In this document: one piece after another, positions 1-64,000 of the stretch
How the letters are laid out: the number at the start of each line of letters is the position of its first letter
How positions within the stretch are numbered: the stretch's first letter is position 1
From: a phage
DNA: 64,000 nt
Direction: 5' to 3' (one strand)
Assembly (NCBI GenBank): GCA_012813795.1
Contig: GCA_012813795.1_4087.1
Translations under genes and position numbers: made by a program
Notes under the pieces: model-generated
Databases searched by the model: none
What the model saw: the letters and a program-made list of their open reading frames with translations, nothing else
Told to the model about the DNA's origin: nothing

Positions 1-176
1 ATATAACGTTGTGTCTTTGTTGTATTGAACTTTGTCAGGTCATTTAACAGTAAAGAGAGTACATGGGCTACATCGCGACCCCTAACATACATCGTGCGTT
101 CACTCATGACCTTTTCATAGCCACGAATGTTATCAAATTCAGATATACCCACGTATTCAATCACGTATCTGTTCAT
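1..176 (-). CDS. hypothetical protein (3' end cut by window edge)
   Basis: ATG at 176-174 overlaps stop of upstream ORF (ATGA coupling); frame stays open to position 1. Confidence 0.35.
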   Translation of the reverse strand, partial: MNRYVIEYVGISEFDNIRGYEKVMSERTMYVRGRDVAHVLSLLLNDLTKFNTTKTQRY

Positions 177-679
177 TTATCATCCACTTGTATGTCAAAG
201 GCTTTACAGAAATTATCTACTCTTTTACCAGGAACTGACATGTATATGTTATATGGCAATTCACATACCTTATTGGAAATTGCCAGTACTTTAGGAATAT
301 CAGGATCGTGTAGTTCAAAGTTGTATAGCAATGAACTTTGGAATACACCCTCTTCAGTACTGTAATCTACAATGAACAGTTCGTGTGATGATGGTATATC
401 ATATTCTACAATGTTTTTGTGATTCGGTCTATTATGAAAGTGAATTTCATATGTATCACGCACCGTTGGTTTAGATAGATAAACCGCAGATTCAAAAAGA
501 TCACCAATACCGAATGTAACATCACACAGCTTATCACCGTTTGTATCATACAAATAGAACATTGTACTATCAAATACTTTATCAGATACAATATTCATAG
601 TATTGTACGTACCATTGTAGCTCTCATTGAAGTTGATAAACTCTATGAACTTTACAAACTTATCAGTACTAAGATTCAC
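173..679 (-). CDS. EE-x-FFQ motif family protein (hypothetical)
   Basis: 168-aa ORF; C-terminal STEEGVFQSSLL matches the family motif. Confidence 0.5.
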   Translation of the reverse strand: MNLSTDKFVKFIEFINFNESYNGTYNTMNIVSDKVFDSTMFYLYDTNGDKLCDVTFGIGDLFESAVYLSKPTVRDTYEIHFHNRPNHKNIVEYDIPSSHELFIVDYSTEEGVFQSSLLYNFELHDPDIPKVLAISNKVCELPYNIYMSVPGKRVDNFCKAFDIQVDDK

Positions 680-879
680 TACTTCACCTCAATGACCTTA
701 AGGTTAACAAAGTCACCTTTGACCTTCATACATTTGTATTCGGTACGAGTTTCTTCACCAGCATCACGAGGCCAGTGTGTCGCAGAATAACACTGCTCAG
801 GTGTTTTATATACACCGTCACCGAATGTATGTGTGATTTCACCATTTGTTAGTACTACGGCTAGATATAAAGTAAACAT
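679..879 (-). CDS. hypothetical small protein
   Basis: 66-aa ORF in co-oriented array, coupled to neighbours. Confidence 0.35.
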   Translation of the reverse strand: MFTLYLAVVLTNGEITHTFGDGVYKTPEQCYSATHWPRDAGEETRTEYKCMKVKGDFVNLKVIEVK

Positions 880-1036
880 GTGTATTCCTCAAAAAAACTT
901 ATTAATGATAACTGCAAACAGTCCCAGTACTGCAATAATTACAGATACCCACATTACCGCATTCACTGTACCAGTTAGTTCTTTATCAAACTCCCTGCAC
1001 TTCTTGCGGTACTCTTCCCATTCTTTGTTGTTCACC

Positions 1037-1246
1037 TTATGCTCCCAATAAATCAGTTGCTTTCTTGAGAACAACGTCAATTGTTTCCAGTACTGCACCT
1101 TTGTGTTCAATTGATACAATATTATTATAAGTATCAAGGTCCAAGTATTCCATGTATTCAGTTTTGAATACACGAACATCAGTACTAGTGATTTTAAGAT
1201 CACAACCTTTATTCCAGATAACCTGCATCATTTCATTGGTAGTCAT
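1037..1246 (-). CDS. hypothetical protein
   Basis: 69-aa ORF; ATG overlaps upstream stop (TAATG). Confidence 0.4.
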   Translation of the reverse strand: MTTNEMMQVIWNKGCDLKITSTDVRVFKTEYMEYLDLDTYNNIVSIEHKGAVLETIDVVLKKATDLLGA

Positions 1247-1521
1247 TATTCAACCTTATCATAAACAAGTTTGTGAGTGCTTATTACTTTGTTGAGTTGC
1301 CCAGGACATTCATATACGTATAATCTCTCCTGACGTTTTTCCCAACCACCACAAATACGTCCTGCTTGTGTACATATTTCATATTCGTTAATAAAAGACT
1401 TACCTGTGAATGTACAATCATAACGAACTAAGTCTTTTGCACTAAACCTGCCGTAATCATTACATGCTGTAAGAAACATTGTACAGAATACAACAAACAC
1501 AGTCAATAGTTTTTTAATCAT
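1246..1521 (-). CDS. putative lipoprotein
   Basis: N-terminal signal peptide with lipobox FLTAC. Confidence 0.5.
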   Translation of the reverse strand: MIKKLLTVFVVFCTMFLTACNDYGRFSAKDLVRYDCTFTGKSFINEYEICTQAGRICGGWEKRQERLYVYECPGQLNKVISTHKLVYDKVE

Positions 1522-1886
1522 TTAAGATCTCCCCAACGGCAACCCTTCATATGATTCAAATTCACCTCAACTATTTCATGTGTGTCAGTGCACAATATCG
1601 ACAGTTTTTTTGTAAAATCACCTGGTGAACTTTCATATTTCACACAATAGCCCTCGATACGGAGAACCGAGTGGGTCCATGATTCCCACTCAATCCAAAT
1701 TTCATTTGGGTGATATACAATATCTTCGTTTAACTTGTGATATTCATCCAGTGGAAGCTGTGTAGTGATATCAATATATTTTACATTTCGACTGAGTTTT
1801 TCAAGCTGATATCGTGTATTAGCTAGATATTCTTCGTCATTCAAACGTTTTAAGATATTTGCCGAACGAGTAGTATCAAGACTCAT
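1518..1886 (-). CDS. hypothetical protein
   Basis: 122-aa ORF, 4-nt overlap with upstream gene. Confidence 0.5.
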   Translation of the reverse strand: MSLDTTRSANILKRLNDEEYLANTRYQLEKLSRNVKYIDITTQLPLDEYHKLNEDIVYHPNEIWIEWESWTHSVLRIEGYCVKYESSPGDFTKKLSILCTDTHEIVEVNLNHMKGCRWGDLK

Positions 1887-1888
1887 TG

Positions 1889-2134
1889 TTATTCTCCATG
1901 AACCACAGATGTATCCACGCGAACTTTACCACTCATATAAGACGTAGTAGTGTTTGCATTAGGACAGTACACAGTGTACAAAGATGCACCAGCACCGTCT
2001 TGTTGCATACGATAAATCTTACACCCTGCTTCTTTGAGTTCAGTTGGTAAAACAAACTCACTAGTTCGTTCTTTGGTTGAAGCATCACATGCAGTGAGTA
2101 GGAAAGCAATTAGTACTGCTACAATATATTTCAT
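1889..2134 (-). CDS. putative lipoprotein
   Basis: Signal peptide with lipobox LLTAC. Confidence 0.5.
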   Translation of the reverse strand: MKYIVAVLIAFLLTACDASTKERTSEFVLPTELKEAGCKIYRMQQDGAGASLYTVYCPNANTTTSYMSGKVRVDTSVVHGE

Positions 2135-2442
2135 TAACGAACCTCCACTTCTTGAGAAAGAGCATGAGTCAGTGCATTTGAATTCGAACCATTCATTTCA
2201 CGCTGACATACAAACATAATGGCATCTTGTACTGAACCTGCGATTTCATACTCACGACCTTCTGGATCAGTTACCAGATGTTCAACGATACAACCACCAC
2301 GCAGTACAGAAGCACCAGTACTTACACTAATCCTGTAACCTAAAAAATCAAACTGCATACATGCGTCAGTAGGTTTCATCCAATAACCGCTGTTTTGATT
2401 CAAATCGATGATTACAAAACCTTGAGTGTTAGTTTGAAACAT
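2134..2442 (-). CDS. hypothetical protein
   Basis: 102-aa ORF; N-terminus MFQTNT resembles ORF 3011..3211; early promoter upstream. Confidence 0.5.
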   Translation of the reverse strand: MFQTNTQGFVIIDLNQNSGYWMKPTDACMQFDFLGYRISVSTGASVLRGGCIVEHLVTDPEGREYEIAGSVQDAIMFVCQREMNGSNSNALTHALSQEVEVR

Positions 2443-2535
2443 AGTTAATTCCTCATTTAATTTAAAAGGGTGGAAACGCAGTGACGAGTACGATTATGCT
2501 GTCTTTCCTTTCACTGCATTCCCTTTGATATAAAC

Positions 2536-2564
2536 ATTATACTGCTATTATTCAGTACTGTCAA
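2536..2564 (-). promoter_or_regulatory. sigma70-type early promoter (TTGACA-N17-TATAAT)
   Basis: Minus strand reads TTGACAGTACTGAATAATAGCAGTATAAT followed by GTTTATATCAAAG. Confidence 0.6.
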
Positions 2565-2839
2565 TCGATATAAGTACCTTTTTTAACATCACAGACTTCT
2601 TCCATCCAATGTGGATTTTCGTTTTTATCAGTGAAGATTTGTTCTGCTTCTTCTTTTGTTTCAGCTAGGACGATACGGTCCCCATCATCCAAAACACGGA
2701 TACGATAAACTTTCAGTTCTTGTTTCTGCTCAAGGATATTACACAGTTCACGTGCTTTTTCTTCATCGCACTCCCCTTCATTAGCATAAAACCAGATTGC
2801 TTTTTTAATAAGGTCACGTTCTTCTTTGGTAAAAGACAT
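2561..2839 (-). CDS. hypothetical protein
   Basis: 92-aa acidic ORF downstream of promoter 2885..2912. Confidence 0.5.
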   Translation of the reverse strand: MSFTKEERDLIKKAIWFYANEGECDEEKARELCNILEQKQELKVYRIRVLDDGDRIVLAETKEEAEQIFTDKNENPHWMEEVCDVKKGTYID

Positions 2840-2884
2840 AATATTTCCTATTATTTGTTAAAGTGGGTGTCGTTTGATATAAAC

Positions 2885-2912
2885 ATTATACAGTACTGAT
2901 ATCTTCTGTCAA
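2885..2912 (-). promoter_or_regulatory. sigma70-type early promoter
   Basis: TTGACA-N16-TATAAT then GTTTATATCAAACG on minus strand. Confidence 0.55.
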
Positions 2913-3010
2913 GTATTAATCACCAAAAATCATCATATACCCAAACCAACAAACACAGATGACTAAAACTAACAATACCAACGATAATCTCTAAAGTCAC
3001 GTTTGCATCC

Positions 3011-3211
3011 TTAATCAATGATTTTATATTCACGATGACCATAGAAGCCAGCCTCAAGGATGTGATTACCATCAGCATCTTCCAAGTCCCAGCCACGGGA
3101 TGTTTCGGCAATAATAGTCATGATGTGACCTTTAGTGAAGGTTCCACTCATAGTAGATACGTCTTCAAGTAATTGAACCTGCTTACCAACATTTGTATTC
3201 GATTGAAACAT
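3011..3211 (-). CDS. hypothetical protein
   Basis: 66-aa ORF, N-terminus MFQSNT paralogous to 2134..2442. Confidence 0.4.
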   Translation of the reverse strand: MFQSNTNVGKQVQLLEDVSTMSGTFTKGHIMTIIAETSRGWDLEDADGNHILEAGFYGHREYKIID

Positions 3212-3299
3212 TTATTTTTCCTTTAAGGTTGGATATATGCCAGTGCACCAATACCGATAACAACTACAGTGAATACAACCAGAAATATATTAAGTTTCA

Positions 3300-3467
3300 T
3301 CATTGTTTAATCACCTCGATTACTTTATCGATCTTAGTTCCAATACTTTCAGTACTTTCAGTTTTAGATGTACAGTAATCTGGACGGGTGTCAGGAAACT
3401 TCTCAGTTACCCATGAATGTCCATAGATGCCTAAACCGATACCAACGATTAAGATAATGATTTGCAT
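3300..3467 (-). CDS. possible small membrane protein (55 aa)
   Basis: ATG with GAGGA RBS about 7 nt upstream; hydrophobic N-terminus MQIIILIVGIGLGIY; below ORF-track size cutoff. Confidence 0.3.
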   Translation of the reverse strand: MQIIILIVGIGLGIYGHSWVTEKFPDTRPDYCTSKTESTESIGTKIDKVIEVIKQ

Positions 3468-3481
3468 GATAGTTCCTCTAA

Positions 3482-4294
3482 TTAAATTACATAGGGTTTA
3501 TAGTAATGAATCTCATTTGCTATTGCAGTGAAAACTTTCTTATTAAATCTTTCACCATAATCACGAAGTGATTCACCTTCTACGCTTTCAATAAAGTAAT
3601 TATATACTGGTAGTCGTGCACTGTCAATACCTATAAACGATTTCATGTAAATTTGTACTAAACGATTCATACCTGAATTTAAACATTCAACATCAAAGTG
3701 CTTGATACCTTTGTCTAAGTGCTTGAATGCATTGATGATACCACGCTTGAAATCACGCTCCATAGTACTGAATAGATTCTCAGGAAACACTGTAATCGGA
3801 GACATGGATTTAAGAATGTATGTATCTTTTGCATTCTTGATGTACTCAATGAAGCAGTAGTTTACATTAGGCTCAATTGAACGGTCTGCATTATGATACC
3901 AGTACTTAAACTCGCTGTACTCTGCGAACTTATGCTGGCGTAAGGCATTACAATCCTCACACAGTGCAGTCATGTTCTCTTTATCATTACCACCCTGAAG
4001 ACAGTCAAGTACATTATGGTCTAACGTCATGCGTACAAGGCGTTTCCCTTTAAGTACATAAGGTCTGAATTTATAACGGTCTTTAGTACTGTGCTTATGT
4101 AAAGTGAATACTACATTGGATTCACCACAACAATCACATTTAAAGCCGTCACGAGACATTACATGAATGAGTTTGCGAGTATTAGGTCCAAACTCAGATT
4201 TAGTAATATTATCCACAATTTCTGATGGTTGGTAATATTTTGAATTCAGTCGAATCAATTCATCGATAGTACTCATTTTAGATTTCCTCTTCAC
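3482..4294 (-). CDS. HNH-family endonuclease (putative homing endonuclease)
   Basis: CxxC ... DHNVLDCLQGGNDKENMTALCEDCN resembles the HNH zinc-binding core. Confidence 0.6.
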   Translation of the reverse strand: MKRKSKMSTIDELIRLNSKYYQPSEIVDNITKSEFGPNTRKLIHVMSRDGFKCDCCGESNVVFTLHKHSTKDRYKFRPYVLKGKRLVRMTLDHNVLDCLQGGNDKENMTALCEDCNALRQHKFAEYSEFKYWYHNADRSIEPNVNYCFIEYIKNAKDTYILKSMSPITVFPENLFSTMERDFKRGIINAFKHLDKGIKHFDVECLNSGMNRLVQIYMKSFIGIDSARLPVYNYFIESVEGESLRDYGERFNKKVFTAIANEIHYYKPYVI

Positions 4295-4502
4295 TGCATT
4301 CGGTGATTACTTTTTTAACCTCTATAACTCTTACTAAATGATACCCGCACCTATGGTTGAAATTAAACATGTTTACTAATGCATCAGCTTCTGTTTTTGC
4401 CCTAAATTGGAGATTATATATGTGCATAGTTTCATCGAGTGAGGCTTCACCTTTGCTATTGAAAACAATTTTACAAACTTCAAACCTTACTCGATAAATC
4501 AT
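4278..4502 (-). CDS. hypothetical protein
   Basis: 74-aa ORF. Confidence 0.4.
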   Translation of the reverse strand: MIYRVRFEVCKIVFNSKGEASLDETMHIYNLQFRAKTEADALVNMFNFNHRCGYHLVRVIEVKKVITECSEEEI

Positions 4503-4708
4503 TGAGTTTGTCCTACAATAAATTTCGCTTTAATATCACTTTTGTAACACCACATTTGTTCTTCACTAACTGTCATCCAAGAATTTTTGTTTACTTGTTC
4601 GTATGTACTATCACGTACAGAAAAACATTGGTTTAATGAATTCATAGGGGTAATTTGTACACCGGATTGCATTGAAAGAGCAACAATTAAAAAGATTGTA
4701 GTATTCAT
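4499..4708 (-). CDS. hypothetical secreted or membrane protein
   Basis: 69-aa ORF with hydrophobic N-terminus. Confidence 0.4.
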   Translation of the reverse strand: MNTTIFLIVALSMQSGVQITPMNSLNQCFSVRDSTYEQVNKNSWMTVSEEQMWCYKSDIKAKFIVGQTQ

Positions 4709-5323
4709 TGAATGTTCCTTAATAGTTAGTCATCCATCTCTTCGAGATGTCTGTTCGCTTCTAATACTACGTATTCTACGCGAATGATTAATAACTGTCA
4801 AGGACTTTTAATATTGACGGGATTTGAGGAAGGGATTTTTCTTCCCCCCGCTGGGAGGGGAATTTGACGCTGATGGTATCAGAGCTATTGCATTGAAGAT
4901 TACTCTTAATGAGTACGAAAGCGGGTCATCCTGTTTCTCTCTACTTCAGTTTCATATGACGGTCTACACTTTTAAACATAGTGTATCTTCATTAAGTATC
5001 TATGCAATCAAATACTTAATGTGAGTACTCAAATTTTGGACGCAACTTTCCTGTACAAAATTTGATAACTCTCCCTTAGATAATTCGTAAGGTGTTATCC
5101 TTATATGTCTATCTAGGAACCACCAGCCATCCTAACGTGGTTCTTTATAGTGCCGCATTGCCGTGAGGGGTTCATAATATGCCCACATCTGACGGGTTTC
5201 TTCTGCACTTCGCACTGCTGGACTGCTCAACTGCCCTCTACATTTTCGAGTGGATCAGGTTCATGTCATCCATGCCAACAGAATTGTACAATATCATTGT
5301 ATCATGAACATCCATTTTGTCCC

Positions 5324-5352
5324 ATAAAAAAAGGGCTGACCTAAGTCAACCC
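5324..5352 (-). terminator. rho-independent terminator after sigma gene
   Basis: GGGUUGAC/GUCAGCCC hairpin (one G-U pair) followed by U7 on minus-strand RNA; A/T runs on both sides. Confidence 0.55.
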
Positions 5353-5359
5353 TTTTTCT

Positions 5360-6322
5360 TTAGAAATCTTCGTATTCGTACCCTTTTTCAAGTACTATTT
5401 TTTTAAGCTTTTGAATAGCTTCACTATATTTTCGGTGCACAGATGAACGGGACTTAACAATGTTTCCTTTATCATCAACATATCCATTATCAGAAATTTC
5501 ACGAAGGGTTTCTGCTTTGTAATCCCCAAGACCATGAACACGCATGATAATTTCTCGTTCTTTAGTACTCAATTCGTCAATGATTTCTGTGATTGCATAA
5601 CGTAATGGATTACAAATGCTATCAACATTAAGGTTATAATCACGAGCAGATGAACTCAGAATATCCCCAAGGGTTCCGTCTGAATCTGAACCCAGTTGTG
5701 CATCAAGAGTCGTATATGCATTCTGGTATAACAAACAGTTCTTAACGTGCTGAAGCTCGATACCAGTACTCTCAGAGATTAATTCTGGTGTTGGTCGCTT
5801 ACCGTGTTCACGTTGATATGATTCATTAAATCGACGTACTTGGATGTTATGAACGCTCATATAACGTGGTAAGTACACCATGTAATTTGCATCTGAACTT
5901 TCATTATACATAGTCATATAAACGGACGTTGTTGCATATGTAATGAATTTGACATTCTTACTAAGATCAAAGGTTTTAAGTGCTCGCATAAAACCTTCTA
6001 CGCCATATGCAATTTTATCTTCAAACGGAATATAACATGTACACTTTGAAGCAACGTCAACAATCATACCATAGTTGTAACGAAGTAATAGGTCAGTATT
6101 CTTTTTTACATTAATCCCAGCACGAATCTCTTCTATGATAGATTCATTAGTTACACCTGCTGGACGTTTAATACTGATATTACTTTTACTACGAACTTTA
6201 TGTGGAATATCATCTTCAATAACTTCTGATGGTTCAATTGCTTCCAATGGATTGACTTCTTCATTCGCAAAACATTCATCCAGTACTTCTTCGGAAATTG
6301 CGTTTAAGTCTAGTTTCTTCAC
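5360..6322 (-). CDS. sigma-70 family RNA polymerase sigma factor
   Basis: 320 aa; region-2-like segment and C-terminal region-4 HTH (LSTKEREIIMRVHGLGDYKAETLREISD...RSSVHRKYSEAIQKL). Confidence 0.7.
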   Translation of the reverse strand: MKKLDLNAISEEVLDECFANEEVNPLEAIEPSEVIEDDIPHKVRSKSNISIKRPAGVTNESIIEEIRAGINVKKNTDLLLRYNYGMIVDVASKCTCYIPFEDKIAYGVEGFMRALKTFDLSKNVKFITYATTSVYMTMYNESSDANYMVYLPRYMSVHNIQVRRFNESYQREHGKRPTPELISESTGIELQHVKNCLLYQNAYTTLDAQLGSDSDGTLGDILSSSARDYNLNVDSICNPLRYAITEIIDELSTKEREIIMRVHGLGDYKAETLREISDNGYVDDKGNIVKSRSSVHRKYSEAIQKLKKIVLEKGYEYEDF

Positions 6323-6343
6323 TTACTTCTCCTAATGAAAAAA

Positions 6344-6841
6344 TCAAAATTGGTATACATTAATATTGTCGTCAGTATATTCATCGTGGTTTTTTACCTC
6401 TTTGAAAGTACTGAATATTTTTTGAAGTAGTGTGTCTTGGTTCTCATGCACAGCAGCATCAACCATGTACTCTCCACCACTTCCCATGAAGAATACATAT
6501 TCCTCATGCATGAACTCAAGGTACTTAAAAAACTTCCCGTTCTTTGTTCCTAAGTGAATACAATAATCTTTGGACAACAAGACACAATGGCAGTTCTCTT
6601 TTCTACTGGGCAGTACTATATCACCATATATCAAATACATCAAGACTTTATTGATTTCATTCACTGAACCTGCTGCACTAAACAGACGATCATGAATGTA
6701 TAATGATTTTTGAGTAACTACACCATATTGTTTTTTTGGTTTTAACGGGAATAATCCGAGAAAGTACCTCTCTGTAGAGGTTGTTACTCTTGAATCAGTG
6801 AGCAATAATCCAACACGCTTGTCAACATATACTGTAGTCAT
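6344..6841 (-). CDS. possible HslV/proteasome-beta-like Ntn peptidase
   Basis: 165 aa; N-terminal MTTVYV (Thr after Met) and GSGGEY motif about 120 aa in, similar in spacing to HslV TTIVSV ... GSGGPYA. Confidence 0.4.
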   Translation of the reverse strand: MTTVYVDKRVGLLLTDSRVTTSTERYFLGLFPLKPKKQYGVVTQKSLYIHDRLFSAAGSVNEINKVLMYLIYGDIVLPSRKENCHCVLLSKDYCIHLGTKNGKFFKYLEFMHEEYVFFMGSGGEYMVDAAVHENQDTLLQKIFSTFKEVKNHDEYTDDNINVYQF

Positions 6842-6842
6842 T

Positions 6843-7268
6843 CTACACCTTATCTAAGAATGCGGAATATATATCAATTTCTCTTCCTTTCAATACCTTA
6901 TCAAATGGGAAGGGATCTTTACTTCCAGTTAATATACCAAGTTTTGTGAAAAAATACAAGGCAATGAATTCAGTTATTTTGATGTTTTTCTTACTCTTAA
7001 CCAATTCTGCATAAGCAGAATTATAATCAAATTTTGTAGATGAACCATCAAATCCAAAATAGTGAATGTTGTAATTTTTTGAAAAGTTACTAACTGTCAT
7101 TCTTTCACATATCAAATCAATGGCTACTTTGGACCTACAATGCTTATTGAGTAAATCATAATTACAATTATTCAATGCCTCGTATATATCAAAAGACTCT
7201 TGAGCCAGTGTATGTACTTTAGGCTTAATTAGTTTACTTAGTAAGTACCTTATCTTTTTCAGAATCAT
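6843..7268 (-). CDS. hypothetical protein
   Basis: 141-aa ORF. Confidence 0.5.
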   Translation of the reverse strand: MILKKIRYLLSKLIKPKVHTLAQESFDIYEALNNCNYDLLNKHCRSKVAIDLICERMTVSNFSKNYNIHYFGFDGSSTKFDYNSAYAELVKSKKNIKITEFIALYFFTKLGILTGSKDPFPFDKVLKGREIDIYSAFLDKV

Positions 7269-7701
7269 AATAGTACTGCATCTCCGAAAGTAACATTACC
7301 TTATCAATATCAGGGAATGAATCAATAAGTAATGCTTTGATTTCATCCTTTAGCTCTTTGGCTTTTACAGACCATCCTTTGTAATAAGCTTGGAGGATGG
7401 GATCTTTCTTATGCATAGTATCTAATGCATTAACAGCGTAATCCACATGAAATGCAAGTACACCACATAGTTCTTCAATGTACTTCATCTTCATGTTATG
7501 AATATCGCGTTTAGCAGCGTTTGCAAGCACTGTGAACGCAGAATGCATATCACTAAGAGTATGTACTTCAAGTTTATAAAGGTCTTCACAAATGGCTACA
7601 ACGCGTTTTTCTGCCTTGGCTTGCTTAGAGTCTGCTTGGAAAAACAATTCAGACGGTGGATAGACCTTAGTTTTTTCTACCCATTGAACTAATTTATTCA
7701 C
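7234..7701 (-). CDS. hypothetical protein
   Basis: 155-aa ORF. Confidence 0.5.
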   Translation of the reverse strand: MNKLVQWVEKTKVYPPSELFFQADSKQAKAEKRVVAICEDLYKLEVHTLSDMHSAFTVLANAAKRDIHNMKMKYIEELCGVLAFHVDYAVNALDTMHKKDPILQAYYKGWSVKAKELKDEIKALLIDSFPDIDKVMLLSEMQYYYDSEKDKVLTK

Positions 7702-7973
7702 AGTACACCCTCTTCAAAAGATTCAGAAATGATCAGAGCATCATCGTAGTCGTCAGCAACAGAACGTACTACATCTAAATTAGTTTTACCTTGAACACTC
7801 TTAACATCGTTCATGAGATAATTAAGATCTACTTTAGTAACTTTTTCAGAATCGAATACACAAAAAGTAAGTTCAGTATCAGGGCAAATGTTTTTAAGAT
7901 TATTAGAAATAACTTTTTTAAAATCAAAAGACGGAGAAGCAACCAGGTTTACTGCTACTAGAATAGAGTTCAT
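7698..7973 (-). CDS. hypothetical protein
   Basis: 91-aa ORF downstream of promoter 8014..8042. Confidence 0.45.
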   Translation of the reverse strand: MNSILVAVNLVASPSFDFKKVISNNLKNICPDTELTFCVFDSEKVTKVDLNYLMNDVKSVQGKTNLDVVRSVADDYDDALIISESFEEGVL

Positions 7974-8013
7974 TGTGTTTTTCCTTTTTGGTTTTCAATT
8001 AAAGTAGGAGTAC

Positions 8014-8042
8014 ATTGTACTCCTATATTTCAGTACTGTCAA
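8014..8042 (-). promoter_or_regulatory. sigma70-type early promoter
   Basis: TTGACAGTACTGAAATATAGGAGTACAAT on minus strand (17-bp spacer). Confidence 0.5.
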
Positions 8043-8046
8043 GTAC

Positions 8047-8298
8047 TTAGATACCTAAAACTGCATTTAGTTCTTTGCGTTTGTTAAAAGAATCTGATTC
8101 AATCTTACTTTTCTTATTGAACATTGATTCGATATCTTTGTAGATACCTTCGATGCTTTTAGTAACTACCCATTCTGATTCTTGTAACATACCTTGAAGT
8201 CTAGCGTATTCAACCTTAATAGTGTCACGTAGTTCTTGACATTGGACTTCATTTTTCTGTAAAGCTTCAGTTAATGATTTCACCACATCGAGATTCAT
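8047..8298 (-). CDS. hypothetical protein
   Basis: 83-aa ORF, helical/coiled-coil-like. Confidence 0.45.
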   Translation of the reverse strand: MNLDVVKSLTEALQKNEVQCQELRDTIKVEYARLQGMLQESEWVVTKSIEGIYKDIESMFNKKSKIESDSFNKRKELNAVLGI

Positions 8299-8352
8299 AT
8301 GTGTCCCTCCTTTGTTTTGATAAAATAATTATATCCCTTAACACATTTTATG

Positions 8353-8778
8353 TCAAGATGTTTTTGTTCCTTCCCTTGCCTCTCGTTCAAGAAACTCTTG
8401 GATTATTGAATTTTGTCGTGAACGAACAACTATTGTCATTAACAAAAGTATTGATGATGCAACACCAGGAATGATCTCACCCATTTGAATGAAATAAACT
8501 GTCAGTAATGCAAATGGTACAATAGTTACTGAACTGATCGTTTTCCACCCAAAGTCATTCGCAAAGTTGTTTTTATCTTTCTCGTCATTATCCATTGCAA
8601 TTGTTAGTAACGTAATAAGAGCAGCCAAACCCGCACACAGGCAGTATCCAACAATAGCAATAGTAAACCACGCTGGATTAAGTACTGTACCAATCGAATA
8701 CTTTGTGCATAATACGTCAATTAGACATAAAATACCAAATGAAAAGGGAGCGAGTAATAGTTTATAGTATGTTCTCAT
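8353..8778 (-). CDS. hypothetical membrane protein
   Basis: 141 aa with several hydrophobic segments. Confidence 0.5.
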   Translation of the reverse strand: MRTYYKLLLAPFSFGILCLIDVLCTKYSIGTVLNPAWFTIAIVGYCLCAGLAALITLLTIAMDNDEKDKNNFANDFGWKTISSVTIVPFALLTVYFIQMGEIIPGVASSILLLMTIVVRSRQNSIIQEFLEREAREGTKTS

Positions 8779-9233
8779 TATAAATCTACCTTTGTTGTTG
8801 GAATTGACTTCCTACGTATCTCTTCCGCAGTTTGCATGTCTTCGTACTCCTGTGCAAACTTGTTTTGAACCGTTCGCATACGTTCAAGGACAATAAACAA
8901 AATCATTGCCATGCCCATATATGAATAGTATTCATAGTTCAAAGCATAAATGATACATGGAATGAACGGGAGTGTTAGATACCACCCATAGTGTTTAAAT
9001 TCAAAAACTACTGCATAGAAACGTCTTGCATCGTCTTCATCACTAAAGATCATAAAAGCACTAGAAAAAAAGACACCAAGAAAAAATAAAAGTGAAAACA
9101 CTGAAACTACTGTTTGGTACTTGTTATCATCTGTGACTTGAAAGAAGTCCAGTACTGGTAATGAAAACCAAGACAAAATACCAAGAAGATAAATGTATTT
9201 TACGGATTTGATAGAAATCATTTTAAACCCCAT
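8778..9233 (-). CDS. hypothetical membrane protein
   Basis: 151 aa with several hydrophobic segments; abuts downstream gene. Confidence 0.5.
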   Translation of the reverse strand: MGFKMISIKSVKYIYLLGILSWFSLPVLDFFQVTDDNKYQTVVSVFSLLFFLGVFFSSAFMIFSDEDDARRFYAVVFEFKHYGWYLTLPFIPCIIYALNYEYYSYMGMAMILFIVLERMRTVQNKFAQEYEDMQTAEEIRRKSIPTTKVDL

Positions 9234-9676
9234 GCTTGTTTGATTAAGTTAATTTGACTTTGATTTACAACTTCTTTTTTAGCTGCCGCTTTTTCTACCT
9301 TATCCATCACATAAACTTGTGCATCTTTATCCAACATAAACTTACCATCAATCAAGTTACCAAATACTTTAGAATTTCGTGCTGGGTAAGGACCAATCTC
9401 ATCAATGGTTCGTACTTGTTTATCTACAATGGTCGCTTTAATGAATCCAGTTTCCAGTACTGTTGTCATTACTGTCATTTCAATTGCAACAGGTGAATCT
9501 TCCCAGTAAGCCACCCACTTGGTAAAGCCACGATCTTTATCAGATTTTGTCGCTTTTAATTTAATAGAAGCATTGAAAATGTACTGTTTGAAGTTTCCTT
9601 CAACCACTTCACTGATACTCAAGTACCCTTCACGTTGCTCGGTATTGCGTTTAAATTGGGTAGCTAATACTGTCAT
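9218..9676 (-). CDS. hypothetical protein
   Basis: 152-aa ORF. Confidence 0.5.
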   Translation of the reverse strand: MTVLATQFKRNTEQREGYLSISEVVEGNFKQYIFNASIKLKATKSDKDRGFTKWVAYWEDSPVAIEMTVMTTVLETGFIKATIVDKQVRTIDEIGPYPARNSKVFGNLIDGKFMLDKDAQVYVMDKVEKAAAKKEVVNQSQINLIKQAWGLK

Positions 9677-9740
9677 GGTTGGTTCCTCATTAGATTATAA
9701 ATTAGTGTTGTGTTTCATTGGTAGTATCTTATCACTTCAC

Positions 9741-10205
9741 CTATAGCCTGTCAAGAACATCTGTAGTTTTATTTTGTAGTGCTTTTAGGATCAAACGAAT
9801 ATAGTACGGTGGTAAAACGAATCTTTCCATTGAGTTATATGAAAGATACATATCACTAAGTTTTAGTTCAGAACTGCTGTTACCTGGTTCTATAAAATGG
9901 ATCACCCCAGGATTTTTCATCACAACTTTGTATCCATTAACATTGTTGATAGCATTTCGACAAACCAGTTCAATGTTTGCTAAATCACTAATACTATAGT
10001 TTAGATTATATGATGAATGATATGAAGACACAACTAAAAATTCTTTGGGTAACAAATATGTCCAAAATAATGATTTAAAAAAAGCAAGATTTCCCTCAAA
10101 CTTAGATATAGATTTACTATATGCAATATGTTCAACATCATCAATGATAGAAAAAATCAATTGATATACAATAACAAATAGACTAATACATATCAGTGCT
10201 GTCAT
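9741..10205 (-). CDS. hypothetical protein with N-terminal TM segment
   Basis: 154-aa ORF. Confidence 0.5.
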   Translation of the reverse strand: MTALICISLFVIVYQLIFSIIDDVEHIAYSKSISKFEGNLAFFKSLFWTYLLPKEFLVVSSYHSSYNLNYSISDLANIELVCRNAINNVNGYKVVMKNPGVIHFIEPGNSSSELKLSDMYLSYNSMERFVLPPYYIRLILKALQNKTTDVLDRL

Positions 10206-10528
10206 TCATCAAACCCTCGTATGTAATTAAAAACTTCTACGCATTCTAATGTTTTTTCATCATCATTCATGTCATAGCCTTGAAGGAAATCTTCACGATC
10301 AACTCTCTTTGCCATCAAGTCAGTTTCTGAAATCATGGAATTGTAAAATGAAAACATATCCTTATAGTACTGCTTATTGTGTTGTTCATCCTTTACCTTA
10401 GCATAACCAGCACAATATGATGGGGATTTAACATCCTTCCATCGCACTTTATCAGCATAAACTGGATTGATGAAGCACGTAGTTAAGAATAGTACTGCTA
10501 CTATAGCCATGAAGCTCTTTAGCATCAT
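10202..10528 (-). CDS. hypothetical secreted protein
   Basis: 108 aa with signal-peptide-like N-terminus. Confidence 0.5.
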   Translation of the reverse strand: MMLKSFMAIVAVLFLTTCFINPVYADKVRWKDVKSPSYCAGYAKVKDEQHNKQYYKDMFSFYNSMISETDLMAKRVDREDFLQGYDMNDDEKTLECVEVFNYIRGFDE

Positions 10529-10767
10529 TATACCTCTTCGACAATAATATAGATTTCAACATCTTCACTGGAACTAAGATTTACTCTGTACTCAATATCA
10601 AGGATCTCGTACTGGGTATCATATGTATTTGTGATTGTCAGTACTGAACCAATAGATGGAAGTACTGGGAAATTCAATACATGTTGTACTGAACTAAATG
10701 AAAACTCTTTCTCACCGTTATATTGATTAGTAGTGTATTCATTTACTTCAATGTTACATTTAATCAT
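10528..10767 (-). CDS. hypothetical protein
   Basis: 79-aa ORF. Confidence 0.45.
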   Translation of the reverse strand: MIKCNIEVNEYTTNQYNGEKEFSFSSVQHVLNFPVLPSIGSVLTITNTYDTQYEILDIEYRVNLSSSEDVEIYIIVEEV

Positions 10768-11429
10768 AGTGGTAGCTCCTGTAGTGGTTTAAGAATACTC
10801 ATAACTGGATGGTTCTCAATTAATGGACGACCTGGTACACCTGTTAATACTACTGGAATAGAACTAATGTCTTTTACGTAATTGAATCCCTCAAACGTAA
10901 ATTCTTGTTTTTTCTCATTATACAAGACCCACAGAATAACATCAGCTTTTTTCTGAATGTTTTTCAATTGTCTAGTACTGACACATGGACCAAAGTCTTT
11001 CCATGATTTATACTTAATACCTTTTACTTCTATACGCAACCCATTTACTTTAATGTCACATTCACCATCACGTCCATCACATTGGAATGCTGGATCAATG
11101 TTTAACTTAATACCAGTACTGGCTTCAATTTCAGAGAACAATACAAACGATGCGTGTTCACAAACCATTCCAACAAAATGACTATGAGCGTGATTAAACC
11201 CATAAGGTGATTTGTTTTCAGGTGCAAGAACTTGATATCGCTCAGACTTTTCGATTGCCTTCGCCATGAAAGAATCTGCTTCATCAGAGTATAGTTTCAC
11301 AGTCATCTTGCCATTTTTAACAATTAAACGATTTTCTAATACATTCATAAAATACTCCTTTTCACTATTAATGTACATTATACTCAAAAATACAGGTCTG
11401 TCAAGGCCGATTTTCACCCTCATTATCAT
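10764..11429 (-). CDS. hypothetical protein
   Basis: 221-aa ORF; true start may be an internal Met. Confidence 0.5.
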   Translation of the reverse strand: MIMRVKIGLDRPVFLSIMYINSEKEYFMNVLENRLIVKNGKMTVKLYSDEADSFMAKAIEKSERYQVLAPENKSPYGFNHAHSHFVGMVCEHASFVLFSEIEASTGIKLNIDPAFQCDGRDGECDIKVNGLRIEVKGIKYKSWKDFGPCVSTRQLKNIQKKADVILWVLYNEKKQEFTFEGFNYVKDISSIPVVLTGVPGRPLIENHPVMSILKPLQELPL

Positions 11430-11469
11430 AAATATTTTATAAGCATTTCAACAATGAGGGGTTTGTTTT

Positions 11470-12627
11470 ATGTCTAGAACCATAGCTGATACCGGTGAAT
11501 ACAAGTTCGGTGAATGTGGTTATATCGTGGATGGTGCTTTACTAATCGATGGAACCAAATTAAAAAATATAAGAATTTACAGGCAGCGTAGTTATAAACT
11601 ATTTGATATTATAGATCCTGTAACAAACAAAATATATAGACGCGTACAAATTACTTCTTATGATAAGGTAGGAAATTTACTTAACTATAAAAAATCCGAT
11701 GATGAATTATTGGATGTTATTGCAAAGAATACTTTCTTTGTTCGTGGATACACTAATCATTTGAAACCTACAGATCCAACAGGGTTTGTAACTAAATTCC
11801 AATTACACAAAACGATATTTGGAAACTCCGATGTTACTTTTGATATGTACACACCAACTTGTTCAATTATTGATCGTGATATAGATAATATTTTAGTTAA
11901 TCCAGTTCATGTTGGGGATACTGAAATATCGGGTAAACTGTTCAATGCTGGACAAACCATCAACACAACAGGAATGACAATTACTGTAAAATTTTCAGAT
12001 GGGTCCGAGTATTCAACGAGTACAATAGTCAATGATGAATTCATTATAACAGTACCGGAAATTATGTCAACCGGAACTGCAACTATAACTCTTACGTCTG
12101 ATTTTTATAATACAAAAAGCGTTGATTTTAATATATTAGATGTTGGTGAGGATGACGGCTTAACCACTACTGTATCAGTAACTACATTCAGTACTGGGCC
12201 TGGTGATGTGTATAGTGCAAGAATCCCTGCTGATGTACATGGGCGTGGTAATAACTTAGCTATTCAGGTATATGATAATCATAATAATTTGGTATCTGCT
12301 GGCATTAATGTTAGCTCTACTGGTGATATTACAGTAACAATATATGATAATACACCTATAAAACTAAGTATATTGGGTAGTACATTACAAACATCTCCAT
12401 ATGTACAAAATGTCTCTTCTTCTGAATGGACACGCAATGGTGAAATGTATGAAATTAATATATCCAGTACTGGACACTTAAAAGAATTTGTTTTTGTTCA
12501 AGTATATGATAATAACAATGATGCAGTTCAATGTGAAATTCAGCTTGATGATGATGAGAATGTTACAATTACTTCTGTCGAAGCATTTGATGCAAAGATT
12601 GTAGTGTTTGGTTATAACAAACAATAA
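11470..12627 (+). CDS. hypothetical beta-rich repeat protein (possible virion or surface protein)
   Basis: 385 aa, the only substantial plus-strand gene; GAGGGG RBS; Thr/Ser-rich repeated beta-like segments; hairpin terminator right after stop. Confidence 0.55.
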   Translation: MSRTIADTGEYKFGECGYIVDGALLIDGTKLKNIRIYRQRSYKLFDIIDPVTNKIYRRVQITSYDKVGNLLNYKKSDDELLDVIAKNTFFVRGYTNHLKPTDPTGFVTKFQLHKTIFGNSDVTFDMYTPTCSIIDRDIDNILVNPVHVGDTEISGKLFNAGQTINTTGMTITVKFSDGSEYSTSTIVNDEFIITVPEIMSTGTATITLTSDFYNTKSVDFNILDVGEDDGLTTTVSVTTFSTGPGDVYSARIPADVHGRGNNLAIQVYDNHNNLVSAGINVSSTGDITVTIYDNTPIKLSILGSTLQTSPYVQNVSSSEWTRNGEMYEINISSTGHLKEFVFVQVYDNNNDAVQCEIQLDDDENVTITSVEAFDAKIVVFGYNKQ

Positions 12628-12656
12628 AAAAAAGCCTCCATATGGAGGCTTTTTCG
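12627..12656. terminator. bidirectional rho-independent terminator
   Basis: A8-GCCTCC-ATAT-GGAGGC-T5 between convergent genes. Confidence 0.7.
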
Positions 12657-12662
12657 TTCTCA

Positions 12663-13505
12663 TTACATAAAGTAATTGCGAATCACATATTCTAATGTTT
12701 TATCTTGGTGCTGCACTGCAACGGAATAAATTAGATTTTTAAATCCATCAATAGCAGCTTTCGATTCTTCTTCACCAAAATTCTTACTGATACTTTCGAA
12801 CATATCTTGTGCACGTTCAGAACTAACAACACTGTCAACGAATGCTGAAATTTCAGCACGCAACTGACGATCAAGCATATCACCAATCAGAATATCATCT
12901 GACTGTGAATCATCGTCGGTTTGTGCTGTGGTATCAGAATATCCAAAGATATCTTCAGATAGACCAAATTTCTTTTTAGCACCAGTAAATGCGGATTTCA
13001 CTTTAGATTTTACATCTTCTTTTTTGGAAGGTTGTTCTTGGGATTCAGGTTCTTCAGTTTCATATTCTTTTGTGAACATATGAGACAGCACTTGGTCAAG
13101 ATTATTAATCATACCATTTAACTTAGATTCTGCTGCGGCCCCCACGACTTTAAATGCTTCTTCATAAAGCTTATCTTCAGCCTTAGATTTTGCAGTACTA
13201 ACAGTTTCAGTGATTTTATCAGTACAATTTTTAAGAAGTTCAACAATTTCAGAAGATTTGCCATTTAGGATCTTATTGACCAACATATCCAACCCATCAG
13301 TTGGTTTGGATTTGTTTACTGGTTCACCATTTAATACCATTGCTAGTTCTTTTAGTGCAGCGTTAGATTCAAGACTAGAATCGAATTCTACCGATAACGT
13401 TGCCCCATTTGTCAACTCAATGACGAGATTATTGATAGACACATAAGAATGAGAATAAAGATCTTTATTGAATGATACAGTTTTGAATACGATAATGTTT
13501 GACAT
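12663..13505 (-). CDS. hypothetical acidic protein
   Basis: Start set at ATG 13505 (MSNIIVF) with GGAG RBS, not the upstream track start. Confidence 0.5.
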   Translation of the reverse strand: MSNIIVFKTVSFNKDLYSHSYVSINNLVIELTNGATLSVEFDSSLESNAALKELAMVLNGEPVNKSKPTDGLDMLVNKILNGKSSEIVELLKNCTDKITETVSTAKSKAEDKLYEEAFKVVGAAAESKLNGMINNLDQVLSHMFTKEYETEEPESQEQPSKKEDVKSKVKSAFTGAKKKFGLSEDIFGYSDTTAQTDDDSQSDDILIGDMLDRQLRAEISAFVDSVVSSERAQDMFESISKNFGEEESKAAIDGFKNLIYSVAVQHQDKTLEYVIRNYFM

Positions 13506-13515
13506 TTGAACTCCA

Positions 13516-13905
13516 TTAATTCCCAGACGCGGGAAAGTTTTTAAACATATAGTGACATTGTACCAGATTTTCGAAAGTAAGTCCAAAATCTAGAGTAACC
13601 ATCAGAGTTTGATATAAGTAATGACCAATCTCATTAGTTTCCGCATCTTTAAGATAGATTCCGAATTCAGTACAGCAAAATTGAACAACTTCATTATAAT
13701 CGATAAATTGTGATATTACAAGTACTTGGTCATATGAATTTGCATCAAAGCGAACCATGAACATTTCATTTGTTACAGGGTGGATAATAATACCACCCCT
13801 TGATATGACCTTTTCGTAATTATCACTCAAAAAATTAATTGTTGAGCTTAAATCCATATTATGCCTCGTTATAGAGTTTTCGTCCCGTGAGATGCTCATC
13901 TGCAC
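13516..13905 (-). CDS. hypothetical protein
   Basis: 129-aa ORF; C-terminal region weakly resembles the EE-x-FFQ family tail. Confidence 0.45.
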   Translation of the reverse strand: MQMSISRDENSITRHNMDLSSTINFLSDNYEKVISRGGIIIHPVTNEMFMVRFDANSYDQVLVISQFIDYNEVVQFCCTEFGIYLKDAETNEIGHYLYQTLMVTLDFGLTFENLVQCHYMFKNFPASGN

Positions 13906-14071
13906 AGAACTTCATTAAAAATGCTTTTTGTGAAAATCTCTGAAGCATTGAAACAGTTTCTTTTTTCATGTAAGCAATCTTATTGTCTACATCTAGCATT
14001 ATATCATGCTTTACGTTTAATTCCTGAATTGTTTTGTAAATTTCAAAATTTCGTTCTTTCATAGCCACCAA
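13859..14071 (-). CDS. hypothetical protein
   Basis: 70-aa ORF. Confidence 0.4.
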   Translation of the reverse strand: MVAMKERNFEIYKTIQELNVKHDIMLDVDNKIAYMKKETVSMLQRFSQKAFLMKFCADEHLTGRKLYNEA

Positions 14072-14372
14072 GATCCTCTAGTTCCCAAACAAGTTCTTTT
14101 GCTTCATCAATGTTATGGATGATTTGATAATGTCCAGAACTTGATGTTAGACGACTACCGTTTTGAGTAATGCAATAACCCCATGTTTTTGACTCATTAT
14201 GCATATCTCTCTGAAGTTTATATGGAGATTGTGGTTTCTTTTCTGCTATGTTTTCAGTATATAGGTCTTTTTCAATTTCCATACCACGAATGTGTGCATT
14301 CTTTTCAATACAACGGCAGATGATTATAGTAGCACAACATATTACAGTGATAATTATAGCATACATTTTCAA
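14043..14372 (-). CDS. hypothetical membrane protein
   Basis: 109 aa with hydrophobic N-terminal segment. Confidence 0.45.
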   Translation of the reverse strand: MKMYAIIITVICCATIIICRCIEKNAHIRGMEIEKDLYTENIAEKKPQSPYKLQRDMHNESKTWGYCITQNGSRLTSSSGHYQIIHNIDEAKELVWELEDLGGYERTKF

Positions 14373-14797
14373 TAACCTCTACTCTTACTAGTATGTTCAT
14401 TTATTGCATCTACCAGGTCATAACCCTGATAGTTAATACCATCAATTATAACTTTGTACTTATTACGTACCTTTGTGCCATCAGTTTTGGTCCAAATTGT
14501 GTTGTCTGGTGTAATAGATACAGTGTGATTTAAAATGAAATCAAACATCTGTTCCTTTGATAGTACTGTGACATTTTCAGTAATCATATCTACATTGATA
14601 CATTCACGAGTATGCTCAACACCTTCAAAAATGGCAACACCTTCGGTTTCTTTCAGTTTCTGTGCTTGAGCTTTAGCCGTTCCCATATCATCGGCATGAA
14701 CTGTTTCTGTACTGTATTCTACATTTAGTACGTTACCAGTATCTACGTCTTTCCATGTGTCACGAAAATGAACTTTAATCTTTGCTGTATTAGACAC
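14369..14797 (-). CDS. hypothetical protein
   Basis: 142-aa ORF. Confidence 0.5.
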   Translation of the reverse strand: MSNTAKIKVHFRDTWKDVDTGNVLNVEYSTETVHADDMGTAKAQAQKLKETEGVAIFEGVEHTRECINVDMITENVTVLSKEQMFDFILNHTVSITPDNTIWTKTDGTKVRNKYKVIIDGINYQGYDLVDAINEHTSKSRGY

Positions 14798-15254
14798 GAC
14801 CGCTTACCTCATTTTCTTTCAATTTAGAACATACATAGAGAATAGCACCCAATTCGTCACGTGTCAAGTCCTGTAGGTCATATGCCACCTGCATCTGAAA
14901 GTAACTTTCATCACTAAGGTCAGTGAATTGGTCAACATTTTCTACATGCACAAAGAAGTTTTTGGGATCATCATTGTAATGTGAATTATAAGGTCTTATT
15001 GAAAACCCATGACTGTATATATCCAATACGAATTTAGCATTTAAATAGCCCTCTAAATCAAGAGATGCAAGAATCGAATTGGATCTTTCAAAAATGTCCA
15101 TGAAATTATTACGATAAGATCTTGCACAAATCAGTACATCACCGAGTTGGATATCAACTTTCTGTCCAGTCTTGGATTCAGCTAACCCAATGATGTACTC
15201 CATAAACCCAGGAAAATATTTCCTGGATTTAATATCTTTCAGTACTGGACGCAT
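14790..15254 (-). CDS. EE-x-FFQ motif family protein
   Basis: C-terminal DESYFQMQVAYDLQDLTRDEL. Confidence 0.55.
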   Translation of the reverse strand: MRPVLKDIKSRKYFPGFMEYIIGLAESKTGQKVDIQLGDVLICARSYRNNFMDIFERSNSILASLDLEGYLNAKFVLDIYSHGFSIRPYNSHYNDDPKNFFVHVENVDQFTDLSDESYFQMQVAYDLQDLTRDELGAILYVCSKLKENEVSGRV

Positions 15255-15769
15255 TACATGTACCTCGCAAAAGAATCAATCTCTTCTGCATCAATCTTAA
15301 TCATATCTTCTGTACTGCTTGTGAAGATGATATGTCCATCAGGTGTAAATTGCAACCTCTGATTGATTGAGTACTGCATATTACATGAATCATATTCACC
15401 CCAGTCAATGACATATGATGCCATTTTGTCATTTGCACCGAAGAACACAACATGAGTAACATCACGCTCTGACAGGCGATCTACCAATGAAGTTCCGTTG
15501 TAAAAATCAGCCTCCGTGTCTTTCTTAAAGACAATAGCAAACTTCTTCAGTACTGATTCAATTGACAAACCATTAGCATAACGATATGCACGTTGCGATT
15601 CATCACCAACATACATGTACAGAATGTCAGTGAACTTGAAGTTTTGAACTTCACAGTTTTCAAATACTAGTTGTACTTCTTCAATGTTACCAAATGCCAT
15701 TTTATATCTCCGTGTACTCATATGTAATTCGATTACATATAGAAACAATTTAAATGTCAACCCATTCAA
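15254..15769 (-). CDS. hypothetical protein
   Basis: 171-aa ORF inside the paralog array, motif not evident. Confidence 0.5.
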   Translation of the reverse strand: MNGLTFKLFLYVIELHMSTRRYKMAFGNIEEVQLVFENCEVQNFKFTDILYMYVGDESQRAYRYANGLSIESVLKKFAIVFKKDTEADFYNGTSLVDRLSERDVTHVVFFGANDKMASYVIDWGEYDSCNMQYSINQRLQFTPDGHIIFTSSTEDMIKIDAEEIDSFARYM

Positions 15770-15790
15770 ATCAGACAGTTATGTGGTCGT

Positions 15791-16258
15791 TCACACTGTA
15801 CCCTTATTTGGAATCATTGCACTTAATCTTATTAAATCACGAATTTCTTCATATGTCAAGTCATGGATATCATGTAGAGTTTGAATCTGGAAGTACTGTT
15901 CTTCGGTTAATGGATGATAATTAGCACCAACTTCAATGTGACAGATTTCTGTGCTCTCAATAACTGAACTTAAATCCAAATTAACAGCATTAAATGGTGT
16001 TAAATGTAATGTAACACCACCGGAATTCACAATTACAGTGTATGTACGTTCGGTTCCCCTGTACATGTGTAGCCTCAGTGAGTGAATTTTCTCAAATGAA
16101 GTTGCAGCCCCATGAAGTTTATATGCATATATCTCAATGCTATATGAAGCATTCCATTGTGATGGATGATAACGGCACATCTTTTTTACCATCATGTCAA
16201 TTGCAGCACCCACCATACGACCCAAGTACTCACGATTAACTACTTGATCAAATCGCAT
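15791..16258 (-). CDS. EE-x-FFQ motif family protein
   Basis: C-terminal TEEQYFQIQTLHDIHDLTYEEI. Confidence 0.55.
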   Translation of the reverse strand: MRFDQVVNREYLGRMVGAAIDMMVKKMCRYHPSQWNASYSIEIYAYKLHGAATSFEKIHSLRLHMYRGTERTYTVIVNSGGVTLHLTPFNAVNLDLSSVIESTEICHIEVGANYHPLTEEQYFQIQTLHDIHDLTYEEIRDLIRLSAMIPNKGTV

Positions 16259-16659
16259 CTGAAATCCTCAATAAATTTCTGTACTGAAACCATCAACTCA
16301 TAAGGAATTCGCATATCTTTCACAGTGCTATCCTGAAAGTACTCTTCTTCAGTAGTATACAACTTACTAGCTGCCATTTTAACATCTTCAAAATCATCAT
16401 GAAAGAATTCGTTCTCATTGACAATAACATTAATACGTGCGTCATTAACCAATGTACCAGGAACTAGGTGAATTCCAAATGATAGACCACTTTTAATATC
16501 CTGAATATGGATAGTCAGAACACCATTATTCAGATAGCACCAGTTTTCATCTCCGAAGTAAACGTTCAATCCTTCACCTGGATAACGAAACTCACCATGA
16601 TTATCAAGTGCATTGATGATCATTTCATTGTATTCTGTACTTAACTTATAATTTTTCAT
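16240..16659 (-). CDS. EE-x-FFQ motif family protein
   Basis: C-terminal TEEEYFQDSTVKD. Confidence 0.55.
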   Translation of the reverse strand: MKNYKLSTEYNEMIINALDNHGEFRYPGEGLNVYFGDENWCYLNNGVLTIHIQDIKSGLSFGIHLVPGTLVNDARINVIVNENEFFHDDFEDVKMAASKLYTTEEEYFQDSTVKDMRIPYELMVSVQKFIEDFRCDLIK

Positions 16660-17129
16660 TCGTCCTCTTCCTCATATAGTTTGATACATTCAACGAAGTT
16701 TTTTGATAGTGCTTTATAAAAGTTATAATCAAAAACTAAATCATTGATTAAACTTTCCTGAAAGTATTCTTCTTCTGATTTATAATCTAACTTTAAATTA
16801 TCATCAGATGACAAAACTCGAACAAAGTGTGAGGCTCCATCTTCAGTACTAATATCGTAATAGATATTAATACTAATCACTATCTTGTTCTTGGTTCTTG
16901 GTTTCGTTAACTCAATTGTACAGTGCCATCCTTTGAGTTTGATTTCTTCAATGATAACATATTCATCCATGTATTCAAAGTAAATTAATGAACAGGAACG
17001 ATTAATATAAACACCCGGATAATGGTGTCTATCAAACATAAATTCTATCTTAGAGTTTTTAATAATTTCATCTGAAAGCATTTCAGTACTGATACCGTAC
17101 TGCATTAATACATCACGTATATTTGTCAT
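16656..17129 (-). CDS. EE-x-FFQ motif family protein
   Basis: C-terminal SEEEYFQESLINDL; 4-nt overlap with neighbours. Confidence 0.55.
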   Translation of the reverse strand: MTNIRDVLMQYGISTEMLSDEIIKNSKIEFMFDRHHYPGVYINRSCSLIYFEYMDEYVIIEEIKLKGWHCTIELTKPRTKNKIVISINIYYDISTEDGASHFVRVLSSDDNLKLDYKSEEEYFQESLINDLVFDYNFYKALSKNFVECIKLYEEEDE

Positions 17130-17521
17130 AACTTACCTACGACGTAACAGATTCTGCGTAAGTCAAAGAATGAAATTTTACTCAAATCATACACAAAGCA
17201 TAATTGCTCATACATTTCTTCTTGTAACTCATACATTACAGGATCAATATCGATGGCAATCATCTTGTCTATATCAATTTCAATATGATCTTTGAATAAA
17301 TCAATGGATATGTCATTAGTCGTAGTGATGTTATCAATGGTTATAAAAATGTTATCACAATTGTAAAACTCGGTTAAGTATCCATTATTGTATGCACCAA
17401 CAGTAATAATCCCATCCTTATGTGTCAATGTATGACGTTGTACAAATTCATTAAGTCTAACAAGATTGTACATATACTCAATAGCATCGGAAAAGATATC
17501 GTCTTCTACAACCAAATTCAT
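17126..17521 (-). CDS. EE-x-FFQ motif family protein (divergent)
   Basis: Start moved to ATG 17521 (MNLVVEDD) with AAGGAG RBS; track start overlaps the terminator; C-terminal ELQEEMYEQL. Confidence 0.5.
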   Translation of the reverse strand: MNLVVEDDIFSDAIEYMYNLVRLNEFVQRHTLTHKDGIITVGAYNNGYLTEFYNCDNIFITIDNITTTNDISIDLFKDHIEIDIDKMIAIDIDPVMYELQEEMYEQLCFVYDLSKISFFDLRRICYVVGKL

Positions 17522-17533
17522 GGTGTTCTCCTT

Positions 17534-17570
17534 AAAAAGAAAAAAGGCCGATTCAATTTGAATCAGCCTT
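17534..17570 (-). terminator. rho-independent terminator
   Basis: 13-bp stem AAGGCUGAUUCAA/UUGAAUCGGCCUU then U6CU5 on minus-strand RNA. Confidence 0.6.
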
Positions 17571-17571
17571 A

Positions 17572-17600
17572 AGTATAACATTTGTGGCATTGAAAGTCAA
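17572..17600 (-). promoter_or_regulatory. sigma70-type promoter overlapping terminator
   Basis: TTGACT-N17-TATACT on minus strand; predicted start site falls inside the terminator stem. Confidence 0.45.
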
Positions 17601-17850
17601 TACCAAAATCAAAAGTAATAACCTAGAGGGAGGGTAGTTATTACTCGTTTAGTGACATATATAATGATAAACAGGAGGTAAAAAACATTATACATGTTAT
17701 ATCTCTCCAGAACTACAATGATAGGTACTGGACCTGGAGAGAATGGAAAGACAAACCACTCACAGTACCATTTTACGACAAAATATGTGATAGCTTCTGA
17801 AAGAAAAAGGAGGATTCAGTACTGCTCCAGAAGCTATCGGTATAACATTT

Positions 17851-18129
17851 TCAGTACTGAATGTTTAGTTTAGGATGAGTATGTCCATCTTCGATTTGTT
17901 TTAGAATCGAGTCACGAATTTCTACTGCCCCTTGATAACTATATTTATCTCGTGGGATCACCCATGTATATTCACCATCAGTGGTTTTAAAATCAATACA
18001 CGGGTTATCTTTATATTCAGATGCAACCATTGCAATTACATGAATAGAATTCAAAGAATGATTAGAATACGGATAATTATCTTTGAACTTAAAGGTCTTG
18101 AGTTCTTCAGGAGCTACAATGAATTCCAT
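17851..18129 (-). CDS. hypothetical protein
   Basis: 92-aa ORF. Confidence 0.45.
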   Translation of the reverse strand: MEFIVAPEELKTFKFKDNYPYSNHSLNSIHVIAMVASEYKDNPCIDFKTTDGEYTWVIPRDKYSYQGAVEIRDSILKQIEDGHTHPKLNIQY

Positions 18130-18344
18130 TATTCATCCTCGTACTTCTTAAATGGTGGTACTGTTACATTGAAGTCTTTGCACATTTTAGTGGAACGAAC
18201 TTCAGTGTTGTTGTGGTAATTCTTCTTAAATTCATAAGAAACAAAATTACGAATACCTGGTGTATGAATAATTGCAAGAACAAAGGTACGACCAAAAAGA
18301 CATAACAAATTCCAGAACATATTAATCTCCAAATTAGTAGGCAT
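18129..18344 (-). CDS. hypothetical small membrane protein
   Basis: 71 aa with hydrophobic segment. Confidence 0.4.
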   Translation of the reverse strand: MPTNLEINMFWNLLCLFGRTFVLAIIHTPGIRNFVSYEFKKNYHNNTEVRSTKMCKDFNVTVPPFKKYEDE

Positions 18345-18688
18345 TAATCAAACGTGATACATCTAGTATAGCGTTAATCTCTTCTAATGTCAAGTCACCA
18401 ATGTCATTTATCATTGAGTACTGAAACAGTGATTCTTCAGTGTAATTGCATTCTGGTACAGCGATAAGGATAGGCTGCTTGGATACGTCCAAAGTTATTT
18501 TAGCCATTGTGCTATATATATCAAATTGATATAATTGATTTTTGGAAGTATATGATATGTATATATTATTTGATTCAGATGGATGTACCAAGGTAAAACC
18601 ATCGTAACATAATAGTTTAATGTTCGGATCGTCAAAATTGCCTGTATAAAGGTTCTTTCGAACATCTTGTATTATACGTACTATTAGA

Positions 18689-18696
<8 letters not shown>
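18334..18696 (-). CDS. EE-x-FFQ motif family protein
   Basis: C-terminal TEESLFQYSMINDIGDLTLEEI. Confidence 0.55.
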
Positions 18697-19465
<769 letters not shown>

Positions 19466-19468
19466 ACA

Positions 19469-19601
<133 letters not shown>

Positions 19602-19602
19602 A

Positions 19603-19702
<100 letters not shown>

Positions 19703-19746
19703 ATAGGCACATACGGGTCTGCTTTTAAGCTACTGATTCGGGAATC

Positions 19747-19792
<46 letters not shown>

Positions 19793-19799
19793 CGTTCTT

Positions 19800-20018
<219 letters not shown>

Positions 20019-20027
20019 TAATACCCT

Positions 20028-20429
20028 TTAGTAGTTTAAGTCAGCGGCGTTGAACACACCGAGTGAAGTCTTACCACGTAGTTTAGGGGAAATGACATAT
20101 TTTGTCAATGTCTTTTTACCGTACCAGTACTCGAAATCTTTTTCTTCTACATACGGATTAGGGAAATCCCATTTGCGTTCTTTATGAATTTGCTTGGCCT
20201 GGACTTGAAGCTTTTCAACTTCATCTGGTGGTACAGTATCTACATTATTAAACTGCATGTACATACCTTTTAACCCATCAAGAATTAATTTTTCAGTTTC
20301 TTTAACTAATGTAATCTTTTCGATTCCAGTACTGATATTCATGTAGTCATCTACATAACCATTCCAGATAACAATCTCTGGATTACCTTCGATTCCCTGA
20401 AGCATCTTGATCAAGTCATTCTTTTTCAT
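20028..20429 (-). CDS. hypothetical protein
   Basis: 133-aa ORF. Confidence 0.5.
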   Translation of the reverse strand: MKKNDLIKMLQGIEGNPEIVIWNGYVDDYMNISTGIEKITLVKETEKLILDGLKGMYMQFNNVDTVPPDEVEKLQVQAKQIHKERKWDFPNPYVEEKDFEYWYGKKTLTKYVISPKLRGKTSLGVFNAADLNY

Positions 20430-20437
20430 TTGAATTC

Positions 20438-22078
<1,641 letters not shown>

Positions 22079-22263
22079 ATCACCAACTTTAATTAAAAAA
22101 ATGGATGGTGACGCTTTTAAACGCCGCTGTTAATTCAGCTTTATAACCACCCGTTTTAACTTGCCTTTCGGCTACCTTGACGTGGGGCGTACAGGCTACT
22201 AAAAGCAACTTCTGTAAACATATTTCCACGCCTTACCATTTTCATTATATCAGTACTTTTATC

Positions 22264-23385
<1,122 letters not shown>

Positions 23386-23386
23386 C

Positions 23387-23570
<184 letters not shown>

Positions 23571-23574
<4 letters not shown>

Positions 23575-24074
23575 TTACGTTGCATCCAATGTGAGCCAGT
23601 CCATACTTTTTTCTTTTCACGTTCTATCTGTCGTTTTTTTAATTCTTCATCCCACAGGATATTGTCATTCAAGAAATAGTCATATAGTTCTTTTAATTTC
23701 AAATTATCAGAAAATGCGGGAAAGTACTTATTATCGCATACCAAGCTCTCTTGGAAATGTGCATCTTCATCTGTGATGTATCGATATGTAAAAATTCTAT
23801 TCGGGTTTGGATAGATACCATTTGTTTCAGAGAAACATTTTCTAAGTAGACTTTTACCAAAATCACAGATAATAGTGTCTTTACGAACAAAATTCCAGCG
23901 AGTAACCATTGTAATTGTTAGAGTTTGATAATTCTGATCTAAGCTTATTCGATGTTCACCATCTTTGTGCTTATAGTGATAAGTGCCCTGTTTTCGAACT
24001 GTTCGTTCAAACTCATTAATATTAATTTTACTTAAAATTTCAGTAATACTTTCCGGTACATGCGTAATGAGCAT
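23571..24074 (-). CDS. hypothetical protein, possible EE-x-FFQ family relative
   Basis: 167 aa; internal DEDAHFQESLVCDNKYF resembles the family motif. Confidence 0.5.
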
Positions 24075-24119
24075 TATTGATCTCCTGTTTAAAACAAAAG
24101 AATAGCATATATATCAGTA

Positions 24120-24302
24120 CTAGTCAATTTTTTTACCTCTAACCGCAAGCTCATAGATGAACCAGCGATTACTATCCTCATCCAAGACAAATGATTTGAA
24201 CTTGTTCTTATCTTTTAAAATATCATAATGACCCTGGCGTACACCAAAGCCAAAATGATCATGTTTGAATTTTAATTCATCTAACCATTCTTGATGTGTC
24301 AT
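24120..24302 (-). CDS. MTHEEW-family small protein
   Basis: Start set at MTHQEWLDELKFKHDHFGFG, ATGA-coupled to upstream paralog. Confidence 0.4.
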   Translation of the reverse strand: MTHQEWLDELKFKHDHFGFGVRQGHYDILKDKNKFKSFVLDEDSNRWFIYELAVRGKKID

Positions 24303-24484
24303 GTGTAACATCCAGTTGTTCGTGCTATAGCGTACATAGTCCCATAGCAATCATAATAGCTAATGATCGAATTGAAATAATCATCACTATCACGTAAAAT
24401 ACTTCCAAGACCACCGAATGCGAAGAAGAAAATATCATTTTCATACAGTTTATCGTTTCTTTTATGCCATTCATCTAGTGTCAT
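24299..24484 (-). CDS. MTHEEW-family small protein (variant MTLDEW)
   Basis: 61-aa ORF MTLDEWHKRNDKLYEND. Confidence 0.35.
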   Translation of the reverse strand: MTLDEWHKRNDKLYENDIFFFAFGGLGSILRDSDDYFNSIISYYDCYGTMYAIARTTGCYT

Positions 24485-24485
24485 T

Positions 24486-24776
24486 TTATTTGTCCAGTAC
24501 TATCAAGTGTTTCATCTCTTCTTCGGTAAAGAATGCACTGTCGTGTACAATAGAACCATTTTCATCTATTACATAGTACAGGTTGCCATATCGTTGGACT
24601 TCAATTCCGTCGATTTCAATTCGTGGAAAATTATGCACAATACTGTCTGCACCGAAAACCTCACCAAAAAAGTTTGATGCTGGATTAATAATAACTTTCA
24701 TATGTACCTCGGAGTAAAAAAAATGAGTACTGCAAGCAGTACTCATAAATAGTTTTATTTTTTGTAAAACAACCAA
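24486..24776 (-). CDS. hypothetical protein
   Basis: 96-aa ORF. Confidence 0.4.
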   Translation of the reverse strand: MVVLQKIKLFMSTACSTHFFYSEVHMKVIINPASNFFGEVFGADSIVHNFPRIEIDGIEVQRYGNLYYVIDENGSIVHDSAFFTEEEMKHLIVLDK

Positions 24777-25105
24777 CCGAATGCACGAACACCAGCATAC
24801 ATAATCATACTACGTGGCTTACCAACTTCAGTAGTACGTAGAGCCTGTAGTAGCACCTTATCACTATCTTTACGGGATAGCATACCAGTACTATACAAGT
24901 AGTCATGTATTGTTGCTGCGGCGTGACCCATATTACCGACTAGTTCAAATATACCACGAATACGTGGGACGCTTGCAAAATCAGTTTTGAAACCTGCGGG
25001 AACAACAATTTTAATACCGTTATACTCGTATTCTAGATCTTCTAGAACTTTCCAACGTTGACCTTCGTTATTAATTAATTCTACTTTAAGATTACTTTTA
25101 AACAT
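24755..25105 (-). CDS. hypothetical protein (DUF1353-like motif)
   Basis: GFKTDFASVPR ... HDYLY resembles a phage-associated domain of unknown function. Confidence 0.4.
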   Translation of the reverse strand: MFKSNLKVELINNEGQRWKVLEDLEYEYNGIKIVVPAGFKTDFASVPRIRGIFELVGNMGHAAATIHDYLYSTGMLSRKDSDKVLLQALRTTEVGKPRSMIMYAGVRAFGWLFYKK

Positions 25106-25156
25106 AGTTACTCCTTAGATTAATCTATAGGTAACTATTTATTTTTTTTGAGAGTA

Positions 25157-25726
25157 TTAATATTCCTCAATTACTTCTAAGAAGGTATCCCATCCAGTAT
25201 AAGTAAAGTGGTCAAAATATTGTTTCTCACCACCGACCATATAAACTTCAATTGTACCATGATCAAATGCATCTTTTGGTTTACGTACAGCAGTTACAAT
25301 TGCTTTATGAGTGAAGTTATTGTAATCAGTGTACAGTACAATATCATTTACTTTAATCGTATCAGGTGTATAGATGGAAGCATTACGATTTAGGTTGTGC
25401 AGATAATGCTCAGCATACTCTTTGTTCTCAATAACACCATATACGTTACCAGGGAAAACCCTGCTACCATTACGTGTTAAGGCCCAGCCAGCCCCAACTT
25501 CTTGCAGTTCGTACACAAAATGTGTACACACTTTATCAACTTCGTGCAGTTCCCAAAAGTCACCATCGAGGTTTGAGAATTTGTAGATAGTATTAAGTTT
25601 TTCTCCTTCAAACGCAAGAAGAGCCACACCAATTTGAACTGTACCATCGTTTAACATAATGTTAAAGAGGTTGTTTGTGTTGAACATACGTTCAGCATTT
25701 TTTGGATTAAACTTCACTAAATTCAT
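25157..25726 (-). CDS. hypothetical protein
   Basis: 189-aa ORF downstream of promoter 25754..25782. Confidence 0.5.
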   Translation of the reverse strand: MNLVKFNPKNAERMFNTNNLFNIMLNDGTVQIGVALLAFEGEKLNTIYKFSNLDGDFWELHEVDKVCTHFVYELQEVGAGWALTRNGSRVFPGNVYGVIENKEYAEHYLHNLNRNASIYTPDTIKVNDIVLYTDYNNFTHKAIVTAVRKPKDAFDHGTIEVYMVGGEKQYFDHFTYTGWDTFLEVIEEY

Positions 25727-25753
25727 TTTATATTCTCCAGTGTTATTGGAACT

Positions 25754-25782
25754 ATTATATCAGTACTGGATAGTACTGTCAA
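25754..25782 (-). promoter_or_regulatory. sigma70-type early promoter
   Basis: TTGACAGTACTATCCAGTACTGATATAAT on minus strand (17-bp spacer). Confidence 0.55.
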
Positions 25783-26171
25783 ATGTTTTTCATAACTTCT
25801 ACAATGAAATCAATTTTATCTTTGAGTTTATAAGGGATACATCCCGCATCACGCTCTAAAGAAGTAATTTTTTGGAACTCGTCTTCGTCTGATTCGGATA
25901 CATAGAATGGACTAGGTATAAATGATTCATCATCTGGAAGCTTCTTTGTTCGGTCAAACAATACTGCTGGGTTCACAAAATAAAATGCATTGATATCTGG
26001 GCGATAATACACACAATCAACCTTATAGTACTGATGTAACCACAAAGACAAAGAATATGTCCTTACATTTCCAATTGGTTTTGAGCCGGAAGCTATGTAA
26101 TTTATATTGTTTTTATCTTGAACCATTTCATAGATGTAATCAATGAGTTTTTGTAAGTCAGTATCAGACAT
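25779..26171 (-). CDS. hypothetical protein
   Basis: 130-aa ORF. Confidence 0.5.
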   Translation of the reverse strand: MSDTDLQKLIDYIYEMVQDKNNINYIASGSKPIGNVRTYSLSLWLHQYYKVDCVYYRPDINAFYFVNPAVLFDRTKKLPDDESFIPSPFYVSESDEDEFQKITSLERDAGCIPYKLKDKIDFIVEVMKNI

Positions 26172-26223
26172 GAATTTTCCTTAAAAAAATACCCAGTATC
26201 TAATTACTGGGTAATATATTTTA

Positions 26224-26367
26224 TTTCTTTTCTGCTTCAGCAAACACTACTAAAATAGATGCACTGAGGTCGTCTACCATTTTAGTACTTTTTTCATCGA
26301 GATTTTTTGCAAGTGCTTGAATCTCTTGAAGTTTTAAAACCAAATCAACTTTCTGTGAACTCATTTT
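26224..26367 (-). CDS. possible small protein (47 aa)
   Basis: Manually translated MSSQKVDLVLKLQEIQALAKNL..., ATGA-coupled to upstream gene. Confidence 0.3.
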
Positions 26368-26663
26368 TAATCTCCTAAGTCTAGATTGATATCACTAATA
26401 TCAAGGATTGTTTTTTGTTTAACAACTTGTGTTACCTGAACTTCTTCAGGGATTTCTCGTTCTTCTGTTACATCTTTCTTCAGAACTTCAGGGATAATTC
26501 CGTGTTGAACATCACAATACATCGAGACTACGGTTTCAGCACAAGAAAGCATTTCGCGAACCTTGTACTGATATCCTTGTGGTAAATCTTTTACTGCGTC
26601 CATTACGTGTAGAAGTCGATTTTGAACTTCAACGAGGACTTTACTTGCTTCATCTGGTAACAT
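26367..26663 (-). CDS. hypothetical protein
   Basis: 98-aa ORF. Confidence 0.45.
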   Translation of the reverse strand: MLPDEASKVLVEVQNRLLHVMDAVKDLPQGYQYKVREMLSCAETVVSMYCDVQHGIIPEVLKKDVTEEREIPEEVQVTQVVKQKTILDISDINLDLGD

Positions 26664-27241
26664 TATAACTCCACGATATCACTATCACGCTTATGCACAT
26701 GATTTGGTGCTGCGTTTTCTGAACTTGGTTTCTTTAACTCGTGTTCAAGTTTTAGAATACGTTTAAATGTATTTAAACTTGGACGTTTCTTATAAAATTC
26801 TTCCTTTCGTTGACCGTAGTAACGATGGATATATCCATAAGCATAGTATTTAGAACCAATCCAGATTTCACCTTCTGAATTAAGAACTTTAACATAACGT
26901 GGATCTGCATGACTAGTGCGATATTGATTTGCTACAAGTGTTGTTTCTTCATCGTTAGGATTGACAAACATAATCGTGTCATCAGATGGTGATAATTTCG
27001 CAATAAGTATTCCAGCTTCAGTCTTATCTAGTAATAGATTAATGGCTGTATCAGCTTCTTTATTATATGACATAGCTGACATAAGAAACTGGAAAGAACG
27101 AAAATATTTAGAACCACTTATGCATGTATTAATAATTAATCCTACCGTTATCAACACCAGAACACTAAGGCATCCAAATAAAAAATAATATTCTACACCC
27201 ATTTTCTTTTTTCCTCTATACTTTTGATTAAAAAGCCCCAT
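26663..27241 (-). CDS. hypothetical membrane protein
   Basis: 192 aa with N-terminal TM segment. Confidence 0.5.
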   Translation of the reverse strand: MGLFNQKYRGKKKMGVEYYFLFGCLSVLVLITVGLIINTCISGSKYFRSFQFLMSAMSYNKEADTAINLLLDKTEAGILIAKLSPSDDTIMFVNPNDEETTLVANQYRTSHADPRYVKVLNSEGEIWIGSKYYAYGYIHRYYGQRKEEFYKKRPSLNTFKRILKLEHELKKPSSENAAPNHVHKRDSDIVEL

Positions 27242-27267
27242 CCATATGGACAGGGCATAAACCCTAA

Positions 27268-27477
27268 TTACTTACGATTTGCTTTACGCAGTTCGTGTAG
27301 TTCTTCTTGGAGATTTTTCTTCCAAGTGATGAGATGAGCGAACATGATTGGCTTAGCACCAGTACCGTGGAATTGAGCAAGTGCTTCTTCCGCTTGGTGA
27401 ATTTGGAACTGAATGTAGTTTACAGTGCGGTCAAAATCAGTTACGTCTAGTACTTGTGCTTTAATTTCTTGTGCCAT
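27268..27477 (-). CDS. hypothetical protein
   Basis: 69-aa helical ORF. Confidence 0.4.
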   Translation of the reverse strand: MAQEIKAQVLDVTDFDRTVNYIQFQIHQAEEALAQFHGTGAKPIMFAHLITWKKNLQEELHELRKANRK

Positions 27478-27596
27478 TGTTAATACCCTTTTATTTCTTT
27501 TTTATAGAACCCTCAATCATTGAGGAAGTGATTTGCATTTTAACATCTGCCGATGAAAACATTATATCATTGGATTCGAAATTGTTCCACAACTTC

Positions 27597-27893
27597 TTAA
27601 GAATTTTTTAGAACAATCTCAACTACAGGTAAATCAGTGTTATTTGATTCTTGTTCATTGTAACCGTTACTGATAAGAACGTCAATAACTTTTTTAGAAT
27701 CAATTGTGAAACTTTCCAACTCAGTATAACGGTAATACCCGATAGTCTGGCTGAACTCGTACTCACCTGGACGTTGACGGCAACACGTTTGGGTTGCTGA
27801 CATGATATTATTAATTAGATAATATGATTCAGTACTTTCACATGTTGGTACATAGAACTTATTATCAAAAACTAGAACTTCATGTTTATTCAT
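27597..27893 (-). CDS. hypothetical protein
   Basis: 98-aa ORF. Confidence 0.45.
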   Translation of the reverse strand: MNKHEVLVFDNKFYVPTCESTESYYLINNIMSATQTCCRQRPGEYEFSQTIGYYRYTELESFTIDSKKVIDVLISNGYNEQESNNTDLPVVEIVLKNS

Positions 27894-28161
27894 ACATTGA
27901 TCTCAGTTCAGATAGTAAACGCTCAGTGATTTCTTTTTGAATTCCAGTAATCTCACTATTCAGACATGATAGACGCTTGGACAGTGCTGAAAATTGTTTA
28001 GCATCTTCTTTAGAACGTTCGTTACGAACTTTATCTGAACTCCAGTTGGCATAGGATTGTTCATCCTTGCGGTTAAGAATATCCCAATCCAGACGAACAA
28101 TGCGGCGTTCTTCACGGAGTTTAGATAGGCGTTCTTTCAGTACTTCTGTTGATTCGGTCAT
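27886..28161 (-). CDS. hypothetical coiled-coil protein
   Basis: Start set at internal Met MTESTEVLKERL to avoid overlap with 28172..28435. Confidence 0.4.
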   Translation of the reverse strand: MTESTEVLKERLSKLREERRIVRLDWDILNRKDEQSYANWSSDKVRNERSKEDAKQFSALSKRLSCLNSEITGIQKEITERLLSELRSMYE

Positions 28162-28171
28162 TCGCTTTCCC

Positions 28172-28435
28172 TTATTGAAGATTGACGATGTGAGGATTAT
28201 ACTCAACATAACCATTCTTTGCAAGAAGTTTTTTAATATCAGCATCTGTGGTAATATATTCTTCTGGATTGCGTGATTGAACGTCAACACGCTTAACAAA
28301 CGGTTCCTTAGTACTGATATCTCTCTTCAACCCTTGAATGCGTTGTAACATATCCAGAGGGTCTGGACTGAATTCATTACCAACATAAAGAGTGCTTTGA
28401 TGTTCACTGCCATATACGTATTCTAAAATTTTCAT
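28172..28435 (-). CDS. hypothetical protein
   Basis: 87-aa ORF. Confidence 0.45.
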   Translation of the reverse strand: MKILEYVYGSEHQSTLYVGNEFSPDPLDMLQRIQGLKRDISTKEPFVKRVDVQSRNPEEYITTDADIKKLLAKNGYVEYNPHIVNLQ

Positions 28436-29250
28436 CGCTTATCCTCGTCAGTTACACCTTGTACTGGGAAGTACAAATCACAGTCATCTTTAGGGTTGAT
28501 TACTCTATATTGTTTAACGAGTATATCATTTACACCGCTGTTGTCAATGATTAAATCCATCACCTGATTCCATTTCTGTAGATCAACCACTGATATGTTT
28601 TTACGGTACAAATCATGCCCTTTACAATGAACAAACCCAATAACTTCACTGTTGTATTTGATACATACTGTGATTTCACCTTCAACTATGTTATTAAAAT
28701 TATAATACGATTTATCATATATAAGGTAACTTTCAAGGGCCGTACATTCAGATACAGCATCAGCAAGCATGTCTGCTATTTCAATTGAAATCTCACGATC
28801 CAAATGTTCTTCTACACAGTACTGTATTGTACCAAATACATCCTCCCCGACAGATGGTGCATTGATAGCGACTTTAAGTGGTGCTGGCTTTATATAAAGT
28901 TTTGGAAACTCATCAGTACTAATGAATACAGCATCACATATGTTATGTACAATCTCTGCATATGGAGTATACAGATAGAAAACATTAGTCTCATGTACAT
29001 CTGTTTCAATCCATACGTCCGAATCAGACAATTCACTTTTATTCAGTACACGATTTGTGAATCCAATGTGAAGACAATCGTGTTCTTCCTCGTTATTAAT
29101 TTTAATAGGACAAAACATGATGTAAGGATAACGTTTTAAGTACCCGTTAAATTTACGGCGTACATCACGGTCGCAATTCATCAAGTACTTTGTTAAGTTA
29201 TCTTTTAATATCTTTTCAATACTCATTATCCGATTTCTCATCTTGCTCAT
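28432..29250 (-). CDS. hypothetical protein
   Basis: 272-aa ORF. Confidence 0.5.
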   Translation of the reverse strand: MSKMRNRIMSIEKILKDNLTKYLMNCDRDVRRKFNGYLKRYPYIMFCPIKINNEEEHDCLHIGFTNRVLNKSELSDSDVWIETDVHETNVFYLYTPYAEIVHNICDAVFISTDEFPKLYIKPAPLKVAINAPSVGEDVFGTIQYCVEEHLDREISIEIADMLADAVSECTALESYLIYDKSYYNFNNIVEGEITVCIKYNSEVIGFVHCKGHDLYRKNISVVDLQKWNQVMDLIIDNSGVNDILVKQYRVINPKDDCDLYFPVQGVTDEDKR

Positions 29251-29470
29251 ATGGACTTTTGCGGTTCATCACCCAAACAACAAATAGTAACCAAATCACA
29301 AAACCTAATATACGCAATGCAAAGTCAATATCAGTGTTAGTTCCACCATTATATTGGTAAATGATGGATGGAATCAAAGCAACTACAATTGTGATTAAGG
29401 TCATAAGAGCGAATACAACACCTTCAACGATGATTTTCACTTGTTCCCATATAGTTTTAAGATGTTCCAT
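29216..29470 (-). CDS. hypothetical membrane protein
   Basis: 84 aa with two hydrophobic helices. Confidence 0.45.
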   Translation of the reverse strand: MEHLKTIWEQVKIIVEGVVFALMTLITIVVALIPSIIYQYNGGTNTDIDFALRILGFVIWLLFVVWVMNRKSPYEQDEKSDNEY

Positions 29471-30036
29471 TACATGTCCTCTGAACCGATTCTAACCAAT
29501 TTCTGTTCATTATAGAAATCGCAGAAATCACCTTTCATGTATTTGATTTTAAGATTGCGTGTGCCTACCAGACGACGCAAACGACGCTTAACTGCACTCA
29601 GATCAGTTGAGAAGTTAAGATACATACCACCGACTTTACCTGGTACATCTGGTACGTACAGGTAATATGCATATTCCATTACCAGTCGTTGCTGGAACTG
29701 TTTCAGTGCAGCTTTGTATTCATCGAGGTTTTCAAAAAACACAGCATAGCATTCGGATTTACCCCACGGTGTACGTTTAAACATGCGGAAGTATTCATAA
29801 TTATCCCAATTCTCTTCTGTTGGATTGGGATTCACACATTCCAATGATGCGTCGGATTGACCACCTGATTTCCAAACTTCTTTCAAACCATTTTCAAAAA
29901 CAAAAAGAGTTGCCTCTTTACCACGGAAATGTTTTCTGTGCTTAGATAGTACTTGAATATGATTGCGTTTATGGTGATACATTTCATGTCCAATGTATTC
30001 ATCACTGTATTCACAAATCTTTTCACATCCAGCCAT
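29470..30036 (-). CDS. hypothetical protein
   Basis: 188-aa ORF. Confidence 0.5.
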   Translation of the reverse strand: MAGCEKICEYSDEYIGHEMYHHKRNHIQVLSKHRKHFRGKEATLFVFENGLKEVWKSGGQSDASLECVNPNPTEENWDNYEYFRMFKRTPWGKSECYAVFFENLDEYKAALKQFQQRLVMEYAYYLYVPDVPGKVGGMYLNFSTDLSAVKRRLRRLVGTRNLKIKYMKGDFCDFYNEQKLVRIGSEDM

Positions 30037-30059
30037 TTTTATTTTACCTTTTTGTTTAA

Positions 30060-30260
30060 TTAAAAGACGAGAGTATTATCACACACTCTCGATATATTGT
30101 CAATCTTCTTTTTTGACTTCTTCATGTAACCCGTATCGTGGGTCATATCGGTCATAAGTAGTACCGTTAGTACTGGCCTTAATGCTTTCAGTACGATTGA
30201 TTGGTTCAATCGATACACCACGATAACCAATCTCTTCTTTGAACTGTTTCCAGGATTCAC
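30060..30260 (-). CDS. hypothetical protein
   Basis: 66-aa ORF. Confidence 0.35.
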   Translation of the reverse strand: MNPGNSSKKRLVIVVYRLNQSIVLKALRPVLTVLLMTDMTHDTGYMKKSKKKIDNISRVCDNTLVF

Positions 30261-30428
30261 TCAGACTCATTTTGTCCCCTTATTATTTCATACACTCGCG
30301 TAGATCAATCTTTTCAACTGAACCACCAAGTACTAGATAGTAAAAATTAGAATCTTTATTAGCCATATTCAGAAGATCTGCTTTCTGTTGAAGTGTAAAG
30401 CGTGATGTACTGTTACGCACTGGCATAG

Positions 30429-30868
30429 TTACTCCTTAAAGTAGATATCACGAATTTGTTTAATCATCTCTAACTCTTGAAGTCCTATCATACCAAAGTC
30501 TTCTTGTATTGTCAACTGCTGAAAGTACATTTCTTCTAAATTATTGTACGGAATCCCAACAAGATTCAAAGGCTCACTTTCCACACGATATATTGTATCT
30601 TCTACGTCATGCTTTTCAATGTGAATACTAAATGTATCTTTTTGAATTCTAAATTTATAAAATGTTTGATTTGATGTAAACAATCCAACTTTAGGATGGA
30701 ATCCCATTTGAATACACAAACAATCTTCATCGTTATATTTCAGGTATATAGTTTTTGACGTTGCCAGTACTTTAGACTTTGGGTAGTAAAAGTCCCCCAT
30801 CTCCTTCTGGCGTAGCCAATCATTATAAACTACCGGATGTTTAACTTTCTTTAATTGGTGCAGTACTG

Positions 30869-30884
<16 letters not shown>
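30429..30884 (-). CDS. EE-x-FFQ motif family protein
   Basis: C-terminal NLEEMYFQQLTIQEDFGMIGLQEL. Confidence 0.5.
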
Positions 30885-32257
<1,373 letters not shown>

Positions 32258-32272
32258 TTGTGCCTCTGATGG

Positions 32273-34171
32273 TTAAAAGAATATATCACGTAGTAAATGT
32301 TCTATAACAGGTGCTGTCCAGCCATTACCAAGCATTTTGTACGCTTGTGTTGAACTACTAACTTTGAAGTAGTTTACATCAATTCCTTGCAACATGCAAC
32401 ACTCTTGTACTGTTAAATGACGATAGTCCACATTTCGTTTACCCTTCTCAATCAGGAAGTTCCTGTTGATATCAGGGTCTTTGAAAACGATTTGTCTTCT
32501 TGACTTATTGAAGTACTGATTCGGATCTCCACCCTTGAAGTAGTTTGCGTCAATGCAATATGATTTATCACGATCAGTATACCAATTACCAGTTAGTATA
32601 TCTTGTAATTTTGGTGCTAAAATAAGAGGTTTTGGAATAAACAACTTATCCGAGCTATACCAGTAGTAACGTTGGCGATAATGTGCTGTATAATTTTGTG
32701 AATTTATCAAAATTGGTGTCATTTCCAACACGCCATTGATATAATCCTTGAAATCTTCCTTCATCTTAACATTCTCAAAAAGAACTTTCAAGTTAGGATT
32801 GAGACTTTTTATGTGCTGGTAAATATCAACCATTGTATGGAATAACATACCACGAGGATCATTCACACCGCCTTGTTTCCCAGCAACTGACCACGCTTGG
32901 CAGTTATGAACTACAATATTGTTCGCCGTATATGTGTTATCTACTGCAACTTCAATATTGTAAACGGTTTTCCATTCTCCGGTTGTGGTGTTCGATTTAA
33001 CACCTTTTACCCATGAATATGACCCATCATCATAGAATGCTTCATCTTTTCGGTGCTTTTCTTTTTTGTATGTTAATACGTAATACGGCTTCTGATTAAC
33101 AACACGTTCTTCTATAACTTTTGTTTCAGACGGTTTAAAGTATGTTATGTTAGAATGACGACCATACACATTCATAATTAGTTGTTGTATACCAAGAATA
33201 ACATTCTTTGATGTTGATGTAAATTTTAAACAATCATCTTTCTTGTCATGGTGACCATCTGCGTCAAAATAACCATCAATGAATGCTTTCTGATTAGCGA
33301 TACTTTCAGTGAAAAGTGTGGGGTGTACTTGTTTATTTGAAGCACCCTTACCCATTTGTTCACAAAATTCAACTAGTTCTTTTGAACAAATATAGAATTT
33401 ATAAGATGTTCTTTCTTTAACAAAATTATATTTCATATTCATACCATCAAAACATGAAACCAATTCATCAAATTCATCATGAGCACAGCAAATAAAAACA
33501 CGATATTGATAACTATTTTTTCTATTTTGTCGTTTTACTTTGTAAGTCCATCCATCACCCATAAATCTACCCATGAAATACCAAAAGCTTTCACTCTTGT
33601 TATGTTGAAAATTCACATTACAACGAACATTACATATAGCATGTTCTTCTGTGAGTTCATGTGCATCGATCCATGTAGGTTCTGTATATTCACGAACATA
33701 TTGTCGTTTTTCATTATCCCACTTCTTGCTCATTTTTCTCGCATAAAATGGATGATTATCAGTGCATTCAATTGGTATATGTCCCTGACCTGTGATGATT
33801 CTTGTTGGTGCAATCTTGCTACCAATACTCAATACTTTTTGGTATTGTCCAGTGTGTGTAAGAACCATATCACCAATTTTTATATCTTTTATATCTTTAT
33901 GACCTTCATTTGTCATGATCATGGTTCCTGCTGGGAAGCAAGGAAAACCACCCATCAGAAGATCTATCTTGTCCCATTCGATATCCCATTCTTTCCATCT
34001 AGTTACATCACCCAATTGGATGATATCAGGAAAGTTAGCCTGGGATTCAGCTATAGCAAATTTATCAATTTCAGATGAGTAGTACTTTTCAACTGGTATT
34101 CCTGCACTTTGCAAGGCCATATACCCAACACTCATCCCATTGAATAGTGATAGTACACGTATCGGTTCCAT
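32273..34171 (-). CDS. DNA (cytosine-5)-methyltransferase interrupted by an in-frame intein
   Basis: Motif I LFNGMSVG, then GGFP | intein | CQAWSVAG restores the catalytic PCQ motif; ENV motif follows. Confidence 0.85.
   Translation of the reverse strand: MEPIRVLSLFNGMSVGYMALQSAGIPVEKYYSSEIDKFAIAESQANFPDIIQLGDVTRWKEWDIEWDKIDLLMGGFPCFPAGTMIMTNEGHKDIKDIKIGDMVLTHTGQYQKVLSIGSKIAPTRIITGQGHIPIECTDNHPFYARKMSKKWDNEKRQYVREYTEPTWIDAHELTEEHAICNVRCNVNFQHNKSESFWYFMGRFMGDGWTYKVKRQNRKNSYQYRVFICCAHDEFDELVSCFDGMNMKYNFVKERTSYKFYICSKELVEFCEQMGKGASNKQVHPTLFTESIANQKAFIDGYFDADGHHDKKDDCLKFTSTSKNVILGIQQLIMNVYGRHSNITYFKPSETKVIEERVVNQKPYYVLTYKKEKHRKDEAFYDDGSYSWVKGVKSNTTTGEWKTVYNIEVAVDNTYTANNIVVHNCQAWSVAGKQGGVNDPRGMLFHTMVDIYQHIKSLNPNLKVLFENVKMKEDFKDYINGVLEMTPILINSQNYTAHYRQRYYWYSSDKLFIPKPLILAPKLQDILTGNWYTDRDKSYCIDANYFKGGDPNQYFNKSRRQIVFKDPDINRNFLIEKGKRNVDYRHLTVQECCMLQGIDVNYFKVSSSTQAYKMLGNGWTAPVIEHLLRDIFF
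32903..33940 (-). mobile_element. intein with LAGLIDADG homing-endonuclease domain (residues 78-423 of the methyltransferase ORF)
   Basis: Starts with Cys (CFPAGTMIM), TDNHPF block, two LAGLIDADG-like motifs (FMGRFMGDGW, AFIDGYFDADGH), ends VVHN then extein Cys. Confidence 0.8.
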
Positions 34172-34370
34172 CTATAATCCTTTATAAAATAAAATACTGG
34201 ACGAATATTCGCCCAGTATTGTCCTTTTTAATACTATTTAAAACTTATGTGGATTTCTCTTTTTAAGACCATCCAGTACATCAGTAGGTAGAATTTCACG
34301 GAATGACCCCACTGGGATAAGGATCATTACATATTTCAATTGGAGTTTCCTCGTTGTATAAGATTGATTA

Positions 34371-34399
34371 ATTGTATAATATTATTGCTCCATTGTCAA
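34371..34399 (-). promoter_or_regulatory. sigma70-type promoter upstream of methyltransferase gene
   Basis: TTGACA-N17-TACAAT on minus strand; a second TTGACG-N17-TATAAT lies at 34443..34471. Confidence 0.45.
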
Positions 34400-34457
34400 G
34401 CAAAATATAATTCCTTATACATTCTTTCTCTCTGATACAAACATTATATCTCCTAAT

Positions 34458-34748
34458 TTAGAAATCGTCAATACTTTTTTCTTGACACCATCGGGCAGTA
34501 CAGATGATTGCCGATGCAAGGATTGAAGCACTAGCACGACCACCGCCTAATATGTACTGACTGACCACACCAATCATATTGAACACTTTATCACTCTCGG
34601 ACAGTTGTTCAAAATCCTTTTTCCAAAATTCATATTCTTCGTCTGAAACTTCAAATTCACTACCCATATCATTTAAAATCTTTTTTAGTACTGCACTATG
34701 TTCACTCATCTTTATCACCATAACGTTCGTCGTAGTAATCATCATCAC
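34458..34748 (-). CDS. hypothetical protein
   Basis: 96-aa ORF. Confidence 0.45.
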   Translation of the reverse strand: MMMITTTNVMVIKMSEHSAVLKKILNDMGSEFEVSDEEYEFWKKDFEQLSESDKVFNMIGVVSQYILGGGRASASILASAIICTARWCQEKSIDDF

Positions 34749-34785
34749 GGTCTAATGGTTCTTTTGGTTTTTCGCTCATATTTCC

Positions 34786-35046
34786 TCACATGGTAAACGT
34801 GTTATCACCATCCATGTCTTCATCAGTTGCTTCTGCTAAGGTCTTGATAGTTAATAATCCACGCTTCACATACAACATGAAAACCTTTTCATAATTACCA
34901 AACATGATTTCCGGTGACATGTAATTTTCTGTTACAATGACAATTGGTCGCCCCTGTGTCAGCATACGAAACATAGTGCGATATTTGTCAAATGTACGGA
35001 ATTCATCCATGTTCATCATGTGGCGTTTACGAACTACTGTAGTCAC
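34786..35046 (-). CDS. hypothetical protein
   Basis: 86-aa ORF. Confidence 0.45.
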   Translation of the reverse strand: MTTVVRKRHMMNMDEFRTFDKYRTMFRMLTQGRPIVIVTENYMSPEIMFGNYEKVFMLYVKRGLLTIKTLAEATDEDMDGDNTFTM

Positions 35047-35050
35047 TGTG

Positions 35051-35473
35051 TTACCCTTTCAATTGTTTCTCGATATGGAATGTATTGTATATCTTGTTGT
35101 ACACAGTGTCAATAATTTTCTTAACGTCTGCTAACTCTTCGACAGTTGTGCACACATCACTGATAGTACTTAACTGAAACAACTCTTCTTCAGTACTGTA
35201 CAGTGTTATATCAAATTTGTTGCGAAGTTCATCTTCGATAACGTATTGATTTGTGACAGTATATGATGCAATTTCAACATCCAACAACTTATCACCTTCA
35301 AAAACATTATAAATGAACACAAATGTTAGTTCTTCACTCTCATCATCACTGTAGCTTATATATACATTGTAATTTTCACCATGAAAATCAAGATTGTGCT
35401 CAAACCTATTATCAGGTACTAGTGAATCTATAGGCATTCCCTTTAACAAATCAAAACAATCTCTTGGGTTCAT
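35051..35473 (-). CDS. EE-x-FFQ motif family protein
   Basis: C-terminal STEEELFQLSTISD. Confidence 0.55.
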   Translation of the reverse strand: MNPRDCFDLLKGMPIDSLVPDNRFEHNLDFHGENYNVYISYSDDESEELTFVFIYNVFEGDKLLDVEIASYTVTNQYVIEDELRNKFDITLYSTEEELFQLSTISDVCTTVEELADVKKIIDTVYNKIYNTFHIEKQLKG

Positions 35474-35910
35474 TTTACATCCATTTGTCGCTGTTCATCA
35501 ATAAAAAAGATGTTAAAGATAGCTGAACGCATTTTTGTTAGCGTACTCATGAGATATTTTAAATCCTTGAAATCAATATTAAATGTTTGAACCAGTGATT
35601 CCTGGAAATACCCCTCTTCAGTAGTGCATTCACTTACATTTTGTACCTGATATATTTTGATAATATTATCATCACGAAGCATAATTTCTAAGTTATTGTT
35701 ATTAACATTGTGCACGATATACATCTGATCACCATATACCAGATTATTAACTGATAATGATAATACATTATTTTCAATAATAATCTTAAAGCAATTCTGA
35801 CCTACGTATGTGGTATTTTTAATTTGTTCTTCAGGATCAGTCAAACCATCGTTGATAAATTTAATTTTATTAAAAGTACTGATATATTTTTTAACTAATT
35901 TAATGTTCAT
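35470..35910 (-). CDS. EE-x-FFQ motif family protein
   Basis: C-terminal TTEEGYFQESLVQTF. Confidence 0.55.
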   Translation of the reverse strand: MNIKLVKKYISTFNKIKFINDGLTDPEEQIKNTTYVGQNCFKIIIENNVLSLSVNNLVYGDQMYIVHNVNNNNLEIMLRDDNIIKIYQVQNVSECTTEEGYFQESLVQTFNIDFKDLKYLMSTLTKMRSAIFNIFFIDEQRQMDVK

Positions 35911-36287
35911 TGCTTTACCTTAGATAGAGCATAATTCATTATTGACTTGATTTTTTGTAAATTGTCATATGACATTACATGTTTTTCAATTAATGATAGT
36001 TGAAATAATTCTTCTTCAGTTGAATTCAAGTAAACTTCTGAACCATCATAATTTTCAAAATCATAAAGGTATGAAAGACGGTCATCTATATACCAACCAA
36101 TCCATTCAATGGTGTTTCTTTCTTTGAAAACACAAGTATATGGATTATCTCTTGAATCTAAGGTTATGGTTAAACGTAAACATGAATTTGATTGTTGTAC
36201 ACTCTGTCTCCCATAATATACAGTAACCTCATCGGTTTCAATTGATTTATACAAAGCATCAATTTTTCTATCCAATTCATCTACCAT
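35907..36287 (-). CDS. EE-x-FFQ motif family protein
   Basis: C-terminal STEEELFQLSLIEKH. Confidence 0.55.
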   Translation of the reverse strand: MVDELDRKIDALYKSIETDEVTVYYGRQSVQQSNSCLRLTITLDSRDNPYTCVFKERNTIEWIGWYIDDRLSYLYDFENYDGSEVYLNSTEEELFQLSLIEKHVMSYDNLQKIKSIMNYALSKVKQ

Positions 36288-36691
36288 AATCTTACCCTTT
36301 TCAATGCTTTAACTTCGTCAGTGCACGGGAACACAACGAATCCAGTTAATGTTAGACCATCAAAATGGTTGAATCCATAATCATGAATCTTAGTTGCAGT
36401 GAATCCTTCAGCTTTCACTTTATCGAATAGATTAAGCATCTGTTCTTCAGATTTAGCCTTTAAGATAATCTTGCGGCGACCGTCCTGTACCCAAGTACTG
36501 AAATCGTTCAGGATCTTTTCATCTTCATCTCTTGGGTTCTCACCAACAGCATTACAACCACGAATTGATGTACCAGCAACTGTAACCGTGGACCAGATAG
36601 AATCAACCGCATGACCCGCCTGAGCAGCAAGCTTCCCAACTGGCATATCTAAGTCTTCACGAATGATTATGTAACATTTACTTACTGTCAT
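36281..36691 (-). CDS. pth2: peptidyl-tRNA hydrolase, PTH2 family
   Basis: IIREDLDMPVGKLAAQAGHAV and KIILKAKSEEQMLNLFDKVKAEGF match remembered PTH2 core motifs. Confidence 0.75.
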   Translation of the reverse strand: MTVSKCYIIIREDLDMPVGKLAAQAGHAVDSIWSTVTVAGTSIRGCNAVGENPRDEDEKILNDFSTWVQDGRRKIILKAKSEEQMLNLFDKVKAEGFTATKIHDYGFNHFDGLTLTGFVVFPCTDEVKALKRVRLW

Positions 36692-37103
36692 CTACAATCT
36701 CCTTTTCATATTGCTCAAGTATCGAATAGATCTTATTGGAAATGTCCAATGTTTTAACATAATCACAGTACCTGATACACCCAAAATCATACAAAGTACT
36801 AACCATAAAGAATTCTTCTTCAGAGTACTTCTTTTCATTGAATGTAATGGTATTTGTAATTTTTCCAGATTCTGAATATTTTACATAGATAATACTACCA
36901 TTACTTATGTAATCTAATGTCTCTGAATACTTTTCAATACTAGAACTATGTCTAAATTGAATTCCTACAGATTTATCATACCAAAGAGATTTATTTCCGT
37001 CAGTAAGTATAGCATAATCAATCTTACGTTTATCATTGACACACATACCACAATCGGTAATTTTTAGTTTAGTGATATCAATATTCAACAGATCACTTAT
37101 CAT
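36678..37103 (-). CDS. EE-x-FFQ motif family protein
   Basis: C-terminal SEEEFFMVSTLYDFG. Confidence 0.5.
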   Translation of the reverse strand: MISDLLNIDITKLKITDCGMCVNDKRKIDYAILTDGNKSLWYDKSVGIQFRHSSSIEKYSETLDYISNGSIIYVKYSESGKITNTITFNEKKYSEEEFFMVSTLYDFGCIRYCDYVKTLDISNKIYSILEQYEKEIVDDSK

Positions 37104-37527
37104 CCAATTCTCCGAATTTGGTTAGAGCAAACACTTTTGCCTCATCATGCAGTTTGTGAATTAGTATGATATTATCATATGTTAAATCTAGTACATTGTC
37201 AACAAGTGAACGTTGAAATAGTATCTCTTCAGATGTGATTTCATGGATGTTTTCTATCTTAATTTCATTGAATGTATCAGTTTCATTTTCTCGCGTACTC
37301 ATGATCAACGTACCACTCGTTGAAATGTATGATATCTTGGTATCCACACCATCAATGGTTGCGTACAGGCGAATTATTTCATATGAATCAGTTAATCTTA
37401 CATTAACCTTAATTTCATCCTCTGTACAAAACCACACACTTTTAGCAAAGAAATTGACACGTACTTTCATATCTTTAAGTTTATTATTTTGGAAATATTT
37501 TAGTACTTTTTTGAATGATATAATCAT
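37093..37527 (-). CDS. EE-x-FFQ motif family protein
   Basis: C-terminal TSEEILFQRSLVDNVLDLTYDNI. Confidence 0.55.
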   Translation of the reverse strand: MIISFKKVLKYFQNNKLKDMKVRVNFFAKSVWFCTEDEIKVNVRLTDSYEIIRLYATIDGVDTKISYISTSGTLIMSTRENETDTFNEIKIENIHEITSEEILFQRSLVDNVLDLTYDNIILIHKLHDEAKVFALTKFGELDDK

Positions 37528-37544
37528 ATGTATCTCCTTTAGTA

Positions 37545-37940
37545 CTATATCGCATAGTACTTAAATAATGTTTTTAGATCATCAATAGTGAATGGTAAAT
37601 CCTCCAAAAGCAACTGTTGAAAGTAATGCTCTTCGTCAAGATACTTATGTATATTGATGAATGATTTTCTATGATAATCCGCTTTCCATGTAGGTCTTGT
37701 ACCCTTAGTATATTCAGTGAATACAATTTTGTCCATACCATAATCATACACGAATTCATTCTTTTCTGCAACCCCCTGATACTTTAGTTTTACCGGTTCT
37801 TTGCTGATAGAAAATTTATGCTCAGATGATTCATAATAGAATGATGATTGCTGATATTTTGATAAATCAATCTTTGAAAAATCATTTAGATAATAAGAAA
37901 GTTTAATTGTGACGATGCTGCCTATTCGACGACCCAACAT
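37545..37940 (-). CDS. EE-x-FFQ motif family protein
   Basis: C-terminal DEEHYFQQLLLEDLPFTIDDL. Confidence 0.55.
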   Translation of the reverse strand: MLGRRIGSIVTIKLSYYLNDFSKIDLSKYQQSSFYYESSEHKFSISKEPVKLKYQGVAEKNEFVYDYGMDKIVFTEYTKGTRPTWKADYHRKSFINIHKYLDEEHYFQQLLLEDLPFTIDDLKTLFKYYAI

Positions 37941-38089
37941 ACTTTTATCCTAATATAAAAAATGCCCCTGGGAGGGGCAGTACGAAAAGATATAAAATGT
38001 ACAATAAGAAATGGAAAATATAATAAATTAATTTTATTATAGAAGGGAGGAAAAATAACATAATAATATGTTAGCCATTACTGGCATAA

Positions 38090-38641
38090 TTATTTATCAT
38101 TAAGCTCTTTTAATTTAGTCTGAACATCTAGTGTTAATTTTCTTAGTTTCTTAAAGACAAAAGCACTGTCATCTAGTTCAAGTTTCATACCATGTGTAAT
38201 GGCATAAAGAACTTCAGCTTTAGCCAAATCATGACGCATCCAATTACCATTCTTATAGAGAGTCATTACACAAAAAGGGCAAACACTTTCAGATGTTTGA
38301 TGACCAATAAAAACGGATTGTATCGTATCATGTTGGAAATTAATAAATGACTCGTTAATTTTTTGAATTTCTGCAATTACATCAAGTTTAGCATCCGTAT
38401 TAATAGCAAAAATATTGTTCCCGTTGTCATCAGTATTGATGTTTAGCTCTATATCAGAACCTATTTTGCGTACTGCCATTGTATAAAGCAATAACTCATA
38501 CATGTCATATGACGTTACATCACCGCTTGGTGCAGTAACGTTAAGGTTAACACCGTGATGTGTAACTTCAGTACTGAATCCTTCTTTATCTGCTAGGAAA
38601 TTTACAATTTGGTTCGTGAATTTTTGAATTTGTTCGATCAT
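38090..38641 (-). CDS. hypothetical protein
   Basis: 183-aa ORF. Confidence 0.5.
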   Translation of the reverse strand: MIEQIQKFTNQIVNFLADKEGFSTEVTHHGVNLNVTAPSGDVTSYDMYELLLYTMAVRKIGSDIELNINTDDNGNNIFAINTDAKLDVIAEIQKINESFINFQHDTIQSVFIGHQTSESVCPFCVMTLYKNGNWMRHDLAKAEVLYAITHGMKLELDDSAFVFKKLRKLTLDVQTKLKELNDK

Positions 38642-38718
38642 ATTAAGTACTCCTTTACTTTGTCTTATTTAACAAATGAATATAAGGCTCCCGATTGAGA
38701 GCCTTATTTCTTTTTATA

Positions 38719-39156
38719 TTATGCGGTTTCTTCTTCGAACTTAGCGACGATATCAACCATTTCATTGATTAGTTTGATATGGTCATAAGTTACTGAACGG
38801 AAATCTACAACAAGTGACTGTTGGAAGAATTCTTCTTCTGGCAACCCACCATCAAAGTTGAGATCAACATTCTCATCATCATTAGTTGGTGCAACCTTGA
38901 TGTTGAAACTATTTTCATCAACAACCAGTTTAACTACACAACCCAAGCAGATAGATAGTACATATGCTGGTTTCTTAGCTGCTTCTTTACGGAAAGGTGC
39001 ACGAAGAGCACATACTACGCTACTAATTTCATCACCTTCTTCTTTATATTTGACGGTAATCATTAGCTCTTCAACTTTAATCGCTTCAATTACACGAGAA
39101 GGGTTTTCTGCGAAGAATGGGTTGTTACGGATTACTTGTTCAAGATTCATATTCAT
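38719..39156 (-). CDS. EE-x-FFQ motif family protein
   Basis: C-terminal PEEEFFQQSLVVDFRSVTYDHI. Confidence 0.55.
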   Translation of the reverse strand: MNMNLEQVIRNNPFFAENPSRVIEAIKVEELMITVKYKEEGDEISSVVCALRAPFRKEAAKKPAYVLSICLGCVVKLVVDENSFNIKVAPTNDDENVDLNFDGGLPEEEFFQQSLVVDFRSVTYDHIKLINEMVDIVAKFEEETA

Positions 39157-39347
39157 TCCTTATTCATATCACTAAAGTTACGGAGATTGCGATTAGCTTT
39201 GAATTGTTTCAAATCACTGAATCGGTCATCAACCAAAAATGTTGCTGTTTCTGTTGCCTGACATGTTGTACAAACTAACATACCTTGTATTGTATACGCT
39301 GTATTGCAATTTGTACAGTACTTTTTTTCAATCAACTCGACGTTCAT
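39153..39347 (-). CDS. small zinc-ribbon protein
   Basis: CTNCN ... CTTCQ (two CxxC pairs). Confidence 0.45.
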   Translation of the reverse strand: MNVELIEKKYCTNCNTAYTIQGMLVCTTCQATETATFLVDDRFSDLKQFKANRNLRNFSDMNKE

Positions 39348-39679
39348 AAAACCTTCACATCACTACGTTTATTTCGTGCGTCTTTCTTTTCCTCATCAGT
39401 TCGTGTATCATCTAATTGTAACACAACTTCTTTAAGAATGTCAACATCAATTTCAGCTTCTACGTAATGAAAGTCATTGCGACCAAAAACATACTTCACT
39501 GCAACCCATACACGCTTGTACCATTTAAGAAAAGGATTCAAACGCATACTGACTGTACATTGACCAAGTTTATCATCACCGTGTTCTTCTGTCAAGTCAA
39601 ATTGTGCAATGTGAACACAATGTTCATTTTTATCACCACAAGTACAACGCAACATAAACTCTTTGCTATCTTTACTCAT
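39344..39679 (-). CDS. hypothetical Cys-rich protein
   Basis: 111-aa ORF. Confidence 0.45.
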   Translation of the reverse strand: MSKDSKEFMLRCTCGDKNEHCVHIAQFDLTEEHGDDKLGQCTVSMRLNPFLKWYKRVWVAVKYVFGRNDFHYVEAEIDVDILKEVVLQLDDTRTDEEKKDARNKRSDVKVL

Positions 39680-40137
39680 ACTGGATATGCCTTTTCAAAC
39701 GATTTCAGAACACCAAACTTAGCAGCATCGTAATCAAATTGATAACTCAATTCACGATTTTCATTCATACGATATACCATATGAAAGTTTGGATAACCAA
39801 TTCTAACAGGTTTATTAGAATTAGCAAGGAGAATTGCCCATTCTTTTACAGGGAACACATTTTCCTGTAACATTTTAAGATTACGTTCAAAGTACTTCAT
39901 AGCTTGTGTGCCAATCTTGTATTCTTGTTCAGTAATCTCATCAATCTCTACACTTTTGGATTCTAAATCAAAAACCCAATTGTTATCTTCGTAGTATAAA
40001 TCTTTTACATCATCGATGGTATATGAATCTGGAAGATCATAAAAAATCCACGCTGATGCCCCTGAACTGGTAATGATACGAATTTTATAATACTTCATCA
40101 CGATCCTCATTACTGTTAATGTAATAGTAACAGACAA
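39676..40137 (-). CDS. hypothetical protein
   Basis: 153-aa ORF; likely start at MKYYKIRI; promoter 40221..40249 upstream. Confidence 0.5.
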   Translation of the reverse strand: MSVTITLTVMRIVMKYYKIRIITSSGASAWIFYDLPDSYTIDDVKDLYYEDNNWVFDLESKSVEIDEITEQEYKIGTQAMKYFERNLKMLQENVFPVKEWAILLANSNKPVRIGYPNFHMVYRMNENRELSYQFDYDAAKFGVLKSFEKAYPV

Positions 40138-40220
40138 TACAGTGTATTACCAATAAAATTAGTTCTATGATGTTAAGCATAACCACATGTGATTGTGGGA
40201 ACACCAGAGCCAATATCAAC

Positions 40221-40249
40221 ATTATAGTTGGAATGACGAATATTGTCAA
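40221..40249 (-). promoter_or_regulatory. sigma70-type early promoter
   Basis: TTGACAATATTCGTCATTCCAACTATAAT on minus strand (17-bp spacer). Confidence 0.5.
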
Positions 40250-40263
40250 CTCTTTTTTCATGT

Positions 40264-40545
40264 TTATTCCTTAATATATGCATACGGCATAAAAACAACT
40301 TCAGCACCATCTACAGTATCAGCTATCACCTTAACAATACTTTCATTTTTGTTACATTGCCATACTTTTGTTATTTTATGCCTGAATACATTTCCATCTT
40401 TGACAATCCAGTACATGTTCATTTTAACAGTGCTTTCTTCACTTGGCACTAAAAGTTCATTTATTGGGGTTGCATCAAATGTTAGTTTGTTCATTTTTAT
40501 ATAAATCCAAAACATATTGTCCAAAATAAAGCTCAATAGCATCAT
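40264..40545 (-). CDS. hypothetical protein
   Basis: 93-aa ORF. Confidence 0.45.
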   Translation of the reverse strand: MMLLSFILDNMFWIYIKMNKLTFDATPINELLVPSEESTVKMNMYWIVKDGNVFRHKITKVWQCNKNESIVKVIADTVDGAEVVFMPYAYIKE

Positions 40546-40822
40546 TTACCATTTGAACCTCATTGCGATATATACCATTTCCACCACACACAGAACACAA
40601 ACACTGATACTGTGGTGTTTTTATTATAACACGACCAGCAGAAAATGACCTTATATCTTTTGCATAGTTCATCTCCATATATTCAAGTTCAAGAGTATGA
40701 TCTACATCCTTATTGTAACATATCCAACAAGTTCTTGAATGATTCATATCAGTTGAACCCCCATAAATGTGCAAATGAACTGTCATTTCTAACCAATTCT
40801 TTTGCATACGAACTAATTGCAT
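40475..40822 (-). CDS. small Cys-rich (zinc-ribbon-like) protein
   Basis: CWIC ... CSVCGG pairs; overlaps neighbouring ORFs so start is uncertain. Confidence 0.4.
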   Translation of the reverse strand: MQLVRMQKNWLEMTVHLHIYGGSTDMNHSRTCWICYNKDVDHTLELEYMEMNYAKDIRSFSAGRVIIKTPQYQCLCSVCGGNGIYRNEVQMVNDAIELYFGQYVLDLYKNEQTNI

Positions 40823-41024
40823 TCACAACCATAATATTAACACAATTCAACTCATGAAGAACAAGTTCATTACCACATAATGAACAAGATGTACTATAAA
40901 ATGGTGTTGGTAATTTTATATAGCCACCTCTTAATGGAAAGACTTGTTCCTCTATTGTCAACATTGTATCAGACGGAGTGACAAACATCTCACATTCAAG
41001 ACAACAAATTTTCACTTTATCCAT
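40749..41024 (-). CDS. small Cys-rich (zinc-ribbon-like) protein
   Basis: CCLEC ... CSLCGN pairs. Confidence 0.4.
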   Translation of the reverse strand: MDKVKICCLECEMFVTPSDTMLTIEEQVFPLRGGYIKLPTPFYSTSCSLCGNELVLHELNCVNIMVVNAISSYAKELVRNDSSFAHLWGFN

Positions 41025-41511
41025 TATTCATCTCCTTCAGTACAGTTCTGATATCCTCAAAGGTCTGAACAAACCAGCGGTGTTCATCACTAACATCAAT
41101 GATCTTACCACTATACAAATAATAATGCTCAAACTTCAGAGTACTTTTACGCAATCGTTCAGCAAGTTCAGGATTCTGCATTATTTTAGCACATATCGCA
41201 TCCTGGATTACATTTAATCGCTCAGGTGTCATCTCTATACGGTCATGCATATATGTGTTTGCAGCGGCTTTCGCTGCGGCTCCTGACACCTTTCTAAGTT
41301 CTTCATGCTGTTGTCCAGTGAGGAACCAGAAATAAAAAGACTCAACCGAAGGAAACCATCCATATGGTTCTAGTGTAAAGCTATGGGGAGAAAAATTAGA
41401 TAAATCTCTCCCTAGCTTAGTTTTCCCTTTACTGTAGATATTGATATGCGTGTATCCATCTTCAGTACAGTCAATGTAGTTTTTTGGTTGTTCATCAGGA
41501 AATTCAAACAT
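41017..41511 (-). CDS. NADAR/YbiA-like protein (possible ADP-ribose-processing enzyme)
   Basis: INIYSKGKTKLGRDLSNFSP ... PSVESFYFW resembles the remembered N-terminal core of E. coli YbiA. Confidence 0.55.
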   Translation of the reverse strand: MFEFPDEQPKNYIDCTEDGYTHINIYSKGKTKLGRDLSNFSPHSFTLEPYGWFPSVESFYFWFLTGQQHEELRKVSGAAAKAAANTYMHDRIEMTPERLNVIQDAICAKIMQNPELAERLRKSTLKFEHYYLYSGKIIDVSDEHRWFVQTFEDIRTVLKEMNNG

Positions 41512-41864
41512 TATTCTTCATCACCTGATGGTGTTCCGCGTAGTTTATCAAAATCTACCCAAATACCATGCTCATTTTTAAAACGACACTTACCATAGTA
41601 CCAGCTATAGTCAGTTTCGACACCTTGTGAATATGAGCGAACGCTACAATCATACATACCATAGAGATGGCCTTTTACACAGTATGTTCCAAATAACATA
41701 ACAACAAAAACAACGGCTGCACTGATTTTAGGAAAATCCATAACTAAATCGATAACAGAATTTTCTTGATGATTATCAATTTTAGAACGAATAGTTGAAA
41801 TAGTTTTCAGTACTAATACTGCTACAACCAATGAAACCAAAAGCACACATAAGTAAATCAACAT
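41511..41864 (-). CDS. hypothetical membrane protein
   Basis: 117 aa with two TM segments. Confidence 0.5.
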   Translation of the reverse strand: MLIYLCVLLVSLVVAVLVLKTISTIRSKIDNHQENSVIDLVMDFPKISAAVVFVVMLFGTYCVKGHLYGMYDCSVRSYSQGVETDYSWYYGKCRFKNEHGIWVDFDKLRGTPSGDEE

Positions 41865-41865
41865 A

Positions 41866-42414
41866 TTATTCTCCTAACATTCTTAATACATTAGAAATAA
41901 AGAACACATCAAATGGTTCTTTTGGATTTGCTACAGAATGCTGAAATGCATATTCATGAAAATTTTCACGGTCTAACCAATCTTCATTATTAACTAACAT
42001 TTTTTTCTCACCAAGAATCACACTATGTATAGATGTGAAAGATTCTGTTGATATGGTATATCCAACCAATGTACCTTTTTTAGTGAAATCGAAAGTACCA
42101 AAATAATTTCGGGTATATTGTCTTGTTCTATTTTCAAACATTCTTGCAATATTTTCTTTGTATGGATCAGAATATGGCTGACGATATATGGGGTCTAAAG
42201 ATCCAAACATTTCTATTTTAGATTGCAGGGTTATTAAATTATCCGTGATAAAAAAATGAACGCCTTTATATTCGAAATCCTTCTTACGATTATATGAAAA
42301 TACTGATACATCCCACTCTGATATTACCTGAACGAACTCATTAACACCTCTTTCCAGATCGGGGAGATATGGTAGATCTTTATTATCGTATTGCATGTTT
42401 ATAATCCTTTTCAA
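41866..42414 (-). CDS. hypothetical protein
   Basis: 182-aa ORF. Confidence 0.5.
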   Translation of the reverse strand: MKRIINMQYDNKDLPYLPDLERGVNEFVQVISEWDVSVFSYNRKKDFEYKGVHFFITDNLITLQSKIEMFGSLDPIYRQPYSDPYKENIARMFENRTRQYTRNYFGTFDFTKKGTLVGYTISTESFTSIHSVILGEKKMLVNNEDWLDRENFHEYAFQHSVANPKEPFDVFFISNVLRMLGE

Positions 42415-42964
42415 GATTTAATACTTCTAAAATACTAAATTTATTGGAACCCTCAATGTCTTTAATAAATGCATCTGGATTGTCTTCTAATGAATATATT
42501 TCACCATTGATAAGCGTTTTTTCATGTAGAATCATAGCTGACATAATCTTATTACCCATAGATTCTTTCTCAGGCGTTGTACCATTACTATTGGTGAAGT
42601 AAATGAAGTTACTTGGTAGTTCACTCCACTCAACTGATATGATATTTTTCATAGCTGTTGTTGTACAAACTTTAATATAACGCTCAATAATCGTATTGGA
42701 TGAAGTTGCCGCAATTGTCATTGGATGACCGTGGGCAATATTTACACCGCTTGGAACTGCGATAGATGATGATATATTTGGAACATTGGATTCAATTTTA
42801 GGTTCTTTTATCCCTAAAATAAATTCATAATGACGAGCATGATGCTTCATTTTAAAAATTATAGTATCTGATTCAAAACTATAAGGAAGAATTATATTAT
42901 CATATGCACGCTTTTTGATTTCTGCTATACGCTCGAACAACTTAAGAGTTTCATTATAAAACAT
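42383..42964 (-). CDS. hypothetical protein
   Basis: 193-aa ORF. Confidence 0.5.
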   Translation of the reverse strand: MFYNETLKLFERIAEIKKRAYDNIILPYSFESDTIIFKMKHHARHYEFILGIKEPKIESNVPNISSSIAVPSGVNIAHGHPMTIAATSSNTIIERYIKVCTTTAMKNIISVEWSELPSNFIYFTNSNGTTPEKESMGNKIMSAMILHEKTLINGEIYSLEDNPDAFIKDIEGSNKFSILEVLNLEKDYKHAIR

Positions 42965-43013
42965 AGTTTATATCCTATTAAAAAGGGAGTACATTATTGT
43001 ACTCCCCAAATAC

Positions 43014-43568
43014 TTACAATTTAATTACTTCCTGAATACCAGTTTCCATTGCTTTCTTAGTGCGAGTATCAGAAACGACAGTACACAAATGTTCAATATC
43101 TTTACTTGGGAATGTATTAGAATCGATGATTTTTGAGTTCCAGAATCCTTTACGGAATTTCTCATAATCAGTACATTGTTCAATTTTCATTTTCTGCAAG
43201 TTATTGAACTTCTCACGCCCTGCATCAATTGTAACCATCAACTCTTGATAAATCTTAGGATCAAGATTTGGAACTTGTTGTTGAATCTGTGACATTACAA
43301 ATTTCTGATCAACTCCTTCACGTCCCTTAAAGTACGCTTCGATTGTCTCTTTCAATGCATCCTTATATTTGTCCGATACTTGAACCTTTTCTTGAATAGT
43401 TAGTGTATAACTACTCAGTTGACTTTCAGATGCATCGTAGTACTTTTTAATATTACCTTCAAAATTCACTGCACTATCATGTACTGAACTATACATACTT
43501 ACAGTTGCAAACACACCAATAACAAAAATCACCAACATACCAACCAACAAAATCATAGGCTTATTCAT
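43014..43568 (-). CDS. membrane-anchored helical protein (possibly LemA-like)
   Basis: 184 aa; N-terminal TM helix then helical domain; LemA resemblance is weak. Confidence 0.35.
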   Translation of the reverse strand: MNKPMILLVGMLVIFVIGVFATVSMYSSVHDSAVNFEGNIKKYYDASESQLSSYTLTIQEKVQVSDKYKDALKETIEAYFKGREGVDQKFVMSQIQQQVPNLDPKIYQELMVTIDAGREKFNNLQKMKIEQCTDYEKFRKGFWNSKIIDSNTFPSKDIEHLCTVVSDTRTKKAMETGIQEVIKL

Positions 43569-44701
43569 ACATTATTTTCCTTCATATAAAGACCAACAAC
43601 AATCGACAGTACAATGAGAATCAAAGATGCAGCAATCATAACATCTTTTCGTGGTTCCATTTTAACTGCCATGTATTCAAACTCTTTATTAGACAGACGT
43701 TCAAACTTAGTCTGTATATTATGAACCTGAACTTTAAGTAAGTCAAGTGTTAATACTTCATTTAACGCATCCATTCGCATTTTAGAATGCAATTCTTCAT
43801 TATTCATACCTTTAGCGAATGACGTACTATTGAATGATTTAACGACACCATCATTACTGATACCAAAGAACATAATCACATCGTTCTTCTTGCCACCACG
43901 CCAGATTGAGGTTACTGCATCAACAAAATTCACGTCATGATAATCATATACTAGTACTTGAATGTTTACTTGCTTTTGTGCACCTAATGTTTTTAACACT
44001 TCACGTAAATATTCATCATACCCACTCACATCGTAATCAGTTTTATTAATAACGTGGTGTGTTTTATAATAATCACTAATACTTGGATATTCAGGTAAAG
44101 ATTCCAGATATTCTTTATCATACATAGAAATCAAATCTTCAGTACTGAATAATGAGTGTTTATCTGCAAATAGATAATTTATGTATGTGTTTTCTGCTGC
44201 TGCATAATCACCATTTTTCACTTCTTGCCAGCGTGGTGGAGTTTGTGTTCCTTGTCTATTGACCCTTTCAATCTCAAACTTACCAACAGTGCTTTTAACG
44301 TACCAATCAATCTCATACGGATAGTCGAATACCTTATAAGATTCACATTCACGTTGTGAGCGACCTTTAGAATCATAGGTAGTCCAGCAACGCTCATGCC
44401 AAGTATAGTGTTTACAAGAACTTGATTGTGATGTGCAGTTCTCACGTTGGCTGTATTTCTCTGTAACCTGACCATTTAGAATTTCAACATCACGAAGTTG
44501 GCTGTAGTTTATCAAGTATGATGTTCCCAATACCAACACCGCTGCAAGAAAGCAAATTCCAGTATGAATTAGCAATTCCTTTGTTGTTATGGCAGTATGG
44601 TATTTGAACTTCATGATTAGAACAACTATCAAACTTGGTATTAGAAGAATTGCTAAGTTCATTGTGTTACCTTTAATAGTTCCCGCGTTCGTTGATTGCA
44701 T
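43565..44701 (-). CDS. hypothetical membrane protein
   Basis: 378 aa with N-terminal and C-terminal TM segments and a Cys-rich middle. Confidence 0.5.
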   Translation of the reverse strand: MQSTNAGTIKGNTMNLAILLIPSLIVVLIMKFKYHTAITTKELLIHTGICFLAAVLVLGTSYLINYSQLRDVEILNGQVTEKYSQRENCTSQSSSCKHYTWHERCWTTYDSKGRSQRECESYKVFDYPYEIDWYVKSTVGKFEIERVNRQGTQTPPRWQEVKNGDYAAAENTYINYLFADKHSLFSTEDLISMYDKEYLESLPEYPSISDYYKTHHVINKTDYDVSGYDEYLREVLKTLGAQKQVNIQVLVYDYHDVNFVDAVTSIWRGGKKNDVIMFFGISNDGVVKSFNSTSFAKGMNNEELHSKMRMDALNEVLTLDLLKVQVHNIQTKFERLSNKEFEYMAVKMEPRKDVMIAASLILIVLSIVVGLYMKENNV

Positions 44702-45374
44702 TTAAGCAATATGAAACCTGGATAGCTTCACGTGCTGCATCGAATAATGGGTGGTGAAGTTCTAGACCATAAAGACCATGATCAGCAACCATCTCCACAA
44801 ACTTTTTCAATTGTACATCAACAATGGAATCCATGTCAAATTTTTCATCTTCAGTTAGGCGATTCTTAACACTTCGGGCATTCTGTGGTGCATTATATTT
44901 CCACAATTCGCCCACACCAAACATTTTACGATGGTTTGCTTGAAGAATACTACAATCGAAGTGGCAGCCATTACCCCAAATTTCAATATTGTTCTCATTT
45001 CCATTAAGATCATAACGAAGTGAATTCCACAAATCAAGTACATTTTTTGTTTTATACAAATTGTTCTGACTACCGGAAATAATCTCAGGATCTGTCAACG
45101 TGAGTGTGCTAACTACTTCTTCATATGCACCTTTATGATCATTTTGACACATATTCATCCAAAAGTTCATTGAACCTGCATCAACTTTAAGACCAGCATC
45201 AATTTGTTTTTGGAATGGTAGTTTAACATATGCATAACGTGAGATATCTTTCATTGGGTTAGTTGGAACTAAAACAATTGCGTAATTTGGAATGATAATA
45301 TCATAACCACTACGTTCTGGAGTTCCGAAAGATTCAATATCAACTGCATAGTGTGTAACTTTATCTGCCATCAT
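44673..45374 (-). CDS. DEDDh 3'-5' exonuclease (T4 DexA-like)
   Basis: Exo motifs AVDIESFG, WGNGCHFDCSIL, HHPLFDAAREA; size about that of T4 exonuclease A. Confidence 0.65.
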   Translation of the reverse strand: MMADKVTHYAVDIESFGTPERSGYDIIIPNYAIVLVPTNPMKDISRYAYVKLPFQKQIDAGLKVDAGSMNFWMNMCQNDHKGAYEEVVSTLTLTDPEIISGSQNNLYKTKNVLDLWNSLRYDLNGNENNIEIWGNGCHFDCSILQANHRKMFGVGELWKYNAPQNARSVKNRLTEDEKFDMDSIVDVQLKKFVEMVADHGLYGLELHHPLFDAAREAIQVSYCLNAINERGNY

Positions 45375-45439
45375 ATTATCCTTAGATAATTAATAAAATA
45401 TGTGCCCATTATACAATGGGCACATTTATATGTCAACTA

Positions 45440-46567
45440 TTACTTGTTAGCTTTGTCAGCAATTTCGCGAAGAGTTTCTTCAAGTTCGTAGGACAACTGT
45501 GCAATTTCATGTTTAGCACGTTCACGTTCTTCCTTACCTTTCTTCTCTTCAATCAGTACTGCTTCGATGCTATCAATCATTGTTTTGTGTACGTTACGCA
45601 ATGTTTTAATATCCACAATACCACGGTTATTAGCTTTAGCAGCATCTAACATATTAGTTGCTACCATTTTGGAGTTCACTTCAAGTAAACGGTTAGTTTC
45701 ATTATCAATCAAATTACCCAACTCGTTATCTTTGCGTTGGCGTTCAGAAATCAATTGTTCTGCTAGTTGTGATTTCCATGCAGGGATGACAACAGATTTC
45801 AGATCTTCAAATTTAGATACAGTGTTTAGATTCACTTTCTTCATACTCATCAGACGAGGGCCACTAAGCTCACACATCATGATAAGACGGCGAATCTTAT
45901 CTTCCTGTTTAGACAATGCTTCACAAATCATCTTCTGCTCTTGGATTGCGAAAGAATCCACATCAGGGTTCGCTTGCATTTCTTCCAGTTTAGCATCTTG
46001 AGTTTTTGTGACTTGTTCCAATTCAACCAGCGTATCGCGTAATTCAAATAGATAGGCTTTATTCTCATTGTAAGCAGTATCCAACCACTCACATTCACTA
46101 TGTTGGCGATTGATACCAACCTGGAGTGTGTTCATGATTTCATCAATCTGCTCTTTACTATTCTTGTACTGATCACCAACTTTCTGTTTTGCATTGACAA
46201 AGAGTTTTTTGACCCAACCTACAATTGATTTATCATCTTGTAGACTGTCAATATCAACAGCACGGGTTAGGGATAAAATTGTGGTAATTGATTTACCAAA
46301 TTCAGTATTGTCATCAGTGACGTTCACTTTTGACATGATTTCATCAGCCAAACGTCCTACACCTGCACCAGCAGTTGTTCCAATGGTGTTAATGTTCTGA
46401 ACAGTTAAAGACATAGTGTTACCTTTTGTATCTTTCAGTACAGGTAACGTTTTAGCCTGTTGGTCGAAAATATCACTCGCATCAAAAGTATTACCTTTGG
46501 TTTTGGTTGTAGTACGCTTAGTAGTTTTGGTAGTTGCTTTTTTTGGGTTGATTTCTTTCTCGGACAT
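45440..46567 (-). CDS. hypothetical coiled-coil protein
   Basis: 375-aa ORF; Thr/Lys-rich N-terminus. Confidence 0.5.
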   Translation of the reverse strand: MSEKEINPKKATTKTTKRTTTKTKGNTFDASDIFDQQAKTLPVLKDTKGNTMSLTVQNINTIGTTAGAGVGRLADEIMSKVNVTDDNTEFGKSITTILSLTRAVDIDSLQDDKSIVGWVKKLFVNAKQKVGDQYKNSKEQIDEIMNTLQVGINRQHSECEWLDTAYNENKAYLFELRDTLVELEQVTKTQDAKLEEMQANPDVDSFAIQEQKMICEALSKQEDKIRRLIMMCELSGPRLMSMKKVNLNTVSKFEDLKSVVIPAWKSQLAEQLISERQRKDNELGNLIDNETNRLLEVNSKMVATNMLDAAKANNRGIVDIKTLRNVHKTMIDSIEAVLIEEKKGKEERERAKHEIAQLSYELEETLREIADKANK

Positions 46568-46615
46568 TAGGTTAATTCCTCATTTAATTTAAGATAGTGT
46601 TGCTCTGTGATAAAC

Positions 46616-46644
46616 ATTATACGAGCAACACACATTCATGTCAA
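46616..46644 (-). promoter_or_regulatory. sigma70-type early promoter
   Basis: TTGACATGAATGTGTGTTGCTCGTATAAT then GTTTATCA on minus strand. Confidence 0.55.
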
Positions 46645-46653
46645 CAACTATTT

Positions 46654-47775
46654 TTACTCTTTATCACCGTAAGCTAAGTTGCGAATGATAGCTGCGGTAT
46701 CAGCGTCTACTGCTTTTCCAACTTGTGTCTGTAATCGATTGATAATCAACGGAATAGTAATAGTTTGGATATCTACCATTCTATTCATGTCAATCTGATA
46801 CTGTTTACTCACATTAACTATACTAGCTTCAGTCATTGCGGCGGTAATGCTCATTTTCATGATACGTTCAAGAGTCAGTTCATATTCAAATGCATCATCC
46901 AAACGACGAATAGCATACTCACACCCAATTTTTCCGTATTCTAATTCATCTTTAATATCACGAACTTCAGTTCGAATTTCATTAAACAATGAAGTTAAAC
47001 CACTAAACTTATTCGTATCATATTTCACTGCATCATTCAATGCTTTCATTACTTTCGGTAAATCGGCCTGTTGAACCTTTATATCCGCTTTACCAAACAG
47101 TTTTTGTGTAAATGTTGGTTTCAATGGGAATAACGATTCAAGTGCAGTGGTTAAGTTATTCATTAATGTTCTAACATAATCACTATGCTTATGTAATGCA
47201 TCATTAAGATCCAATTGACGCTCTGAAATTTTTTGAATCTTCACACCAACTTCCTGTGCACATACTGGTAAGTTTACGAACCAATCCAGTACTTTTACAG
47301 AATCCTTTTTAATAGTTTCAGGAAATTCCATCCATTGTTCGATATCCGCAATGCGTTCATCTTCTGGATCAATTGGTGTTTTAGTCAGAACAATTGGTGC
47401 TGGCACTTCAACCACTGCAAGTTCTGGACGTGGTTTAAGACGACCTTCTTTCCATGCTTCGTATTCACGCTCAAGTGGAGGTACTGGCAAATCACGAATC
47501 TGAATATTTTTAAAATGAATTTCATCTTTCATGAGATCTAACATATTCAAACGTGTGTTTGAATAGTAAATTTTTGATAGTTCTAAATTACGAACATCAA
47601 ATTCGGGATTTCCCATTGAATCATAAGTACGTTTTACGATTACATTATAAAAGTACTTTTTATTGTCGCGACGATCATACTTTTTCAGTAATGAATTCAA
47701 CACAAACTGGTAATCAAACTCTTGGATTTCAATTTCTTGTTTGTTCTCAATGAAAAAATATTTTCCTTTCATCAT
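46654..47775 (-). CDS. hypothetical protein
   Basis: 373-aa ORF. Confidence 0.5.
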   Translation of the reverse strand: MMKGKYFFIENKQEIEIQEFDYQFVLNSLLKKYDRRDNKKYFYNVIVKRTYDSMGNPEFDVRNLELSKIYYSNTRLNMLDLMKDEIHFKNIQIRDLPVPPLEREYEAWKEGRLKPRPELAVVEVPAPIVLTKTPIDPEDERIADIEQWMEFPETIKKDSVKVLDWFVNLPVCAQEVGVKIQKISERQLDLNDALHKHSDYVRTLMNNLTTALESLFPLKPTFTQKLFGKADIKVQQADLPKVMKALNDAVKYDTNKFSGLTSLFNEIRTEVRDIKDELEYGKIGCEYAIRRLDDAFEYELTLERIMKMSITAAMTEASIVNVSKQYQIDMNRMVDIQTITIPLIINRLQTQVGKAVDADTAAIIRNLAYGDKE

Positions 47776-47866
47776 CAGCCTCTTTTTAATTAATAGTAAA
47801 TCAATAATGCTATTCTATCTAACTTGATTAGTATTGTCAACACCTAAATGAAAAAAAGGACGCACC

Positions 47867-48685
47867 TTAGCACGTCCCTTTGTTGTTCTTCTCTCTGTAC
47901 CAGTTGAAACCCTTAACTGGTGGGTACTTCTCATCTTTAGGTGGCTCCGGCATATCATACACCGTTGCATTCCTAAATTTTAAAATGTAAACTTCCATAA
48001 GACGTATGATAGCATAGTTTAAACATTTCTGTGCTCTTTCTTTCCAAAAATGTTTATATGGTTCTGGACAGTTTAGATAGTCCAGTTTATACATACCCAT
48101 TGCTGCTTGTACAAATCTCTGTGCTGAAAATTTACGTTTGTCAACCTTACTGGCTCTGTACTGATCAGATGTCCAGCTTTGTACCCCAGGTAAATGACAA
48201 AACAAATCAAACTCTACCATAGAACTAAAATATTCATTATGACCGTGTAGTTCACCATAGAACAATGCCTCATTGACAGTCTCATATAATGAAAAATTCA
48301 TATGTATATGTTCATTATCAAAGATGTTCTTTAGTTCTTTGTACGTCTCTGGTACTGGTGGTTCAGGTAACAACTCACCAAATGTCTCAATGCACCAGAT
48401 TTTCCACAATCCTTTTGTGAATTGTACTTCACGTTCTCTATCACTGTCAATATAAAATGTTTTTTCATTAATGAAAACCTTTCGTGCCATATATGCTTTA
48501 AAGATTGCATCGGGATCGATATCATCACGTTTAATGTCATCCCATCCCTTACCAATCCTTGAAATCTCAAATCTACGCATATACATTCTACAAGCTAAAT
48601 CTTTTGTAGTACTGCGACGATACTTTTCATCCTGAACCAATTTAGTACTTTCATGTAGAGATTTCAACATATTTAAAATTCTCAT
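47867..48685 (-). CDS. hypothetical protein
   Basis: 272-aa ORF. Confidence 0.5.
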   Translation of the reverse strand: MRILNMLKSLHESTKLVQDEKYRRSTTKDLACRMYMRRFEISRIGKGWDDIKRDDIDPDAIFKAYMARKVFINEKTFYIDSDREREVQFTKGLWKIWCIETFGELLPEPPVPETYKELKNIFDNEHIHMNFSLYETVNEALFYGELHGHNEYFSSMVEFDLFCHLPGVQSWTSDQYRASKVDKRKFSAQRFVQAAMGMYKLDYLNCPEPYKHFWKERAQKCLNYAIIRLMEVYILKFRNATVYDMPEPPKDEKYPPVKGFNWYREKNNKGTC

Positions 48686-49362
48686 CTTAGCACCAGATAC
48701 TTCCCATCTCTACCAACTATATACTGATTACCACTACGTAGTACTGTATAGTTTTCACCTAATATAGAACTAAGTCTTGATGTATCTAATTTGGTTTCAG
48801 TTTTCAGCATAGATTTGATGTATTCCTCAGATGCAAAACCACTACCAGTGCTATAACATAAATCACCATACACGGTTTGTAGTTTTAGGTTATTACCCTC
48901 TTTGAGTACAGTTATACCAGCATAATCCAAAAACTCGCTTAGTGCATCTGGAGTTCCTAATTCTACACGTTGTTGAACTTCATCAAAGTCTACATCAATT
49001 GGATCATTAACACCATAAAGCTGAATTTTCCATCCAGGATTTGGACAAATGTTTTCAATAGTCTTAATTAGAGTTAGTAATTTTTCTGGAAACTCTGCAT
49101 TACGTTCCATTTCAACAAATACTTGATATCTACCATCTAGGTTAGGTGTTTCAGCAGCTTCAGTATCTACCGCAGTGATTGGTGATTTCTCAATGAAAGA
49201 GGACAAATCATATGCAGCATCAAAATTATTCAATACCTGAAACATAACAACGATATTACCATCTTCAATCTTGGGTGTATATTCATCAACACTGATAATA
49301 GGGTAAATCAGATCTTTAAGTACTTCAGGACGTAATCCCTGTTCATTTAATTGTTTAGACAT
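48682..49362 (-). CDS. hypothetical acidic protein
   Basis: 226-aa ORF; sliding-clamp-like size but no sequence support. Confidence 0.5.
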   Translation of the reverse strand: MSKQLNEQGLRPEVLKDLIYPIISVDEYTPKIEDGNIVVMFQVLNNFDAAYDLSSFIEKSPITAVDTEAAETPNLDGRYQVFVEMERNAEFPEKLLTLIKTIENICPNPGWKIQLYGVNDPIDVDFDEVQQRVELGTPDALSEFLDYAGITVLKEGNNLKLQTVYGDLCYSTGSGFASEEYIKSMLKTETKLDTSRLSSILGENYTVLRSGNQYIVGRDGKYLVLR

Positions 49363-50066
49363 TACATTCCTCCTTTTTGTTCATCAGGTGCACCAAATTC
49401 TGCATCTAATTCTTGAACATCCTGCTCATCTTCCATACTCATATCAGGTGTATTTTGATCTAAGTTCATTGGATTACTATTAAATTCAGATGCCATTAGT
49501 TTGTATTCATCAAAGCTTTCTGGATTAATTAGATTTCGAGGTATTTGAAAACGAACTAGTAGTACTGGTACTCTTTCGGTTCTTGGTACATTCACTGATC
49601 CATGTTGAGTTGCTTGTGTTTTCATATCATTACGACTACGAGGCTTCGCAATTGGTCGTATTTCGTAATCAGCTTTAACTTGAACTTTAGTGCCGTGTTT
49701 TTCTAAAACTGTGAATGCTGTTGGATCTGGAAAGTTTTCTCTATAATATTTGAATGTAACAGTACACCAGTACTTAGTAACATTTGGTCCCTCAACTAGT
49801 TCACCTTCAATTACACCAGTATAGGCATATAAATCATTGTCATCAAAATATTTTTCAACCGCCAGAAGAATGTCTAATATTCCAGAATTATCATATAATT
49901 GCTGGATAGCATTGTCTGTTGTATTCATATCTTCCATGTTTTTTATTCCCTTAAAAACTTGAACATTTATATTATTTACTACTTTGAAAACAATGAAAGG
50001 GGAATCAAGTTCCCCTATTGTTATTTTTTCATTAGTTCGTAAATTTTTAGACGAAGTTCGCTCCAA
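49362..50066 (-). CDS. hypothetical protein with acidic C-terminal tail
   Basis: 234 aa ending DEQDVQELDAEFGAPDEQ. Confidence 0.5.
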   Translation of the reverse strand: MERTSSKNLRTNEKITIGELDSPFIVFKVVNNINVQVFKGIKNMEDMNTTDNAIQQLYDNSGILDILLAVEKYFDDNDLYAYTGVIEGELVEGPNVTKYWCTVTFKYYRENFPDPTAFTVLEKHGTKVQVKADYEIRPIAKPRSRNDMKTQATQHGSVNVPRTERVPVLLVRFQIPRNLINPESFDEYKLMASEFNSNPMNLDQNTPDMSMEDEQDVQELDAEFGAPDEQKGGM

Positions 50067-50659
50067 TTATTAACATAATCAAAGCCGTTGTTATGCTTGT
50101 ATTCATGGTTATGACACGCACACATCATAACAGCAGGTATATCCAACTCTATAGCCGTTTCTATATTTTTAATATAATCGTCAATCAAAAATTTAACGTC
50201 ATATTGAGCTTTTAATTTCATTAGTGCTGATTTTTTGGATTCATACATTTCAATGATAATGATATCATCAAAAATACCCTCACCAAAGACATTAATGAGA
50301 TTCACATTACGGAGAACTTCTCCGTGTCCGAATGTACCCGATTTAGTCAGTACTACAAATTTATCATATGGGAACTTATCACGTAATTCTTGCATAATTC
50401 CAACCGTGTTATGTTCTACTGGGTCAAGTAGACCAAACTCATAAGAACGATGGTTGAAGTGTTTTAGAATCTCTTGCACTTCAGGTTGAGTAATTCCACC
50501 CAACCACTGACACAAATCATATTTTTCTGGATATGGTGTTTCTGGATGAATATCATAATGTTCTTTAACAAAATTATATAGACCACCAATGTGGTCCAAT
50601 AGCACTTCATCACAATCCCATACTACACAACGTTGTTTCATTACATATTTCCTGAACAA
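50021..50659 (-). CDS. HAD-superfamily hydrolase, likely 5'(3')-deoxyribonucleotidase-like
   Basis: VVWDCDEVLLD has the DxDx(V/T) phospho-acceptor motif. Confidence 0.55.
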   Translation of the reverse strand: MFRKYVMKQRCVVWDCDEVLLDHIGGLYNFVKEHYDIHPETPYPEKYDLCQWLGGITQPEVQEILKHFNHRSYEFGLLDPVEHNTVGIMQELRDKFPYDKFVVLTKSGTFGHGEVLRNVNLINVFGEGIFDDIIIIEMYESKKSALMKLKAQYDVKFLIDDYIKNIETAIELDIPAVMMCACHNHEYKHNNGFDYVNNWSELRLKIYELMKK

Positions 50660-51594
50660 ATCAAGTCAATTTCACATAGTAATGCACTCAGGTTCATCTC
50701 ACGATCAGAAACTGTTGATTGTTTGACAACTGCATCACGGATTTTAACCTTGATTTTCATTAGTGTGATTTCATCAGTACTGAACATTTCTGCATTACGA
50801 TACAGATACGAGAAAAACGCATCCATTTCGTCATCAGGGATATTTTGAACAATCTGCTCACGCATCTGACGAATGTTTCCCGCCTTTAATGCATCAACGA
50901 TTGCCGTGCGATACCCAGCAGAATTCTCAATACTGTCTTCTAGTTTTACTAGTTTACCATCAACTACTGAACTCTGCAATACGTTTAATGTTTTGCGGAA
51001 GTCAGGGTACGATGCATTGATGTATTGCTGCACTTGATCAATACTTTCTTCTGATGATAAATCTACACCCTCAGCTAACAGTACGTTGATGATACGGGTC
51101 ATAAACTGTTCCATATCATGCTTCTCGATTGTAATTACTTGCACACGAGAAATAATAGGTTTCAAAATTTTATGTGGCTCATTACTGGTTAGAATAAAAC
51201 GAGCATTCTCGTGATAATCTTCCATGACACGCTTCAGGCTACCTTGTGCTTTGTGGTTCATCTGTTCCATTTCTTCCAGAACAAATACACGATAACGTCC
51301 AAAACATGATAGTTTTGCGGCAGCGTCAATCTTATCACGCACAGCATCAATACCCTCATCTGACATGTTTAGAGTTGTTACATCACTTGGGTCCAGGTGA
51401 CCATTAGCTTCAAGTCCATTTAGTAGTACTTTAATCGCTGAAGTTTTTCCTGTACCAGCGGGACCAAAGAATCCAATATGTGGAATATTGCCAGTACAAA
51501 TCCATTCTTCCATCTTTTTACGAAGAGCATCATTTTTGAAAACGTAATCTTCTAGGGTTTGTGGGCGATATTTTTCAGTCCATAGTGTAGTCAT
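50641..51594 (-). CDS. gp44: clamp loader ATPase subunit (T4 gp44-like, RFC family)
   Basis: N-terminal EKYRP, Walker A GPAGTGKTS, SYPDFRKT motif; 317 aa vs T4 gp44 about 319. Confidence 0.8.
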   Translation of the reverse strand: MTTLWTEKYRPQTLEDYVFKNDALRKKMEEWICTGNIPHIGFFGPAGTGKTSAIKVLLNGLEANGHLDPSDVTTLNMSDEGIDAVRDKIDAAAKLSCFGRYRVFVLEEMEQMNHKAQGSLKRVMEDYHENARFILTSNEPHKILKPIISRVQVITIEKHDMEQFMTRIINVLLAEGVDLSSEESIDQVQQYINASYPDFRKTLNVLQSSVVDGKLVKLEDSIENSAGYRTAIVDALKAGNIRQMREQIVQNIPDDEMDAFFSYLYRNAEMFSTDEITLMKIKVKIRDAVVKQSTVSDREMNLSALLCEIDLICSGNM

Positions 51595-51613
51595 TTATTA
51601 TTCCTCATGTAAA

Positions 51614-51883
51614 TTAGTGAGTCCAATCTGATAGATGGTATAGTAGTGCGGTGAATAGGTCTTCTGTCATCTCCAACTGATTAAAGAGATAGTCAAAAGA
51701 ATTTACTTTATTGTCAATGCCCCTGGCTTTTGCATTCGCAGCAACCACAAGTAAGTGCTTAAATACATCGTGAGATACTTCATAAACATATTTGGTATTC
51801 TTCCTATCTTCAAACAAAAATCTATTATTCTTTGAAACAAGTTGAACATCCGAAAAGCTAAACTTATCATTATCTGTAATCAT
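51614..51883 (-). CDS. hypothetical protein
   Basis: 89-aa ORF. Confidence 0.45.
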   Translation of the reverse strand: MITDNDKFSFSDVQLVSKNNRFLFEDRKNTKYVYEVSHDVFKHLLVVAANAKARGIDNKVNSFDYLFNQLEMTEDLFTALLYHLSDWTH

Positions 51884-51937
51884 ATTATATAACCAAATAA
51901 AAAGCCCAGAATATATATTCCGAGCTTACTTTTATAA

Positions 51938-52261
51938 TTAACGTCCAAATGTTTGTACTGAAGTACGTGGGTCTTCATCGGAAACCAAAGATACTGCGGC
52001 TGGGTAATCAACTAAGTTTAATTGAACACCATCAACCTCAATAGTTCTGGACCAGCGACCGTGGTCAATAAGAATCCATTGACCTTCTTTGATATCAGTT
52101 ATATCTTCACCAACTGAATAAACTTTAGCCCAACGACAACGAATACCACGAATTTTACCGTCATCATTTGTTAAAACAATTCCACCAGCAGTTTTTCGTT
52201 CGCCATGTTCTAAATCAGTAACCAGTACTTTTCCCTTACATGCTGTCATAACTTTAGACAT
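51938..52261 (-). CDS. GroES/Cpn10-like co-chaperonin
   Basis: KTAGGIVLT mobile-loop motif and VGEDITDIKEGQWILI resemble GroES; 107 aa. Confidence 0.6.
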   Translation of the reverse strand: MSKVMTACKGKVLVTDLEHGERKTAGGIVLTNDDGKIRGIRCRWAKVYSVGEDITDIKEGQWILIDHGRWSRTIEVDGVQLNLVDYPAAVSLVSDEDPRTSVQTFGR

Positions 52262-52266
52262 TTGTA

Positions 52267-52629
52267 TTACTCCTGATCTTTAGTTTTTGCTCTGCGTGGT
52301 GCTTTCTTCTCTTCAGGTGAAACTGAAGGATCAACTGTTTCTTCGTTTTGTACAACGACATGCTCAACTTCAAAGCTTGCATCATCCCAACCATCATCAG
52401 AATAATCAGTGCTTTGTGCCTGATGTTCTGGAATATAGTCAGGAATTTGCATTTCACGTTCTTTCTCTTGAAGTAGTTCTTCACGAGTTTTAATTACAGT
52501 TCCACCAGAACCAATTTTATCACCACGAGCATTTAGTTTAGCATTACCCAATGCAACCTGATGTTGGTTCTGATATTTTAGCATATCCATATCAATGATA
52601 GTGCCACGATAAGTAGTATGTTTTGACAT
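52267..52629 (-). CDS. hypothetical protein
   Basis: 120-aa ORF with acidic C-terminal half. Confidence 0.5.
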   Translation of the reverse strand: MSKHTTYRGTIIDMDMLKYQNQHQVALGNAKLNARGDKIGSGGTVIKTREELLQEKEREMQIPDYIPEHQAQSTDYSDDGWDDASFEVEHVVVQNEETVDPSVSPEEKKAPRRAKTKDQE

Positions 52630-52688
52630 ATAAAAATCCCTTTTCTAAGTGCTATAACGTCACAACAACCATTATATCACATGTTTCG

Positions 52689-53231
52689 TTACCATTTCAG
52701 AAATTCGTTCACATCGAGATCATACTTCAATGAGTCAACCATATGCAAACCAATCAGAAACAGACAATATGAGGCTACAGAACTACCACGCCCTAAGCCC
52801 CAGAAGATGTTGTGCTCTTCCATATAATCTACCAACCATATCATACAACGCAATAGCTTTGTCATATTATATTGTTCGTATAAATCAATTTCGTATTCCA
52901 CACGCTGTTTTGCTTCAGGTGTGGAACACTTTTGTAAAAAGAATTCTCTTAGATTGATATTGTCATACATTGGATCATAACGCCATAACTCATGATTACT
53001 ATCATGGTCAATTGTATAATCCAACATACGTTGCTCTAGTCCAAATTTTTTACAGTTATCGTTAAACTTCAAACGCTCTTGTTCATCTATATCTTGTAAT
53101 TGTAAGTACTGAATATCTGAACCACAATTCATAGCATAAACTACAGCATTTAAATTACATTTAACATCACCATTGGGACTTATATATCTGTTTCCTTGAA
53201 CTTTCATTTGTCTTTTTACTATCCTCTTCAT
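52689..53231 (-). CDS. hypothetical protein
   Basis: 180-aa ORF; 65-nt overlap with upstream ORF, so the start may be an internal Met. Confidence 0.45.
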   Translation of the reverse strand: MKRIVKRQMKVQGNRYISPNGDVKCNLNAVVYAMNCGSDIQYLQLQDIDEQERLKFNDNCKKFGLEQRMLDYTIDHDSNHELWRYDPMYDNINLREFFLQKCSTPEAKQRVEYEIDLYEQYNMTKLLRCMIWLVDYMEEHNIFWGLGRGSSVASYCLFLIGLHMVDSLKYDLDVNEFLKW

Positions 53232-53475
53232 CTGATAGATAAGAATTCATATCAAAAATACATGGATCAGCTTCCTCGTATGTATCTTTCTCTTTTCTAC
53301 CTTGTCGTAAAGTCATTTCTTCATAGCACTGATTCAGTACTATCTGCATGTTACCAATGATAGAATCACTCATACCAGCGGCACGAGCGGAACTAATACG
53401 TAAACTTTGATCATTAATCTTTTGTTGGAGTTCTTTATCACTCATACCAGAAGGGTCATAAAATGGATTAAACAT
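53167..53475 (-). CDS. hypothetical protein
   Basis: 102-aa ORF. Confidence 0.45.
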   Translation of the reverse strand: MFNPFYDPSGMSDKELQQKINDQSLRISSARAAGMSDSIIGNMQIVLNQCYEEMTLRQGRKEKDTYEEADPCIFDMNSYLSDEEDSKKTNESSRKQIYKSQW

Positions 53476-53487
53476 ATTTTTCTCCTA

Positions 53488-55875
53488 TTATATTATGTCA
53501 TTCTGTAAAGCAATTCTAAATGTATCATGTACATAACGTTCATGGTCCTGTGCAAAGTATCCAAATTCAACAGCAGTTACTTCGAATTCAGTACTAACCA
53601 TAGAACTATGCTCATTGTTTTGTAACAACATTTGGAAAAATGCTTCACCCTTACCAGGCAAACAGTATGCTACTGGAATGATAGGCATGAATTTCTTCTC
53701 AATACCATCTTCGATATATGGATGGTTCATGAAGCGTGGAACTGTGTCAATCATCTCATCACTTATGCCTGGTATAGCATCCACATATAGACCACGATTG
53801 ACTAAATCAGTTGGGTCTTTAACCAAGTTTGTTGTATCTTCACCAACAGCCTTATAGATGTTTTGGCGTAAACCAAACAACTCAGCAAGTAAACCATTAT
53901 CTACATTAGTGTAAATTCGAGGGTTGGTGGATACTACAACTTGTGTTCCTTCTGGATGAAGTTCTCTAAACACCAAATCATACAGAAGATTCCCTTTGTT
54001 GTCAAGTGCTGACATGATTTTATAATTACCAATAACCATCTTGAATTTACCATTGGGAATAGTAGCCCCTGATGGATCTATAATATTCTCACGGAGAACT
54101 TTTTTCAAATCACTTAAGTTGGTGTAATTATAGTTCTGATTTACAAAGTTTTCTTTCAATAGAATTCTAGGAACTTTCTGTAACCCATATCTATCATCAG
54201 ATTGACGATGGAATCCAAAATTAGCAAATGTTTGAGTACTGATGCATTTAAACCAATCACGCTCAAACTGTACCGATGGTACAATATGTGAACTCAAATG
54301 ATTTTGTCCCAACCCACGAACGATTTTTAATTTGAAATCACCAATAACACTACTACCCTCGGTGTCATACACTTCAACCTTGAAATTCAATTTTATATCA
54401 TCATTGGCACTAAAATCAGTACTTAATGCATATGCAGTTCCTACAAGATAACCGTCAGGGGTAAGGTCCAATCCATATTTAGTTATATCATCACCACCTG
54501 CCAATACACAAGATACTTGATTCTTACTATTAGTGAGTATTCGTGGGTATACCGTATGTCCGAAATATTCACCAACATGGATGGTTCCCAAGTCTGGATC
54601 GGTGATTATCTGTATAGATGAACCTTCTGCGGCGTTTTCCAAAAATCGGAACATACGTTTCTCACCAATAATACCACTACCTAAAGATACGTCATAATAA
54701 CCTAAATCATTCCAATCTGAACTTTTGAATAATGGTTTTATCATACCTTCATCATATTCACCACTAATAACATATGGATAAACAACGTTATCCCTTAACT
54801 GGTATAAATGGTTAGGTTTGGGTTTTTCATCAGTTGCAGCAATAGTAGATACATCATTTGGACATACCCACATTTGATATGCTTTGAAACGTTGGTCGAT
54901 TGCAAAACGTTCAGCGAGTGTAATGTATGTTTTAAGAATATCTACAATTTCAATCTTAAAGTAAACATCCGTTGGTTCGGATTCATGTAAGAATGTTTGT
55001 AAGAATTGCCCATTAGGGTTAAAGGAAAGACCACTTTTTGTTATCTTCCCAGTGTCATCAACTATGTTAACTTTAACTTCTTTATTAATTCCATCAACTG
55101 GAAATGCTAAATCATCAGGGCGTAGGTAAGCTGCTTTACCTGTAACGTGTCTTGTTGGTAAATCCTGTTCAGTTATATCCAGTAGGCGATACGCTGGAAA
55201 GAACACACGAGGACTAGTATCGGTCGCACTATCTACATTTGGCTGGTATGGACGTTTACGACCGAAGCCTTGAATGAACAAAGTACTGTCAGAACCATAT
55301 TCAATATCACCAATGCAATATAATCGATCGTCATCTGTGATAGTTAATCCAGGGGTTACCCATATTTCTTTACTATCAAAAGTTACTGTTGCTTTGTTTG
55401 CACGCAACAAACCAGATGGTGAAATGTTCCCAAAATGCATAACATTAACTGCCTGTAAATTGAAAACAACACTCTCAACGTTGTTAAATGTACCATCACG
55501 CTTACAATGCAACTTTAGATAATAAACATCTTCACTGATTATAGTACTTGGAAGATAAAAATTATTCTTTTGTATTCTACACTTATGTCTTCCATTTAAA
55601 AACTGGTTTCCAGTGGTTCCGTCCGATAGTGGGACTAAATTTCGTGGGTCATTACCAACAAATAATGAATAATGGTTTTCAGCGTTAAAAACATTACCAA
55701 CATTATCTAAACATTGTATAGTGAAAATCATCTCTAAGTATTCGTTTTCACTTAGTGTATAGCTATCACCTGTAGTTCCTTCTTTATTGATACTTAATCT
55801 AATAAGAATGTCAGATCCTTCTTGAATATATTGAGTATCAGCCTTTAAATCCCAATACGGGGTAAAAGATGCCAT
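53488..55875 (-). CDS. large hypothetical protein
   Basis: 795 aa; no Walker or GHKL motif seen. Confidence 0.6.
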   Translation of the reverse strand: MASFTPYWDLKADTQYIQEGSDILIRLSINKEGTTGDSYTLSENEYLEMIFTIQCLDNVGNVFNAENHYSLFVGNDPRNLVPLSDGTTGNQFLNGRHKCRIQKNNFYLPSTIISEDVYYLKLHCKRDGTFNNVESVVFNLQAVNVMHFGNISPSGLLRANKATVTFDSKEIWVTPGLTITDDDRLYCIGDIEYGSDSTLFIQGFGRKRPYQPNVDSATDTSPRVFFPAYRLLDITEQDLPTRHVTGKAAYLRPDDLAFPVDGINKEVKVNIVDDTGKITKSGLSFNPNGQFLQTFLHESEPTDVYFKIEIVDILKTYITLAERFAIDQRFKAYQMWVCPNDVSTIAATDEKPKPNHLYQLRDNVVYPYVISGEYDEGMIKPLFKSSDWNDLGYYDVSLGSGIIGEKRMFRFLENAAEGSSIQIITDPDLGTIHVGEYFGHTVYPRILTNSKNQVSCVLAGGDDITKYGLDLTPDGYLVGTAYALSTDFSANDDIKLNFKVEVYDTEGSSVIGDFKLKIVRGLGQNHLSSHIVPSVQFERDWFKCISTQTFANFGFHRQSDDRYGLQKVPRILLKENFVNQNYNYTNLSDLKKVLRENIIDPSGATIPNGKFKMVIGNYKIMSALDNKGNLLYDLVFRELHPEGTQVVVSTNPRIYTNVDNGLLAELFGLRQNIYKAVGEDTTNLVKDPTDLVNRGLYVDAIPGISDEMIDTVPRFMNHPYIEDGIEKKFMPIIPVAYCLPGKGEAFFQMLLQNNEHSSMVSTEFEVTAVEFGYFAQDHERYVHDTFRIALQNDII

Positions 55876-55956
55876 TTTATTTCTCCATAGCTACTAATAT
55901 CTATAGATTATTTATATAAAGGAGGAAGGAAGACCCATAGGGTCTTCCATTATATA

Positions 55957-57369
55957 TTAATCTTCAGACTTAGGTGTAAAGTCCATTTTTAGTAATTCTT
56001 GTAGTTCTTCTTTATAGATATTCCAGATTTTATCTTGGTTATTAAGTAAATCATTATAACTATCCATTAGATCTAGATTATCTTGAATGTCTTTCAGTAC
56101 TACATCGTAATTATCTTTCGTCCAGCGATAAGATGGGAAGTTTACAATACTCTGGATATTCTCAGATGTAGCTTCGATTTCAGTATTAAGCGAAGTTACA
56201 AATTCAACCATTTCAGCACGGTTTGCAAAGCCTTTTACTTTACCAATCATGTCATTATCAAAACACTCTTTGATGAGAATCTTATAACGAACTTCGGCTG
56301 CACAGTCTTCCAGTTTCTTCTCATATCGCTTCACATAGTATTTGAAACGGAAATTTACGAAATCTTTAATCAGGTCAAGTGTACTGTCATATACACGAAC
56401 TTTACCATTTTCACCAAGAACAGTTAACAATTGAGTCATTTTCTTATTCAATCCAAAATACTCAATTACATCAGCTTCGGTCCATTTTTGAGAAATTCCG
56501 CGTGGTAGTTTGATCGTGATATCAATAACATCAGTACTATCATTATCGTAATCACGAATATCACCATCATCACTCATCTTGATTAGTTTTTCGATAAACT
56601 TTTCAATACTATAATTGGGTGGAAGACCTGTCACTTTAACAGTACTTGCGTCAATTACCTGTGCTTTACCATAAAATTCATATTTGTTTTCGTCTAGTTT
56701 AGTTACTATATCACTAGCACCAACCGATGCATAATATGGTGTCATTTCTTTAAGGGGTTTCCCTTCAATTGCACGAATACAGTTCTTTATTACATCCTCA
56801 ATCTTATGTGGAAGAATTGTACTCTTATACCCTACTGACATACTATCATTACCAAACAATGCTAATGGGATGATAGGTAGGAAGTGTACTGGTTCCATTG
56901 TAGTACCATCATAGTTCTCTTTCATTGGAATTATATCCATATCACGTAGAACTAATGCTTCAGTCGTTTTTGTCTTTTTGACGTAGGTATAACGAGCAGA
57001 TGCCGGAGTACTGTTAACTTGTGTCCCGAAACCACCACGCTTACCAATCAGTGGGTAGTTGTTAGCAACTGGACTAGCTAGGTTTTGTAATGTTCCTGAT
57101 GCAGATGTGTCACCATGAACGTAAATCCCATCACTGATCATACGACCTGCACATGAAACAGTTTTAATCTCCCCACTGATTTTGGATAATGTGAAGATTG
57201 CTTTACGTTGAGAACTCTTGAGTCCGTCAATCCCTGGGATAGCACGGTCAAGTGTGTACATTGAGTATTCTAATGATGTAGTATTGACATAATCTGAACT
57301 TTTATAATCAAGTAAAGTTAGAGTTAATTCATCAACATTTGTATTAGTGTTTTTCTTACTTTTAGCCAT
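55957..57369 (-). CDS. gp52: DNA topoisomerase II medium subunit (T4 gp52-like, GyrA-type)
   Basis: RAIPGIDGLKSSQRKAIF and active-site region SARYTYV. Confidence 0.85.
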   Translation of the reverse strand: MAKSKKNTNTNVDELTLTLLDYKSSDYVNTTSLEYSMYTLDRAIPGIDGLKSSQRKAIFTLSKISGEIKTVSCAGRMISDGIYVHGDTSASGTLQNLASPVANNYPLIGKRGGFGTQVNSTPASARYTYVKKTKTTEALVLRDMDIIPMKENYDGTTMEPVHFLPIIPLALFGNDSMSVGYKSTILPHKIEDVIKNCIRAIEGKPLKEMTPYYASVGASDIVTKLDENKYEFYGKAQVIDASTVKVTGLPPNYSIEKFIEKLIKMSDDGDIRDYDNDSTDVIDITIKLPRGISQKWTEADVIEYFGLNKKMTQLLTVLGENGKVRVYDSTLDLIKDFVNFRFKYYVKRYEKKLEDCAAEVRYKILIKECFDNDMIGKVKGFANRAEMVEFVTSLNTEIEATSENIQSIVNFPSYRWTKDNYDVVLKDIQDNLDLMDSYNDLLNNQDKIWNIYKEELQELLKMDFTPKSED

Positions 57370-57417
57370 TCCATTGTCTCTTTGTTAAGCGGGGAACACC
57401 ATGTCCCCCTTATTACA

Positions 57418-59382
57418 TTATTCCATCCAGTTTTTACGATCATCAGCACGTTTCTTGTTGAAAATCAAATCTAATGTTTCACCAAGACGACCGTCATCAG
57501 TAATTGCTACTGCAACACTATTCGTAAATGCATCGCGGAAGTTACTTTTTTCGAGTGTTCCTAAACCTTTCGCACGAGTTGCTTTCCACCCTTTCCAATC
57601 TTCAGGAATATATTCATGGACGTTATGACCATAAAAATACTTAGATTCCTTACCTTTCTCCAAGATAATAAATGGAGTTTTGAATACGTATACAAACGGA
57701 TTATCAGGATCTTGGAATAATTCGGGCCAGAATTTGTACAAGAAGTTACAAACTAGTGCACCAATGTTCTTACCATCCTCATCTTCGTCCGCACAGATAT
57801 ATAGCTTACCGTAATTCAAATCAGCACGGTCAGCTTTAACTCCAGGGACCAAGTTGATGCTTGCCATTATATCATGCAATGCCATAGAATCCATTAATTC
57901 TTTGGTTTTCTCATTCCCACTAACGTTCATAATCTTACCACGCAATGGGAGGATACCATGAATACTAGGAATACGAGCACTTGCCATGTTGGAAATAGCA
58001 GAGTCACCTTCCGCAACCAATAGAATACATTGTGAACGGTCAGTTCCAGTACTATCAAGTAGTTTTGCAACTTTACCTTTCAAAAGTTTCTTGGCAAGGC
58101 GACGGTCTTCTTCTGCGTCTTTCTTATTAGTACGGGCAGCACAACGTTCAAAAATCTCATCAACCCATTCTTTATTTTTCTTGACCAATTCATCAAACCA
58201 GTCAGTACTCATAGCTTGCTGAATAGGACGAATTACATTTTCATTAGTCAACTTAGATTTAATCTGTGAGTTGAATGATGGTGCTTTCATTGTAGTTACA
58301 TTGTAAATCAACAAACCTTCTTCAATATCAGAACGGTTTGGTTTCATCTTACGCTTCTTCGCTTCTTTCTCTAATGCAGTTCCTACCCCTAAAGAGAAGA
58401 ATTTCTTGAAGGTATCTAGATGTGTACCACCATCAAATGCTGGAGCATTATTCACAAGACCATGCATATGGAAGTTTGTGTTCATACCAGATACAGCATT
58501 AGGTACAATATAAAACGTACTATTGAAATTGAATGATTCATCTTTAACATTCAATGACATTAGTTTTGAAGCATTAAAGAGTGCCTTTTCTGTGCTTCCT
58601 TTAATTGCAATACGTTTACCATTCAAGAAGATTTTGTATGTTGGGTTCGCTGCTGCCATTTCTTTTAGAATACTATAAAGTAATTCAGTTGGTAGCTTGC
58701 GATTAGGAAATACTTCTTTACTTAGGGTAAAGCGAATAGTTGTACCAGTTTTATCGGATTGTACTTTTCGAATAGTTGGTTCATGTACATGAAGTTCAGG
58801 GAACATAATTGTACCTTCTTCAAACTTCTGTGTATATTTGTACATACCATCATAACCGTCATTACTGGATTGCGTTTTATATGGACGTCCGGTTCGGTGA
58901 ATTTCAAGTTCTGCTTTAGAGCTAACAATCATAGCCACAGAACCACCTAGACCGTTTTGACCGATTGTTTCATCACGCTTAGAATCATCAAAGTTACGAC
59001 CAGTTTTAGTTTCAGTCATTACCATCGTACAGAGGTTTTTCTCATACTCTGGGACATAATCAATCGGAATACCACGACCATTATCACTGATTTCGAAGGA
59101 AAGGTCTTCTTCATTGAAATCAACTTTCAGTACTGGTTCTTTCGTACCAGCTTTTTTGAATTCATCAAGACTGTTATCAATAATTTCACGAGTTGCAGTA
59201 AGAATTGCAGGAACCCATTCCATATTTTTTACAGCATAATCATTTTCACCAAAAATCAGTACTTGACTTTCGTGAATAGAACGAGAACCAAGATACATCT
59301 CAGTACGTAGACGAGCATGTTGATAATCGTTTAGACGTTGAACGTCATGTTCTTGTAGAACAGCACTTTCTTTCTTAGCCAT
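57418..59382 (-). CDS. gp39: DNA topoisomerase II large subunit (T4 gp39 + gp60 equivalent, GyrB-type)
   Basis: GHKL motif ISDNGRGIP; Toprim motifs LLVAEGDSA and ICADEDEDG; 654 aa is consistent with an unsplit 39/60 gene. Confidence 0.85.
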   Translation of the reverse strand: MAKKESAVLQEHDVQRLNDYQHARLRTEMYLGSRSIHESQVLIFGENDYAVKNMEWVPAILTATREIIDNSLDEFKKAGTKEPVLKVDFNEEDLSFEISDNGRGIPIDYVPEYEKNLCTMVMTETKTGRNFDDSKRDETIGQNGLGGSVAMIVSSKAELEIHRTGRPYKTQSSNDGYDGMYKYTQKFEEGTIMFPELHVHEPTIRKVQSDKTGTTIRFTLSKEVFPNRKLPTELLYSILKEMAAANPTYKIFLNGKRIAIKGSTEKALFNASKLMSLNVKDESFNFNSTFYIVPNAVSGMNTNFHMHGLVNNAPAFDGGTHLDTFKKFFSLGVGTALEKEAKKRKMKPNRSDIEEGLLIYNVTTMKAPSFNSQIKSKLTNENVIRPIQQAMSTDWFDELVKKNKEWVDEIFERCAARTNKKDAEEDRRLAKKLLKGKVAKLLDSTGTDRSQCILLVAEGDSAISNMASARIPSIHGILPLRGKIMNVSGNEKTKELMDSMALHDIMASINLVPGVKADRADLNYGKLYICADEDEDGKNIGALVCNFLYKFWPELFQDPDNPFVYVFKTPFIILEKGKESKYFYGHNVHEYIPEDWKGWKATRAKGLGTLEKSNFRDAFTNSVAVAITDDGRLGETLDLIFNKKRADDRKNWME

Positions 59383-59482
59383 TTTAATTCCTTTTAGTGT
59401 CTCTGTGTCTTGTGATATTGTATCACGAAAAGTTTATTTGTCTCAAAAAGAATTCGGAGAGCATAAAGCCCCCCGAATATAA

Positions 59483-59869
59483 TTACAAAAGAAGTAATCC
59501 AAAAATGATAACATAATGGGTAAAATGATGAATCATTTGATCATACCCTAACCACCACCAAAATTCAGCATCTTGTGGTGTGTGTTGTTTAGAGCCAACA
59601 ACTTTAACTCGGTCCATTACAAAATGAACAACTGCATCAATTGCAAGAAGCATGAAAAACACCTTCCACGTTGTTCCAATATAACAAGCAAAAATTGCAA
59701 TAATTATTGCAGTTCCTAATACATGAACAGCAACGTGTGCTGCCAATGGTAGAAACCACCCATGCTCTTTAAATTTACCAAGCATGTATTTGCCTTGGAA
59801 TATATAATCACACAGAAAATGTTTTATTTGAAATAATGCCAATAGCCCAAAAACTAAAAGTATACTCAT
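59483..59869 (-). CDS. hypothetical membrane protein
   Basis: 128 aa with several TM helices. Confidence 0.5.
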   Translation of the reverse strand: MSILLVFGLLALFQIKHFLCDYIFQGKYMLGKFKEHGWFLPLAAHVAVHVLGTAIIIAIFACYIGTTWKVFFMLLAIDAVVHFVMDRVKVVGSKQHTPQDAEFWWWLGYDQMIHHFTHYVIIFGLLLL

Positions 59870-59878
59870 ATAGTATCC

Positions 59879-60733
59879 TTATTTAACAAGGAGTAATTGT
59901 AACTCAGCACTTGGGCTTGTCTCATCATCACTCCAATATTTGTGAACTTTTTCTGGTGTTGCCTTTGCTAAAACTTCACCACCACCAACAATGTACACTT
60001 GATGTGATCCAATTAGTCTAGTCCAAAATTTAATTGCATCATCAGTGTGTAAACTATCACTAAGTATAGCGTAGCCGTGCTTTAGCATATCCATAAAGAT
60101 AGTGTAAATGATACCTTTTGTGCCTGTTTTAGATGCAGTTGCTGCGATTTCGAAAACATTCTGAACACCTAGTACTGCATCATTAGAAGTATAACCACTA
60201 ACAATAGCTAGTTGTTTACCGCTCTTATCATATGCGATAAAACCAGTACCATTCTTATTCTGATAAACGTCATAATCATTGTGCTTAGCAAAGATTACCA
60301 TGTTATGCTTACCTGTCATTTCTGCTGTCTTATCTACAAACTCATCACGGTCTTGGCCCTGAAAACTATCAAAGCGTTGTGGCATTTCTTCCAACTTCTC
60401 AGTATTTTCATAGAAGTGATGTTCTTTATTTTGACAACACTGTTCACACTCACAATCATCTGCGTGTACATCCATTGTATCATCAATTTCAGGATTGTCC
60501 TGTGCAATTTCTGCATCTTGAATGATATCCACCCAACCTTTCATTGAAGATTCAGTAGTTTTCTTTTTAACGTGTTGGGGCAACTTCGCCCCCTTTTTAA
60601 GATTTCCAGCTTTTTCATCAGCATGATTCCATTCCTTAGCAGTATCTGTTGATACACCATGTGATTTTGCAATCTCTGGGTCATGTGCCATAGCAGCAAA
60701 TAGTCTTGCTTGACTCTTAGATTTAGATGGCAT
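59879..60733 (-). CDS. hypothetical protein
   Basis: 284-aa ORF. Confidence 0.5.
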   Translation of the reverse strand: MPSKSKSQARLFAAMAHDPEIAKSHGVSTDTAKEWNHADEKAGNLKKGAKLPQHVKKKTTESSMKGWVDIIQDAEIAQDNPEIDDTMDVHADDCECEQCCQNKEHHFYENTEKLEEMPQRFDSFQGQDRDEFVDKTAEMTGKHNMVIFAKHNDYDVYQNKNGTGFIAYDKSGKQLAIVSGYTSNDAVLGVQNVFEIAATASKTGTKGIIYTIFMDMLKHGYAILSDSLHTDDAIKFWTRLIGSHQVYIVGGGEVLAKATPEKVHKYWSDDETSPSAELQLLLVK

Positions 60734-61658
60734 TTTTAATATCTCCTATTAAGTTCTCTAATATAGTTCGGTGATTTTGTTTATAATTTATTCGTATCAA
60801 ATTGATATTGTTAATATTACAAAAATTAGTTTTTATCAAATCACGTTTTTTAATATTAATCAATTCGTCAACACCACCCCAATGTTCCTTTTCGACGTAA
60901 TGCTGTTCACCATCATATTCTATACATATATTATAATCTGGTAAATAAAAATCAAAAGGTAATGGGTTTATATTCTTACAATCATCAAACTTATATTCTG
61001 TTATGTATTTAATTTTATTAATAGTGAGTATGTGACTAATATCTTGAACAGCTTTGGATATTTTATTATTACATAAGGAACAACCTTTTCCAGCTTGATG
61101 GTCAGAAAGTCTTTGGAAATAATAACCATGATTTGGGCAACCAATTTCAACAATATCATTCATATATTCATAATCTAATTTAGAATAATCATACTTATTA
61201 TTATGTATAAAATTACATTTATTAATAACTTTTTCTTTAGATTTTTTTCTTTTATTACCAATTACCACATTAGCACATTTTTTACATCCCTTCCCATCCA
61301 AATGAGAATTAACGGTTTGATAAAACATACCATGATTTTCACATGGACAAAATATTTTGATGGTTGTGGAATGTGATATTTTTTCGCAATATTCATATAT
61401 ATACTTATTGTTATGTATAACATTTGAACGTTCTATAAATTTATCATATGTTAATTTCGCATTACCTGAACACTCTGGACAACCGCCACCATTTCTATGA
61501 TAATAAGCATCTTGTACAAATTCACCATGAAAAGGACATATTATAATTATATTTGATTTTATTTTTATCAAATCAGTTTGAGTGTAATCATAAAAGAAAT
61601 TATGTTTTAAATGACATGAAATTATATATTCTTTCAATGTTATTTTAGGTCGCCCCAT
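60723..61658 (-). CDS. putative homing endonuclease (zinc-finger repeats plus Vsr-like nuclease domain)
   Basis: Three repeats of HNNKY...C..HG.F...H..G.GC..C; C-terminal FDFYLPDYNICIEYDGEQH resembles PD-(D/E)xK; gene is much more AT-rich than flanks. Confidence 0.5.
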   Translation of the reverse strand: MGRPKITLKEYIISCHLKHNFFYDYTQTDLIKIKSNIIIICPFHGEFVQDAYYHRNGGGCPECSGNAKLTYDKFIERSNVIHNNKYIYEYCEKISHSTTIKIFCPCENHGMFYQTVNSHLDGKGCKKCANVVIGNKRKKSKEKVINKCNFIHNNKYDYSKLDYEYMNDIVEIGCPNHGYYFQRLSDHQAGKGCSLCNNKISKAVQDISHILTINKIKYITEYKFDDCKNINPLPFDFYLPDYNICIEYDGEQHYVEKEHWGGVDELINIKKRDLIKTNFCNINNINLIRINYKQNHRTILENLIGDIKNAI

Positions 61659-61661
61659 GAA

Positions 61662-64000
<2,339 letters not shown>

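Follow-up and report, generated by a model that had tools for sequence, protein, structure and literature searches.

The palindrome AGTACT is over-represented throughout a RaK2-like jumbo coliphage genome and stands in register with predicted early promoters

Two promoter-like sequences on the minus strand (2536-2912) share the hexamer GTACTG in the spacer between the -35 and -10 hexamers, and the question raised by this locus is whether the hexamer is the binding site of a phage or host regulator, as was suggested in the preliminary description. The window (the whole stretch of 64,000 nucleotides that was analysed) comes from an Asteriusvirus (RaK2-like) jumbo coliphage with 98% identity to phage A4, in a clade with genome sizes of 320-385 kb, and 113 of its 118 ORFs are on the minus strand. 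GTACTG proved to be one half of the palindrome (C)AGTACT(G), which is over-represented throughout the window, beyond the promoters; AGTACT is called the box below. The features of the locus are as follows.

2536..2564, minus strand: predicted early promoter TTGACA-N17-TATAAT, conserved in A4 and PBECO4, with GTTTAT after the -10 hexamer; the last base of its -35 hexamer falls within the box (AGTACT 2554-2559, CAGTACTG 2553-2560); the promoter probably serves the 102-aa ORF at 2134-2442
2472..2523, minus strand: stable leader hairpin (13-bp stem, then ACCCUUUU) just downstream of the 2536 promoter
2885..2912, minus strand: predicted early promoter TTGACA-N16-TATAAT followed by GTTTAT; its box (AGTACT 2892-2897, CAGTACTG 2891-2898) abuts the -10 hexamer (cAGTACTG/TATAAT); it probably serves the 92-aa ORF at 2561-2839
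2561..2839, minus strand: 92-aa ORFan between the two promoters, PHROG 24324, without Pfam match

The leader hairpin has a free energy of -24 kcal/mol (z = -3.8), and 0 of 200 shuffles folded equally well; together with the 2536 promoter it is predicted to form a PeSL-like arrangement. No stem-loop was seen at the 2885 promoter, in which the box occupies the position that is the modal one genome-wide. The label 'sigma-70 family' given to the 92-aa ORFan in the A4 record was not reproduced in this analysis.

Exact matches to TTGACW-N16-17-TATAAT were found 13 times in the window, all on the minus strand (the gene strand), whereas dinucleotide shuffles gave 0.17 on average and 2 at most. Weak matches (9-10 of 12 positions) were at chance level (37 vs 39.6 expected, in 9 kb), and the above-chance signal was limited to near-perfect sites. 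The earlier description of the promoter pattern was borne out, and seven of the nine coordinates given with it match exactly (2536, 2885, 21074, 22536, 25754, 40221 and 46616); 8014 and 34371 carry TACAAT instead, and 34443, named among the sites with a GTTT(A/G)T start region, carries TTGACG. The GTTT(A/G)T directly after TATAAT was recovered at all five sites for which it had been described (2536, 2885, 22536, 34443 and 46616). That most sites have GTACTG in the spacer was overstated, as it is present in 5 of the 13 exact sites (2536, 2885, 12043, 22536 and 25754) and also at 8014; the variant GTATTG is found at 21074, and the spacers of 40221, 46616, 34371, 3599, 8328, 11377, 19497 and 45408 are without it. 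Five is still about 20 times chance, with 0.24 expected from the window's own inflated frequency (Poisson P = 6e-6) and 0.35 from the non-coding rate. The other predicted promoters of the window and the box as a whole are given below.

3599..3627, minus strand: exact consensus promoter, without box
8014..8047, minus strand: promoter TTGACA-N17-TACAAT with one box on each side of the -35 hexamer (8032-8037 and 8042-8047, 10 bp apart; AGTACTTGACAGTACTG) and a stem-loop of 9 bp overlapping the -10 hexamer
8328..8356, minus strand: exact consensus promoter, without box
11377..11404, minus strand: exact consensus promoter, without box
12043..12070, minus strand: exact consensus promoter; GGTACTG, a one-mismatch box, lies one base upstream of the -10 hexamer
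19497..19539, minus strand: exact consensus promoter; 9 bases separate the -35 hexamer from an upstream box (19534-19539)
21074..21114, minus strand: exact consensus promoter immediately before a tRNA-Ser gene (20972-21063); decayed box CAGTATTG in the spacer, intact AGTACT at 21109-21114, 6 bases upstream of the -35 hexamer
21682..21707, minus strand: paralogue of the 22536 promoter, boxes 20 bp apart (AGTAC/TTGACT-N9-cAGTACTG), degraded -10 hexamer TGCAAT
22244..22282, minus strand: extended -10 type promoter (AGTACTGA/TATAAT); boxes 22252-22257 and 22277-22282, the second 25 bp upstream
22536..22563, minus strand: exact promoter TTGACT-N16-TATAAT with GTTTGT after it, the sequence being the same in A4 and PBECO4; box 22543-22548 (cAGTACTG) abuts the -10 hexamer
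23261..23298, minus strand: promoter TGGACA-N16-TATAAT; the box (23261-23266) follows the -10 hexamer and precedes the 5' end of a tRNA-Ser gene (23171-23260)
24116..24127, minus strand: TTGACT followed directly by AGTACTG, with box and -35 hexamer adjoining; weak -10 hexamer downstream
25754..25782, minus strand: exact promoter; its 17-nt spacer is taken up by boxes 25762-25767 and 25772-25777, which lie 10 bp apart (TTGAC-AGTACT-atcc-AGTACT-Ga-TATAAT)
34371-34399: second promoter near 34443, TTGACA-N17-TACAAT
34443..34471, minus strand: promoter TTGACG-N17-TATAAT followed by GTTTGT, without box
40221..40249, minus strand: exact consensus match without box, overlapping a short ORF (40085-40261; rough gene calls)
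45408..45436, minus strand: exact promoter without box; a stem-loop (atgtgccc...gggcacat) spans the -10 hexamer, PeSL-like
46616..46644, minus strand: exact promoter without box, with GTTTAT after the -10 hexamer; PeSL-like stem-loop (gtgttgctc...gagcaacac) across the -10 hexamer
1..64000: AGTACT, 146 copies (34 of them CAGTACTG), spread across the entire window

The exact promoters are positioned between genes, several of them directly upstream of ORFs or tRNA genes, with the exception of 40221 and its overlapping ORF call, and the early promoters cluster in a region of small ORFs that holds the phage sigma-factor gene. As strong early promoters of the sigma-70 type in a RaK2-like jumbo coliphage, the listed sites are well supported by the consensus, the restriction to the gene strand, the intergenic position and the nearby sigma-factor gene. 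The promoters themselves are ordinary, and their type is already described for this phage group: RpoD-like promoters were predicted for the relatives CBB and GAP32 (PMC5259590), and predicted promoters of the same class are also carried as features in the GAP32 record. Like those and the T4 'UP/-35/TGn/-10' early promoters (PMC5259590, PMC2988021), the sites of the window are near-perfect TTGACA-N16-18-TATAAT sequences with A-rich upstream DNA, clustered among small ORFs in a region with a phage sigma-factor gene. They differ from them in the box, since AGTACT or GTACTG is not mentioned in these descriptions and the T4 promoters are without it. The PeSL cassettes of the T4-type phages RB49 and phi1 (PMC2839356) are likewise repeated strong sigma-70 promoters before ORFans, with stem-loops that overlap the -35/-10 hexamers or lie just downstream. 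A strong promoter of this kind was found with a stable stem-loop at 8014, 45408, 46616 and 2536 (in the leader), and A4 has GGGG...CCCC stems after the start site and promoters overlapping terminators. PeSL cassettes are defined by promoter and stem-loop, whereas a short palindromic box plays no part in them.

What is particular to the present promoters is the register of the box. At 123 promoter-like sites of A4, box starts peaked at 7 or 8, 17-18 and 27-30 bases before TATAAT; 21 of the 123 have a box starting at 7 or 8 bases, with about 1 expected, and these two positions are about 20 times above the prediction from the non-coding rate. The box either abuts the -10 hexamer (AGTACTG/TATAAT) or overlaps one of the edges of the -35 hexamer. 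Boxes are often doubled, 10 or 20-22 bp apart, and would therefore lie on one helix face, inside the RNA polymerase footprint. Two-box promoters were also found in RaK2 (AGTAC/TTGACA-N9-cAGTACTG/TATAAT) and in GAP32 (boxes 22 bp apart), and this architecture is conserved in three genera. Only about 20-40% of the consensus promoters are boxed, so the box is not required for promoter function; nor is it needed for sigma-70 promoter strength, since the T4 early promoters do without it (GTAC near the spacer in 0 of 13). With a repressor operator the box shares dyad symmetry, overlap with the promoter hexamers or spacer and a fixed register. Confinement to regulatory regions, another property of such an operator, was not found, as 122 of the 146 window sites (about 84%) lie fully within ORFs, in all three frames.

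The palindrome was therefore counted as a word. AGTACT occurs 146 times in the window against about 15.6-22 expected, and CAGTACTG with at most one mismatch 144 times against 20. In A4 it is the most over-represented word of the genome (922 vs 121 expected, 7.6 times), with every 10-kb bin enriched, and CAGTACTG occurs there 224 times vs 3.8 expected (59 times). The density is 6-8 per kb in early regions, 4.6 per kb in non-coding and 2.4 per kb in coding DNA; along genes it is flat, except that it is lower at start codons and slightly raised immediately behind stop codons. Overall, 2.3 copies per kb were counted in the phage and 0.06 per kb in E. coli K-12 (50-kb sample), so that E. coli DNA carries AGTACT about 40 times less densely. 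From the same phage genomes GCGC (completely absent) and about 22 other palindromic hexamers are purged; AGTACT is the one palindromic hexamer that was spared and amplified, whereas most other palindromic hexamers containing G+C were purged. Regular spacing of the sites was rejected as a description, since genome-wide inter-site distances show no more than a slight surplus at 10-12 and 20-22 bp, a weak helical-phase effect at most. No description of an AGTACT motif in phages was found by full-text literature searches.

Within coding sequence the excess was compared with within-gene synonymous shuffles. The window has 123 coding copies vs 36.6 in the shuffles (maximum 52 in 200), or 50/30/43 vs 16.6/7.4/12.6 per frame; A4 has 764 vs 224, or 378/131/255 vs 118/40/66 per frame, and the three frames are enriched 3.2-3.9 times. 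Among Ser-Thr pairs 52% are encoded by AGT-ACT (14.7% expected), and among Val-Leu pairs 22.5% by GTA-CTG (3.3% expected). AGTACT is thus written into genes by synonymous codon-pair choice, and the pressure is at the DNA level; a cause in protein sequence or codon usage was rejected, because the enrichment survives synonymous shuffling in all three frames.

The same word is the top hexamer in six related genomes of four genera (PBECO4, RaK2, GAP32, CBB, XbC2 and Serratia BF), where it is enriched 7-19 times; the genera with the trait are Asteriusvirus, Alcyoneusvirus, Mimasvirus and Eneladusvirus, and the hosts of the AGTACT-rich phages range from Enterobacterales to Xanthomonas; the flanks of the 6-bp core vary across genera. 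By genome word counts, the enrichment is absent from PA5oct, Atu_ph07 and T4. An IMG/VR scan for the boxed promoter pattern gave four matches, of which only RaK2 belongs to the clade. Individual sites are kept somewhat above background: 44 of 74 between the window and PBECO4 (background 31.7%, P = 8e-7) and 24 of 83 between A4 and RaK2 (background 14.5%, P = 5e-4). Between the window and A4 the values are 91.1% and 90.4%, respectively, a comparison without statistical power because of the 98% identity. The window is unaligned to A4 at 20696-21716 and 22061-22521, and these indels are close to boxed promoters. Positions are conserved at only about twice the background rate, with turnover of most sites from genus to genus; this fits selection on density as well as on individual sites.

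Several known systems resemble this pattern in part. HIP1, the highly iterated palindrome of cyanobacteria, recurs at intervals of a few hundred to a few thousand bases, inside genes and in non-coding sequence. AGTACT shares with HIP1 (GCGATCGC) that it is a short iterated palindrome with a many-fold genome-wide excess, present in coding sequence irrespective of frame and conserved above expectation; it differs in sequence, in being carried by a proteobacterial virus and in the fixed promoter register that it adds. Signature words read by proteins (Chi/RecBCD, KOPS/FtsK, uptake sequences, SlmA and Noc sites) are similar in their high copy number across genes, in a density kept despite site turnover and in a large contrast between self and foreign DNA; unlike the symmetric AGTACT, however, Chi, KOPS and uptake sequences have no symmetry and are biased in orientation. 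The phi29 p6 and SPO1 TF1 proteins coat viral genomes and also repress early promoters; they are functional analogues, in that one protein along the whole viral genome shuts early promoters, and differ in that no defined hexamer is read. Phd/YefM antitoxin operators are paired, compact, GTAC-centred hexamer palindromes that overlap the promoter. Among the best 25 of 40 Pfam families in the window, Phd/YefM, ribbon-helix-helix and HU-like proteins were not detected. The SlmA-binding site of E. coli (GTGAGTACTCAC) also has a central AGTACT. SlmA requires G1, T2, a purine at position 3, A4 and G5 (PMC3020112); SlmA sites were rejected, as G1 and a purine at position 3, both of them required, are lacking or disfavoured here (at position 3, C is used in 74 of the 146 window sites and G least, in 8 of 146) and the trait is also present in a Xanthomonas phage. 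A LexA box was rejected, as TACTGTATA fits a single half-site and lacks the second CAG half.

Taken back to the opening question, the suggestion that the spacer motif is a regulator binding site is plausible in so far as the motif is a palindrome in fixed register, often doubled, in an arrangement conserved in RaK2 and GAP32; it does not hold as a promoter-specific site, with most window copies in coding sequence and the enrichment genome-wide and clade-wide. The operator of one regulator is too narrow a description, because the word is found in genes, throughout the genome and in the clade as a whole. Phages of both Enterobacterales and Xanthomonas show the trait, and this host range makes a host regulator unlikely and argues for a phage-encoded reader. 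The best reading, to which a probability of about 0.45 is given, is that AGTACT on double-stranded DNA is read by a putative two-fold symmetric phage-encoded protein that occludes early promoters and marks the genome. Bound at early promoters, the reader would compete with sigma-70 RNA polymerase, and this competition would shut off or time early transcription; the other sites, about 900, would give it a genome-wide hold that may be architectural, protective or a 'self' mark. In the 113 window ORFs searched with Pfam, helix-turn-helix and ribbon-helix-helix domains were not found among the best 25 of 40 families, and Pfam and PHROG scans of the window ORFs gave no reader candidate; the ORFs downstream of boxed promoters are acidic ORFans. 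An HTH_37 protein (beside the sigma gene in CBB and XbC2) and a PrlF-like protein of CBB were rejected as the reader, as neither has a detectable homologue in the window or A4. As oligonucleotides, TTCAGTACTGAA is the wild-type sequence and TTCAGAACTGAA its comparison sequence.

A compact 6-bp palindrome is equally typical of a methyltransferase or nuclease target and of a repressor operator. AGTACT could accordingly be the target of a phage DNA methyltransferase, with the mark as the acting element; this is considered unlikely, though better placed than the explanations that follow it. The mark could protect the one kept palindrome against ScaI/RsaI-type restriction, and the fully methylated parental state could be distinguished from the newly replicated one for the tuning of early promoters. 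A strict palindromic core with flanks that vary across genera is typical of type II methyltransferase specificity, and since the clade otherwise purges palindromes, one that is retained and amplified would need protection. The candidate is a small Dam-family N6-adenine methyltransferase, the gene of which is conserved in A4 and GAP32 and sits outside the window; Dam-family enzymes, however, usually target GATC. As a precedent, HIP1 of cyanobacteria is embedded in methyltransferase target sites (PMC6604393, PMC6105098). The m5C methyltransferase of the window speaks against methylation and was also rejected as the reader: its spliced protein matches DNMT3A/B across the full length and is therefore of the CpG type, RaK2 DNA is CpG-methylated according to the RaK2 authors (PMC3622015), and AGTACT contains no CpG. 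Moreover, methylation alone gives no reason for the 7- to 60-fold multiplication of the word or for its register with promoter hexamers.

Alternatively, a phage enzyme of two-fold symmetry may use AGTACT as its preferred site of action along the whole genome, with the promoter association being secondary, and this is judged quite improbable. Dyad symmetry and the even spread over genes are consistent with a T4-type topoisomerase II, both subunits of which are encoded in the window, or with a nicking or cutting endonuclease, and in E. coli the highly repeated, palindromic REP elements act as gyrase sites. T4, however, has a homologous topoisomerase and no AGTACT excess, and the fixed -10/-35 register, the two-box promoters and the early-region density would be left unexplained.

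Still less probable is a neutral by-product of biased repair or mutation towards AGTACT (very-short-patch-like), with promoter spacers being merely unconstrained. The non-coding density, twice the coding one, and the retention of density between genera while most positions are lost fit such a drive, and a comparable one has been proposed for HIP1. A drive of this kind was nevertheless rejected, as the single-mismatch neighbours of AGTACT are not drained (ratios 0.61-1.45; transition neighbours AGTATT 0.86 and AATACT 0.73); the excess at two positions before TATAAT over the non-coding rate and the two-box promoters shared by three genera also stand against it, and no Vsr-like gene was noted in the A4 annotation. 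That GTACTG simply gives host sigma-70 RNA polymerase its best spacer or extended -10 sequence, and was copied from one promoter cassette to another, is highly improbable. In favour of it, the cassettes are visibly paralogous, and a box starting 8 bases before TATAAT supplies the TGn of an extended -10 (25754 and 22244). Against it, the commonest register (7 bases) puts TG one base off, AGTACT also abuts the -35 hexamer on either side, 84% of copies lie within genes and the T4 early promoters have no GTAC there.

What the literature searches did not find described is a phage clade whose genes are re-coded so that a single hexamer palindrome stands at 7-19 times chance. The motif distorts codon-pair usage, which matters for the analysis or recoding of these genomes; the AGTACT word count is a simple signature of the clade for metagenomes, and the box is a defined element for mutation in early promoters. 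The motif points to a genome-wide DNA reader or writer wired into early promoters, and finding the reader preferred above would bear on the timing of early transcription in giant phages without a nucleus-like shell and on how giant phages distinguish or organise their own DNA. In its furthest and doubtful form, AGTACT would be a sequence-encoded identity tag, at which a symmetric reader on about 900 copies silences boxed promoters and marks, organises or protects the phage DNA. If this were true, the absent GCGC and the about 22 purged palindromic hexamers would be the opposite, host-only signal, and large phages of this kind would have a two-sided, modification-independent discrimination of self and host DNA.

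The genome closest to the window was that of Escherichia phage A4 (ON286972, 355.5 kb, genus Asteriusvirus; 98% identity), in which its counterpart occupies about 262-326 kb in reverse orientation; PBECO4, 121Q and phAPEC6 were about 84% identical to the window. The G+C content was 34.5%, and 113 of the 118 window ORFs were carried by the minus strand. The content comprised small unknown ORFs, a gene for a sigma-70-family sigma factor, tRNA genes and a cytosine methyltransferase, with topoisomerase II and clamp-loader genes at the far end.

The promoter pattern TTGACW-N16-17-TATAAT had 13 matches, all on the minus strand, against a mean of 0.17 and a maximum of 2 in shuffled sequences. Seven of the nine coordinates listed for it in the preliminary description were exact, and the sites at 8014 and 34371 carry TACAAT instead; the -35 hexamer at 34443 was TTGACG. 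The GTTT(A/G)T stretch reported after TATAAT was found at all five sites named. Matches at 9-10 of the 12 positions numbered 37 as compared with 39.6 in shuffles (9 kb), and with the weak matches at this chance level the promoter signal resides in the near-perfect sites. The promoters themselves are of a known kind, and their observation was right and ordinary: RpoD-like promoters have been predicted in CBB and GAP32, clustered among short hypothetical genes beside the phage sigma-factor gene (PMC5259590), promoter features are annotated in the GAP32 record, and T4 early promoters are also near-consensus, of the 'UP/-35/TGn/-10' type (PMC2988021). In addition to the promoters, the window showed the following features.

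3737-4256, 20696-21716 and 22061-22521: stretches absent from or unaligned to A4, adjoining boxed promoters (defined below) and an HNH endonuclease gene
4709-5359: gap of about 650 bp without a sizeable gene-strand ORF, downstream of the sigma-factor gene and unannotated in A4 and PBECO4 too; it contains one Chi site and a promoter-like TTGACA-N17-TAGAAT (4773-4801)
20972-21063 and 23171-23260, minus strand: two tRNA-Ser genes, each directly behind an early promoter

The unaligned stretches fit ORFans being gained and lost as cassettes between promoters. For one tRNA-Ser the unusual anticodon ACT was predicted by ARAGORN, which would read AGT; this codon makes up 33% of the Ser codons, a share inflated by the AGT-ACT motif.

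What was claimed for the spacer motif was partly right: of the 13 exact sites, 5 had GTACTG in the spacer, as did 8014, which is not most but is about 20-fold above the 0.24 expected from the window's own GTACTG frequency (P = 6e-6). GTACTG forms one half of the palindromic CAGTACTG, and GTACTG/CAGTAC and AGTACT were by far the most over-represented hexamers in the window. AGTACT occurred 146 times as compared with 15.6 in shuffles, and CAGTACTG with at most one mismatch 144 times as compared with 20. The flanks of AGTACT were symmetric (5' side C > T > A with G rare, 3' side G > T > A with C rare), and 122 of the 146 sites, distributed over all three frames, lay wholly within ORFs. Over the whole A4 genome, the counts were 922 for AGTACT (121 expected) and 224 for CAGTACTG (3.8 expected). 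All 10-kb bins of A4 were enriched (11-78 sites against 3.4), and the density peaked in a block of 30 kb where tiny ORFs have promoters of their own, within which lies a 2-kb non-coding stretch rich in TCAGTACTGA. This stretch (A4 4.1-6.1 kb, L002, outside the window) heads the densest early-promoter block and carries (T)CAGTACTG(A) about 20 times, together with short direct repeats of the GGCTAGA/GGCTGGA type; it may serve as an origin, as an end-proximal signal or as a platform for binding.

The pressure on AGTACT is on the DNA and not on the protein. After within-gene synonymous codon shuffling, the 764 coding copies of A4 fell to 224, with an enrichment of 3.2-3.9x in each frame, and CAGTACTG fell from 181 to 18.7; in the window, 123 coding copies were found against 36.6 (maximum 52 in 200 synonymous shuffles). 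AGT-ACT encodes 52% of the Ser-Thr dipeptides against 14.7% expected from codon usage, and GTA-CTG 22.5% of the Val-Leu pairs against 3.3%. Sites were also partly conserved in position: between the window and PBECO4 (31 kb aligned, 79% identity) 44 of 74 were intact (P = 8e-7; background 31.6% over all hexamers, 31.7% over those matched in composition), and between A4 and RaK2 (35 kb of late genes, 72% identity) 24 of 83 were intact against 14.5% (P = 5e-4), so that AGTACT is retained at about twice the background. Between genera most sites turn over and the density is maintained. Words strongly avoided in A4 sense-strand coding sequence, as fractions of the synonymous-shuffle expectation, were TATTTA (0.13) and TAAATA (0.27), possibly as avoidance of the late-promoter-like TATAAATA, as well as CTCAGA/ACTCAG/TCTCAG (0.13-0.19) and GACATC (0.13).

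AGTACT in samples of other phages (observed / expected)
PBECO4, 50 kb: 123 / 17
RaK2 late region, 50 kb: 119 / 17
RaK2 early region, 11 kb: 72 / 3.8
GAP32 early region, 50 kb: 253 / 17
CBB, 25 kb: 74 / 8.5
Xanthomonas phage XbC2, 25 kb: 81 / 8.1
Serratia phage BF, 21 kb: 71 / 7.2
PA5oct, 25 kb: 1 / 8.5
Atu_ph07, 25 kb: 1 / 8.4
T4, 30 kb: 8 / 10.3

AGTACT was the top palindromic hexamer in all enriched samples, and the enriched clade consists of the phages in which the sigma-70-family factor of the window has a homologue, a link that is a lead only, since many other genes probably have the same distribution. In A4, 22 of the 64 palindromic hexamers were missing and AGTACT alone was strongly in excess. 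GCGC was absent from the window (56.7 expected), from A4 (355 kb, L001-L008; 342 expected) and from the CBB, XbC2 and BF samples, and was normal in T4, PA5oct and Atu_ph07. In 50 kb sampled from E. coli K-12, AGTACT and GCGC occurred at 0.06 and 6.8 per kb, respectively, against 2.3 and none in the window. In A4 the two strands carried 21 and 2 copies of the E. coli Chi sequence GCTGGTGG (1.1 expected per strand); its two window copies (5120-5127 and 52182-52189), both on the gene strand (minus), are not significant alone.

At the promoters the palindrome (hereafter the box) stood in a preferred register. Of the 123 promoter-like sites that A4 has with one mismatch or none, 14 had the box starting 7 bases before TATAAT and 7 had it starting 8 bases before, where about one case was expected at the non-coding AGTACT density; in minor peaks the box overlapped one or the other edge (3' or 5') of the -35 hexamer. 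The arrangements in the window were as follows.

2885 and 22536, minus strand: box abutting the -10 hexamer
2536 and 24116, minus strand: box overlapping the -35 hexamer
8014, minus strand: -35 hexamer bracketed by boxes (AGTACTTGACAGTACTG)
25754, minus strand: spacer filled by two boxes
21682 and 22244, minus strand: paired boxes 20-25 bp apart

RaK2 early promoters were stereotyped as AGTAC/TTGACA-N9-cAGTACTG/TATAAT-GTATTACATCAAAGGGGA and a GAP32 promoter read AGTACT/TTGACA-N10-AGTACTt/TATAAT (slashes, junctions with the hexamers), which indicates that the register is conserved across genera despite an identity of only 35-42% between their sigma factors. The -10 hexamer was covered by a stem-loop at three promoters (8014, 45408, 46616), downstream of 2536 lay a leader hairpin with a stem of 13 bp and a U-run behind it (-24 kcal/mol, z = -3.8), and A4 had G-tract/C-tract stems and promoters overlapping terminators; this layout matches the promoter-early plus stem-loop cassettes (PeSLs) of RB49 and phi1 (PMC2839356).

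What the sequences establish is the palindrome itself, together with its excess, its independence of frame, its partly conserved positions, its distribution in the clade and its register at promoters. The reading proposed here, to which a probability of roughly 0.45 is given, is that a symmetric protein reads AGTACT, hindering early promoters and acting genome-wide. A two-fold symmetric protein would read the word on double-stranded DNA; bound inside the polymerase footprint, it would hinder the sigma-70 holoenzyme and lead to shut-off or timing of early genes, and the many intragenic copies would give it a genome-wide role. As the hosts span Enterobacterales to Xanthomonas, the reader is more likely encoded by the phage than by the host. 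Pfam and PHROG scans of the window ORFs gave no DNA-binding candidate besides the sigma factor (for Pfam, among the 25 most-hit of 40 families), no homologue of the regulators known by annotation from CBB and XbC2 was detected in the window or A4, and the ORFs downstream of boxed promoters resemble acidic ORFans.

The main rival, that AGTACT is a methylation target and the mark itself is what matters, is considered unlikely. A possible writer is the small adenine methyltransferase that both A4 and GAP32 have; the m5C enzyme of the window is an improbable one, as its sequence without the intein aligns over the entire length with DNMT3A/B and CpG methylation was reported by the RaK2 authors (PMC3622015). 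In the gene of this C5-cytosine methyltransferase (32273-34171, minus strand) the intein (Hint plus LAGLIDADG) interrupts the Pro-Cys motif of the catalytic site; it is missing from the 286-aa orthologue of PBECO4, and the spliced enzyme was, over its whole length, most similar to the DNMT3A/3B catalytic domains of mammals. Three further rivals are of lesser standing. AGTACT could be the site at which an enzyme acts, either topoisomerase II or a nuclease. It could also stem from a neutral repair drive; against the simple form of this, which turns one neighbour into AGTACT, it argues that the 18 one-mismatch neighbours stood at 0.61-1.45 of expectation, none of them strongly depleted. Lastly, the word could simply be an optimal spacer for RNA polymerase; GTAC lay near none of 13 T4 early-promoter spacers, so that the box is not generally required for strong sigma-70 promoters.

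Full-text searches, with incomplete literature coverage (the GAP32 paper, for one, did not surface), returned no paper that describes the motif in these phages. The spacer motif leads to an apparently undescribed iterated palindrome of the whole clade, closest to palindromes of the HIP1 type (highly iterated palindrome, cyanobacteria) and to protein-read genome signature words, and used at early promoters in an operator-like way.

Follow-up and report, generated by a model that had tools for sequence, protein, structure and literature searches.

An ORF-free block at positions 4709–5359 (651 bp) of the window, that is, of the whole 64-kb stretch of phage DNA analysed here, very probably carries a structured RNA gene on the minus strand. 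The RNA, whose conserved core spans approximately 480 nt, quite probably represents a previously undescribed family, to judge from its sequence relatives and from searches of known RNA models. At least 109 distinct copies were located by sequence-pattern scans, whose counts are lower bounds that may miss divergent copies, and the family occurs in jumbo phages and in islands of Enterobacterales, Xanthomonas and Stenotrophomonas. Taken as a whole, the best explanation appears to be a new structured RNA unit that acts in cis as an origin or primer transcript, a reading that we favour but hold tentatively.

Counting minus-strand ORFs of 40 aa or more, the block is the largest gap in the window, in agreement with the preliminary description, which had found none there; the runner-up gap (11430–11906) is a plus-strand gene. 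The GC enrichment pointed out in the same description was likewise confirmed, since the GC content is 40.1% in the block and 41.8% in the core, compared with 34.5% in the window, which places the block at the 99.8th percentile (top 0.2%) among all 651-bp windows. Short ORFs do occur on both strands, at 4824–5024 (66 aa), 5150–5344 (64 aa, with 9 Cys) and 5179–5307 (42 aa) on the plus strand and as two ORFs of 31–32 aa on the minus strand. The ORF-free gap of approximately 650 bp is common to all related phages. Over 109 family members, the median length of the longest ORF was 56 aa, compared with 54 aa after shuffling; at least two stops interrupted every frame of all 109 copies, and a search of these copies for the conserved frame of a protein-coding gene or frameshifted pseudogene found none. 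A frameshift-corrected ORF, which had been considered as a competing explanation, therefore did not account for the region. Some GenBank records annotate short hypothetical ORFs within the block, which would favour a decayed gene; however, the ORFs called vary from record to record, and the substitutions are compensatory in the helices and keep base pairs rather than codons. The suggestion that the block is a remnant of foreign DNA also failed, because the element is under purifying selection in every Rak2-like phage genus and its raised GC content is explained by the RNA helices. We accordingly consider the probability of a decayed gene, a frameshifted ORF or inert foreign DNA to be negligible. 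The annotations of this phage group appear to be wrong at these loci, where they give spurious short ORFs or nothing, and an ncRNA feature is due.

The suggestion of a structured RNA, by contrast with that of foreign DNA, was upheld by covarying helices, a conserved promoter pointing into the element and the lack of coding potential. Covariation was analysed against related phages, as had been proposed at the outset, and a conserved structure was found. In an alignment of 39 diverse members, 14 helices (two pseudoknots among them) comprise 72 base pairs, which were paired in 95.8% of cells (75.6% in shuffles); 55 of the 72 pairs showed compensatory (two-sided) changes. The covariation score was 0.547, compared with 0.197 for shuffled alignments and 0.07–0.10 when the partners were slid, and none of 500 shuffles reached it. 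The strand was assigned from the promoter and from the wobble counts in the curated helices, in which G·U outnumbered A·C by 262 to 26 in favour of the minus strand; an earlier G·U count on the MAFFT alignment (189 versus 158) was indecisive, and RNAalifold energies were equal on the two strands. By these indications, the element is on the minus strand, the same as the neighbouring genes, and the RNA is not encoded on the strand of the plus-strand ORFs. The parts of the RNA, all on the minus strand, are as follows.

4810–5289, minus strand: conserved ncRNA core of approximately 480 nt (nhmmer match 4810–5292, E = 4e-109; covariation; G·U bias)
5215–5281, minus strand: 5΄ domain (helix 1, compensatory changes in 6/6 pairs)
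5149–5209, minus strand: H2 domain (helix 2, 99% paired, compensatory changes in 3 pairs)
5117–5143, minus strand: hairpin H3/4, GAACC...GGUUC (helices 3–4, compensatory changes in 5/5 pairs)
5071–5113, minus strand: H5 region (alignment and covariation)
5023–5071, minus strand: helix H6, GAGUU/UACUC (helix 6, compensatory changes in 5/5 pairs)
4990–5021, minus strand: hairpin H7, 13 bp (helix 7, compensatory changes in 11/13 pairs)
4887–4964, minus strand: pseudoknotted core, GACCGUCAU (helices 10, 11 and 12, 99.5–100% paired, 3–4 compensatory pairs each)
4814–4872, minus strand: 3΄ region (helix 14, in which U·G alternates with C-G)

At the 5΄ end, helix H1 (CUGUUGG 5281–5275 with CCAGCAG 5221–5215) encloses a hairpin at 5274–5262, a hairpin with the conserved loop GAAAAUGUA (5247–5239) and then GUUGAG (5231–5226). 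The 5΄ hairpins with the GAAAAUGUA loop and the CAUAGUUUGUA loop were misaligned by MAFFT, and their support comes from reading the alignment alone. Helix H2 (AGUGC 5209–5205 with GCACU 5153–5149) encloses the conserved GAAACCCGUCAG (5200–5189), a covarying hairpin with the loop CAUAUUAUGAA and CGGCAAUGCGGC (5163–5152). Hairpin H3/4 is the helix whose covariation was first spotted by eye, with GAAGUAC/GUACUUC, CAAGCGU/ACGCUUG and other pairings. The H5 region contains the near-invariant GAUAGACAUAUAAGG (5113–5099), the invariant UAAGGGAG (5078–5071) and hairpin H5 (UAAG 5103–5100 with CUUA 5091–5088). An optional hairpin module, M, with the loop UACAGGAAAGUUGCGUC, lies inside H6 and is found instead at a second site in other family members. 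In pseudoknot 1 (helix 8), the H7 loop AUUGCA (5008–5003) pairs with UGCAAU (4892–4887); this helix was 99.1% paired, with compensatory changes in 6/6 pairs. In the second pseudoknot, GUCAU 4960–4956/AUGAC 4929–4925 crosses GAGAG 4941–4937/CUUUC 4921–4917, and the crossing pairs are enclosed by helix H11 (UGAAG 4948–4944 with CUUCA 4898–4894). The sequences GACCGU, GAAAC and ACCCGC are invariant in this core. Towards the 3΄ end, a hairpin between a C-run and the G6 run (CCUCCC 4858–4853 with GGGGGG 4849–4844) is flanked by direct CGUCAA copies (within 4872–4864 and 4821–4814), and two CGUCAG motifs change in parallel between paralogues, as read from the alignment. The G6 run is invariant and is situated approximately 40 nt upstream of the core's 3΄ end.

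The element is bordered by the following features.

5360–6322, minus strand: upstream neighbour, gene for a sigma-70 family RNA polymerase sigma factor (ORF; annotated as a sigma factor in A4, 121Q and UE-S1)
5326–5352, minus strand: intrinsic terminator of the sigma gene, stem GGGUUGAC/GUCAGCCC, loop UUAG, then U7 (fold; annotated in UE-S1 and G17)
5296–5324, minus strand: putative promoter P1, with TGGGAC at 5324–5319 (–35-like), a 17-nt spacer and an extended –10, TGaTACAAT, at 5304–5296 (sequence motif)
4735–4809, minus strand: 3΄ flank, with an AT-rich stretch of approximately 40 nt, putative promoter P2 and hairpins (sequence motifs and folds)
4499–4708, minus strand: downstream neighbour, the first small gene (69 aa) of the next minus-strand array (ORF)

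The stop codon of the sigma-factor gene is at 5360–5362, and the terminator hairpin (5352–5333) with U7 has a folding energy of –24.7 kcal/mol (z = –6.1; 0/200 shuffles as stable). The hairpin that the preliminary description had placed at the end of the block is thus real; however, it sits at the upstream end in the direction of transcription and belongs to the sigma gene. With this terminator, P1 and an ncRNA of approximately 480–550 nt, the block is, as read from its signals, an independent minus-strand transcription unit; it looks separately transcribed because the upstream gene has its own terminator. The RNA is predicted to start near 5289, which corresponds to about position 320,970 of phage A4, and we infer its expression, both of its ends and its timing; a search of the literature for a transcriptome of the Rak2-like phage group found none. 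A TG(A/G)(A/G)AC-17-TGnTATAAT motif was present in 83–86 of 92 distinct upstream regions of family copies, and the single P1-type promoter of the window is the one at the block. The motif fits the 'TGAAACG –35' promoter class of phages CBB and GAP32, which is found mainly upstream of DNA-synthesis genes (PMC5259590). The extended –10 of P1 could by itself work with the host sigma-70.

Downstream of the core, P2 has the form of a sigma-70 promoter (TTGACA 4801–4796, TAGAAT 4778–4773) that overlaps a hairpin at 4784–4754 and is followed by a hairpin at 4749–4735 (CAUCUC-UUC-GAGAUG). Counterpart hairpins with the loop ACGNAGUGA were observed downstream of every family copy, including the bacterial ones. 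As a mean of 91 copies, the GC content falls from 46.6% in the most GC-rich 40 nt, which hold the G6 run, to 24.6% in the adjoining 40 nt; this low-GC stretch also holds promoter-like boxes of the next gene.

We defined the family by a full-length HMM match, the invariant blocks GACCGU, GAAAC, ACCCGC, UAAGGGAG and GAUAG, the G-run and the covarying helices. The copy in the window matched HMM positions 2–479 (E = 4e-109), with the helices and invariant blocks present; repeat search, blastn and nhmmer found no second copy within the 64 kb. The Rfam scan that had been proposed at the outset gave no family match over the element with any of the 4227 models of Rfam 15, which include ROOL, GOLLD, OLE, HEARO, introns, RNase P, tmRNA and 6S. 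At the gathering threshold, the whole window yielded five tRNAs, all elsewhere; positions 4400–5700 yielded, at E up to 10, weak terminator-like or chance matches, none across the core; ten diverse members yielded nothing within the element at E up to 0.05; and four bacterial loci yielded a nearby TPP riboswitch and nothing else. ARAGORN detected no tRNA or tmRNA gene in 4709–5359, and no description of this RNA was found in the literature. A group I or group II intron was considered and rejected, as the element lies between an intact gene that ends in its own terminator and another gene served by its own promoter, the flanking genes vary between copies and no intron model matches.

Rak2-like jumbo phages (Asteriusvirus, Mimasvirus, Eneladusvirus, RaK2 relatives and others) contain four to five diverged copies each, which are co-oriented within one genome and spaced at approximately 60–85 kb. 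In the six five-copy genomes, the gaps were 53–86 kb, and the probability of a minimum gap at least as large was 0.0004–0.005, where the even spacing counts in effect as a single evolutionary observation, given the synteny of the genomes. In phage A4, the copies are at 65.1, 125.8, 205.6 and 321.0 kb, all on a single strand; the spacing is less regular in Asteriusvirus (gaps of 61–115 kb). Gaps of approximately 160 kb in CBB and UViG_3300042923 may conceal a fifth copy. Each positional copy is kept across genera, with an identity of 86% between the same slots of different genomes, compared with 67% between different slots of the same genome. The orientation is shared with the left flanking gene for 44 of 57 copies and with the right flanking gene for 43 of 57, and one positional group sits between oppositely oriented genes. 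To our knowledge, such a genome-wide layout has not been reported for any known RNA family.

Outside the phages, the element occurs as a single copy per island, behind the same promoter, in small integrative islands of Serratia, E. coli and Silvania, with Serratia fonticola GTA-SR07 and E. coli LR-29-1 among the strains concerned. The islands have diverse integrases and no neighbouring protein in common; a search for a shared partner protein found none, and PHROG and Pfam annotation of the island genes was uninformative. The island RNA runs convergently into a CI-like repressor gene, and for a 286-aa island protein no phage homologue was found. A search of plasmids returned no family copies.

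The retention of five paralogues, each at a fixed, regular and co-oriented position, suggests cis action of the RNA on the DNA from which it is transcribed, a proposition for which we see about an even chance. A role as origin or primer, proposed by analogy, is possible but rather doubtful. Under such a mechanism, the transcript would come from a middle-type promoter, as at T4 ori(uvsY) and ori(34); the folded body and the invariant G6 would place the 3΄ part of the RNA as a persistent R-loop at the AT-rich stretch downstream, as in ColE1 RNA II; the R-loop would supply the phage replisome with a primer or a clamp-loading junction; and an island copy would allow the island to be replicated by an infecting jumbo phage. 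The elements do not mark a switch in gene orientation, which counts against an origin, and a 500-nt fold with two pseudoknots is more reminiscent of a ribozyme or an RNP scaffold than of a primer. In its fullest form, the proposal is that a new class of doubly pseudoknotted RNAs of approximately 500 nt marks and helps to fire evenly spaced, co-oriented, RNA-primed origins in 350-kb jumbo phages, and that Enterobacterales islands copied the element in order to replicate upon infection; we regard this combination as unlikely.

The features of the fold would also suit a large 'ornate' RNA such as ROOL, GOLLD or OLE, acting in trans, away from its locus, with the function of a ribozyme or RNP scaffold or by self-assembly into a multimer. 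Catalytic or scaffold RNAs are typically of such a size, with as many helices, with pseudoknots (two here) and with long, invariant single-stranded joints; the alternative insertion points of the hairpin module resemble those of peripheral tertiary-contact elements of large RNAs, and the RNA is kept in bacterial islands without a shared neighbouring gene. It is also phage-borne, as ROOL and GOLLD often are (PMC12286853). Under this explanation, pseudoknot 1 could instead represent kissing between two molecules, like that of phi29 pRNA, and phages and islands would carry the RNA for a benefit that it gives to any mobile element, such as protection from host defence. However, if the RNA were diffusible, there would be no reason to keep five old, co-oriented and regularly spaced paralogues; redundant copies would be expected to be lost or clustered, and no Rfam model of a large RNA matches. 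Action in trans is the main rival to the cis reading and is possible, if on the unlikely side.

The same layout could be read in terms of transcription, with the nascent RNA making its own polymerase terminator-resistant, like HK022 put or EAR, so that each copy would launch read-through of the downstream array or insulate transcription domains. HK022 has more than one put site (putL and putR), just downstream of promoters, and here, too, several copies per genome each head an array, directly after a terminator and a promoter, with no terminator before the next genes and mostly in the orientation of the flanking genes. Such antitermination is nevertheless improbable, considering that the next gene is preceded, downstream of the RNA, by a strong sigma-70 promoter of its own, that one positional group is flanked by genes of the opposite orientation, and that the island RNA converges on a repressor gene; moreover, put is approximately 70 nt and EAR approximately 120 nt, so that the present RNA is approximately 7-fold and 4-fold longer, respectively. 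Finally, covariation with G·T wobble would also fit folded DNA, and co-orientation with regular spacing would suit a lagging-strand signal, namely a strand-specific primosome-assembly or single-strand-origin-like site that folds when exposed during replication. This explanation appears highly improbable: a conserved extended –10 promoter points into the copies, the terminator of the upstream gene suggests a separately transcribed unit, and the single-stranded DNA origins known to us are shorter and lack multiple pseudoknots.

Large, intricately folded ncRNAs are uncommon, and every class added so far has led to new biochemistry; this family has more than 100 diverse members with unusually clean covariation. 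It is present in the cultivable E. coli phages A4, 121Q, PBECO4 and phAPEC6 and is thus open to immediate study, and its layout makes testable how 350-kb phage genomes start or organise replication or another DNA-level process. The island copies with the same promoter hint at parasites or sensors of jumbo phages, and, if the replication proposal is true, the islands would be the first candidate satellites of jumbo phages.

Several known systems share parts of this picture. The phi29 pRNA and the HK022 put RNAs act at the DNA or the machine where they are made, and pRNA contains covarying loop–loop pairs. The present RNA resembles pRNA in its covarying loop pairing and put in having several copies, each just downstream of a promoter, whereas those RNAs are far smaller (~70–174 nt) and unrelated in sequence. 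The T4 R-loop origins ori(uvsY)/oriF and ori(34)/oriG have dispersed, non-early promoters and a transcript followed by an AT-rich stretch; the elements described here likewise comprise several dispersed putative promoter sites with an AT-rich stretch after the predicted transcript, in a T4-related myovirus. We know of no conserved fold in the T4 origin transcripts and of no homology among their sites, whereas a pseudoknotted RNA of approximately 480 nt is conserved at every site here. ColE1 RNA II is a promoter-driven transcript of approximately 500 nt in which folding matters and a G-run can seed a persistent hybrid near the 3΄ end. The present RNA is similar in length, is apparently promoter-driven, is folded and has a G-run toward its 3΄ end; it differs in the phage setting, the multiple copies and the pseudoknots, and it has no sequence or Rfam similarity to RNA II.

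With ROOL, GOLLD, OLE and HEARO, the family shares the size class, the many helices, the pseudoknots and a frequent location in phages or prophages. However, the covariance models of those RNAs matched neither the window copy nor ten diverse members at a permissive E, the host range differs, and a regular multi-copy layout has not been described for them. A parallel in a jumbo phage is ncRNA002 of the Pseudomonas phage PA5oct, a 'putative lncRNA' detected by RNA-seq as a highly transcribed ORF-free region of approximately 450 nt (PMC7318152). No structure or family has been described for that RNA, and a comparison with our family HMM (nhmmer --max) gave no meaningful match, the best one (E = 7.1) lying elsewhere in the locus. 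The RNA ncRNA002 resembles the present element in being ORF-free, in belonging to a distantly related jumbo phage and in being co-oriented with its neighbours (PMC7318152).

The window matches Escherichia phage A4 at 99.9% identity, A4 being an Asteriusvirus among the 121Q/PBECO4 'Rak2-like' jumbo phages (A4 position = 326259-w, where w is the window position; opposite strand). The preliminary description had called the block at 4709-5359 ORF-free and GC-raised. Indeed, nowhere else does the window run so far without a minus-strand ORF (≥40 aa); the second-longest such interval (11430-11906) is occupied by a plus-strand gene. The GC content of the block (40.1% vs 34.5% for the window) lies at the 99.8th percentile among same-size windows. 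The whole gap is accounted for on the minus strand, from a terminator through the start codon of the next gene:

5360-6322, minus: sigma-70 family gene, flanking the block on one side
5352-5326, minus: terminator, in the first part of the gap
5324-5296, minus: P1, the predicted promoter of the RNA (TGGGAC...TGaTACAAT in the window)
~5289-4810, minus: RNA core
5030-5065: hairpin module with loop UACAAUAUAGAUCCGUC (columns ~351-385 and ~519-556 of alignment A3)
3' of the core down to 4735, minus: AT-rich stretch followed by two hairpins, which overlap a strong sigma-70 promoter
4801 (TTGACA) and 4773 (TAGAAT), minus: that sigma-70 promoter, of the next gene
4708, minus: ribosome-binding site and start codon of the next gene
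4499-4708, minus: 69-aa gene, flanking the block on the other side

The hairpin previously taken for an intrinsic terminator closing the block is real (-24.7 kcal/mol, z = -6.1, then U7), but it terminates the sigma gene on the minus strand. A 270-aa ORF (3482-4294, minus), two genes downstream from the RNA, carries an HNH-endonuclease annotation in 121Q and ELP-22, while the A4 record has several short ORFs in this region; possibly it is a mobile homing-endonuclease gene that lies near the RNA only in Asteriusvirus. A sub-threshold Rfam match to the plant microRNA precursor MIR162_1 at 4413-4516 (E = 0.002), inside a coding region, is a plain hairpin and almost certainly due to chance. Elsewhere in the window, a five-tRNA cluster (19131-23260, minus) comprises Thr-TGT, Asn-GTT, Met-CAT and two Ser tRNAs, one of which (20972-21063) has the unusual anticodon ACT according to ARAGORN, and 50-nt repeated stretches of two families, D2 and D3 (22716-23603 and 16312-36832), resemble the common beginnings or ends of small paralogous ORFs among the tRNA genes.

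The ~650-bp ORF-free gap is kept in all Asteriusvirus genomes (87-93% identity), with annotation that is blank in some records and consists of differing short ORFs in others. A core of ~450 bp recurs in other genera at ~70% identity, again in gaps without ORFs but beside different genes (Serratia BF, Erwinia, Pectobacterium CBB, Cronobacter GAP32, Yersinia fHe-Yen9, Xanthomonas XbC2, Salmonella 7t3 and a Klebsiella phage). Two IMG/VR pattern scans followed by an nhmmer profile gave 4-5 full-length copies of 435-570 nt per phage genome, exactly one of them within the 64-kb window, and the addition of a metagenome scan and a one-genome-per-bacterial-species scan brought the distinct full-length copies to 109. 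The first 62 formed 35 clusters at 88% identity (pairwise median, 66%). Public annotation reflects the family only in the 'repeat_region' features of UE-S1 (ON568341.1), inside two RNA copies (80759-80916 and ~311.4-311.9 kb); differing short 'hypothetical protein' ORFs overlie the element in other GenBank records.

The longest ORFs within the copies were no longer than in shuffled sequence, and stops occurred in every frame of every copy, which rules out a gene remnant. Inspection of the first alignment already revealed helices (GAAGUAC/GUACUUC, GAACCAC/GUGGUUC and CAAGCGU/ACGCUUG), and a scan for covarying anti-diagonals found more than a dozen. We counted 72 pairs in 14 helices in the 39-sequence alignment A3 (RNA orientation), and none of 500 shuffles attained any of the four observed values.

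Pairing and covariation in A3 (observed; shuffled; partners slid by 1-3 columns)
Cells paired: 95.8%; 75.6%; 38-46%
Pairs changed on both sides: 55; 40.6; 18-32
Cells with both-side changes: 528; 141; 62-85
Covariation score: 0.547; 0.197; 0.07-0.10

Two helices cross others and thus form pseudoknots. In one, a 13-bp hairpin contributes its loop, which pairs with bases lying ~115 nt (110-120 nt) further downstream (99.1% paired, 6/6 pairs compensatory); in the other, GUUGC/GCAAC crosses GAGAG/CUUUC, each helix being 100% paired. The helices are joined by long invariant segments (GACCGU, GAAAC, ACCCGC, UAAGGGAG, GAUAGACAUAUAAGG, CGGCAAUGCGGC and GAAACCCGU), and the module with loop UACAAUAUAGAUCCGUC is found at one or the other of two insertion points in different copies, and at both in some. 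Two CGUCAG motifs per RNA vary in parallel among paralogues (UGUCAG twice, GUGUCA twice, CUUCAAG twice). Folded as a single sequence, the window copy gained only modestly over shuffles (z = -2.4), so that the case for structure rests on comparative evidence.

Folding energies and a first wobble count left the strand undecided; it was assigned as minus from a promoter motif and from wobble pairs. To the right of every copy (window orientation) lies a conserved motif reading TG(A/G)(A/G)AC, 17-nt spacer, TGnTATAAT on the minus strand, present in 83-86 of 92 distinct upstream regions. The CBB genome paper described exactly this promoter class (-35 TGAAACG with a classic -10) for CBB and GAP32, the genes downstream of it being mostly for DNA synthesis (PMC5259590). 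On the window-minus strand, G·U outnumbered A·C by 262 to 26 in the curated helices, a count somewhat biased by helix selection having allowed G·U on that strand, and 95.8% of the structure was paired there vs 86.9% on the opposite strand. Hairpins resembling the window's 3' pair, with loop ACGNAGUGA, also lie 3' of copies in other genera and bacteria. A further motif, TTGAC(A/T)...CAGTACTGTATAATGT in minus-strand reading, recurs at 2534-2564, 2883-2920, 8012-8042, 21673-21710 and 22534-22571; these repeats resemble strong early sigma-70 promoters of one family, in which AGTACTG is conserved directly before the -10 box. Of the two origins previously proposed for the block, the structured RNA was the right one, given the conserved pseudoknotted helices, the promoter and the lack of coding signal, and the remnant of foreign DNA is not supported.

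After conversion of locus offsets to genome coordinates, the copies in each genome were found to be regularly spaced and all in one direction:

GAP32: 35, 99, 177, 261, 341 kb
Serratia BF: 30, 93, 174, 259, 335 kb
Yersinia fHe-Yen9-04: 25, 93, 174, 260, 335 kb
121Q: 90, 193, 248, 327 kb
A4: 65.1, 125.8, 205.6, 321.0 kb, one strand, the last being the window copy

Three uncultivated genomes have series similar to the first three listed; spacing is less even in Asteriusvirus (gaps 61-115 kb). Gaps are 53-86 kb in most of the five-copy genomes (minimum 44 kb, Yersinia fHe-Yen9-04), and the probability that five random points on a circle have a smallest gap at least as large as observed is 0.0004-0.005, a statistic that, given the synteny of these genomes, amounts to roughly one observation. 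Where four copies were detected, a single interval of ~162-165 kb is double the normal spacing, suggesting a missed copy. Identity is 86% for the same slot across genomes vs 67% between slots within one genome; the paralogues are therefore old, and each has been retained. Orientation is shared with the left neighbour gene in 44/57 copies and with the right in 43/57, and one positional group flanked by opposite-strand genes still keeps the genome-wide orientation.

Four bacterial genomes also contain full-length copies (245-296 bits, 64-73% identity to phage copies) with the same promoter and 3' hairpins: the Serratia fonticola GTA-SR07 chromosome, Serratia sp. 2723, Silvania hatchlandensis and an Enterobacteriaceae MAG. 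Of 5426 complete E. coli genomes, 2 carry a copy; plasmids had none. The bacterial copies lie in small integrative islands beside rof/tilS, thiM (with its TPP riboswitch), dapE/arsC, corC or ffs, next to a large serine recombinase or tyrosine integrase and often with a CI-like repressor, an HTH_35 protein or ParB-like proteins. We found no protein common to all RNA-bearing islands, and the single island-specific protein tested had no phage homologue. The islands (loci L076-L079, L082, L148 and L153) are ~10 kb, each with one RNA copy and a phage-type promoter; L153 is the E. coli LR-29-1 chromosome (island at ~14.1-24.5 kb), and rof is duplicated at the junction of the S. fonticola island. Such islands could be satellites or sensors of jumbo phages.

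The analysis shows an RNA gene of a new family that is conserved, non-coding, pseudoknotted and supplied with a promoter, present in multiple co-oriented, regularly spaced copies and in islands; its expression, timing, ends and function we infer. Five old paralogues at fixed, regular, co-oriented positions would be explained by action in cis on DNA and not by a diffusible RNA, and we favor a model in which the RNA would be an origin or primer transcript. By analogy, such a transcript would combine a middle promoter and a downstream unwinding element, as at T4 ori(uvsY)/ori(34), with a folded ~500-nt pre-primer bearing a G-run, as in ColE1 RNA II. The model fits the promoter class, the islands, which could exploit the replisome of an infecting phage, and an invariant G6 run within the most GC-rich 40 nt, directly followed by a 24.6%-GC stretch. 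However, we know of no origin transcript so elaborately folded, which counts against it, and an ornate RNA acting in trans as a ribozyme, scaffold or multimer is nearly as likely, although the fixed layout is not what a diffusible product explains. Less likely still are a put-like element for antitermination or insulation and a signal in single-stranded DNA. The function, whether as an origin transcript or otherwise, is directly testable in cultivable coliphages.

The window copy had no match in Rfam 15, whether at the gathering threshold or at permissive ones, and neither did ten diverse family members or the bacterial loci; ARAGORN found nothing, and full-text literature searches returned neither a description of the element nor a transcriptome for the Rak2-like group. 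As a large RNA class the element is new, and its arrangement in genomes is unusual. The sole long non-coding RNAs reported in a related jumbo phage are those found by RNA-seq in PA5oct, a Pseudomonas phage (PMC7318152), and they have no sequence similarity to the family. The PA5oct 'putative lncRNA' (21951-22401; locus L075), supported by RNA-seq, resembles the RNA core in being of similar size, ORF-free and co-oriented with its neighbors.

Follow-up and report, generated by a model that had tools for sequence, protein, structure and literature searches.

The window examined here, the whole 64,000-nucleotide stretch of phage DNA that was analysed, carries on its minus strand two adjacent genes, which encode a predicted sigma-70-family RNA polymerase sigma factor of 320 amino acids and a 165-amino-acid protein resembling the proteasome and HslV peptidases (Table 1). 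Both open reading frames had been picked out in a preliminary description of this DNA, and their boundaries are exactly as given there. The description also had the peptidase follow the sigma factor; the two are indeed adjacent, but on the minus strand the peptidase gene is transcribed first and the sigma gene second. Judging by nucleotide identity, the source belongs to the Asteriusvirus jumbo phages: over the 3.5 kb that surrounds the gene pair, identity is 98.2% to Escherichia phage A4 (Asteriusvirus, 355 kb) and ~80% to 121Q, to PBECO4 and to over 30 related jumbo coliphages. In GenBank, both A4 and 121Q have the 320-aa gene labelled RNA polymerase sigma factor, with the 165-aa gene left as hypothetical.

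Table 1. Coordinates of the genes and transcription signals at the peptidase-sigma locus of the window
Feature	Coordinates	Strand	Evidence or remark
Intrinsic terminator, AAAAAGGGTTGAC-TTAG-GTCAGCCCTTTTTTT	5326..5357	minus	Directly 3' of the sigma stop codon; read from sequence
Predicted sigma-70-family RNA polymerase sigma factor, 320 aa	5360..6322	minus	Pfam, PHROG 351, PDB, NCBIfam, alignments
Putative proteasome/HslV-fold N-terminal-threonine peptidase, 165 aa, PHROG 24804, PPH-like	6344..6841	minus	
141-aa protein, no assigned function, PHROG 37211	6843..7268	minus	
155-aa protein, no assigned function, PHROG 3576	7234..7701	minus	Upstream, same transcription unit
91-aa protein, no assigned function	7698..7973	minus	First gene past the promoter at 8042
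Sigma-70 promoter, TTGACA-17-TACAAT (11/12)	8014..8042	minus	Closest strong promoter 5' of the operon
Perfect sigma-70 promoter, TTGACA-17-TATAAT (12/12)	8328..8356	minus	One of many on the minus strand

The peptidase and sigma genes are separated by a spacer of 21 nt, which contains an AGGAG ribosome-binding site and no terminator; the sigma gene starts with GTG. The peptidase ATG lies 1 nt past the stop codon of the 141-aa open reading frame, which indicates translational coupling. Further upstream, the 155-aa protein is 61% identical to its RaK2 counterpart, a level above that of either the peptidase or the sigma factor, and its gene lies immediately 5' of the peptidase gene in RaK2, Hallingskeid, EJP2 and the metagenomic contig L015. 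The strong terminator that lies 3' of the sigma gene is also kept in 121Q and A4. On comparison with relatives, both open reading frames are real genes rather than chance frames, since full-length homologues of the peptidase occur in 52 phage records and the sigma factor in 77, and since catalytic-type residues are invariant among peptidase homologues down to 25% identity. Thus, the gene pair had been read correctly, and both of its members are of known kinds.

The assignment of the 320-aa protein to the sigma-70 family proved solid. The protein matched the Pfam profile Sigma70_r3 with an E-value of 1.1e-10 (41.9 bits; cut-off 25.3), Sigma70_r2 over residues 81-141 with an E-value of 5.1e-5 (23.4 bits, 0.6 bits under the cut-off of 24), and the first half only of Sigma70_r4 (profile positions 2-28 of 50) with an E-value of 2.3e-3, also under the cut-off. 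Region 2 serves in core binding, -10 recognition and melting, and region 4 in -35 recognition and flap binding. The match to PHROG 351, annotated as RNA polymerase sigma factor, was far stronger (E = 8.2e-51). SigA, RpoD and RpoS structures in the PDB matched over residues 74-278, the best E-value being 3e-18, and for RpoS the match extended to residue 310. The top-ranking NCBIfam models were RpoD_Cterm (7e-26) and then RpoS (7e-20), with RpoS models aligning through residues 310-318; none of the NCBIfam equivalog cut-offs, which are all far above its scores, was reached by the phage sigma.

We aligned the phage sigma with E. coli RpoS (its sequence checked against PDB 6kj6) and nine phage orthologues, and found regions 1.2, 2, 3 and 4 in canonical order, with 24% identity to RpoS. 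In this order, in its RpoS-like size, in the core-binding regions 2.1 and 2.2 and in the FxTYA motif (F126, T128, Y129 and A130, invariant among the orthologues), the protein is like the group 1 and group 2 sigmas RpoD/SigA and RpoS. Unlike RpoS, it lacks the Trp-Trp dyad of region 2.3, which is replaced by TS in this phage and by other small residues in the orthologues, as in group 3 sigmas. Regions 2.4 and 4.2, for which the preliminary description had called for a check, are both present on this alignment, although diverged: their recognition residues are altered relative to RpoS, and the helix-turn-helix of region 4.2 carries a family-specific insertion of ~9-11 residues (DNGYVDDKGNIV) before the recognition helix. 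The insertion follows the pattern G-[FYL]-x-D-x-[KN]-G and is conserved in 10 of 10 orthologues, and the predicted recognition helix aligns after it. The presence of diverged regions 2.4 and 4.2 predicts a promoter specificity unlike that of sigma-70. Ahead of region 1.2, there is also a conserved acidic N-terminal segment of ~70 residues.

The preliminary description had further pointed out that a full sigma factor is not part of the T4 gene set. The gene is indeed absent from T4, but its presence here is not surprising, as a sigma factor is a documented hallmark of this group of jumbo phages (PMC7824862, PMC11895373, PMC5259590). The RpoD-like sigmas of group 2 jumbo phages (RaK2 ORF244, CBB_513 and 121Q gp167) are orthologous to, and syntenic with, the one in the window. 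The sigma half of the finding is therefore correct, but already known for these phages.

The 165-aa protein was considerably harder to place. As described, it begins with MTTVY, so that a Thr follows the initiator Met, and it carries GSGGEY at residues 120-125. The profile searches that had been proposed, which matched for the sigma factor, did not reach their cut-offs with the proteasome and HslV models. We obtained no Pfam match for the protein at E <= 1, and neither phmmer nor a profile search with hmmsearch yielded anything significant in the PDB. The protein has its own PHROG (24804), to which no function is assigned. Comparison of the family with HslV by hhalign gave a probability of 17-32% over the GSGG segment only, and no sensible alignment in global mode; the HslV alignment used, whose members are just 86-99% identical to E. 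coli HslV, added little.

The family is tiny, with 13 clusters in an index of 5.8 billion proteins and 15 representatives, none a recognisable HslV, in an exhaustive HMMER search of 1.84e9 proteins. It is confined to some of the Rak2-like jumbo phages and to a small number of metagenomic contigs; a scan of viral contigs found the peptidase in 121Q and RaK2 only, and tblastn with a divergent member (P0020) led again to the 52 phage records, with no PPH (Proteasome homologue of Phages and their Hosts) in other phages. Full-length members are 165-183 aa long, and all 25 of those compared start at residue 1 with an invariant MTT, without a propeptide. Methionine aminopeptidase removes Met before Thr. 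Among these 25 sequences, which reach down to 25% identity, M1, T2, T3, T20, K45, G58, G120, S121, G122 and D153 are invariant; T15, D16, H50, D51, G102 and F146 are nearly so, and position 156 holds Thr or Ser throughout.

Comparison of all 25 members with profile libraries gave independent support for a relation to these peptidases. PHROG 1040, annotated as peptidase HslV family, was matched end to end by 19 of the 25 over profile positions 14-155 (~142 positions), with a best E-value of 8e-10; the member P0005, with 67% identity to the window peptidase, matched it with an E-value of 2.8e-6 over residues 1-130, and the window peptidase itself gave no match at E <= 1. Pfam Proteasome (two of 25 members, best E = 0.021) and the TIGR archaeal proteasome beta model were the top families in their libraries, though sub-threshold, and the HslV models TIGR03692 and PRK05456 were likewise matched below threshold (E ~0.06) by a single member.

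A structural model resolved the fold. With an alignment of 13 sequences, AF2 returned an unusable model (pLDDT 43); with 25 sequences, 12 remote homologues having been added, the model reached a pLDDT of 94.6 and a pTM of 0.85. A Foldseek search of the PDB with this model gave 28 matches at E <= 3.4e-3, all of them to HslV, to archaeal or eukaryotic proteasome beta subunits or to connectase, and the best was HslV (E = 9e-6). Thus, the 165-aa protein, as modelled, has the alpha-beta-beta-alpha fold of the proteasome-like Ntn hydrolases (MEROPS T1, Pfam PF00227 clan). Matches in BFVD were to more phage proteasome-like proteins (for example that of Caulobacter phage CcrBL9, with 146 aa, phiKZ-like proteins, and proteins of uncultured phages annotated as HslV).

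We also considered a creatinase/prolidase N-domain, since the best sequence match in the PDB was to the N-domain of an aminopeptidase P (3il0, E = 0.049, TVFITKNRRLFLTDSRYT), and rejected it because no such fold occurs among the structural matches listed.

The model places the catalytic set of the proteasome. Thr2 is the equivalent of Thr1, becoming Thr1 once Met is removed; Asp16, at the end of strand 2, corresponds to Asp/Glu17, and Arg18 and Thr20 to Arg19 and Thr21; Lys45, at the start of the strand after an extra hairpin, corresponds to Lys33; Gly58, at the end of a sheet strand before helix 1, to Gly47; Gly120-Ser121-Gly122 to Gly128-Ser129-Gly130; and Asp153-x-x-Thr156 to Asp166-x-x-Ser169. 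In the model, each of these residues sits on the corresponding element of secondary structure. When the family was aligned as a profile in MAFFT with HslV and Thermoplasma acidophilum beta, both reference sequences verified against the PDB, the alignment was collinear from end to end, with Thr1, Asp17, Arg19, Thr21 and the Gly-Ser-Gly in register; in this alignment, which is unconstrained and made from sequence only, Lys45 and Asp153 lay ~2 columns out of register with Lys33 and Asp166/Asp157. Thus, the model and alignments identify the 165-aa protein as a genuine remote homologue of the proteasome and HslV with an intact catalytic signature. Because the full proteasome catalytic set is kept, the protein is most likely an active peptidase.

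Two features of the model set the protein apart within this superfamily. Helix H1 spans residues 60-72 and is followed by coil (residues 73-83, pLDDT ~96), so that helix H2 is absent; furthermore, an extra beta-hairpin of ~25 residues (18-41) is inserted between the equivalents of Asp17 and Lys33. HslV (ClpQ, MEROPS T1B, as in E. coli and T. maritima) differs from the phage peptidase on both counts, and the two share only 12-19% identity.

These differences bear on whether the phage makes a true HslV surrogate, that is, HslV-like rings that would recruit or titrate host HslU, either giving rise to an ATP-dependent protease of new specificity or disabling HslVU. HslV is the best structural match, the MTT N-terminus, the GSGG and a C-terminal Y-T-[DN] resemble E. 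coli HslV, and the orthologue is named ATP-dependent protease (subunit HslV) in two GenBank records, those of fEgEco12 and Turkey3, without discussion of the gene in the fEgEco12 paper. Furthermore, a paper on a phiKZ-like Salmonella phage, another jumbo phage, reports orphan HslV genes without HslU. Missing from the model, however, is H2, which in HslV carries residues that transmit HslU activation, such as L88 (compare PDB 4g4e), and the HslV models TIGR03692 and PRK05456, as well as Pfam Proteasome, were reached only at the sub-threshold values given above. Moreover, no AAA+ partner was found to co-occur with the novel proteasome homologues (Fuchs et al., PMC8665760). On balance, we consider it unlikely that the protein stands in for HslV.

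Instead, we think that the protein is best seen as a divergent phage proteasome homologue of the PPH type and not as HslV proper, since it misses the thresholds of the HslV models and lacks H2; the earlier label HslV-like holds for the fold and the active-site motifs alone. PPH proteins, with WP_042125023.1 as their representative, are of ~140 residues (Fuchs, Alva and Lupas 2021, PMC8665760), and PPH and RPC are the only groups without H2 (PMC8665760). Like PPH, the phage protein is phage-borne and compact, has no propeptide, lacks H2, keeps the Thr1/Asp17/Lys33/Gly47 set and has no known AAA+ partner; it differs in its length (165-183 aa across the family), in its extra hairpin of ~25 residues and in having its own PHROG. 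PHROG 1040 is probably equivalent to PPH, as its matched span of ~142 positions fits the PPH size, and the likeness drawn here is to the published description, with PHROG 1040 as a proxy for PPH sequences.

The S3/S4 site carries the specificity element of connectase (PMC8665760). As a further alternative, the phage protein might be non-degradative, either a connectase-like sequence-specific ligase or transpeptidase or a catalytically silent scaffold. We hold this to be very unlikely, as the insertion here is a beta-hairpin and that of connectase two helices, H1 is present here whereas connectase is without the first helix pair, and a silent scaffold does not fit with the invariance of every catalytic residue. 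The lack of H2 and the extended hairpin at the S3/S4 site point to a PPH-type homologue that would have no HslU-type docking surface. The phage proteasome homologues are a class that was described computationally in 2021 and has never been studied experimentally. The novelty of the present finding is modest and lies in the peptidase subfamily and in its recurrent context next to a sigma gene; the original study of the new homologues reported no informative gene context (PMC8665760).

The minus strand of the window holds many perfect sigma-70 consensus promoters with A-rich tracts upstream. In CBB, the early region, which is driven by the host polymerase, holds the orthologous sigma CBB_513 (PMC5259590), and the wealth of sigma-70 promoters seen here matches that region, so that we read the operon as early. 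The divergent promoter motif TGAAACG of CBB and GAP32 was not enriched in the window (two matches, with eight expected). A search for non-sigma-70 promoters had been suggested in the preliminary description, and inspection of the intergenic regions of the window brought up no candidate motif that might serve the phage sigma. The altered -10 and -35 determinants of the sigma factor and its region 4.2 insertion predict a distinct promoter class, one that is unmapped for 121Q/RaK2-like phages.

We favor, with somewhat better than even confidence, an explanation in which the locus is an early operon that ends with two take-over genes, a PPH-type peptidase and a promoter-redirecting sigma factor. 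Specifically, host sigma-70 would drive the operon, and methionine aminopeptidase would expose Thr1 of the propeptide-less Ntn peptidase, which would then act on a limited range of host or phage substrates and need no HslU-type docking surface to do so. The phage sigma, in turn, would associate with the core RNA polymerase of the host and, by way of its altered -10 and -35 determinants, steer it away from the early sigma-70 promoters and towards phage promoters of a later class. From the sequence and the model, we infer catalytic activity, independence from HslU, such substrates and such a promoter class. The preliminary description proposed that host or phage proteins could be remodelled by the peptidase at the stage of the sigma factor, which is plausible, as the two genes share the early operon.

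Neither a substrate nor a function is known for any phage proteasome homologue, and the present family provides a tractable system for such work in an E. coli phage. With its full catalytic set, its predicted early expression and its recurrent place next to a sigma gene, the peptidase could be useful for learning what a mini-proteasome does in infection.

We then compared the arrangement of the two genes across relatives. The peptidase gene precedes the sigma gene, immediately or with one to three small open reading frames in between, in 121Q, RaK2, Munch, Hallingskeid and EJP2, as well as on the metagenomic contigs that carry the family members P0019, P0022 and P0023 (28-35% identity). Identities to the window peptidase and sigma are 50% and 42% in 121Q and RaK2, and 30% and 38% in Munch, where a terminator is annotated between the two genes. 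On contigs L012 and L013, the peptidase and sigma genes are the only detectably shared genes. Several upstream neighbor genes are syntenic too. In CBB, Yen9-04 and XaC1, which have the sigma gene, we found no peptidase within 5 kb of it with the family HMM, nor genome-wide with tblastn, and the open reading frames of 175-185 aa near sigma in these phages are unrelated to the peptidase. Conversely, no sigma gene lies near the peptidase on the metagenomic contigs L010, L014 and L011.

We considered that the two genes might form a coupled protease-sigma module, one in which the peptidase would process the conserved acidic N-terminus of the phage sigma or destroy this sigma at a set time, or would act on a host sigma or anti-sigma factor; the adjacency of the genes would then be functional. 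In Bacillus subtilis, the spoIIGA-sigE operon has a protease gene that precedes the gene for the pro-sigma that it activates, and the phage locus is like it in the protease-then-sigma order within one operon and in the N-terminal extension of the sigma factor; SpoIIGA, however, is not related to the Ntn hydrolases, being a membrane aspartic protease. A module of this kind would fit the recurrent position of the peptidase gene directly 5' of the sigma gene or no more than three small open reading frames away, in phages and in the contigs of 28-35% identity alike, as well as the case of L012 and L013, the terminator-free 21-nt spacer and the segment of ~70 residues before region 1.2. It is at odds with the Munch terminator, with the three contigs on which the peptidase has no sigma gene nearby, and with the synteny of the neighbors, through which the adjacency may simply be inherited. 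Moreover, the N-terminal segment of the sigma factor is equally conserved in CBB, Yen9-04 and XaC1, all without the peptidase. Given this balance, we regard a coupled module as improbable. More doubtful still is its most specific form, in which the peptidase, expressed from the same early transcript, is dedicated to the sigma factor as its partner in a viral protease-sigma switch, so that it would process, activate or time the destruction of the phage sigma, or would remove a competing host sigma or anti-sigma factor. Were such a switch to exist, the peptidase would be the first among proteasome homologues to have a defined part in controlling transcription, and PPH-type proteins would gain a function.

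The idea that the phage protein is made as a pro-sigma was set aside, as the N-terminus of the sigma factor is conserved regardless of the presence of the peptidase.

Thus, we think it most likely that the peptidase and the sigma factor work independently of each other, though at one stage, and that their adjacency is, for the larger part, inherited synteny. We favor independent functions because neighboring genes are syntenic as well, because the sigma gene occurs without the peptidase in three phages and in more phage records overall (77, with 52 for the peptidase), because the peptidase gene has no sigma gene nearby on three contigs, and because the N-terminal segment of the sigma factor is conserved either way.

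We also note that the persistence of the gene order in divergent contigs could mean functional coupling rather than independence.

We found that the non-coding stretch downstream of the sigma gene (the gene for the 320-aa sigma-70-family factor) is strongly conserved in phage 121Q, a relative of about 80% identity. Across 4700-5200, identity to 121Q is 93-99% in each 100-nt bin, while the sigma and peptidase genes that flank this stretch reach only 60-83% in the same comparison, and the more distant relative RaK2 also retains blocks of it. No minus-strand ORF of at least 40 aa lies within these ~600 nt, and no Rfam family matches them at gathering score. The 5' end carries TGATACAAT, which is extended -10-like; the fold z-score is only -2.1. 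We consider the stretch a candidate for a conserved phage element, either a non-coding RNA or a regulatory sequence.

Unusually many perfect 12/12 sigma-70 consensus promoters (TTGACA-16/17-TATAAT) are found on the minus strand of the window, often with A-tracts ahead of them. These promoters delineate an extended early region, in which the genes are small and hypothetical. We also scanned the whole window for the T4-type late promoter motif TATAAATA, which occurs once in 64 kb, compared to 9.5 copies expected from shuffles. Since the motif is rarer than in shuffles and its lone copy is intergenic, ahead of a gene, these results suggest that it is counter-selected outside real late promoters.

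Table. Minus-strand features of the window
Feature	Position	Remarks
92-aa orthologue of A4_187	2564-2839	
HNH endonuclease gene	3482-4294	PHROG 35175, E 6e-147
Non-coding stretch, ~600 nt	4709-5330	bounded by the sigma terminator (intrinsic, directly after the sigma stop codon) and the promoter at 4801..4773
Promoter TTGACA-17-TAGAAT	4801..4773	other boundary of the non-coding stretch
155-aa protein	7234-7701	PHROG 3576, function unknown
tRNA cluster, five genes	19131-23260	Thr-TGT, Asn-GTT, Met-CAT, Ser-TGA, Ser (anticodon ACT)
Sole TATAAATA copy	55909-55916	intergenic, upstream of a minus-strand gene
Perfect 12/12 sigma-70 promoters (examples)	2564, 2912, 8356, 11404, 12070, 19524, 25782, 40249, 45436, 46644	

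The HNH endonuclease gene is present in the window and in 121Q (gene 170), but is missing from phage A4, which is elsewhere 98% identical. Moreover, the middle of this gene (3800-4200) is 89-97% identical to 121Q, far exceeding the adjacent genes, and thus the sequence comparison suggests a recently exchanged mobile element.

In RaK2, Hallingskeid, EJP2 and contig L015, the gene for the 155-aa protein immediately precedes that for the peptidase. The 155-aa protein is more similar to its RaK2 counterpart (61% identity) than are the peptidase (50%) or the sigma factor (42%) to theirs, and it could work together with the peptidase as a functional partner.

GenBank labels A4_187 a 'sigma-70 family RNA polymerase sigma factor'. 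Its 92-aa orthologue in the window had no Pfam match at E<=0.1, and the sigma-70 annotation is thus unsupported by this check.

Within the tRNA cluster, the Ser tRNA gene at 20972-21063 has an unusual anticodon, ACT.

Follow-up and report, generated by a model that had tools for sequence, protein, structure and literature searches.

A lone plus-strand gene of an Asteriusvirus jumbo phage, predicted to encode a late-expressed, modular virion protein with Ig-like domains

Introduction

Hoc of phage T4 is the product of a late gene and is built from a virion-binding domain together with three Ig-like domains, which form an outward rod. Within the Hoc chain the Ig domains come first and the capsid-binding domain last, and the position of the protein at the hexamer centre is proven. 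The reverse order is found in pb10 of phage T5, whose capsid-binding domain is N-terminal and precedes the Ig-like domain(s) (PMC5292684). The late promoter of T4, TATAAATA, is read by gp55-RNAP with no need of a -35 element, and T4-type late units can end at a terminator that is shared by convergent genes; a lone late gene on the opposite strand is an ordinary arrangement for T4-like phages. Amongst the giant phages, ATAAATA has been predicted to be the late promoter of the structural genes of CBB and GAP32, a gp55-like factor is encoded by CBB and this phage group, and homologues of gp33 and gp45 were not found in CBB (PMC5259590); the mechanism of activation may therefore differ from that of T4.

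Here a single plus-strand gene is compared with these systems. It was found in a 64,000-nt stretch of DNA (the window) from an Asteriusvirus jumbo phage that has 98.6% nucleotide identity to Escherichia phage A4; the host of this giant phage is E. coli.

An isolated plus-strand gene and its family

The initial annotation had singled out one plus-strand gene amongst more than 100 genes on the minus strand, and this picture was upheld by several observations. In a crude greedy selection of open reading frames (ORFs) across the window, 114 ORFs fell on the minus strand and a single ORF of more than 103 aa, 11470-12627, on the plus strand. The five tRNAs of the window, which were its only matches to Rfam, all lie on the minus strand (the ORF-free stretch 4709-5359 gave no match in the Rfam search), and in the independent annotation of A4 the genes from A4_71 to A4_200 are co-oriented (~129 genes) with the sole exception of A4_168. 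The features of the locus are collected in Table 1.

The ORF is no chance ORF, because it matches phrog_10468 (‘virion structural protein’) over its full length (residues 1-382 against profile positions 1-383 of 384, E 1.4e-124). Judged by its sequence, the gene is a member of a structural, Ig-domain family that was already annotated: the A4 orthologue A4_168 (97.7% identity) is labelled ‘structural protein’ and the public record of 121Q gp155 already reads ‘structural protein, Ig-domain’. Identity is ~53% to the orthologues of 121Q/phAPEC6 and 38% to that of CBB, and 121Q gp155, phAPEC6 gp077, CBB_496 and A4_168 all share with the 385-aa protein full-length homology, the same length, synteny, the opposite-strand orientation, an upstream ATAAATA and a downstream hairpin. 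The gene is present in 62 RaK2-like phage records. Using the 385-aa protein as query, tblastn returned 61 records covering at least 80% of its length and no paralogue in the window, and an HMM search recovered 12 representatives at E<1e-30. GC skew changes sign within the gene, and in a comparison with a 79%-identical relative every domain has a dN/dS of 0.08-0.3.

Table 1. Features of the locus, with positions in the window
Feature	Position	Strand	Evidence or remark
CDS, virion structural protein, 385 aa, ATG start	11470..12627	+	orthologue of A4_168, 121Q gp155, phAPEC6 gp077, CBB_496
Shine-Dalgarno GAGGGG, 8 nt 5' of ATG	11456..11461	+	direct sequence reading
N-terminal domain, aa 1-125, proposed virion-anchor module	11470..11844	+	M-x-K/R-P-I-A-G start conserved; small beta-barrel core
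Ig-like beta-sandwich domain 1, aa 137-226	11878..12147	+	pLDDT ~90
Beta-sandwich domain 2, aa 227-306, internal repeat copy 1	12148..12387	+	repeat and predicted fold
Beta-sandwich domain 3, aa 307-385, internal repeat copy 2	12388..12624	+	repeat and predicted fold
CATAAATA, putative T4-type late-promoter motif (family consensus ATAAATA), ends 35 nt before ATG	11427..11434	+	motif match
Predicted perfect sigma-70 promoter TTGACA-16-TATAAT, divergent early operon beginning with gene 10764..11348	11377..11404	-	12/12 kept in 77% relative
Divergent neighbour, 194 aa, first gene of downstream early operon	10764..11348	-	phrog_16175, E 8e-114
Predicted perfect sigma-70 promoter, TGn extended -10, antisense inside gene; -35 hexamer starts at gene +601	12043..12070	-	motif
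Predicted two-way intrinsic terminator: A8, GCCTCC, ATAT, GGAGGC, T5	12626..12654	both	folding and conserved position
Convergent neighbour, 280 aa, last gene of upstream minus-strand operon	12663..13505	-	phrog_14991, E 1e-50; start per A4

Domain architecture

The Thr/Ser-rich, repeated beta-like segments first noticed in the protein were borne out by its composition (Thr 11.7%, Ser 7.5%), by an internal repeat (residues 242-303 vs 321-381, 27% identity, pairwise E 4e-7) and by an all-beta AlphaFold2 model. The full-length model (pLDDT 82.5) contains three confident sandwich domains (pLDDT ~84-96), its low-confidence parts being the first 16 residues and residues 125-134. The top PDB matches returned by Foldseek were filamin Ig 3-5, fibronectin FN3 arrays, Bap, SiiE and the Ig-like domain of RgpB (probability 0.99-1.0). 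The Ig-like fold on which the initial annotation had staked its reading is thus predicted with high confidence, in three beta-sandwich domains that follow the N-terminal domain (N-domain). A Pfam search of the 385-aa protein returned nothing above threshold, Ig families included; the matches in other family members were to CarboxypepD_reg (5/17, which bears on domain 1), Invasin_D3 and Big_6.

The N-terminal third is a separate, non-Ig domain that recurs in a whole series of Ig-array proteins. It always occupies residues 1-~121 of these proteins, which are from 124 to 1859 aa long, and elsewhere its fusion partners are Big_2 (x5-7), Invasin_D3/Big_1 and HYDIN-type Ig domains. Because it is always N-terminal, ahead of variable Ig arrays, the N-domain is read as an anchor, and most likely it docks the protein on the virion. 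Profile searches of all PDB sequences with the full-length and N-domain alignments found no relatives, and a search for a solved structural relative of the N-domain found none. A word-indexed search with the N-domain profile recovered only five proteins, all of them encoded at one and the same second locus in RaK2-like phages, and therefore gave no head-versus-tail clue; a search for related loci with a 641-aa family member gave no match.

The modules that follow the N-domain also occur in other settings. The unit of domain 1 is repeated in 6-20 copies in giant surface proteins, one of which has an LPXTG anchor, and the C-terminal pair (domains 2 and 3) is also carried on a different N-terminus by proteins of ~290 aa. 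The ratio dN/dS climbs from 0.08 in the N-domain to 0.31 in the last domain, and the N-domain evolves 3-4 times more slowly than the distal domains; domain 2 is fast-evolving, with 64% aa identity in a phage pair in which the N-domain has 87%.

Transcription signals

The putative late-promoter motif upstream of the gene matches the T4 late promoter at 7/8 positions and lies at a fitting distance from the ATG. ATAAATA is depleted in the window overall (11 observed vs 37 expected) and occurs twice on the plus strand in the 64 kb, one of the two sites being that upstream of the gene. It is found 24-57 nt upstream of the orthologue in six lineages (A4, the 77% relative, phAPEC6/121Q, GAP32, Yen9-04 and XaC1) and also 34 nt upstream of a 795-aa structural gene at 53488..55875. 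In this phage group late genes are normally marked by such a switch of strand. The late timing and promoter use of the gene are motif-based predictions; since it has its own late-promoter motif and a putative two-way terminator, it is read as a structural gene that is expressed late and lies between two early operons.

The perfect hairpin with A-run and T-run flanks that had been noted ahead of the convergent gene was confirmed both by the sequence and by folding. By sequence it has 11 perfect pairs, and by folding a stem of 11-12 pairs with 5 or more GC pairs; it takes up most of the 35 nt that separate the stop codons of the convergent genes (12627 and 12663). The folding energy is -16.3 kcal/mol on the plus strand (z -6.8) and -18.2 kcal/mol on the minus strand (z -5.0), and 0/200 shuffles fold as well; the U tail comprises 8 U on the minus strand and only 5 U on the plus strand. 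The position of the hairpin is kept in seven other loci (dG -15 to -17 kcal/mol), and the compared loci use four stem sequences (GCCTCC, GCCACTAC, GGCACTC and GGAGCC), all directly after the stop codon. This comparison indicates that the hairpin is maintained by selection, its position being kept and the stem sequence free to change. The proposed bidirectional terminator therefore stands as a two-way intrinsic-terminator-like structure of conserved position, at which transcripts would be expected to end, and the layout, with A and T runs flanking the hairpin, is that of a T4-type late unit ending at a terminator shared by convergent genes.

On the other strand, 11 perfect sigma-70 promoter sites were found in the window where 0.14 would be expected, and all 11 lie on the minus strand. 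Their flanks have no common UP element or discriminator, and GTACTG occurs in some of the spacers only. The divergent promoter that precedes the downstream early operon is located at -65 in the A4 clade (the window, A4 and L009), whereas it overlaps the start codon in 121Q/phAPEC6. One further site, antisense to the 385-aa gene, is the only one of the 11 that lies within an opposite-strand gene, and no minus-strand ORF was found downstream of it. This internal promoter is perfect in the A4 clade, both hexamers being kept (12/12) in L009 despite three changes in the spacer, but its retention in the 79% relative is no more than mildly unusual, since 12 such positions are kept by 6.9% of frames. 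In contrast, 121Q, phAPEC6 and CBB are without the perfect promoter, and no site at 11/12 or better was found in 121Q, GAP32, Yen9-04, XaC1 or CBB. Any function of the internal promoter is conjectural at present.

As a separate observation, AGTACT is in 5-14-fold excess clade-wide; no report of CAGTACTG or AGTACT excess was found in the literature.

Presence and position on the particle

Mass spectrometry of purified virions has detected two orthologues of the protein: 10 unique peptides covered 37.8% of phAPEC6 gp077 (PMC7247149), and 4 peptides covered 17.5% of CBB_496 (PMC5259590). The phAPEC6 counterpart of the convergent neighbour, gp078c, is likewise present in virions (4 peptides, 21.4% coverage; PMC7247149). 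Virion presence is thus carried by orthologues at 53% (phAPEC6) and 38% (CBB) identity rather than by this phage itself. The family is not absent from virions, and the initial suggestion that the gene encodes a virion protein gains support from both detections. The protein is probably a structural component of the particle surface, and we infer that it is exposed there; an adhesin activity, as also suggested initially, is speculative.

The reading that is favoured, with a probability of about 0.8, is that of a surface-exposed, modular virion protein that is expressed late between two early operons. The N-domain of ~125 aa would dock the protein on the virion, and the three Ig-like beta-sandwich domains, the last two of which would represent a tandem duplication, would project outward; by analogy with Hoc of T4 and pb10 of T5, the distal Ig-like domains probably bind surface glycans weakly. 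Transcription of the gene would begin at a T4-type late promoter of its own, CATAAATA, and would run counter to the early flow, between two early minus-strand operons driven by host sigma-70. The hairpin would end the late gene and, from the other side, the upstream minus-strand operon, and the downstream early operon would restart at the perfect sigma-70 promoter that stands back to back with the late promoter.

With its predicted folds, the 385-aa protein is similar to Hoc in size, domain count and predicted late-gene status, but its polarity is reversed and a profile search of all PDB chains, with nothing at E<=1, gave no similarity to Hoc. Its polarity is that of pb10, but pb10 is a far shorter protein with a single Ig domain, and the two N-domains match neither in sequence nor in fold. 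A position resembling that of these two proteins can be proposed tentatively, at rather less than even odds: the protein would be the unassigned density or fibre base at the centre of every hexamer of the 121Q and phAPEC6 capsids, with the N-domain on the major capsid protein hexamer and the Ig rod pointing outward. The combination of one binding domain with Ig domains in 385 aa, which parallels Hoc, and the pb10-like polarity agree with this position, as do the fairly high coverage of phAPEC6 gp077 and the finding that in Asteriusvirus the 385-aa protein alone carries the N-domain. However, the N-domain is without sequence or fold similarity to any solved capsid-binding domain and has no link to the capsid gene cluster, and the phAPEC6 density looked dimeric or trimeric and fibrous, and longer than three Ig domains would be. 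The cryo-EM papers on 121Q and phAPEC6 assign no density to the orthologue, and no high-resolution structure of this phage group was found in the literature.

A place on the tail rather than the head, whether as a decoration (sheath ring, collar or base of the ‘hair’) or as a tail-fibre accessory, is likewise a tentative proposal that falls short of an even chance. The C-terminal tandem domains are common to 121Q gp572, a 298-aa virion protein encoded beside the long-tail-fibre gene, between a colanic-acid-degrading protein and the proximal subunit of the long tail fibre, and phAPEC6, 121Q and CBB bear unassigned hairs and ring-shaped sheath decorations. A common distal domain does not, however, imply a common attachment site, and the hairs of CBB, at ~119 nm, are far longer than the Ig rod of a 385-aa protein. 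The paralogue CBB_112 (N-domain and Big_2) is labelled ‘major tail protein’, but this label comes from Big_2 matches alone and is therefore a naming artefact; it was rejected for the paralogues as reflecting the Big_2 similarity to siphophage tube proteins with Ig domains.

A broader proposal, which is considered unlikely, joins two parts: that the N-domain is an undescribed, clade-specific ‘plug’ for interchangeable Ig-array appendages, and that in the A4 clade the internal promoter makes an early antisense RNA that silences the late gene. Were this so, the appendages of RaK2-like phages would span a range from 124-aa stubs to 1859-aa rods, and the N-domain family would supply the hexamer-centre proteins and/or the hair bases on 121Q, phAPEC6 and CBB. 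The antisense RNA would cover the 5' half of the gene and the late promoter until transcription by host sigma-70 is shut off, and the internal promoter would also drive the downstream early operon as its second promoter.

That the protein is no true virion component, and that what was detected is an abundant late or secreted protein that was carried over and acts elsewhere (for example at the host surface), is very improbable. The mass spectrometry lists of jumbo phages do include enzymes, among them a topoisomerase subunit and an ssDNA-binding protein, but the two detections of the family are independent and come from different genera, with ten unique peptides for phAPEC6 gp077; the conserved N-terminus, MSRTIADTGEY, is without an evident signal peptide, and the architecture matches that of known decoration proteins. 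Finally, the view that the gene owes its orientation to chance, through a recent inversion or the insertion of a ‘moron’, and that the orientation has no regulatory meaning, the hairpin being merely the end of the neighbouring operon, has in its favour that the unit is isolated and has promoter-like and terminator-like signals of its own, as morons do, but it is close to refuted by conservation: the lone opposite-strand layout is also seen in Asteriusvirus, Mimasvirus, Eneladusvirus and XaC1, the 194-aa neighbour (which has no Pfam match) adjoins the gene in all lineages examined, orientation, neighbour, ATAAATA and hairpin are retained between genera even where aa identity falls to 33%, the second, paralogous N-domain locus of other genera also forms an isolated island on the opposite strand, and the GC content of the gene (0.28-0.36 vs ~0.34 for the window) is not atypical.

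Implications

For the family as such little changes, its orthologues having been annotated and detected in virions already. What is added to the reading of a late-expressed, surface-exposed virion protein is a domain map, in which the N-terminal domain is followed by a single Ig-like domain and then by the duplicated pair of sandwiches. The compact arrangement of late promoter, late gene, two-way terminator and back-to-back early promoter is conserved, and the locus is therefore a convenient test case for the mapping of early and late transcription. With the N-domain module, cryo-EM work has a concrete candidate for the decoration densities that are unassigned in 121Q-like phages, and the module suggests a possible display scaffold.

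Probable late transcription of a lone plus-strand gene

The window is part of a jumbo myophage closely similar to A4, in the 121Q / PBECO4 / RaK2-like group, because positions 10500-13800 matched a single record by megablast, Escherichia phage A4 (ON286972; 355.5 kb, genus Asteriusvirus), with 98.6% identity and 100% query coverage. The initial annotation had singled out one plus-strand gene of 385 aa among more than 100 minus-strand genes, and this was confirmed: the ORF is exact, a crude greedy ORF pick across the window gave 114 minus-strand ORFs and no further plus-strand ORF of >103 aa, and all five tRNAs in the window lie on the minus strand. Likewise, in the independent annotation of A4, the single exception to the shared orientation from A4_71 to A4_200 is A4_168, the counterpart of the gene studied. 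The ORF codes for protein. Its product aligns with PHROG 10468 ('virion structural protein') along its entire length (E 1.4e-124), a homologue is carried by 62 phage records (tblastn), dN/dS is 0.08-0.31 across all four domains against a 79%-identical relative, and the sign of the GC skew switches inside the gene.

The motif ATAAATA has been predicted to be the late promoter before structural genes in this phage group, resembling the T4 sequence TATAAATA, and a gp55-like factor has been reported alongside it (PMC5259590). A copy lies shortly before the gene studied, and the motif precedes the orthologue by 24-57 nt in A4, a 77% relative, phAPEC6/121Q, GAP32, Yen9-04 and XaC1. Counting both strands of the window, ATAAATA is depleted ~3.4-fold (11 sites vs 37 ± 6.8 expected, with at least 11 sites in 100 of 100 shuffles), a pattern consistent with the motif having been purged where it is not a promoter. 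Only two sites are on the plus strand. A further copy precedes a 795-aa structural gene, 53488..55875 (-), by 34 nt.

The perfect hairpin with A-run and T-run flanks, also described in the initial annotation, takes up most of the 35 nt that separate the stop codons of the two convergent genes and was found to fold on both strands (-16.3 kcal/mol, z -6.8, on the plus strand; -18.2 kcal/mol, z -5.0, on the minus strand), with U-tracts of five U in the plus and eight U in the minus direction; none of 200 shuffles folded equally well. Its position is kept, in that a strong hairpin lies right after the stop codon in all ATAAATA-bearing orthologue loci compared and in CBB, with stems of four different sequences and a dG of -15 to -17 kcal/mol. 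The gene is most probably a late transcription unit with an early operon on either side, its 3' end closed by a predicted terminator for both directions. This layout of a lone opposite-strand gene is old, being retained down to 33% protein identity. Late genes on the opposite strand are an ordinary arrangement in T4-type phages.

The convergent neighbour (12663-13505, minus strand) encodes an acidic 280-aa protein that matches phrog_14991 'virion structural protein' and has no Pfam match. The gene shares its strand with the early genes and stands at the end of a minus-strand operon, no ATAAATA lies upstream of it, and CBB and GAP32 carry a different gene at its position. Its phAPEC6 orthologue, gp078c, was detected in virions (4 peptides, 21.4% coverage; PMC7247149).

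Coordinates of the features discussed (window positions unless residues or a related locus used for comparison, L010-L014, are named)
Feature	Position	Strand	Details
CDS	11470..12627	+	ATG start, 385 aa (ORF listing)
Ribosome-binding site	8 nt upstream of ATG	+	GAGGGG
Late-promoter motif	11427-11434	+	CATAAATA, 35 nt upstream of ATG
Hairpin	12626-12654	both	A8-GCCTCC-ATAT-GGAGGC-T5
Perfect sigma-70 promoters	2536-2564, 2885-2912, 3599-3627, 8328-8356, 11377-11404, 12043-12070, 19497-19524, 25754-25782, 40221-40249, 45408-45436, 46616-46644	-	12043-12070: antisense, inside CDS, TGn extended -10 element
Larger sigma-70-family factor gene	5360-6322	-	regions 2, 3, 4 by Pfam
tRNA-Ser	20972-21063	-	anticodon ACT (ARAGORN); would read AGT codons
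AGTACT-type example sites	355-362, 2553-2560, 12189-12196, 12465-12472, 25761-25768		
N-terminal domain	~residues 17-120		moderately confident (AlphaFold2)
Three beta-sandwich domains	~residues 137-226, 227-306, 307-385		confident (AlphaFold2)
Second N-domain locus	L010 7001-8985; L011, L012, L013 around 8001		L010: Yen9-04 g095c/g094c
121Q gp572 locus	L014 7001-7897		

Predicted early promoters and a candidate antisense RNA

Perfect TTGACA-N16-18-TATAAT promoters number 11 in the window (0.14 expected), all of them on the minus strand, which agrees with the published view of the region as an early block read by host RNAP (PMC5259590). Most are directly upstream of minus-strand genes in the ORF list, and the one at 11377-11404, 23 nt from the late motif, would restart minus-strand transcription from gene 10764..11348 onward. 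The clear exception is the promoter within the plus-strand gene; that at 3599-3627 is also inside an ORF, the long GTG-started 3482..4294. A4 and the 77% relative also have the antisense promoter; in the latter both hexamers are intact, and three spacer bases, hence three amino acids, differ. This conservation is suggestive but not decisive: only 6.9% of 28-nt frames of the gene keep 12 such positions. At a match of at least 11/12 the promoter is absent from 121Q, GAP32, Yen9-04, XaC1 and CBB, and no minus-strand ORF lies downstream of it. It may be hypothesized that, if active, it would yield an early transcript complementary to the first ~570 nt of the late gene; this transcript would cross the late promoter, continue into the early operon beyond it and resemble the 'anti-late' RNA of T4.

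The early block also encodes two sigma-70-family factors, the smaller being the window counterpart of A4_187 (279 nt; A4 annotation only). Between the larger (5360..6322) and gene 4499..4708 (-) lie ~650 nt without a minus-strand ORF of >32 aa (4709-5359), unannotated in A4, with a GC of 0.38-0.42 vs about 0.33 and one 11/12 sigma-70-like site (4773-4801, minus strand); an Rfam search of this stretch returned nothing significant.

Domain architecture and evolution

The protein is Thr/Ser-rich (Thr 11.7%, Ser 7.5%) and repetitive, as had been proposed, with residues 242-303 aligning to 321-381 (27% identity, E 4e-7). The AlphaFold2 model, built from a 17-sequence alignment, is all-beta (mean pLDDT 82.5), and Foldseek against the PDB matched tandem Ig/FN3 arrays at probability 0.99-1.0, including filamin Ig 3-5, fibronectin FN3, Bap, SiiE and the RgpB Ig-like domain, so that Ig-like folds are predicted with high confidence. 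When 1.84 billion representatives were searched exhaustively by HMM, three modules separated: profile positions 1-~122 are always found on residues 1-~121, in proteins of 124 to 1859 aa; positions ~135-215 occur as 6-20 copies inside giant proteins of 1300-3900 aa; and positions ~221-379 are found in ~290-aa proteins behind a different N-terminus. The first of these, the N-domain, is followed in its family by Big_2 (x5-7), Invasin_D3/Big_1 or HYDIN-type Ig domains. Modelled alone from 53 sequences it gave a pLDDT of 81, and neither its profile nor that of the full-length protein matched PDB sequences. From the N-domain to the C-terminus, amino-acid identity with the 79% relative falls from 87% through 86% and 64% to 62%, whilst dN/dS rises from 0.08 through 0.15 and 0.22 to 0.31. 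Given this gradient and the N-terminal modularity, we infer that the N-domain is a conserved anchor bearing faster-evolving, outward-facing Ig modules.

A second N-domain locus has the same isolated opposite-strand placement among nucleotide-metabolism genes in Eneladusvirus and metagenomic relatives, where cytidylyltransferase and dCMP deaminase genes flank it, and probably in Mimasvirus, of which CBB and GAP32 carry a second N-domain gene at a similar genome coordinate. Its content varies: 211-216-aa proteins of N-domain plus Big_2, a 125-aa gene for the N-domain only with a 642-aa gene behind it, or two genes of 345 and 301 aa in tandem.

Virion presence and candidate sites of attachment

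The gene is assigned by sequence to the 121Q gp155 / phAPEC6 gp077 / CBB_496 family, and the 121Q gp155 record already noted 'structural protein, Ig-domain'. Presence in virions was borne out through orthologues: phAPEC6 gp077 (53% identical) was recovered from purified virions with 10 unique peptides and 37.8% coverage (PMC7247149), and CBB_496 (38% identical) with 4 peptides and 17.5% coverage (PMC5259590). The initial observation is confirmed, and its interpretation as a decoration protein is supported by virion presence and the predicted folds; a capsid location and any adhesin-like binding are candidate properties. The protein is likened to two decoration proteins with Ig domains, Hoc and pb10, although sequence profile and fold searches find it homologous to neither; it shares its polarity with pb10, whereas that of Hoc is reversed.

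Capsid and tail locations carry equal weight. Two cryo-EM studies of 121Q/phAPEC6 describe both a central density in every hexamer, a protein or fibre with no assigned gene, and hairs on the sheath; the former favours the capsid, as does the N-domain being carried in Asteriusvirus by the gene studied only. The tail is favoured by the C-terminal sandwich pair (aa ~221-379), which is shared with 121Q gp572, a ~290-aa virion protein with a different N-terminus whose gene has that for a colanic-acid-degrading protein on one side and that for the long-tail-fibre proximal subunit on the other. The shared pair represents domain shuffling between two structural proteins. The name 'major tail protein' of the paralogue CBB_112 was rejected as a location clue, as it derives from Big_2 matches only.

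A clade-wide excess of AGTACT

AGTACT occurs 146 times in the window vs 21.9 expected from base composition, AGTACTG 143 times vs 7.4 ± 2.9 in dinucleotide shuffles, and the common palindromic extension CAGTACTG 34 times vs about 0.7 expected. It is by far the most enriched 6-bp palindrome (6.7-fold; runner-up 2.8-fold), and is found in all three coding phases, in intergenic DNA and, in several cases, inside the spacer of a perfect sigma-70 promoter. Against a 79-87% identical relative, 14 of 17 sites are conserved vs 51% of all hexamers, and an excess of 5-14-fold was present in every RaK2-like locus compared, at a GC of 0.31 to 0.45 (A4, 121Q, phAPEC6, GAP32, CBB, Yen9-04, XaC1 and metagenomic relatives). 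The pattern suggests that AGTACT is a DNA signal kept by selection throughout the clade, and its candidate roles include a site for binding, for modification, for nicking or for priming; a literature search found no published account of the excess. Other 6-bp palindromes are missing from the window, namely CAGCTG, CCATGG, CCTAGG, AGGCCT and AGCGCT (6.1 expected each) and CCCGGG, CCGCGG and CGCGCG (1.7 expected), which looks like restriction-site avoidance. The tRNA-Ser(ACT), unusual in having A at the wobble position, is clustered with tRNA-Thr(TGT), Asn, Met and Ser(TGA); a tie to the excess is conceivable, AGT being the first half of AGTACT.

As a further member of an already known protein family, the gene itself adds little that is new. 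The AGTACT excess appears more unusual than the lone opposite-strand gene, and merits a study of its own.
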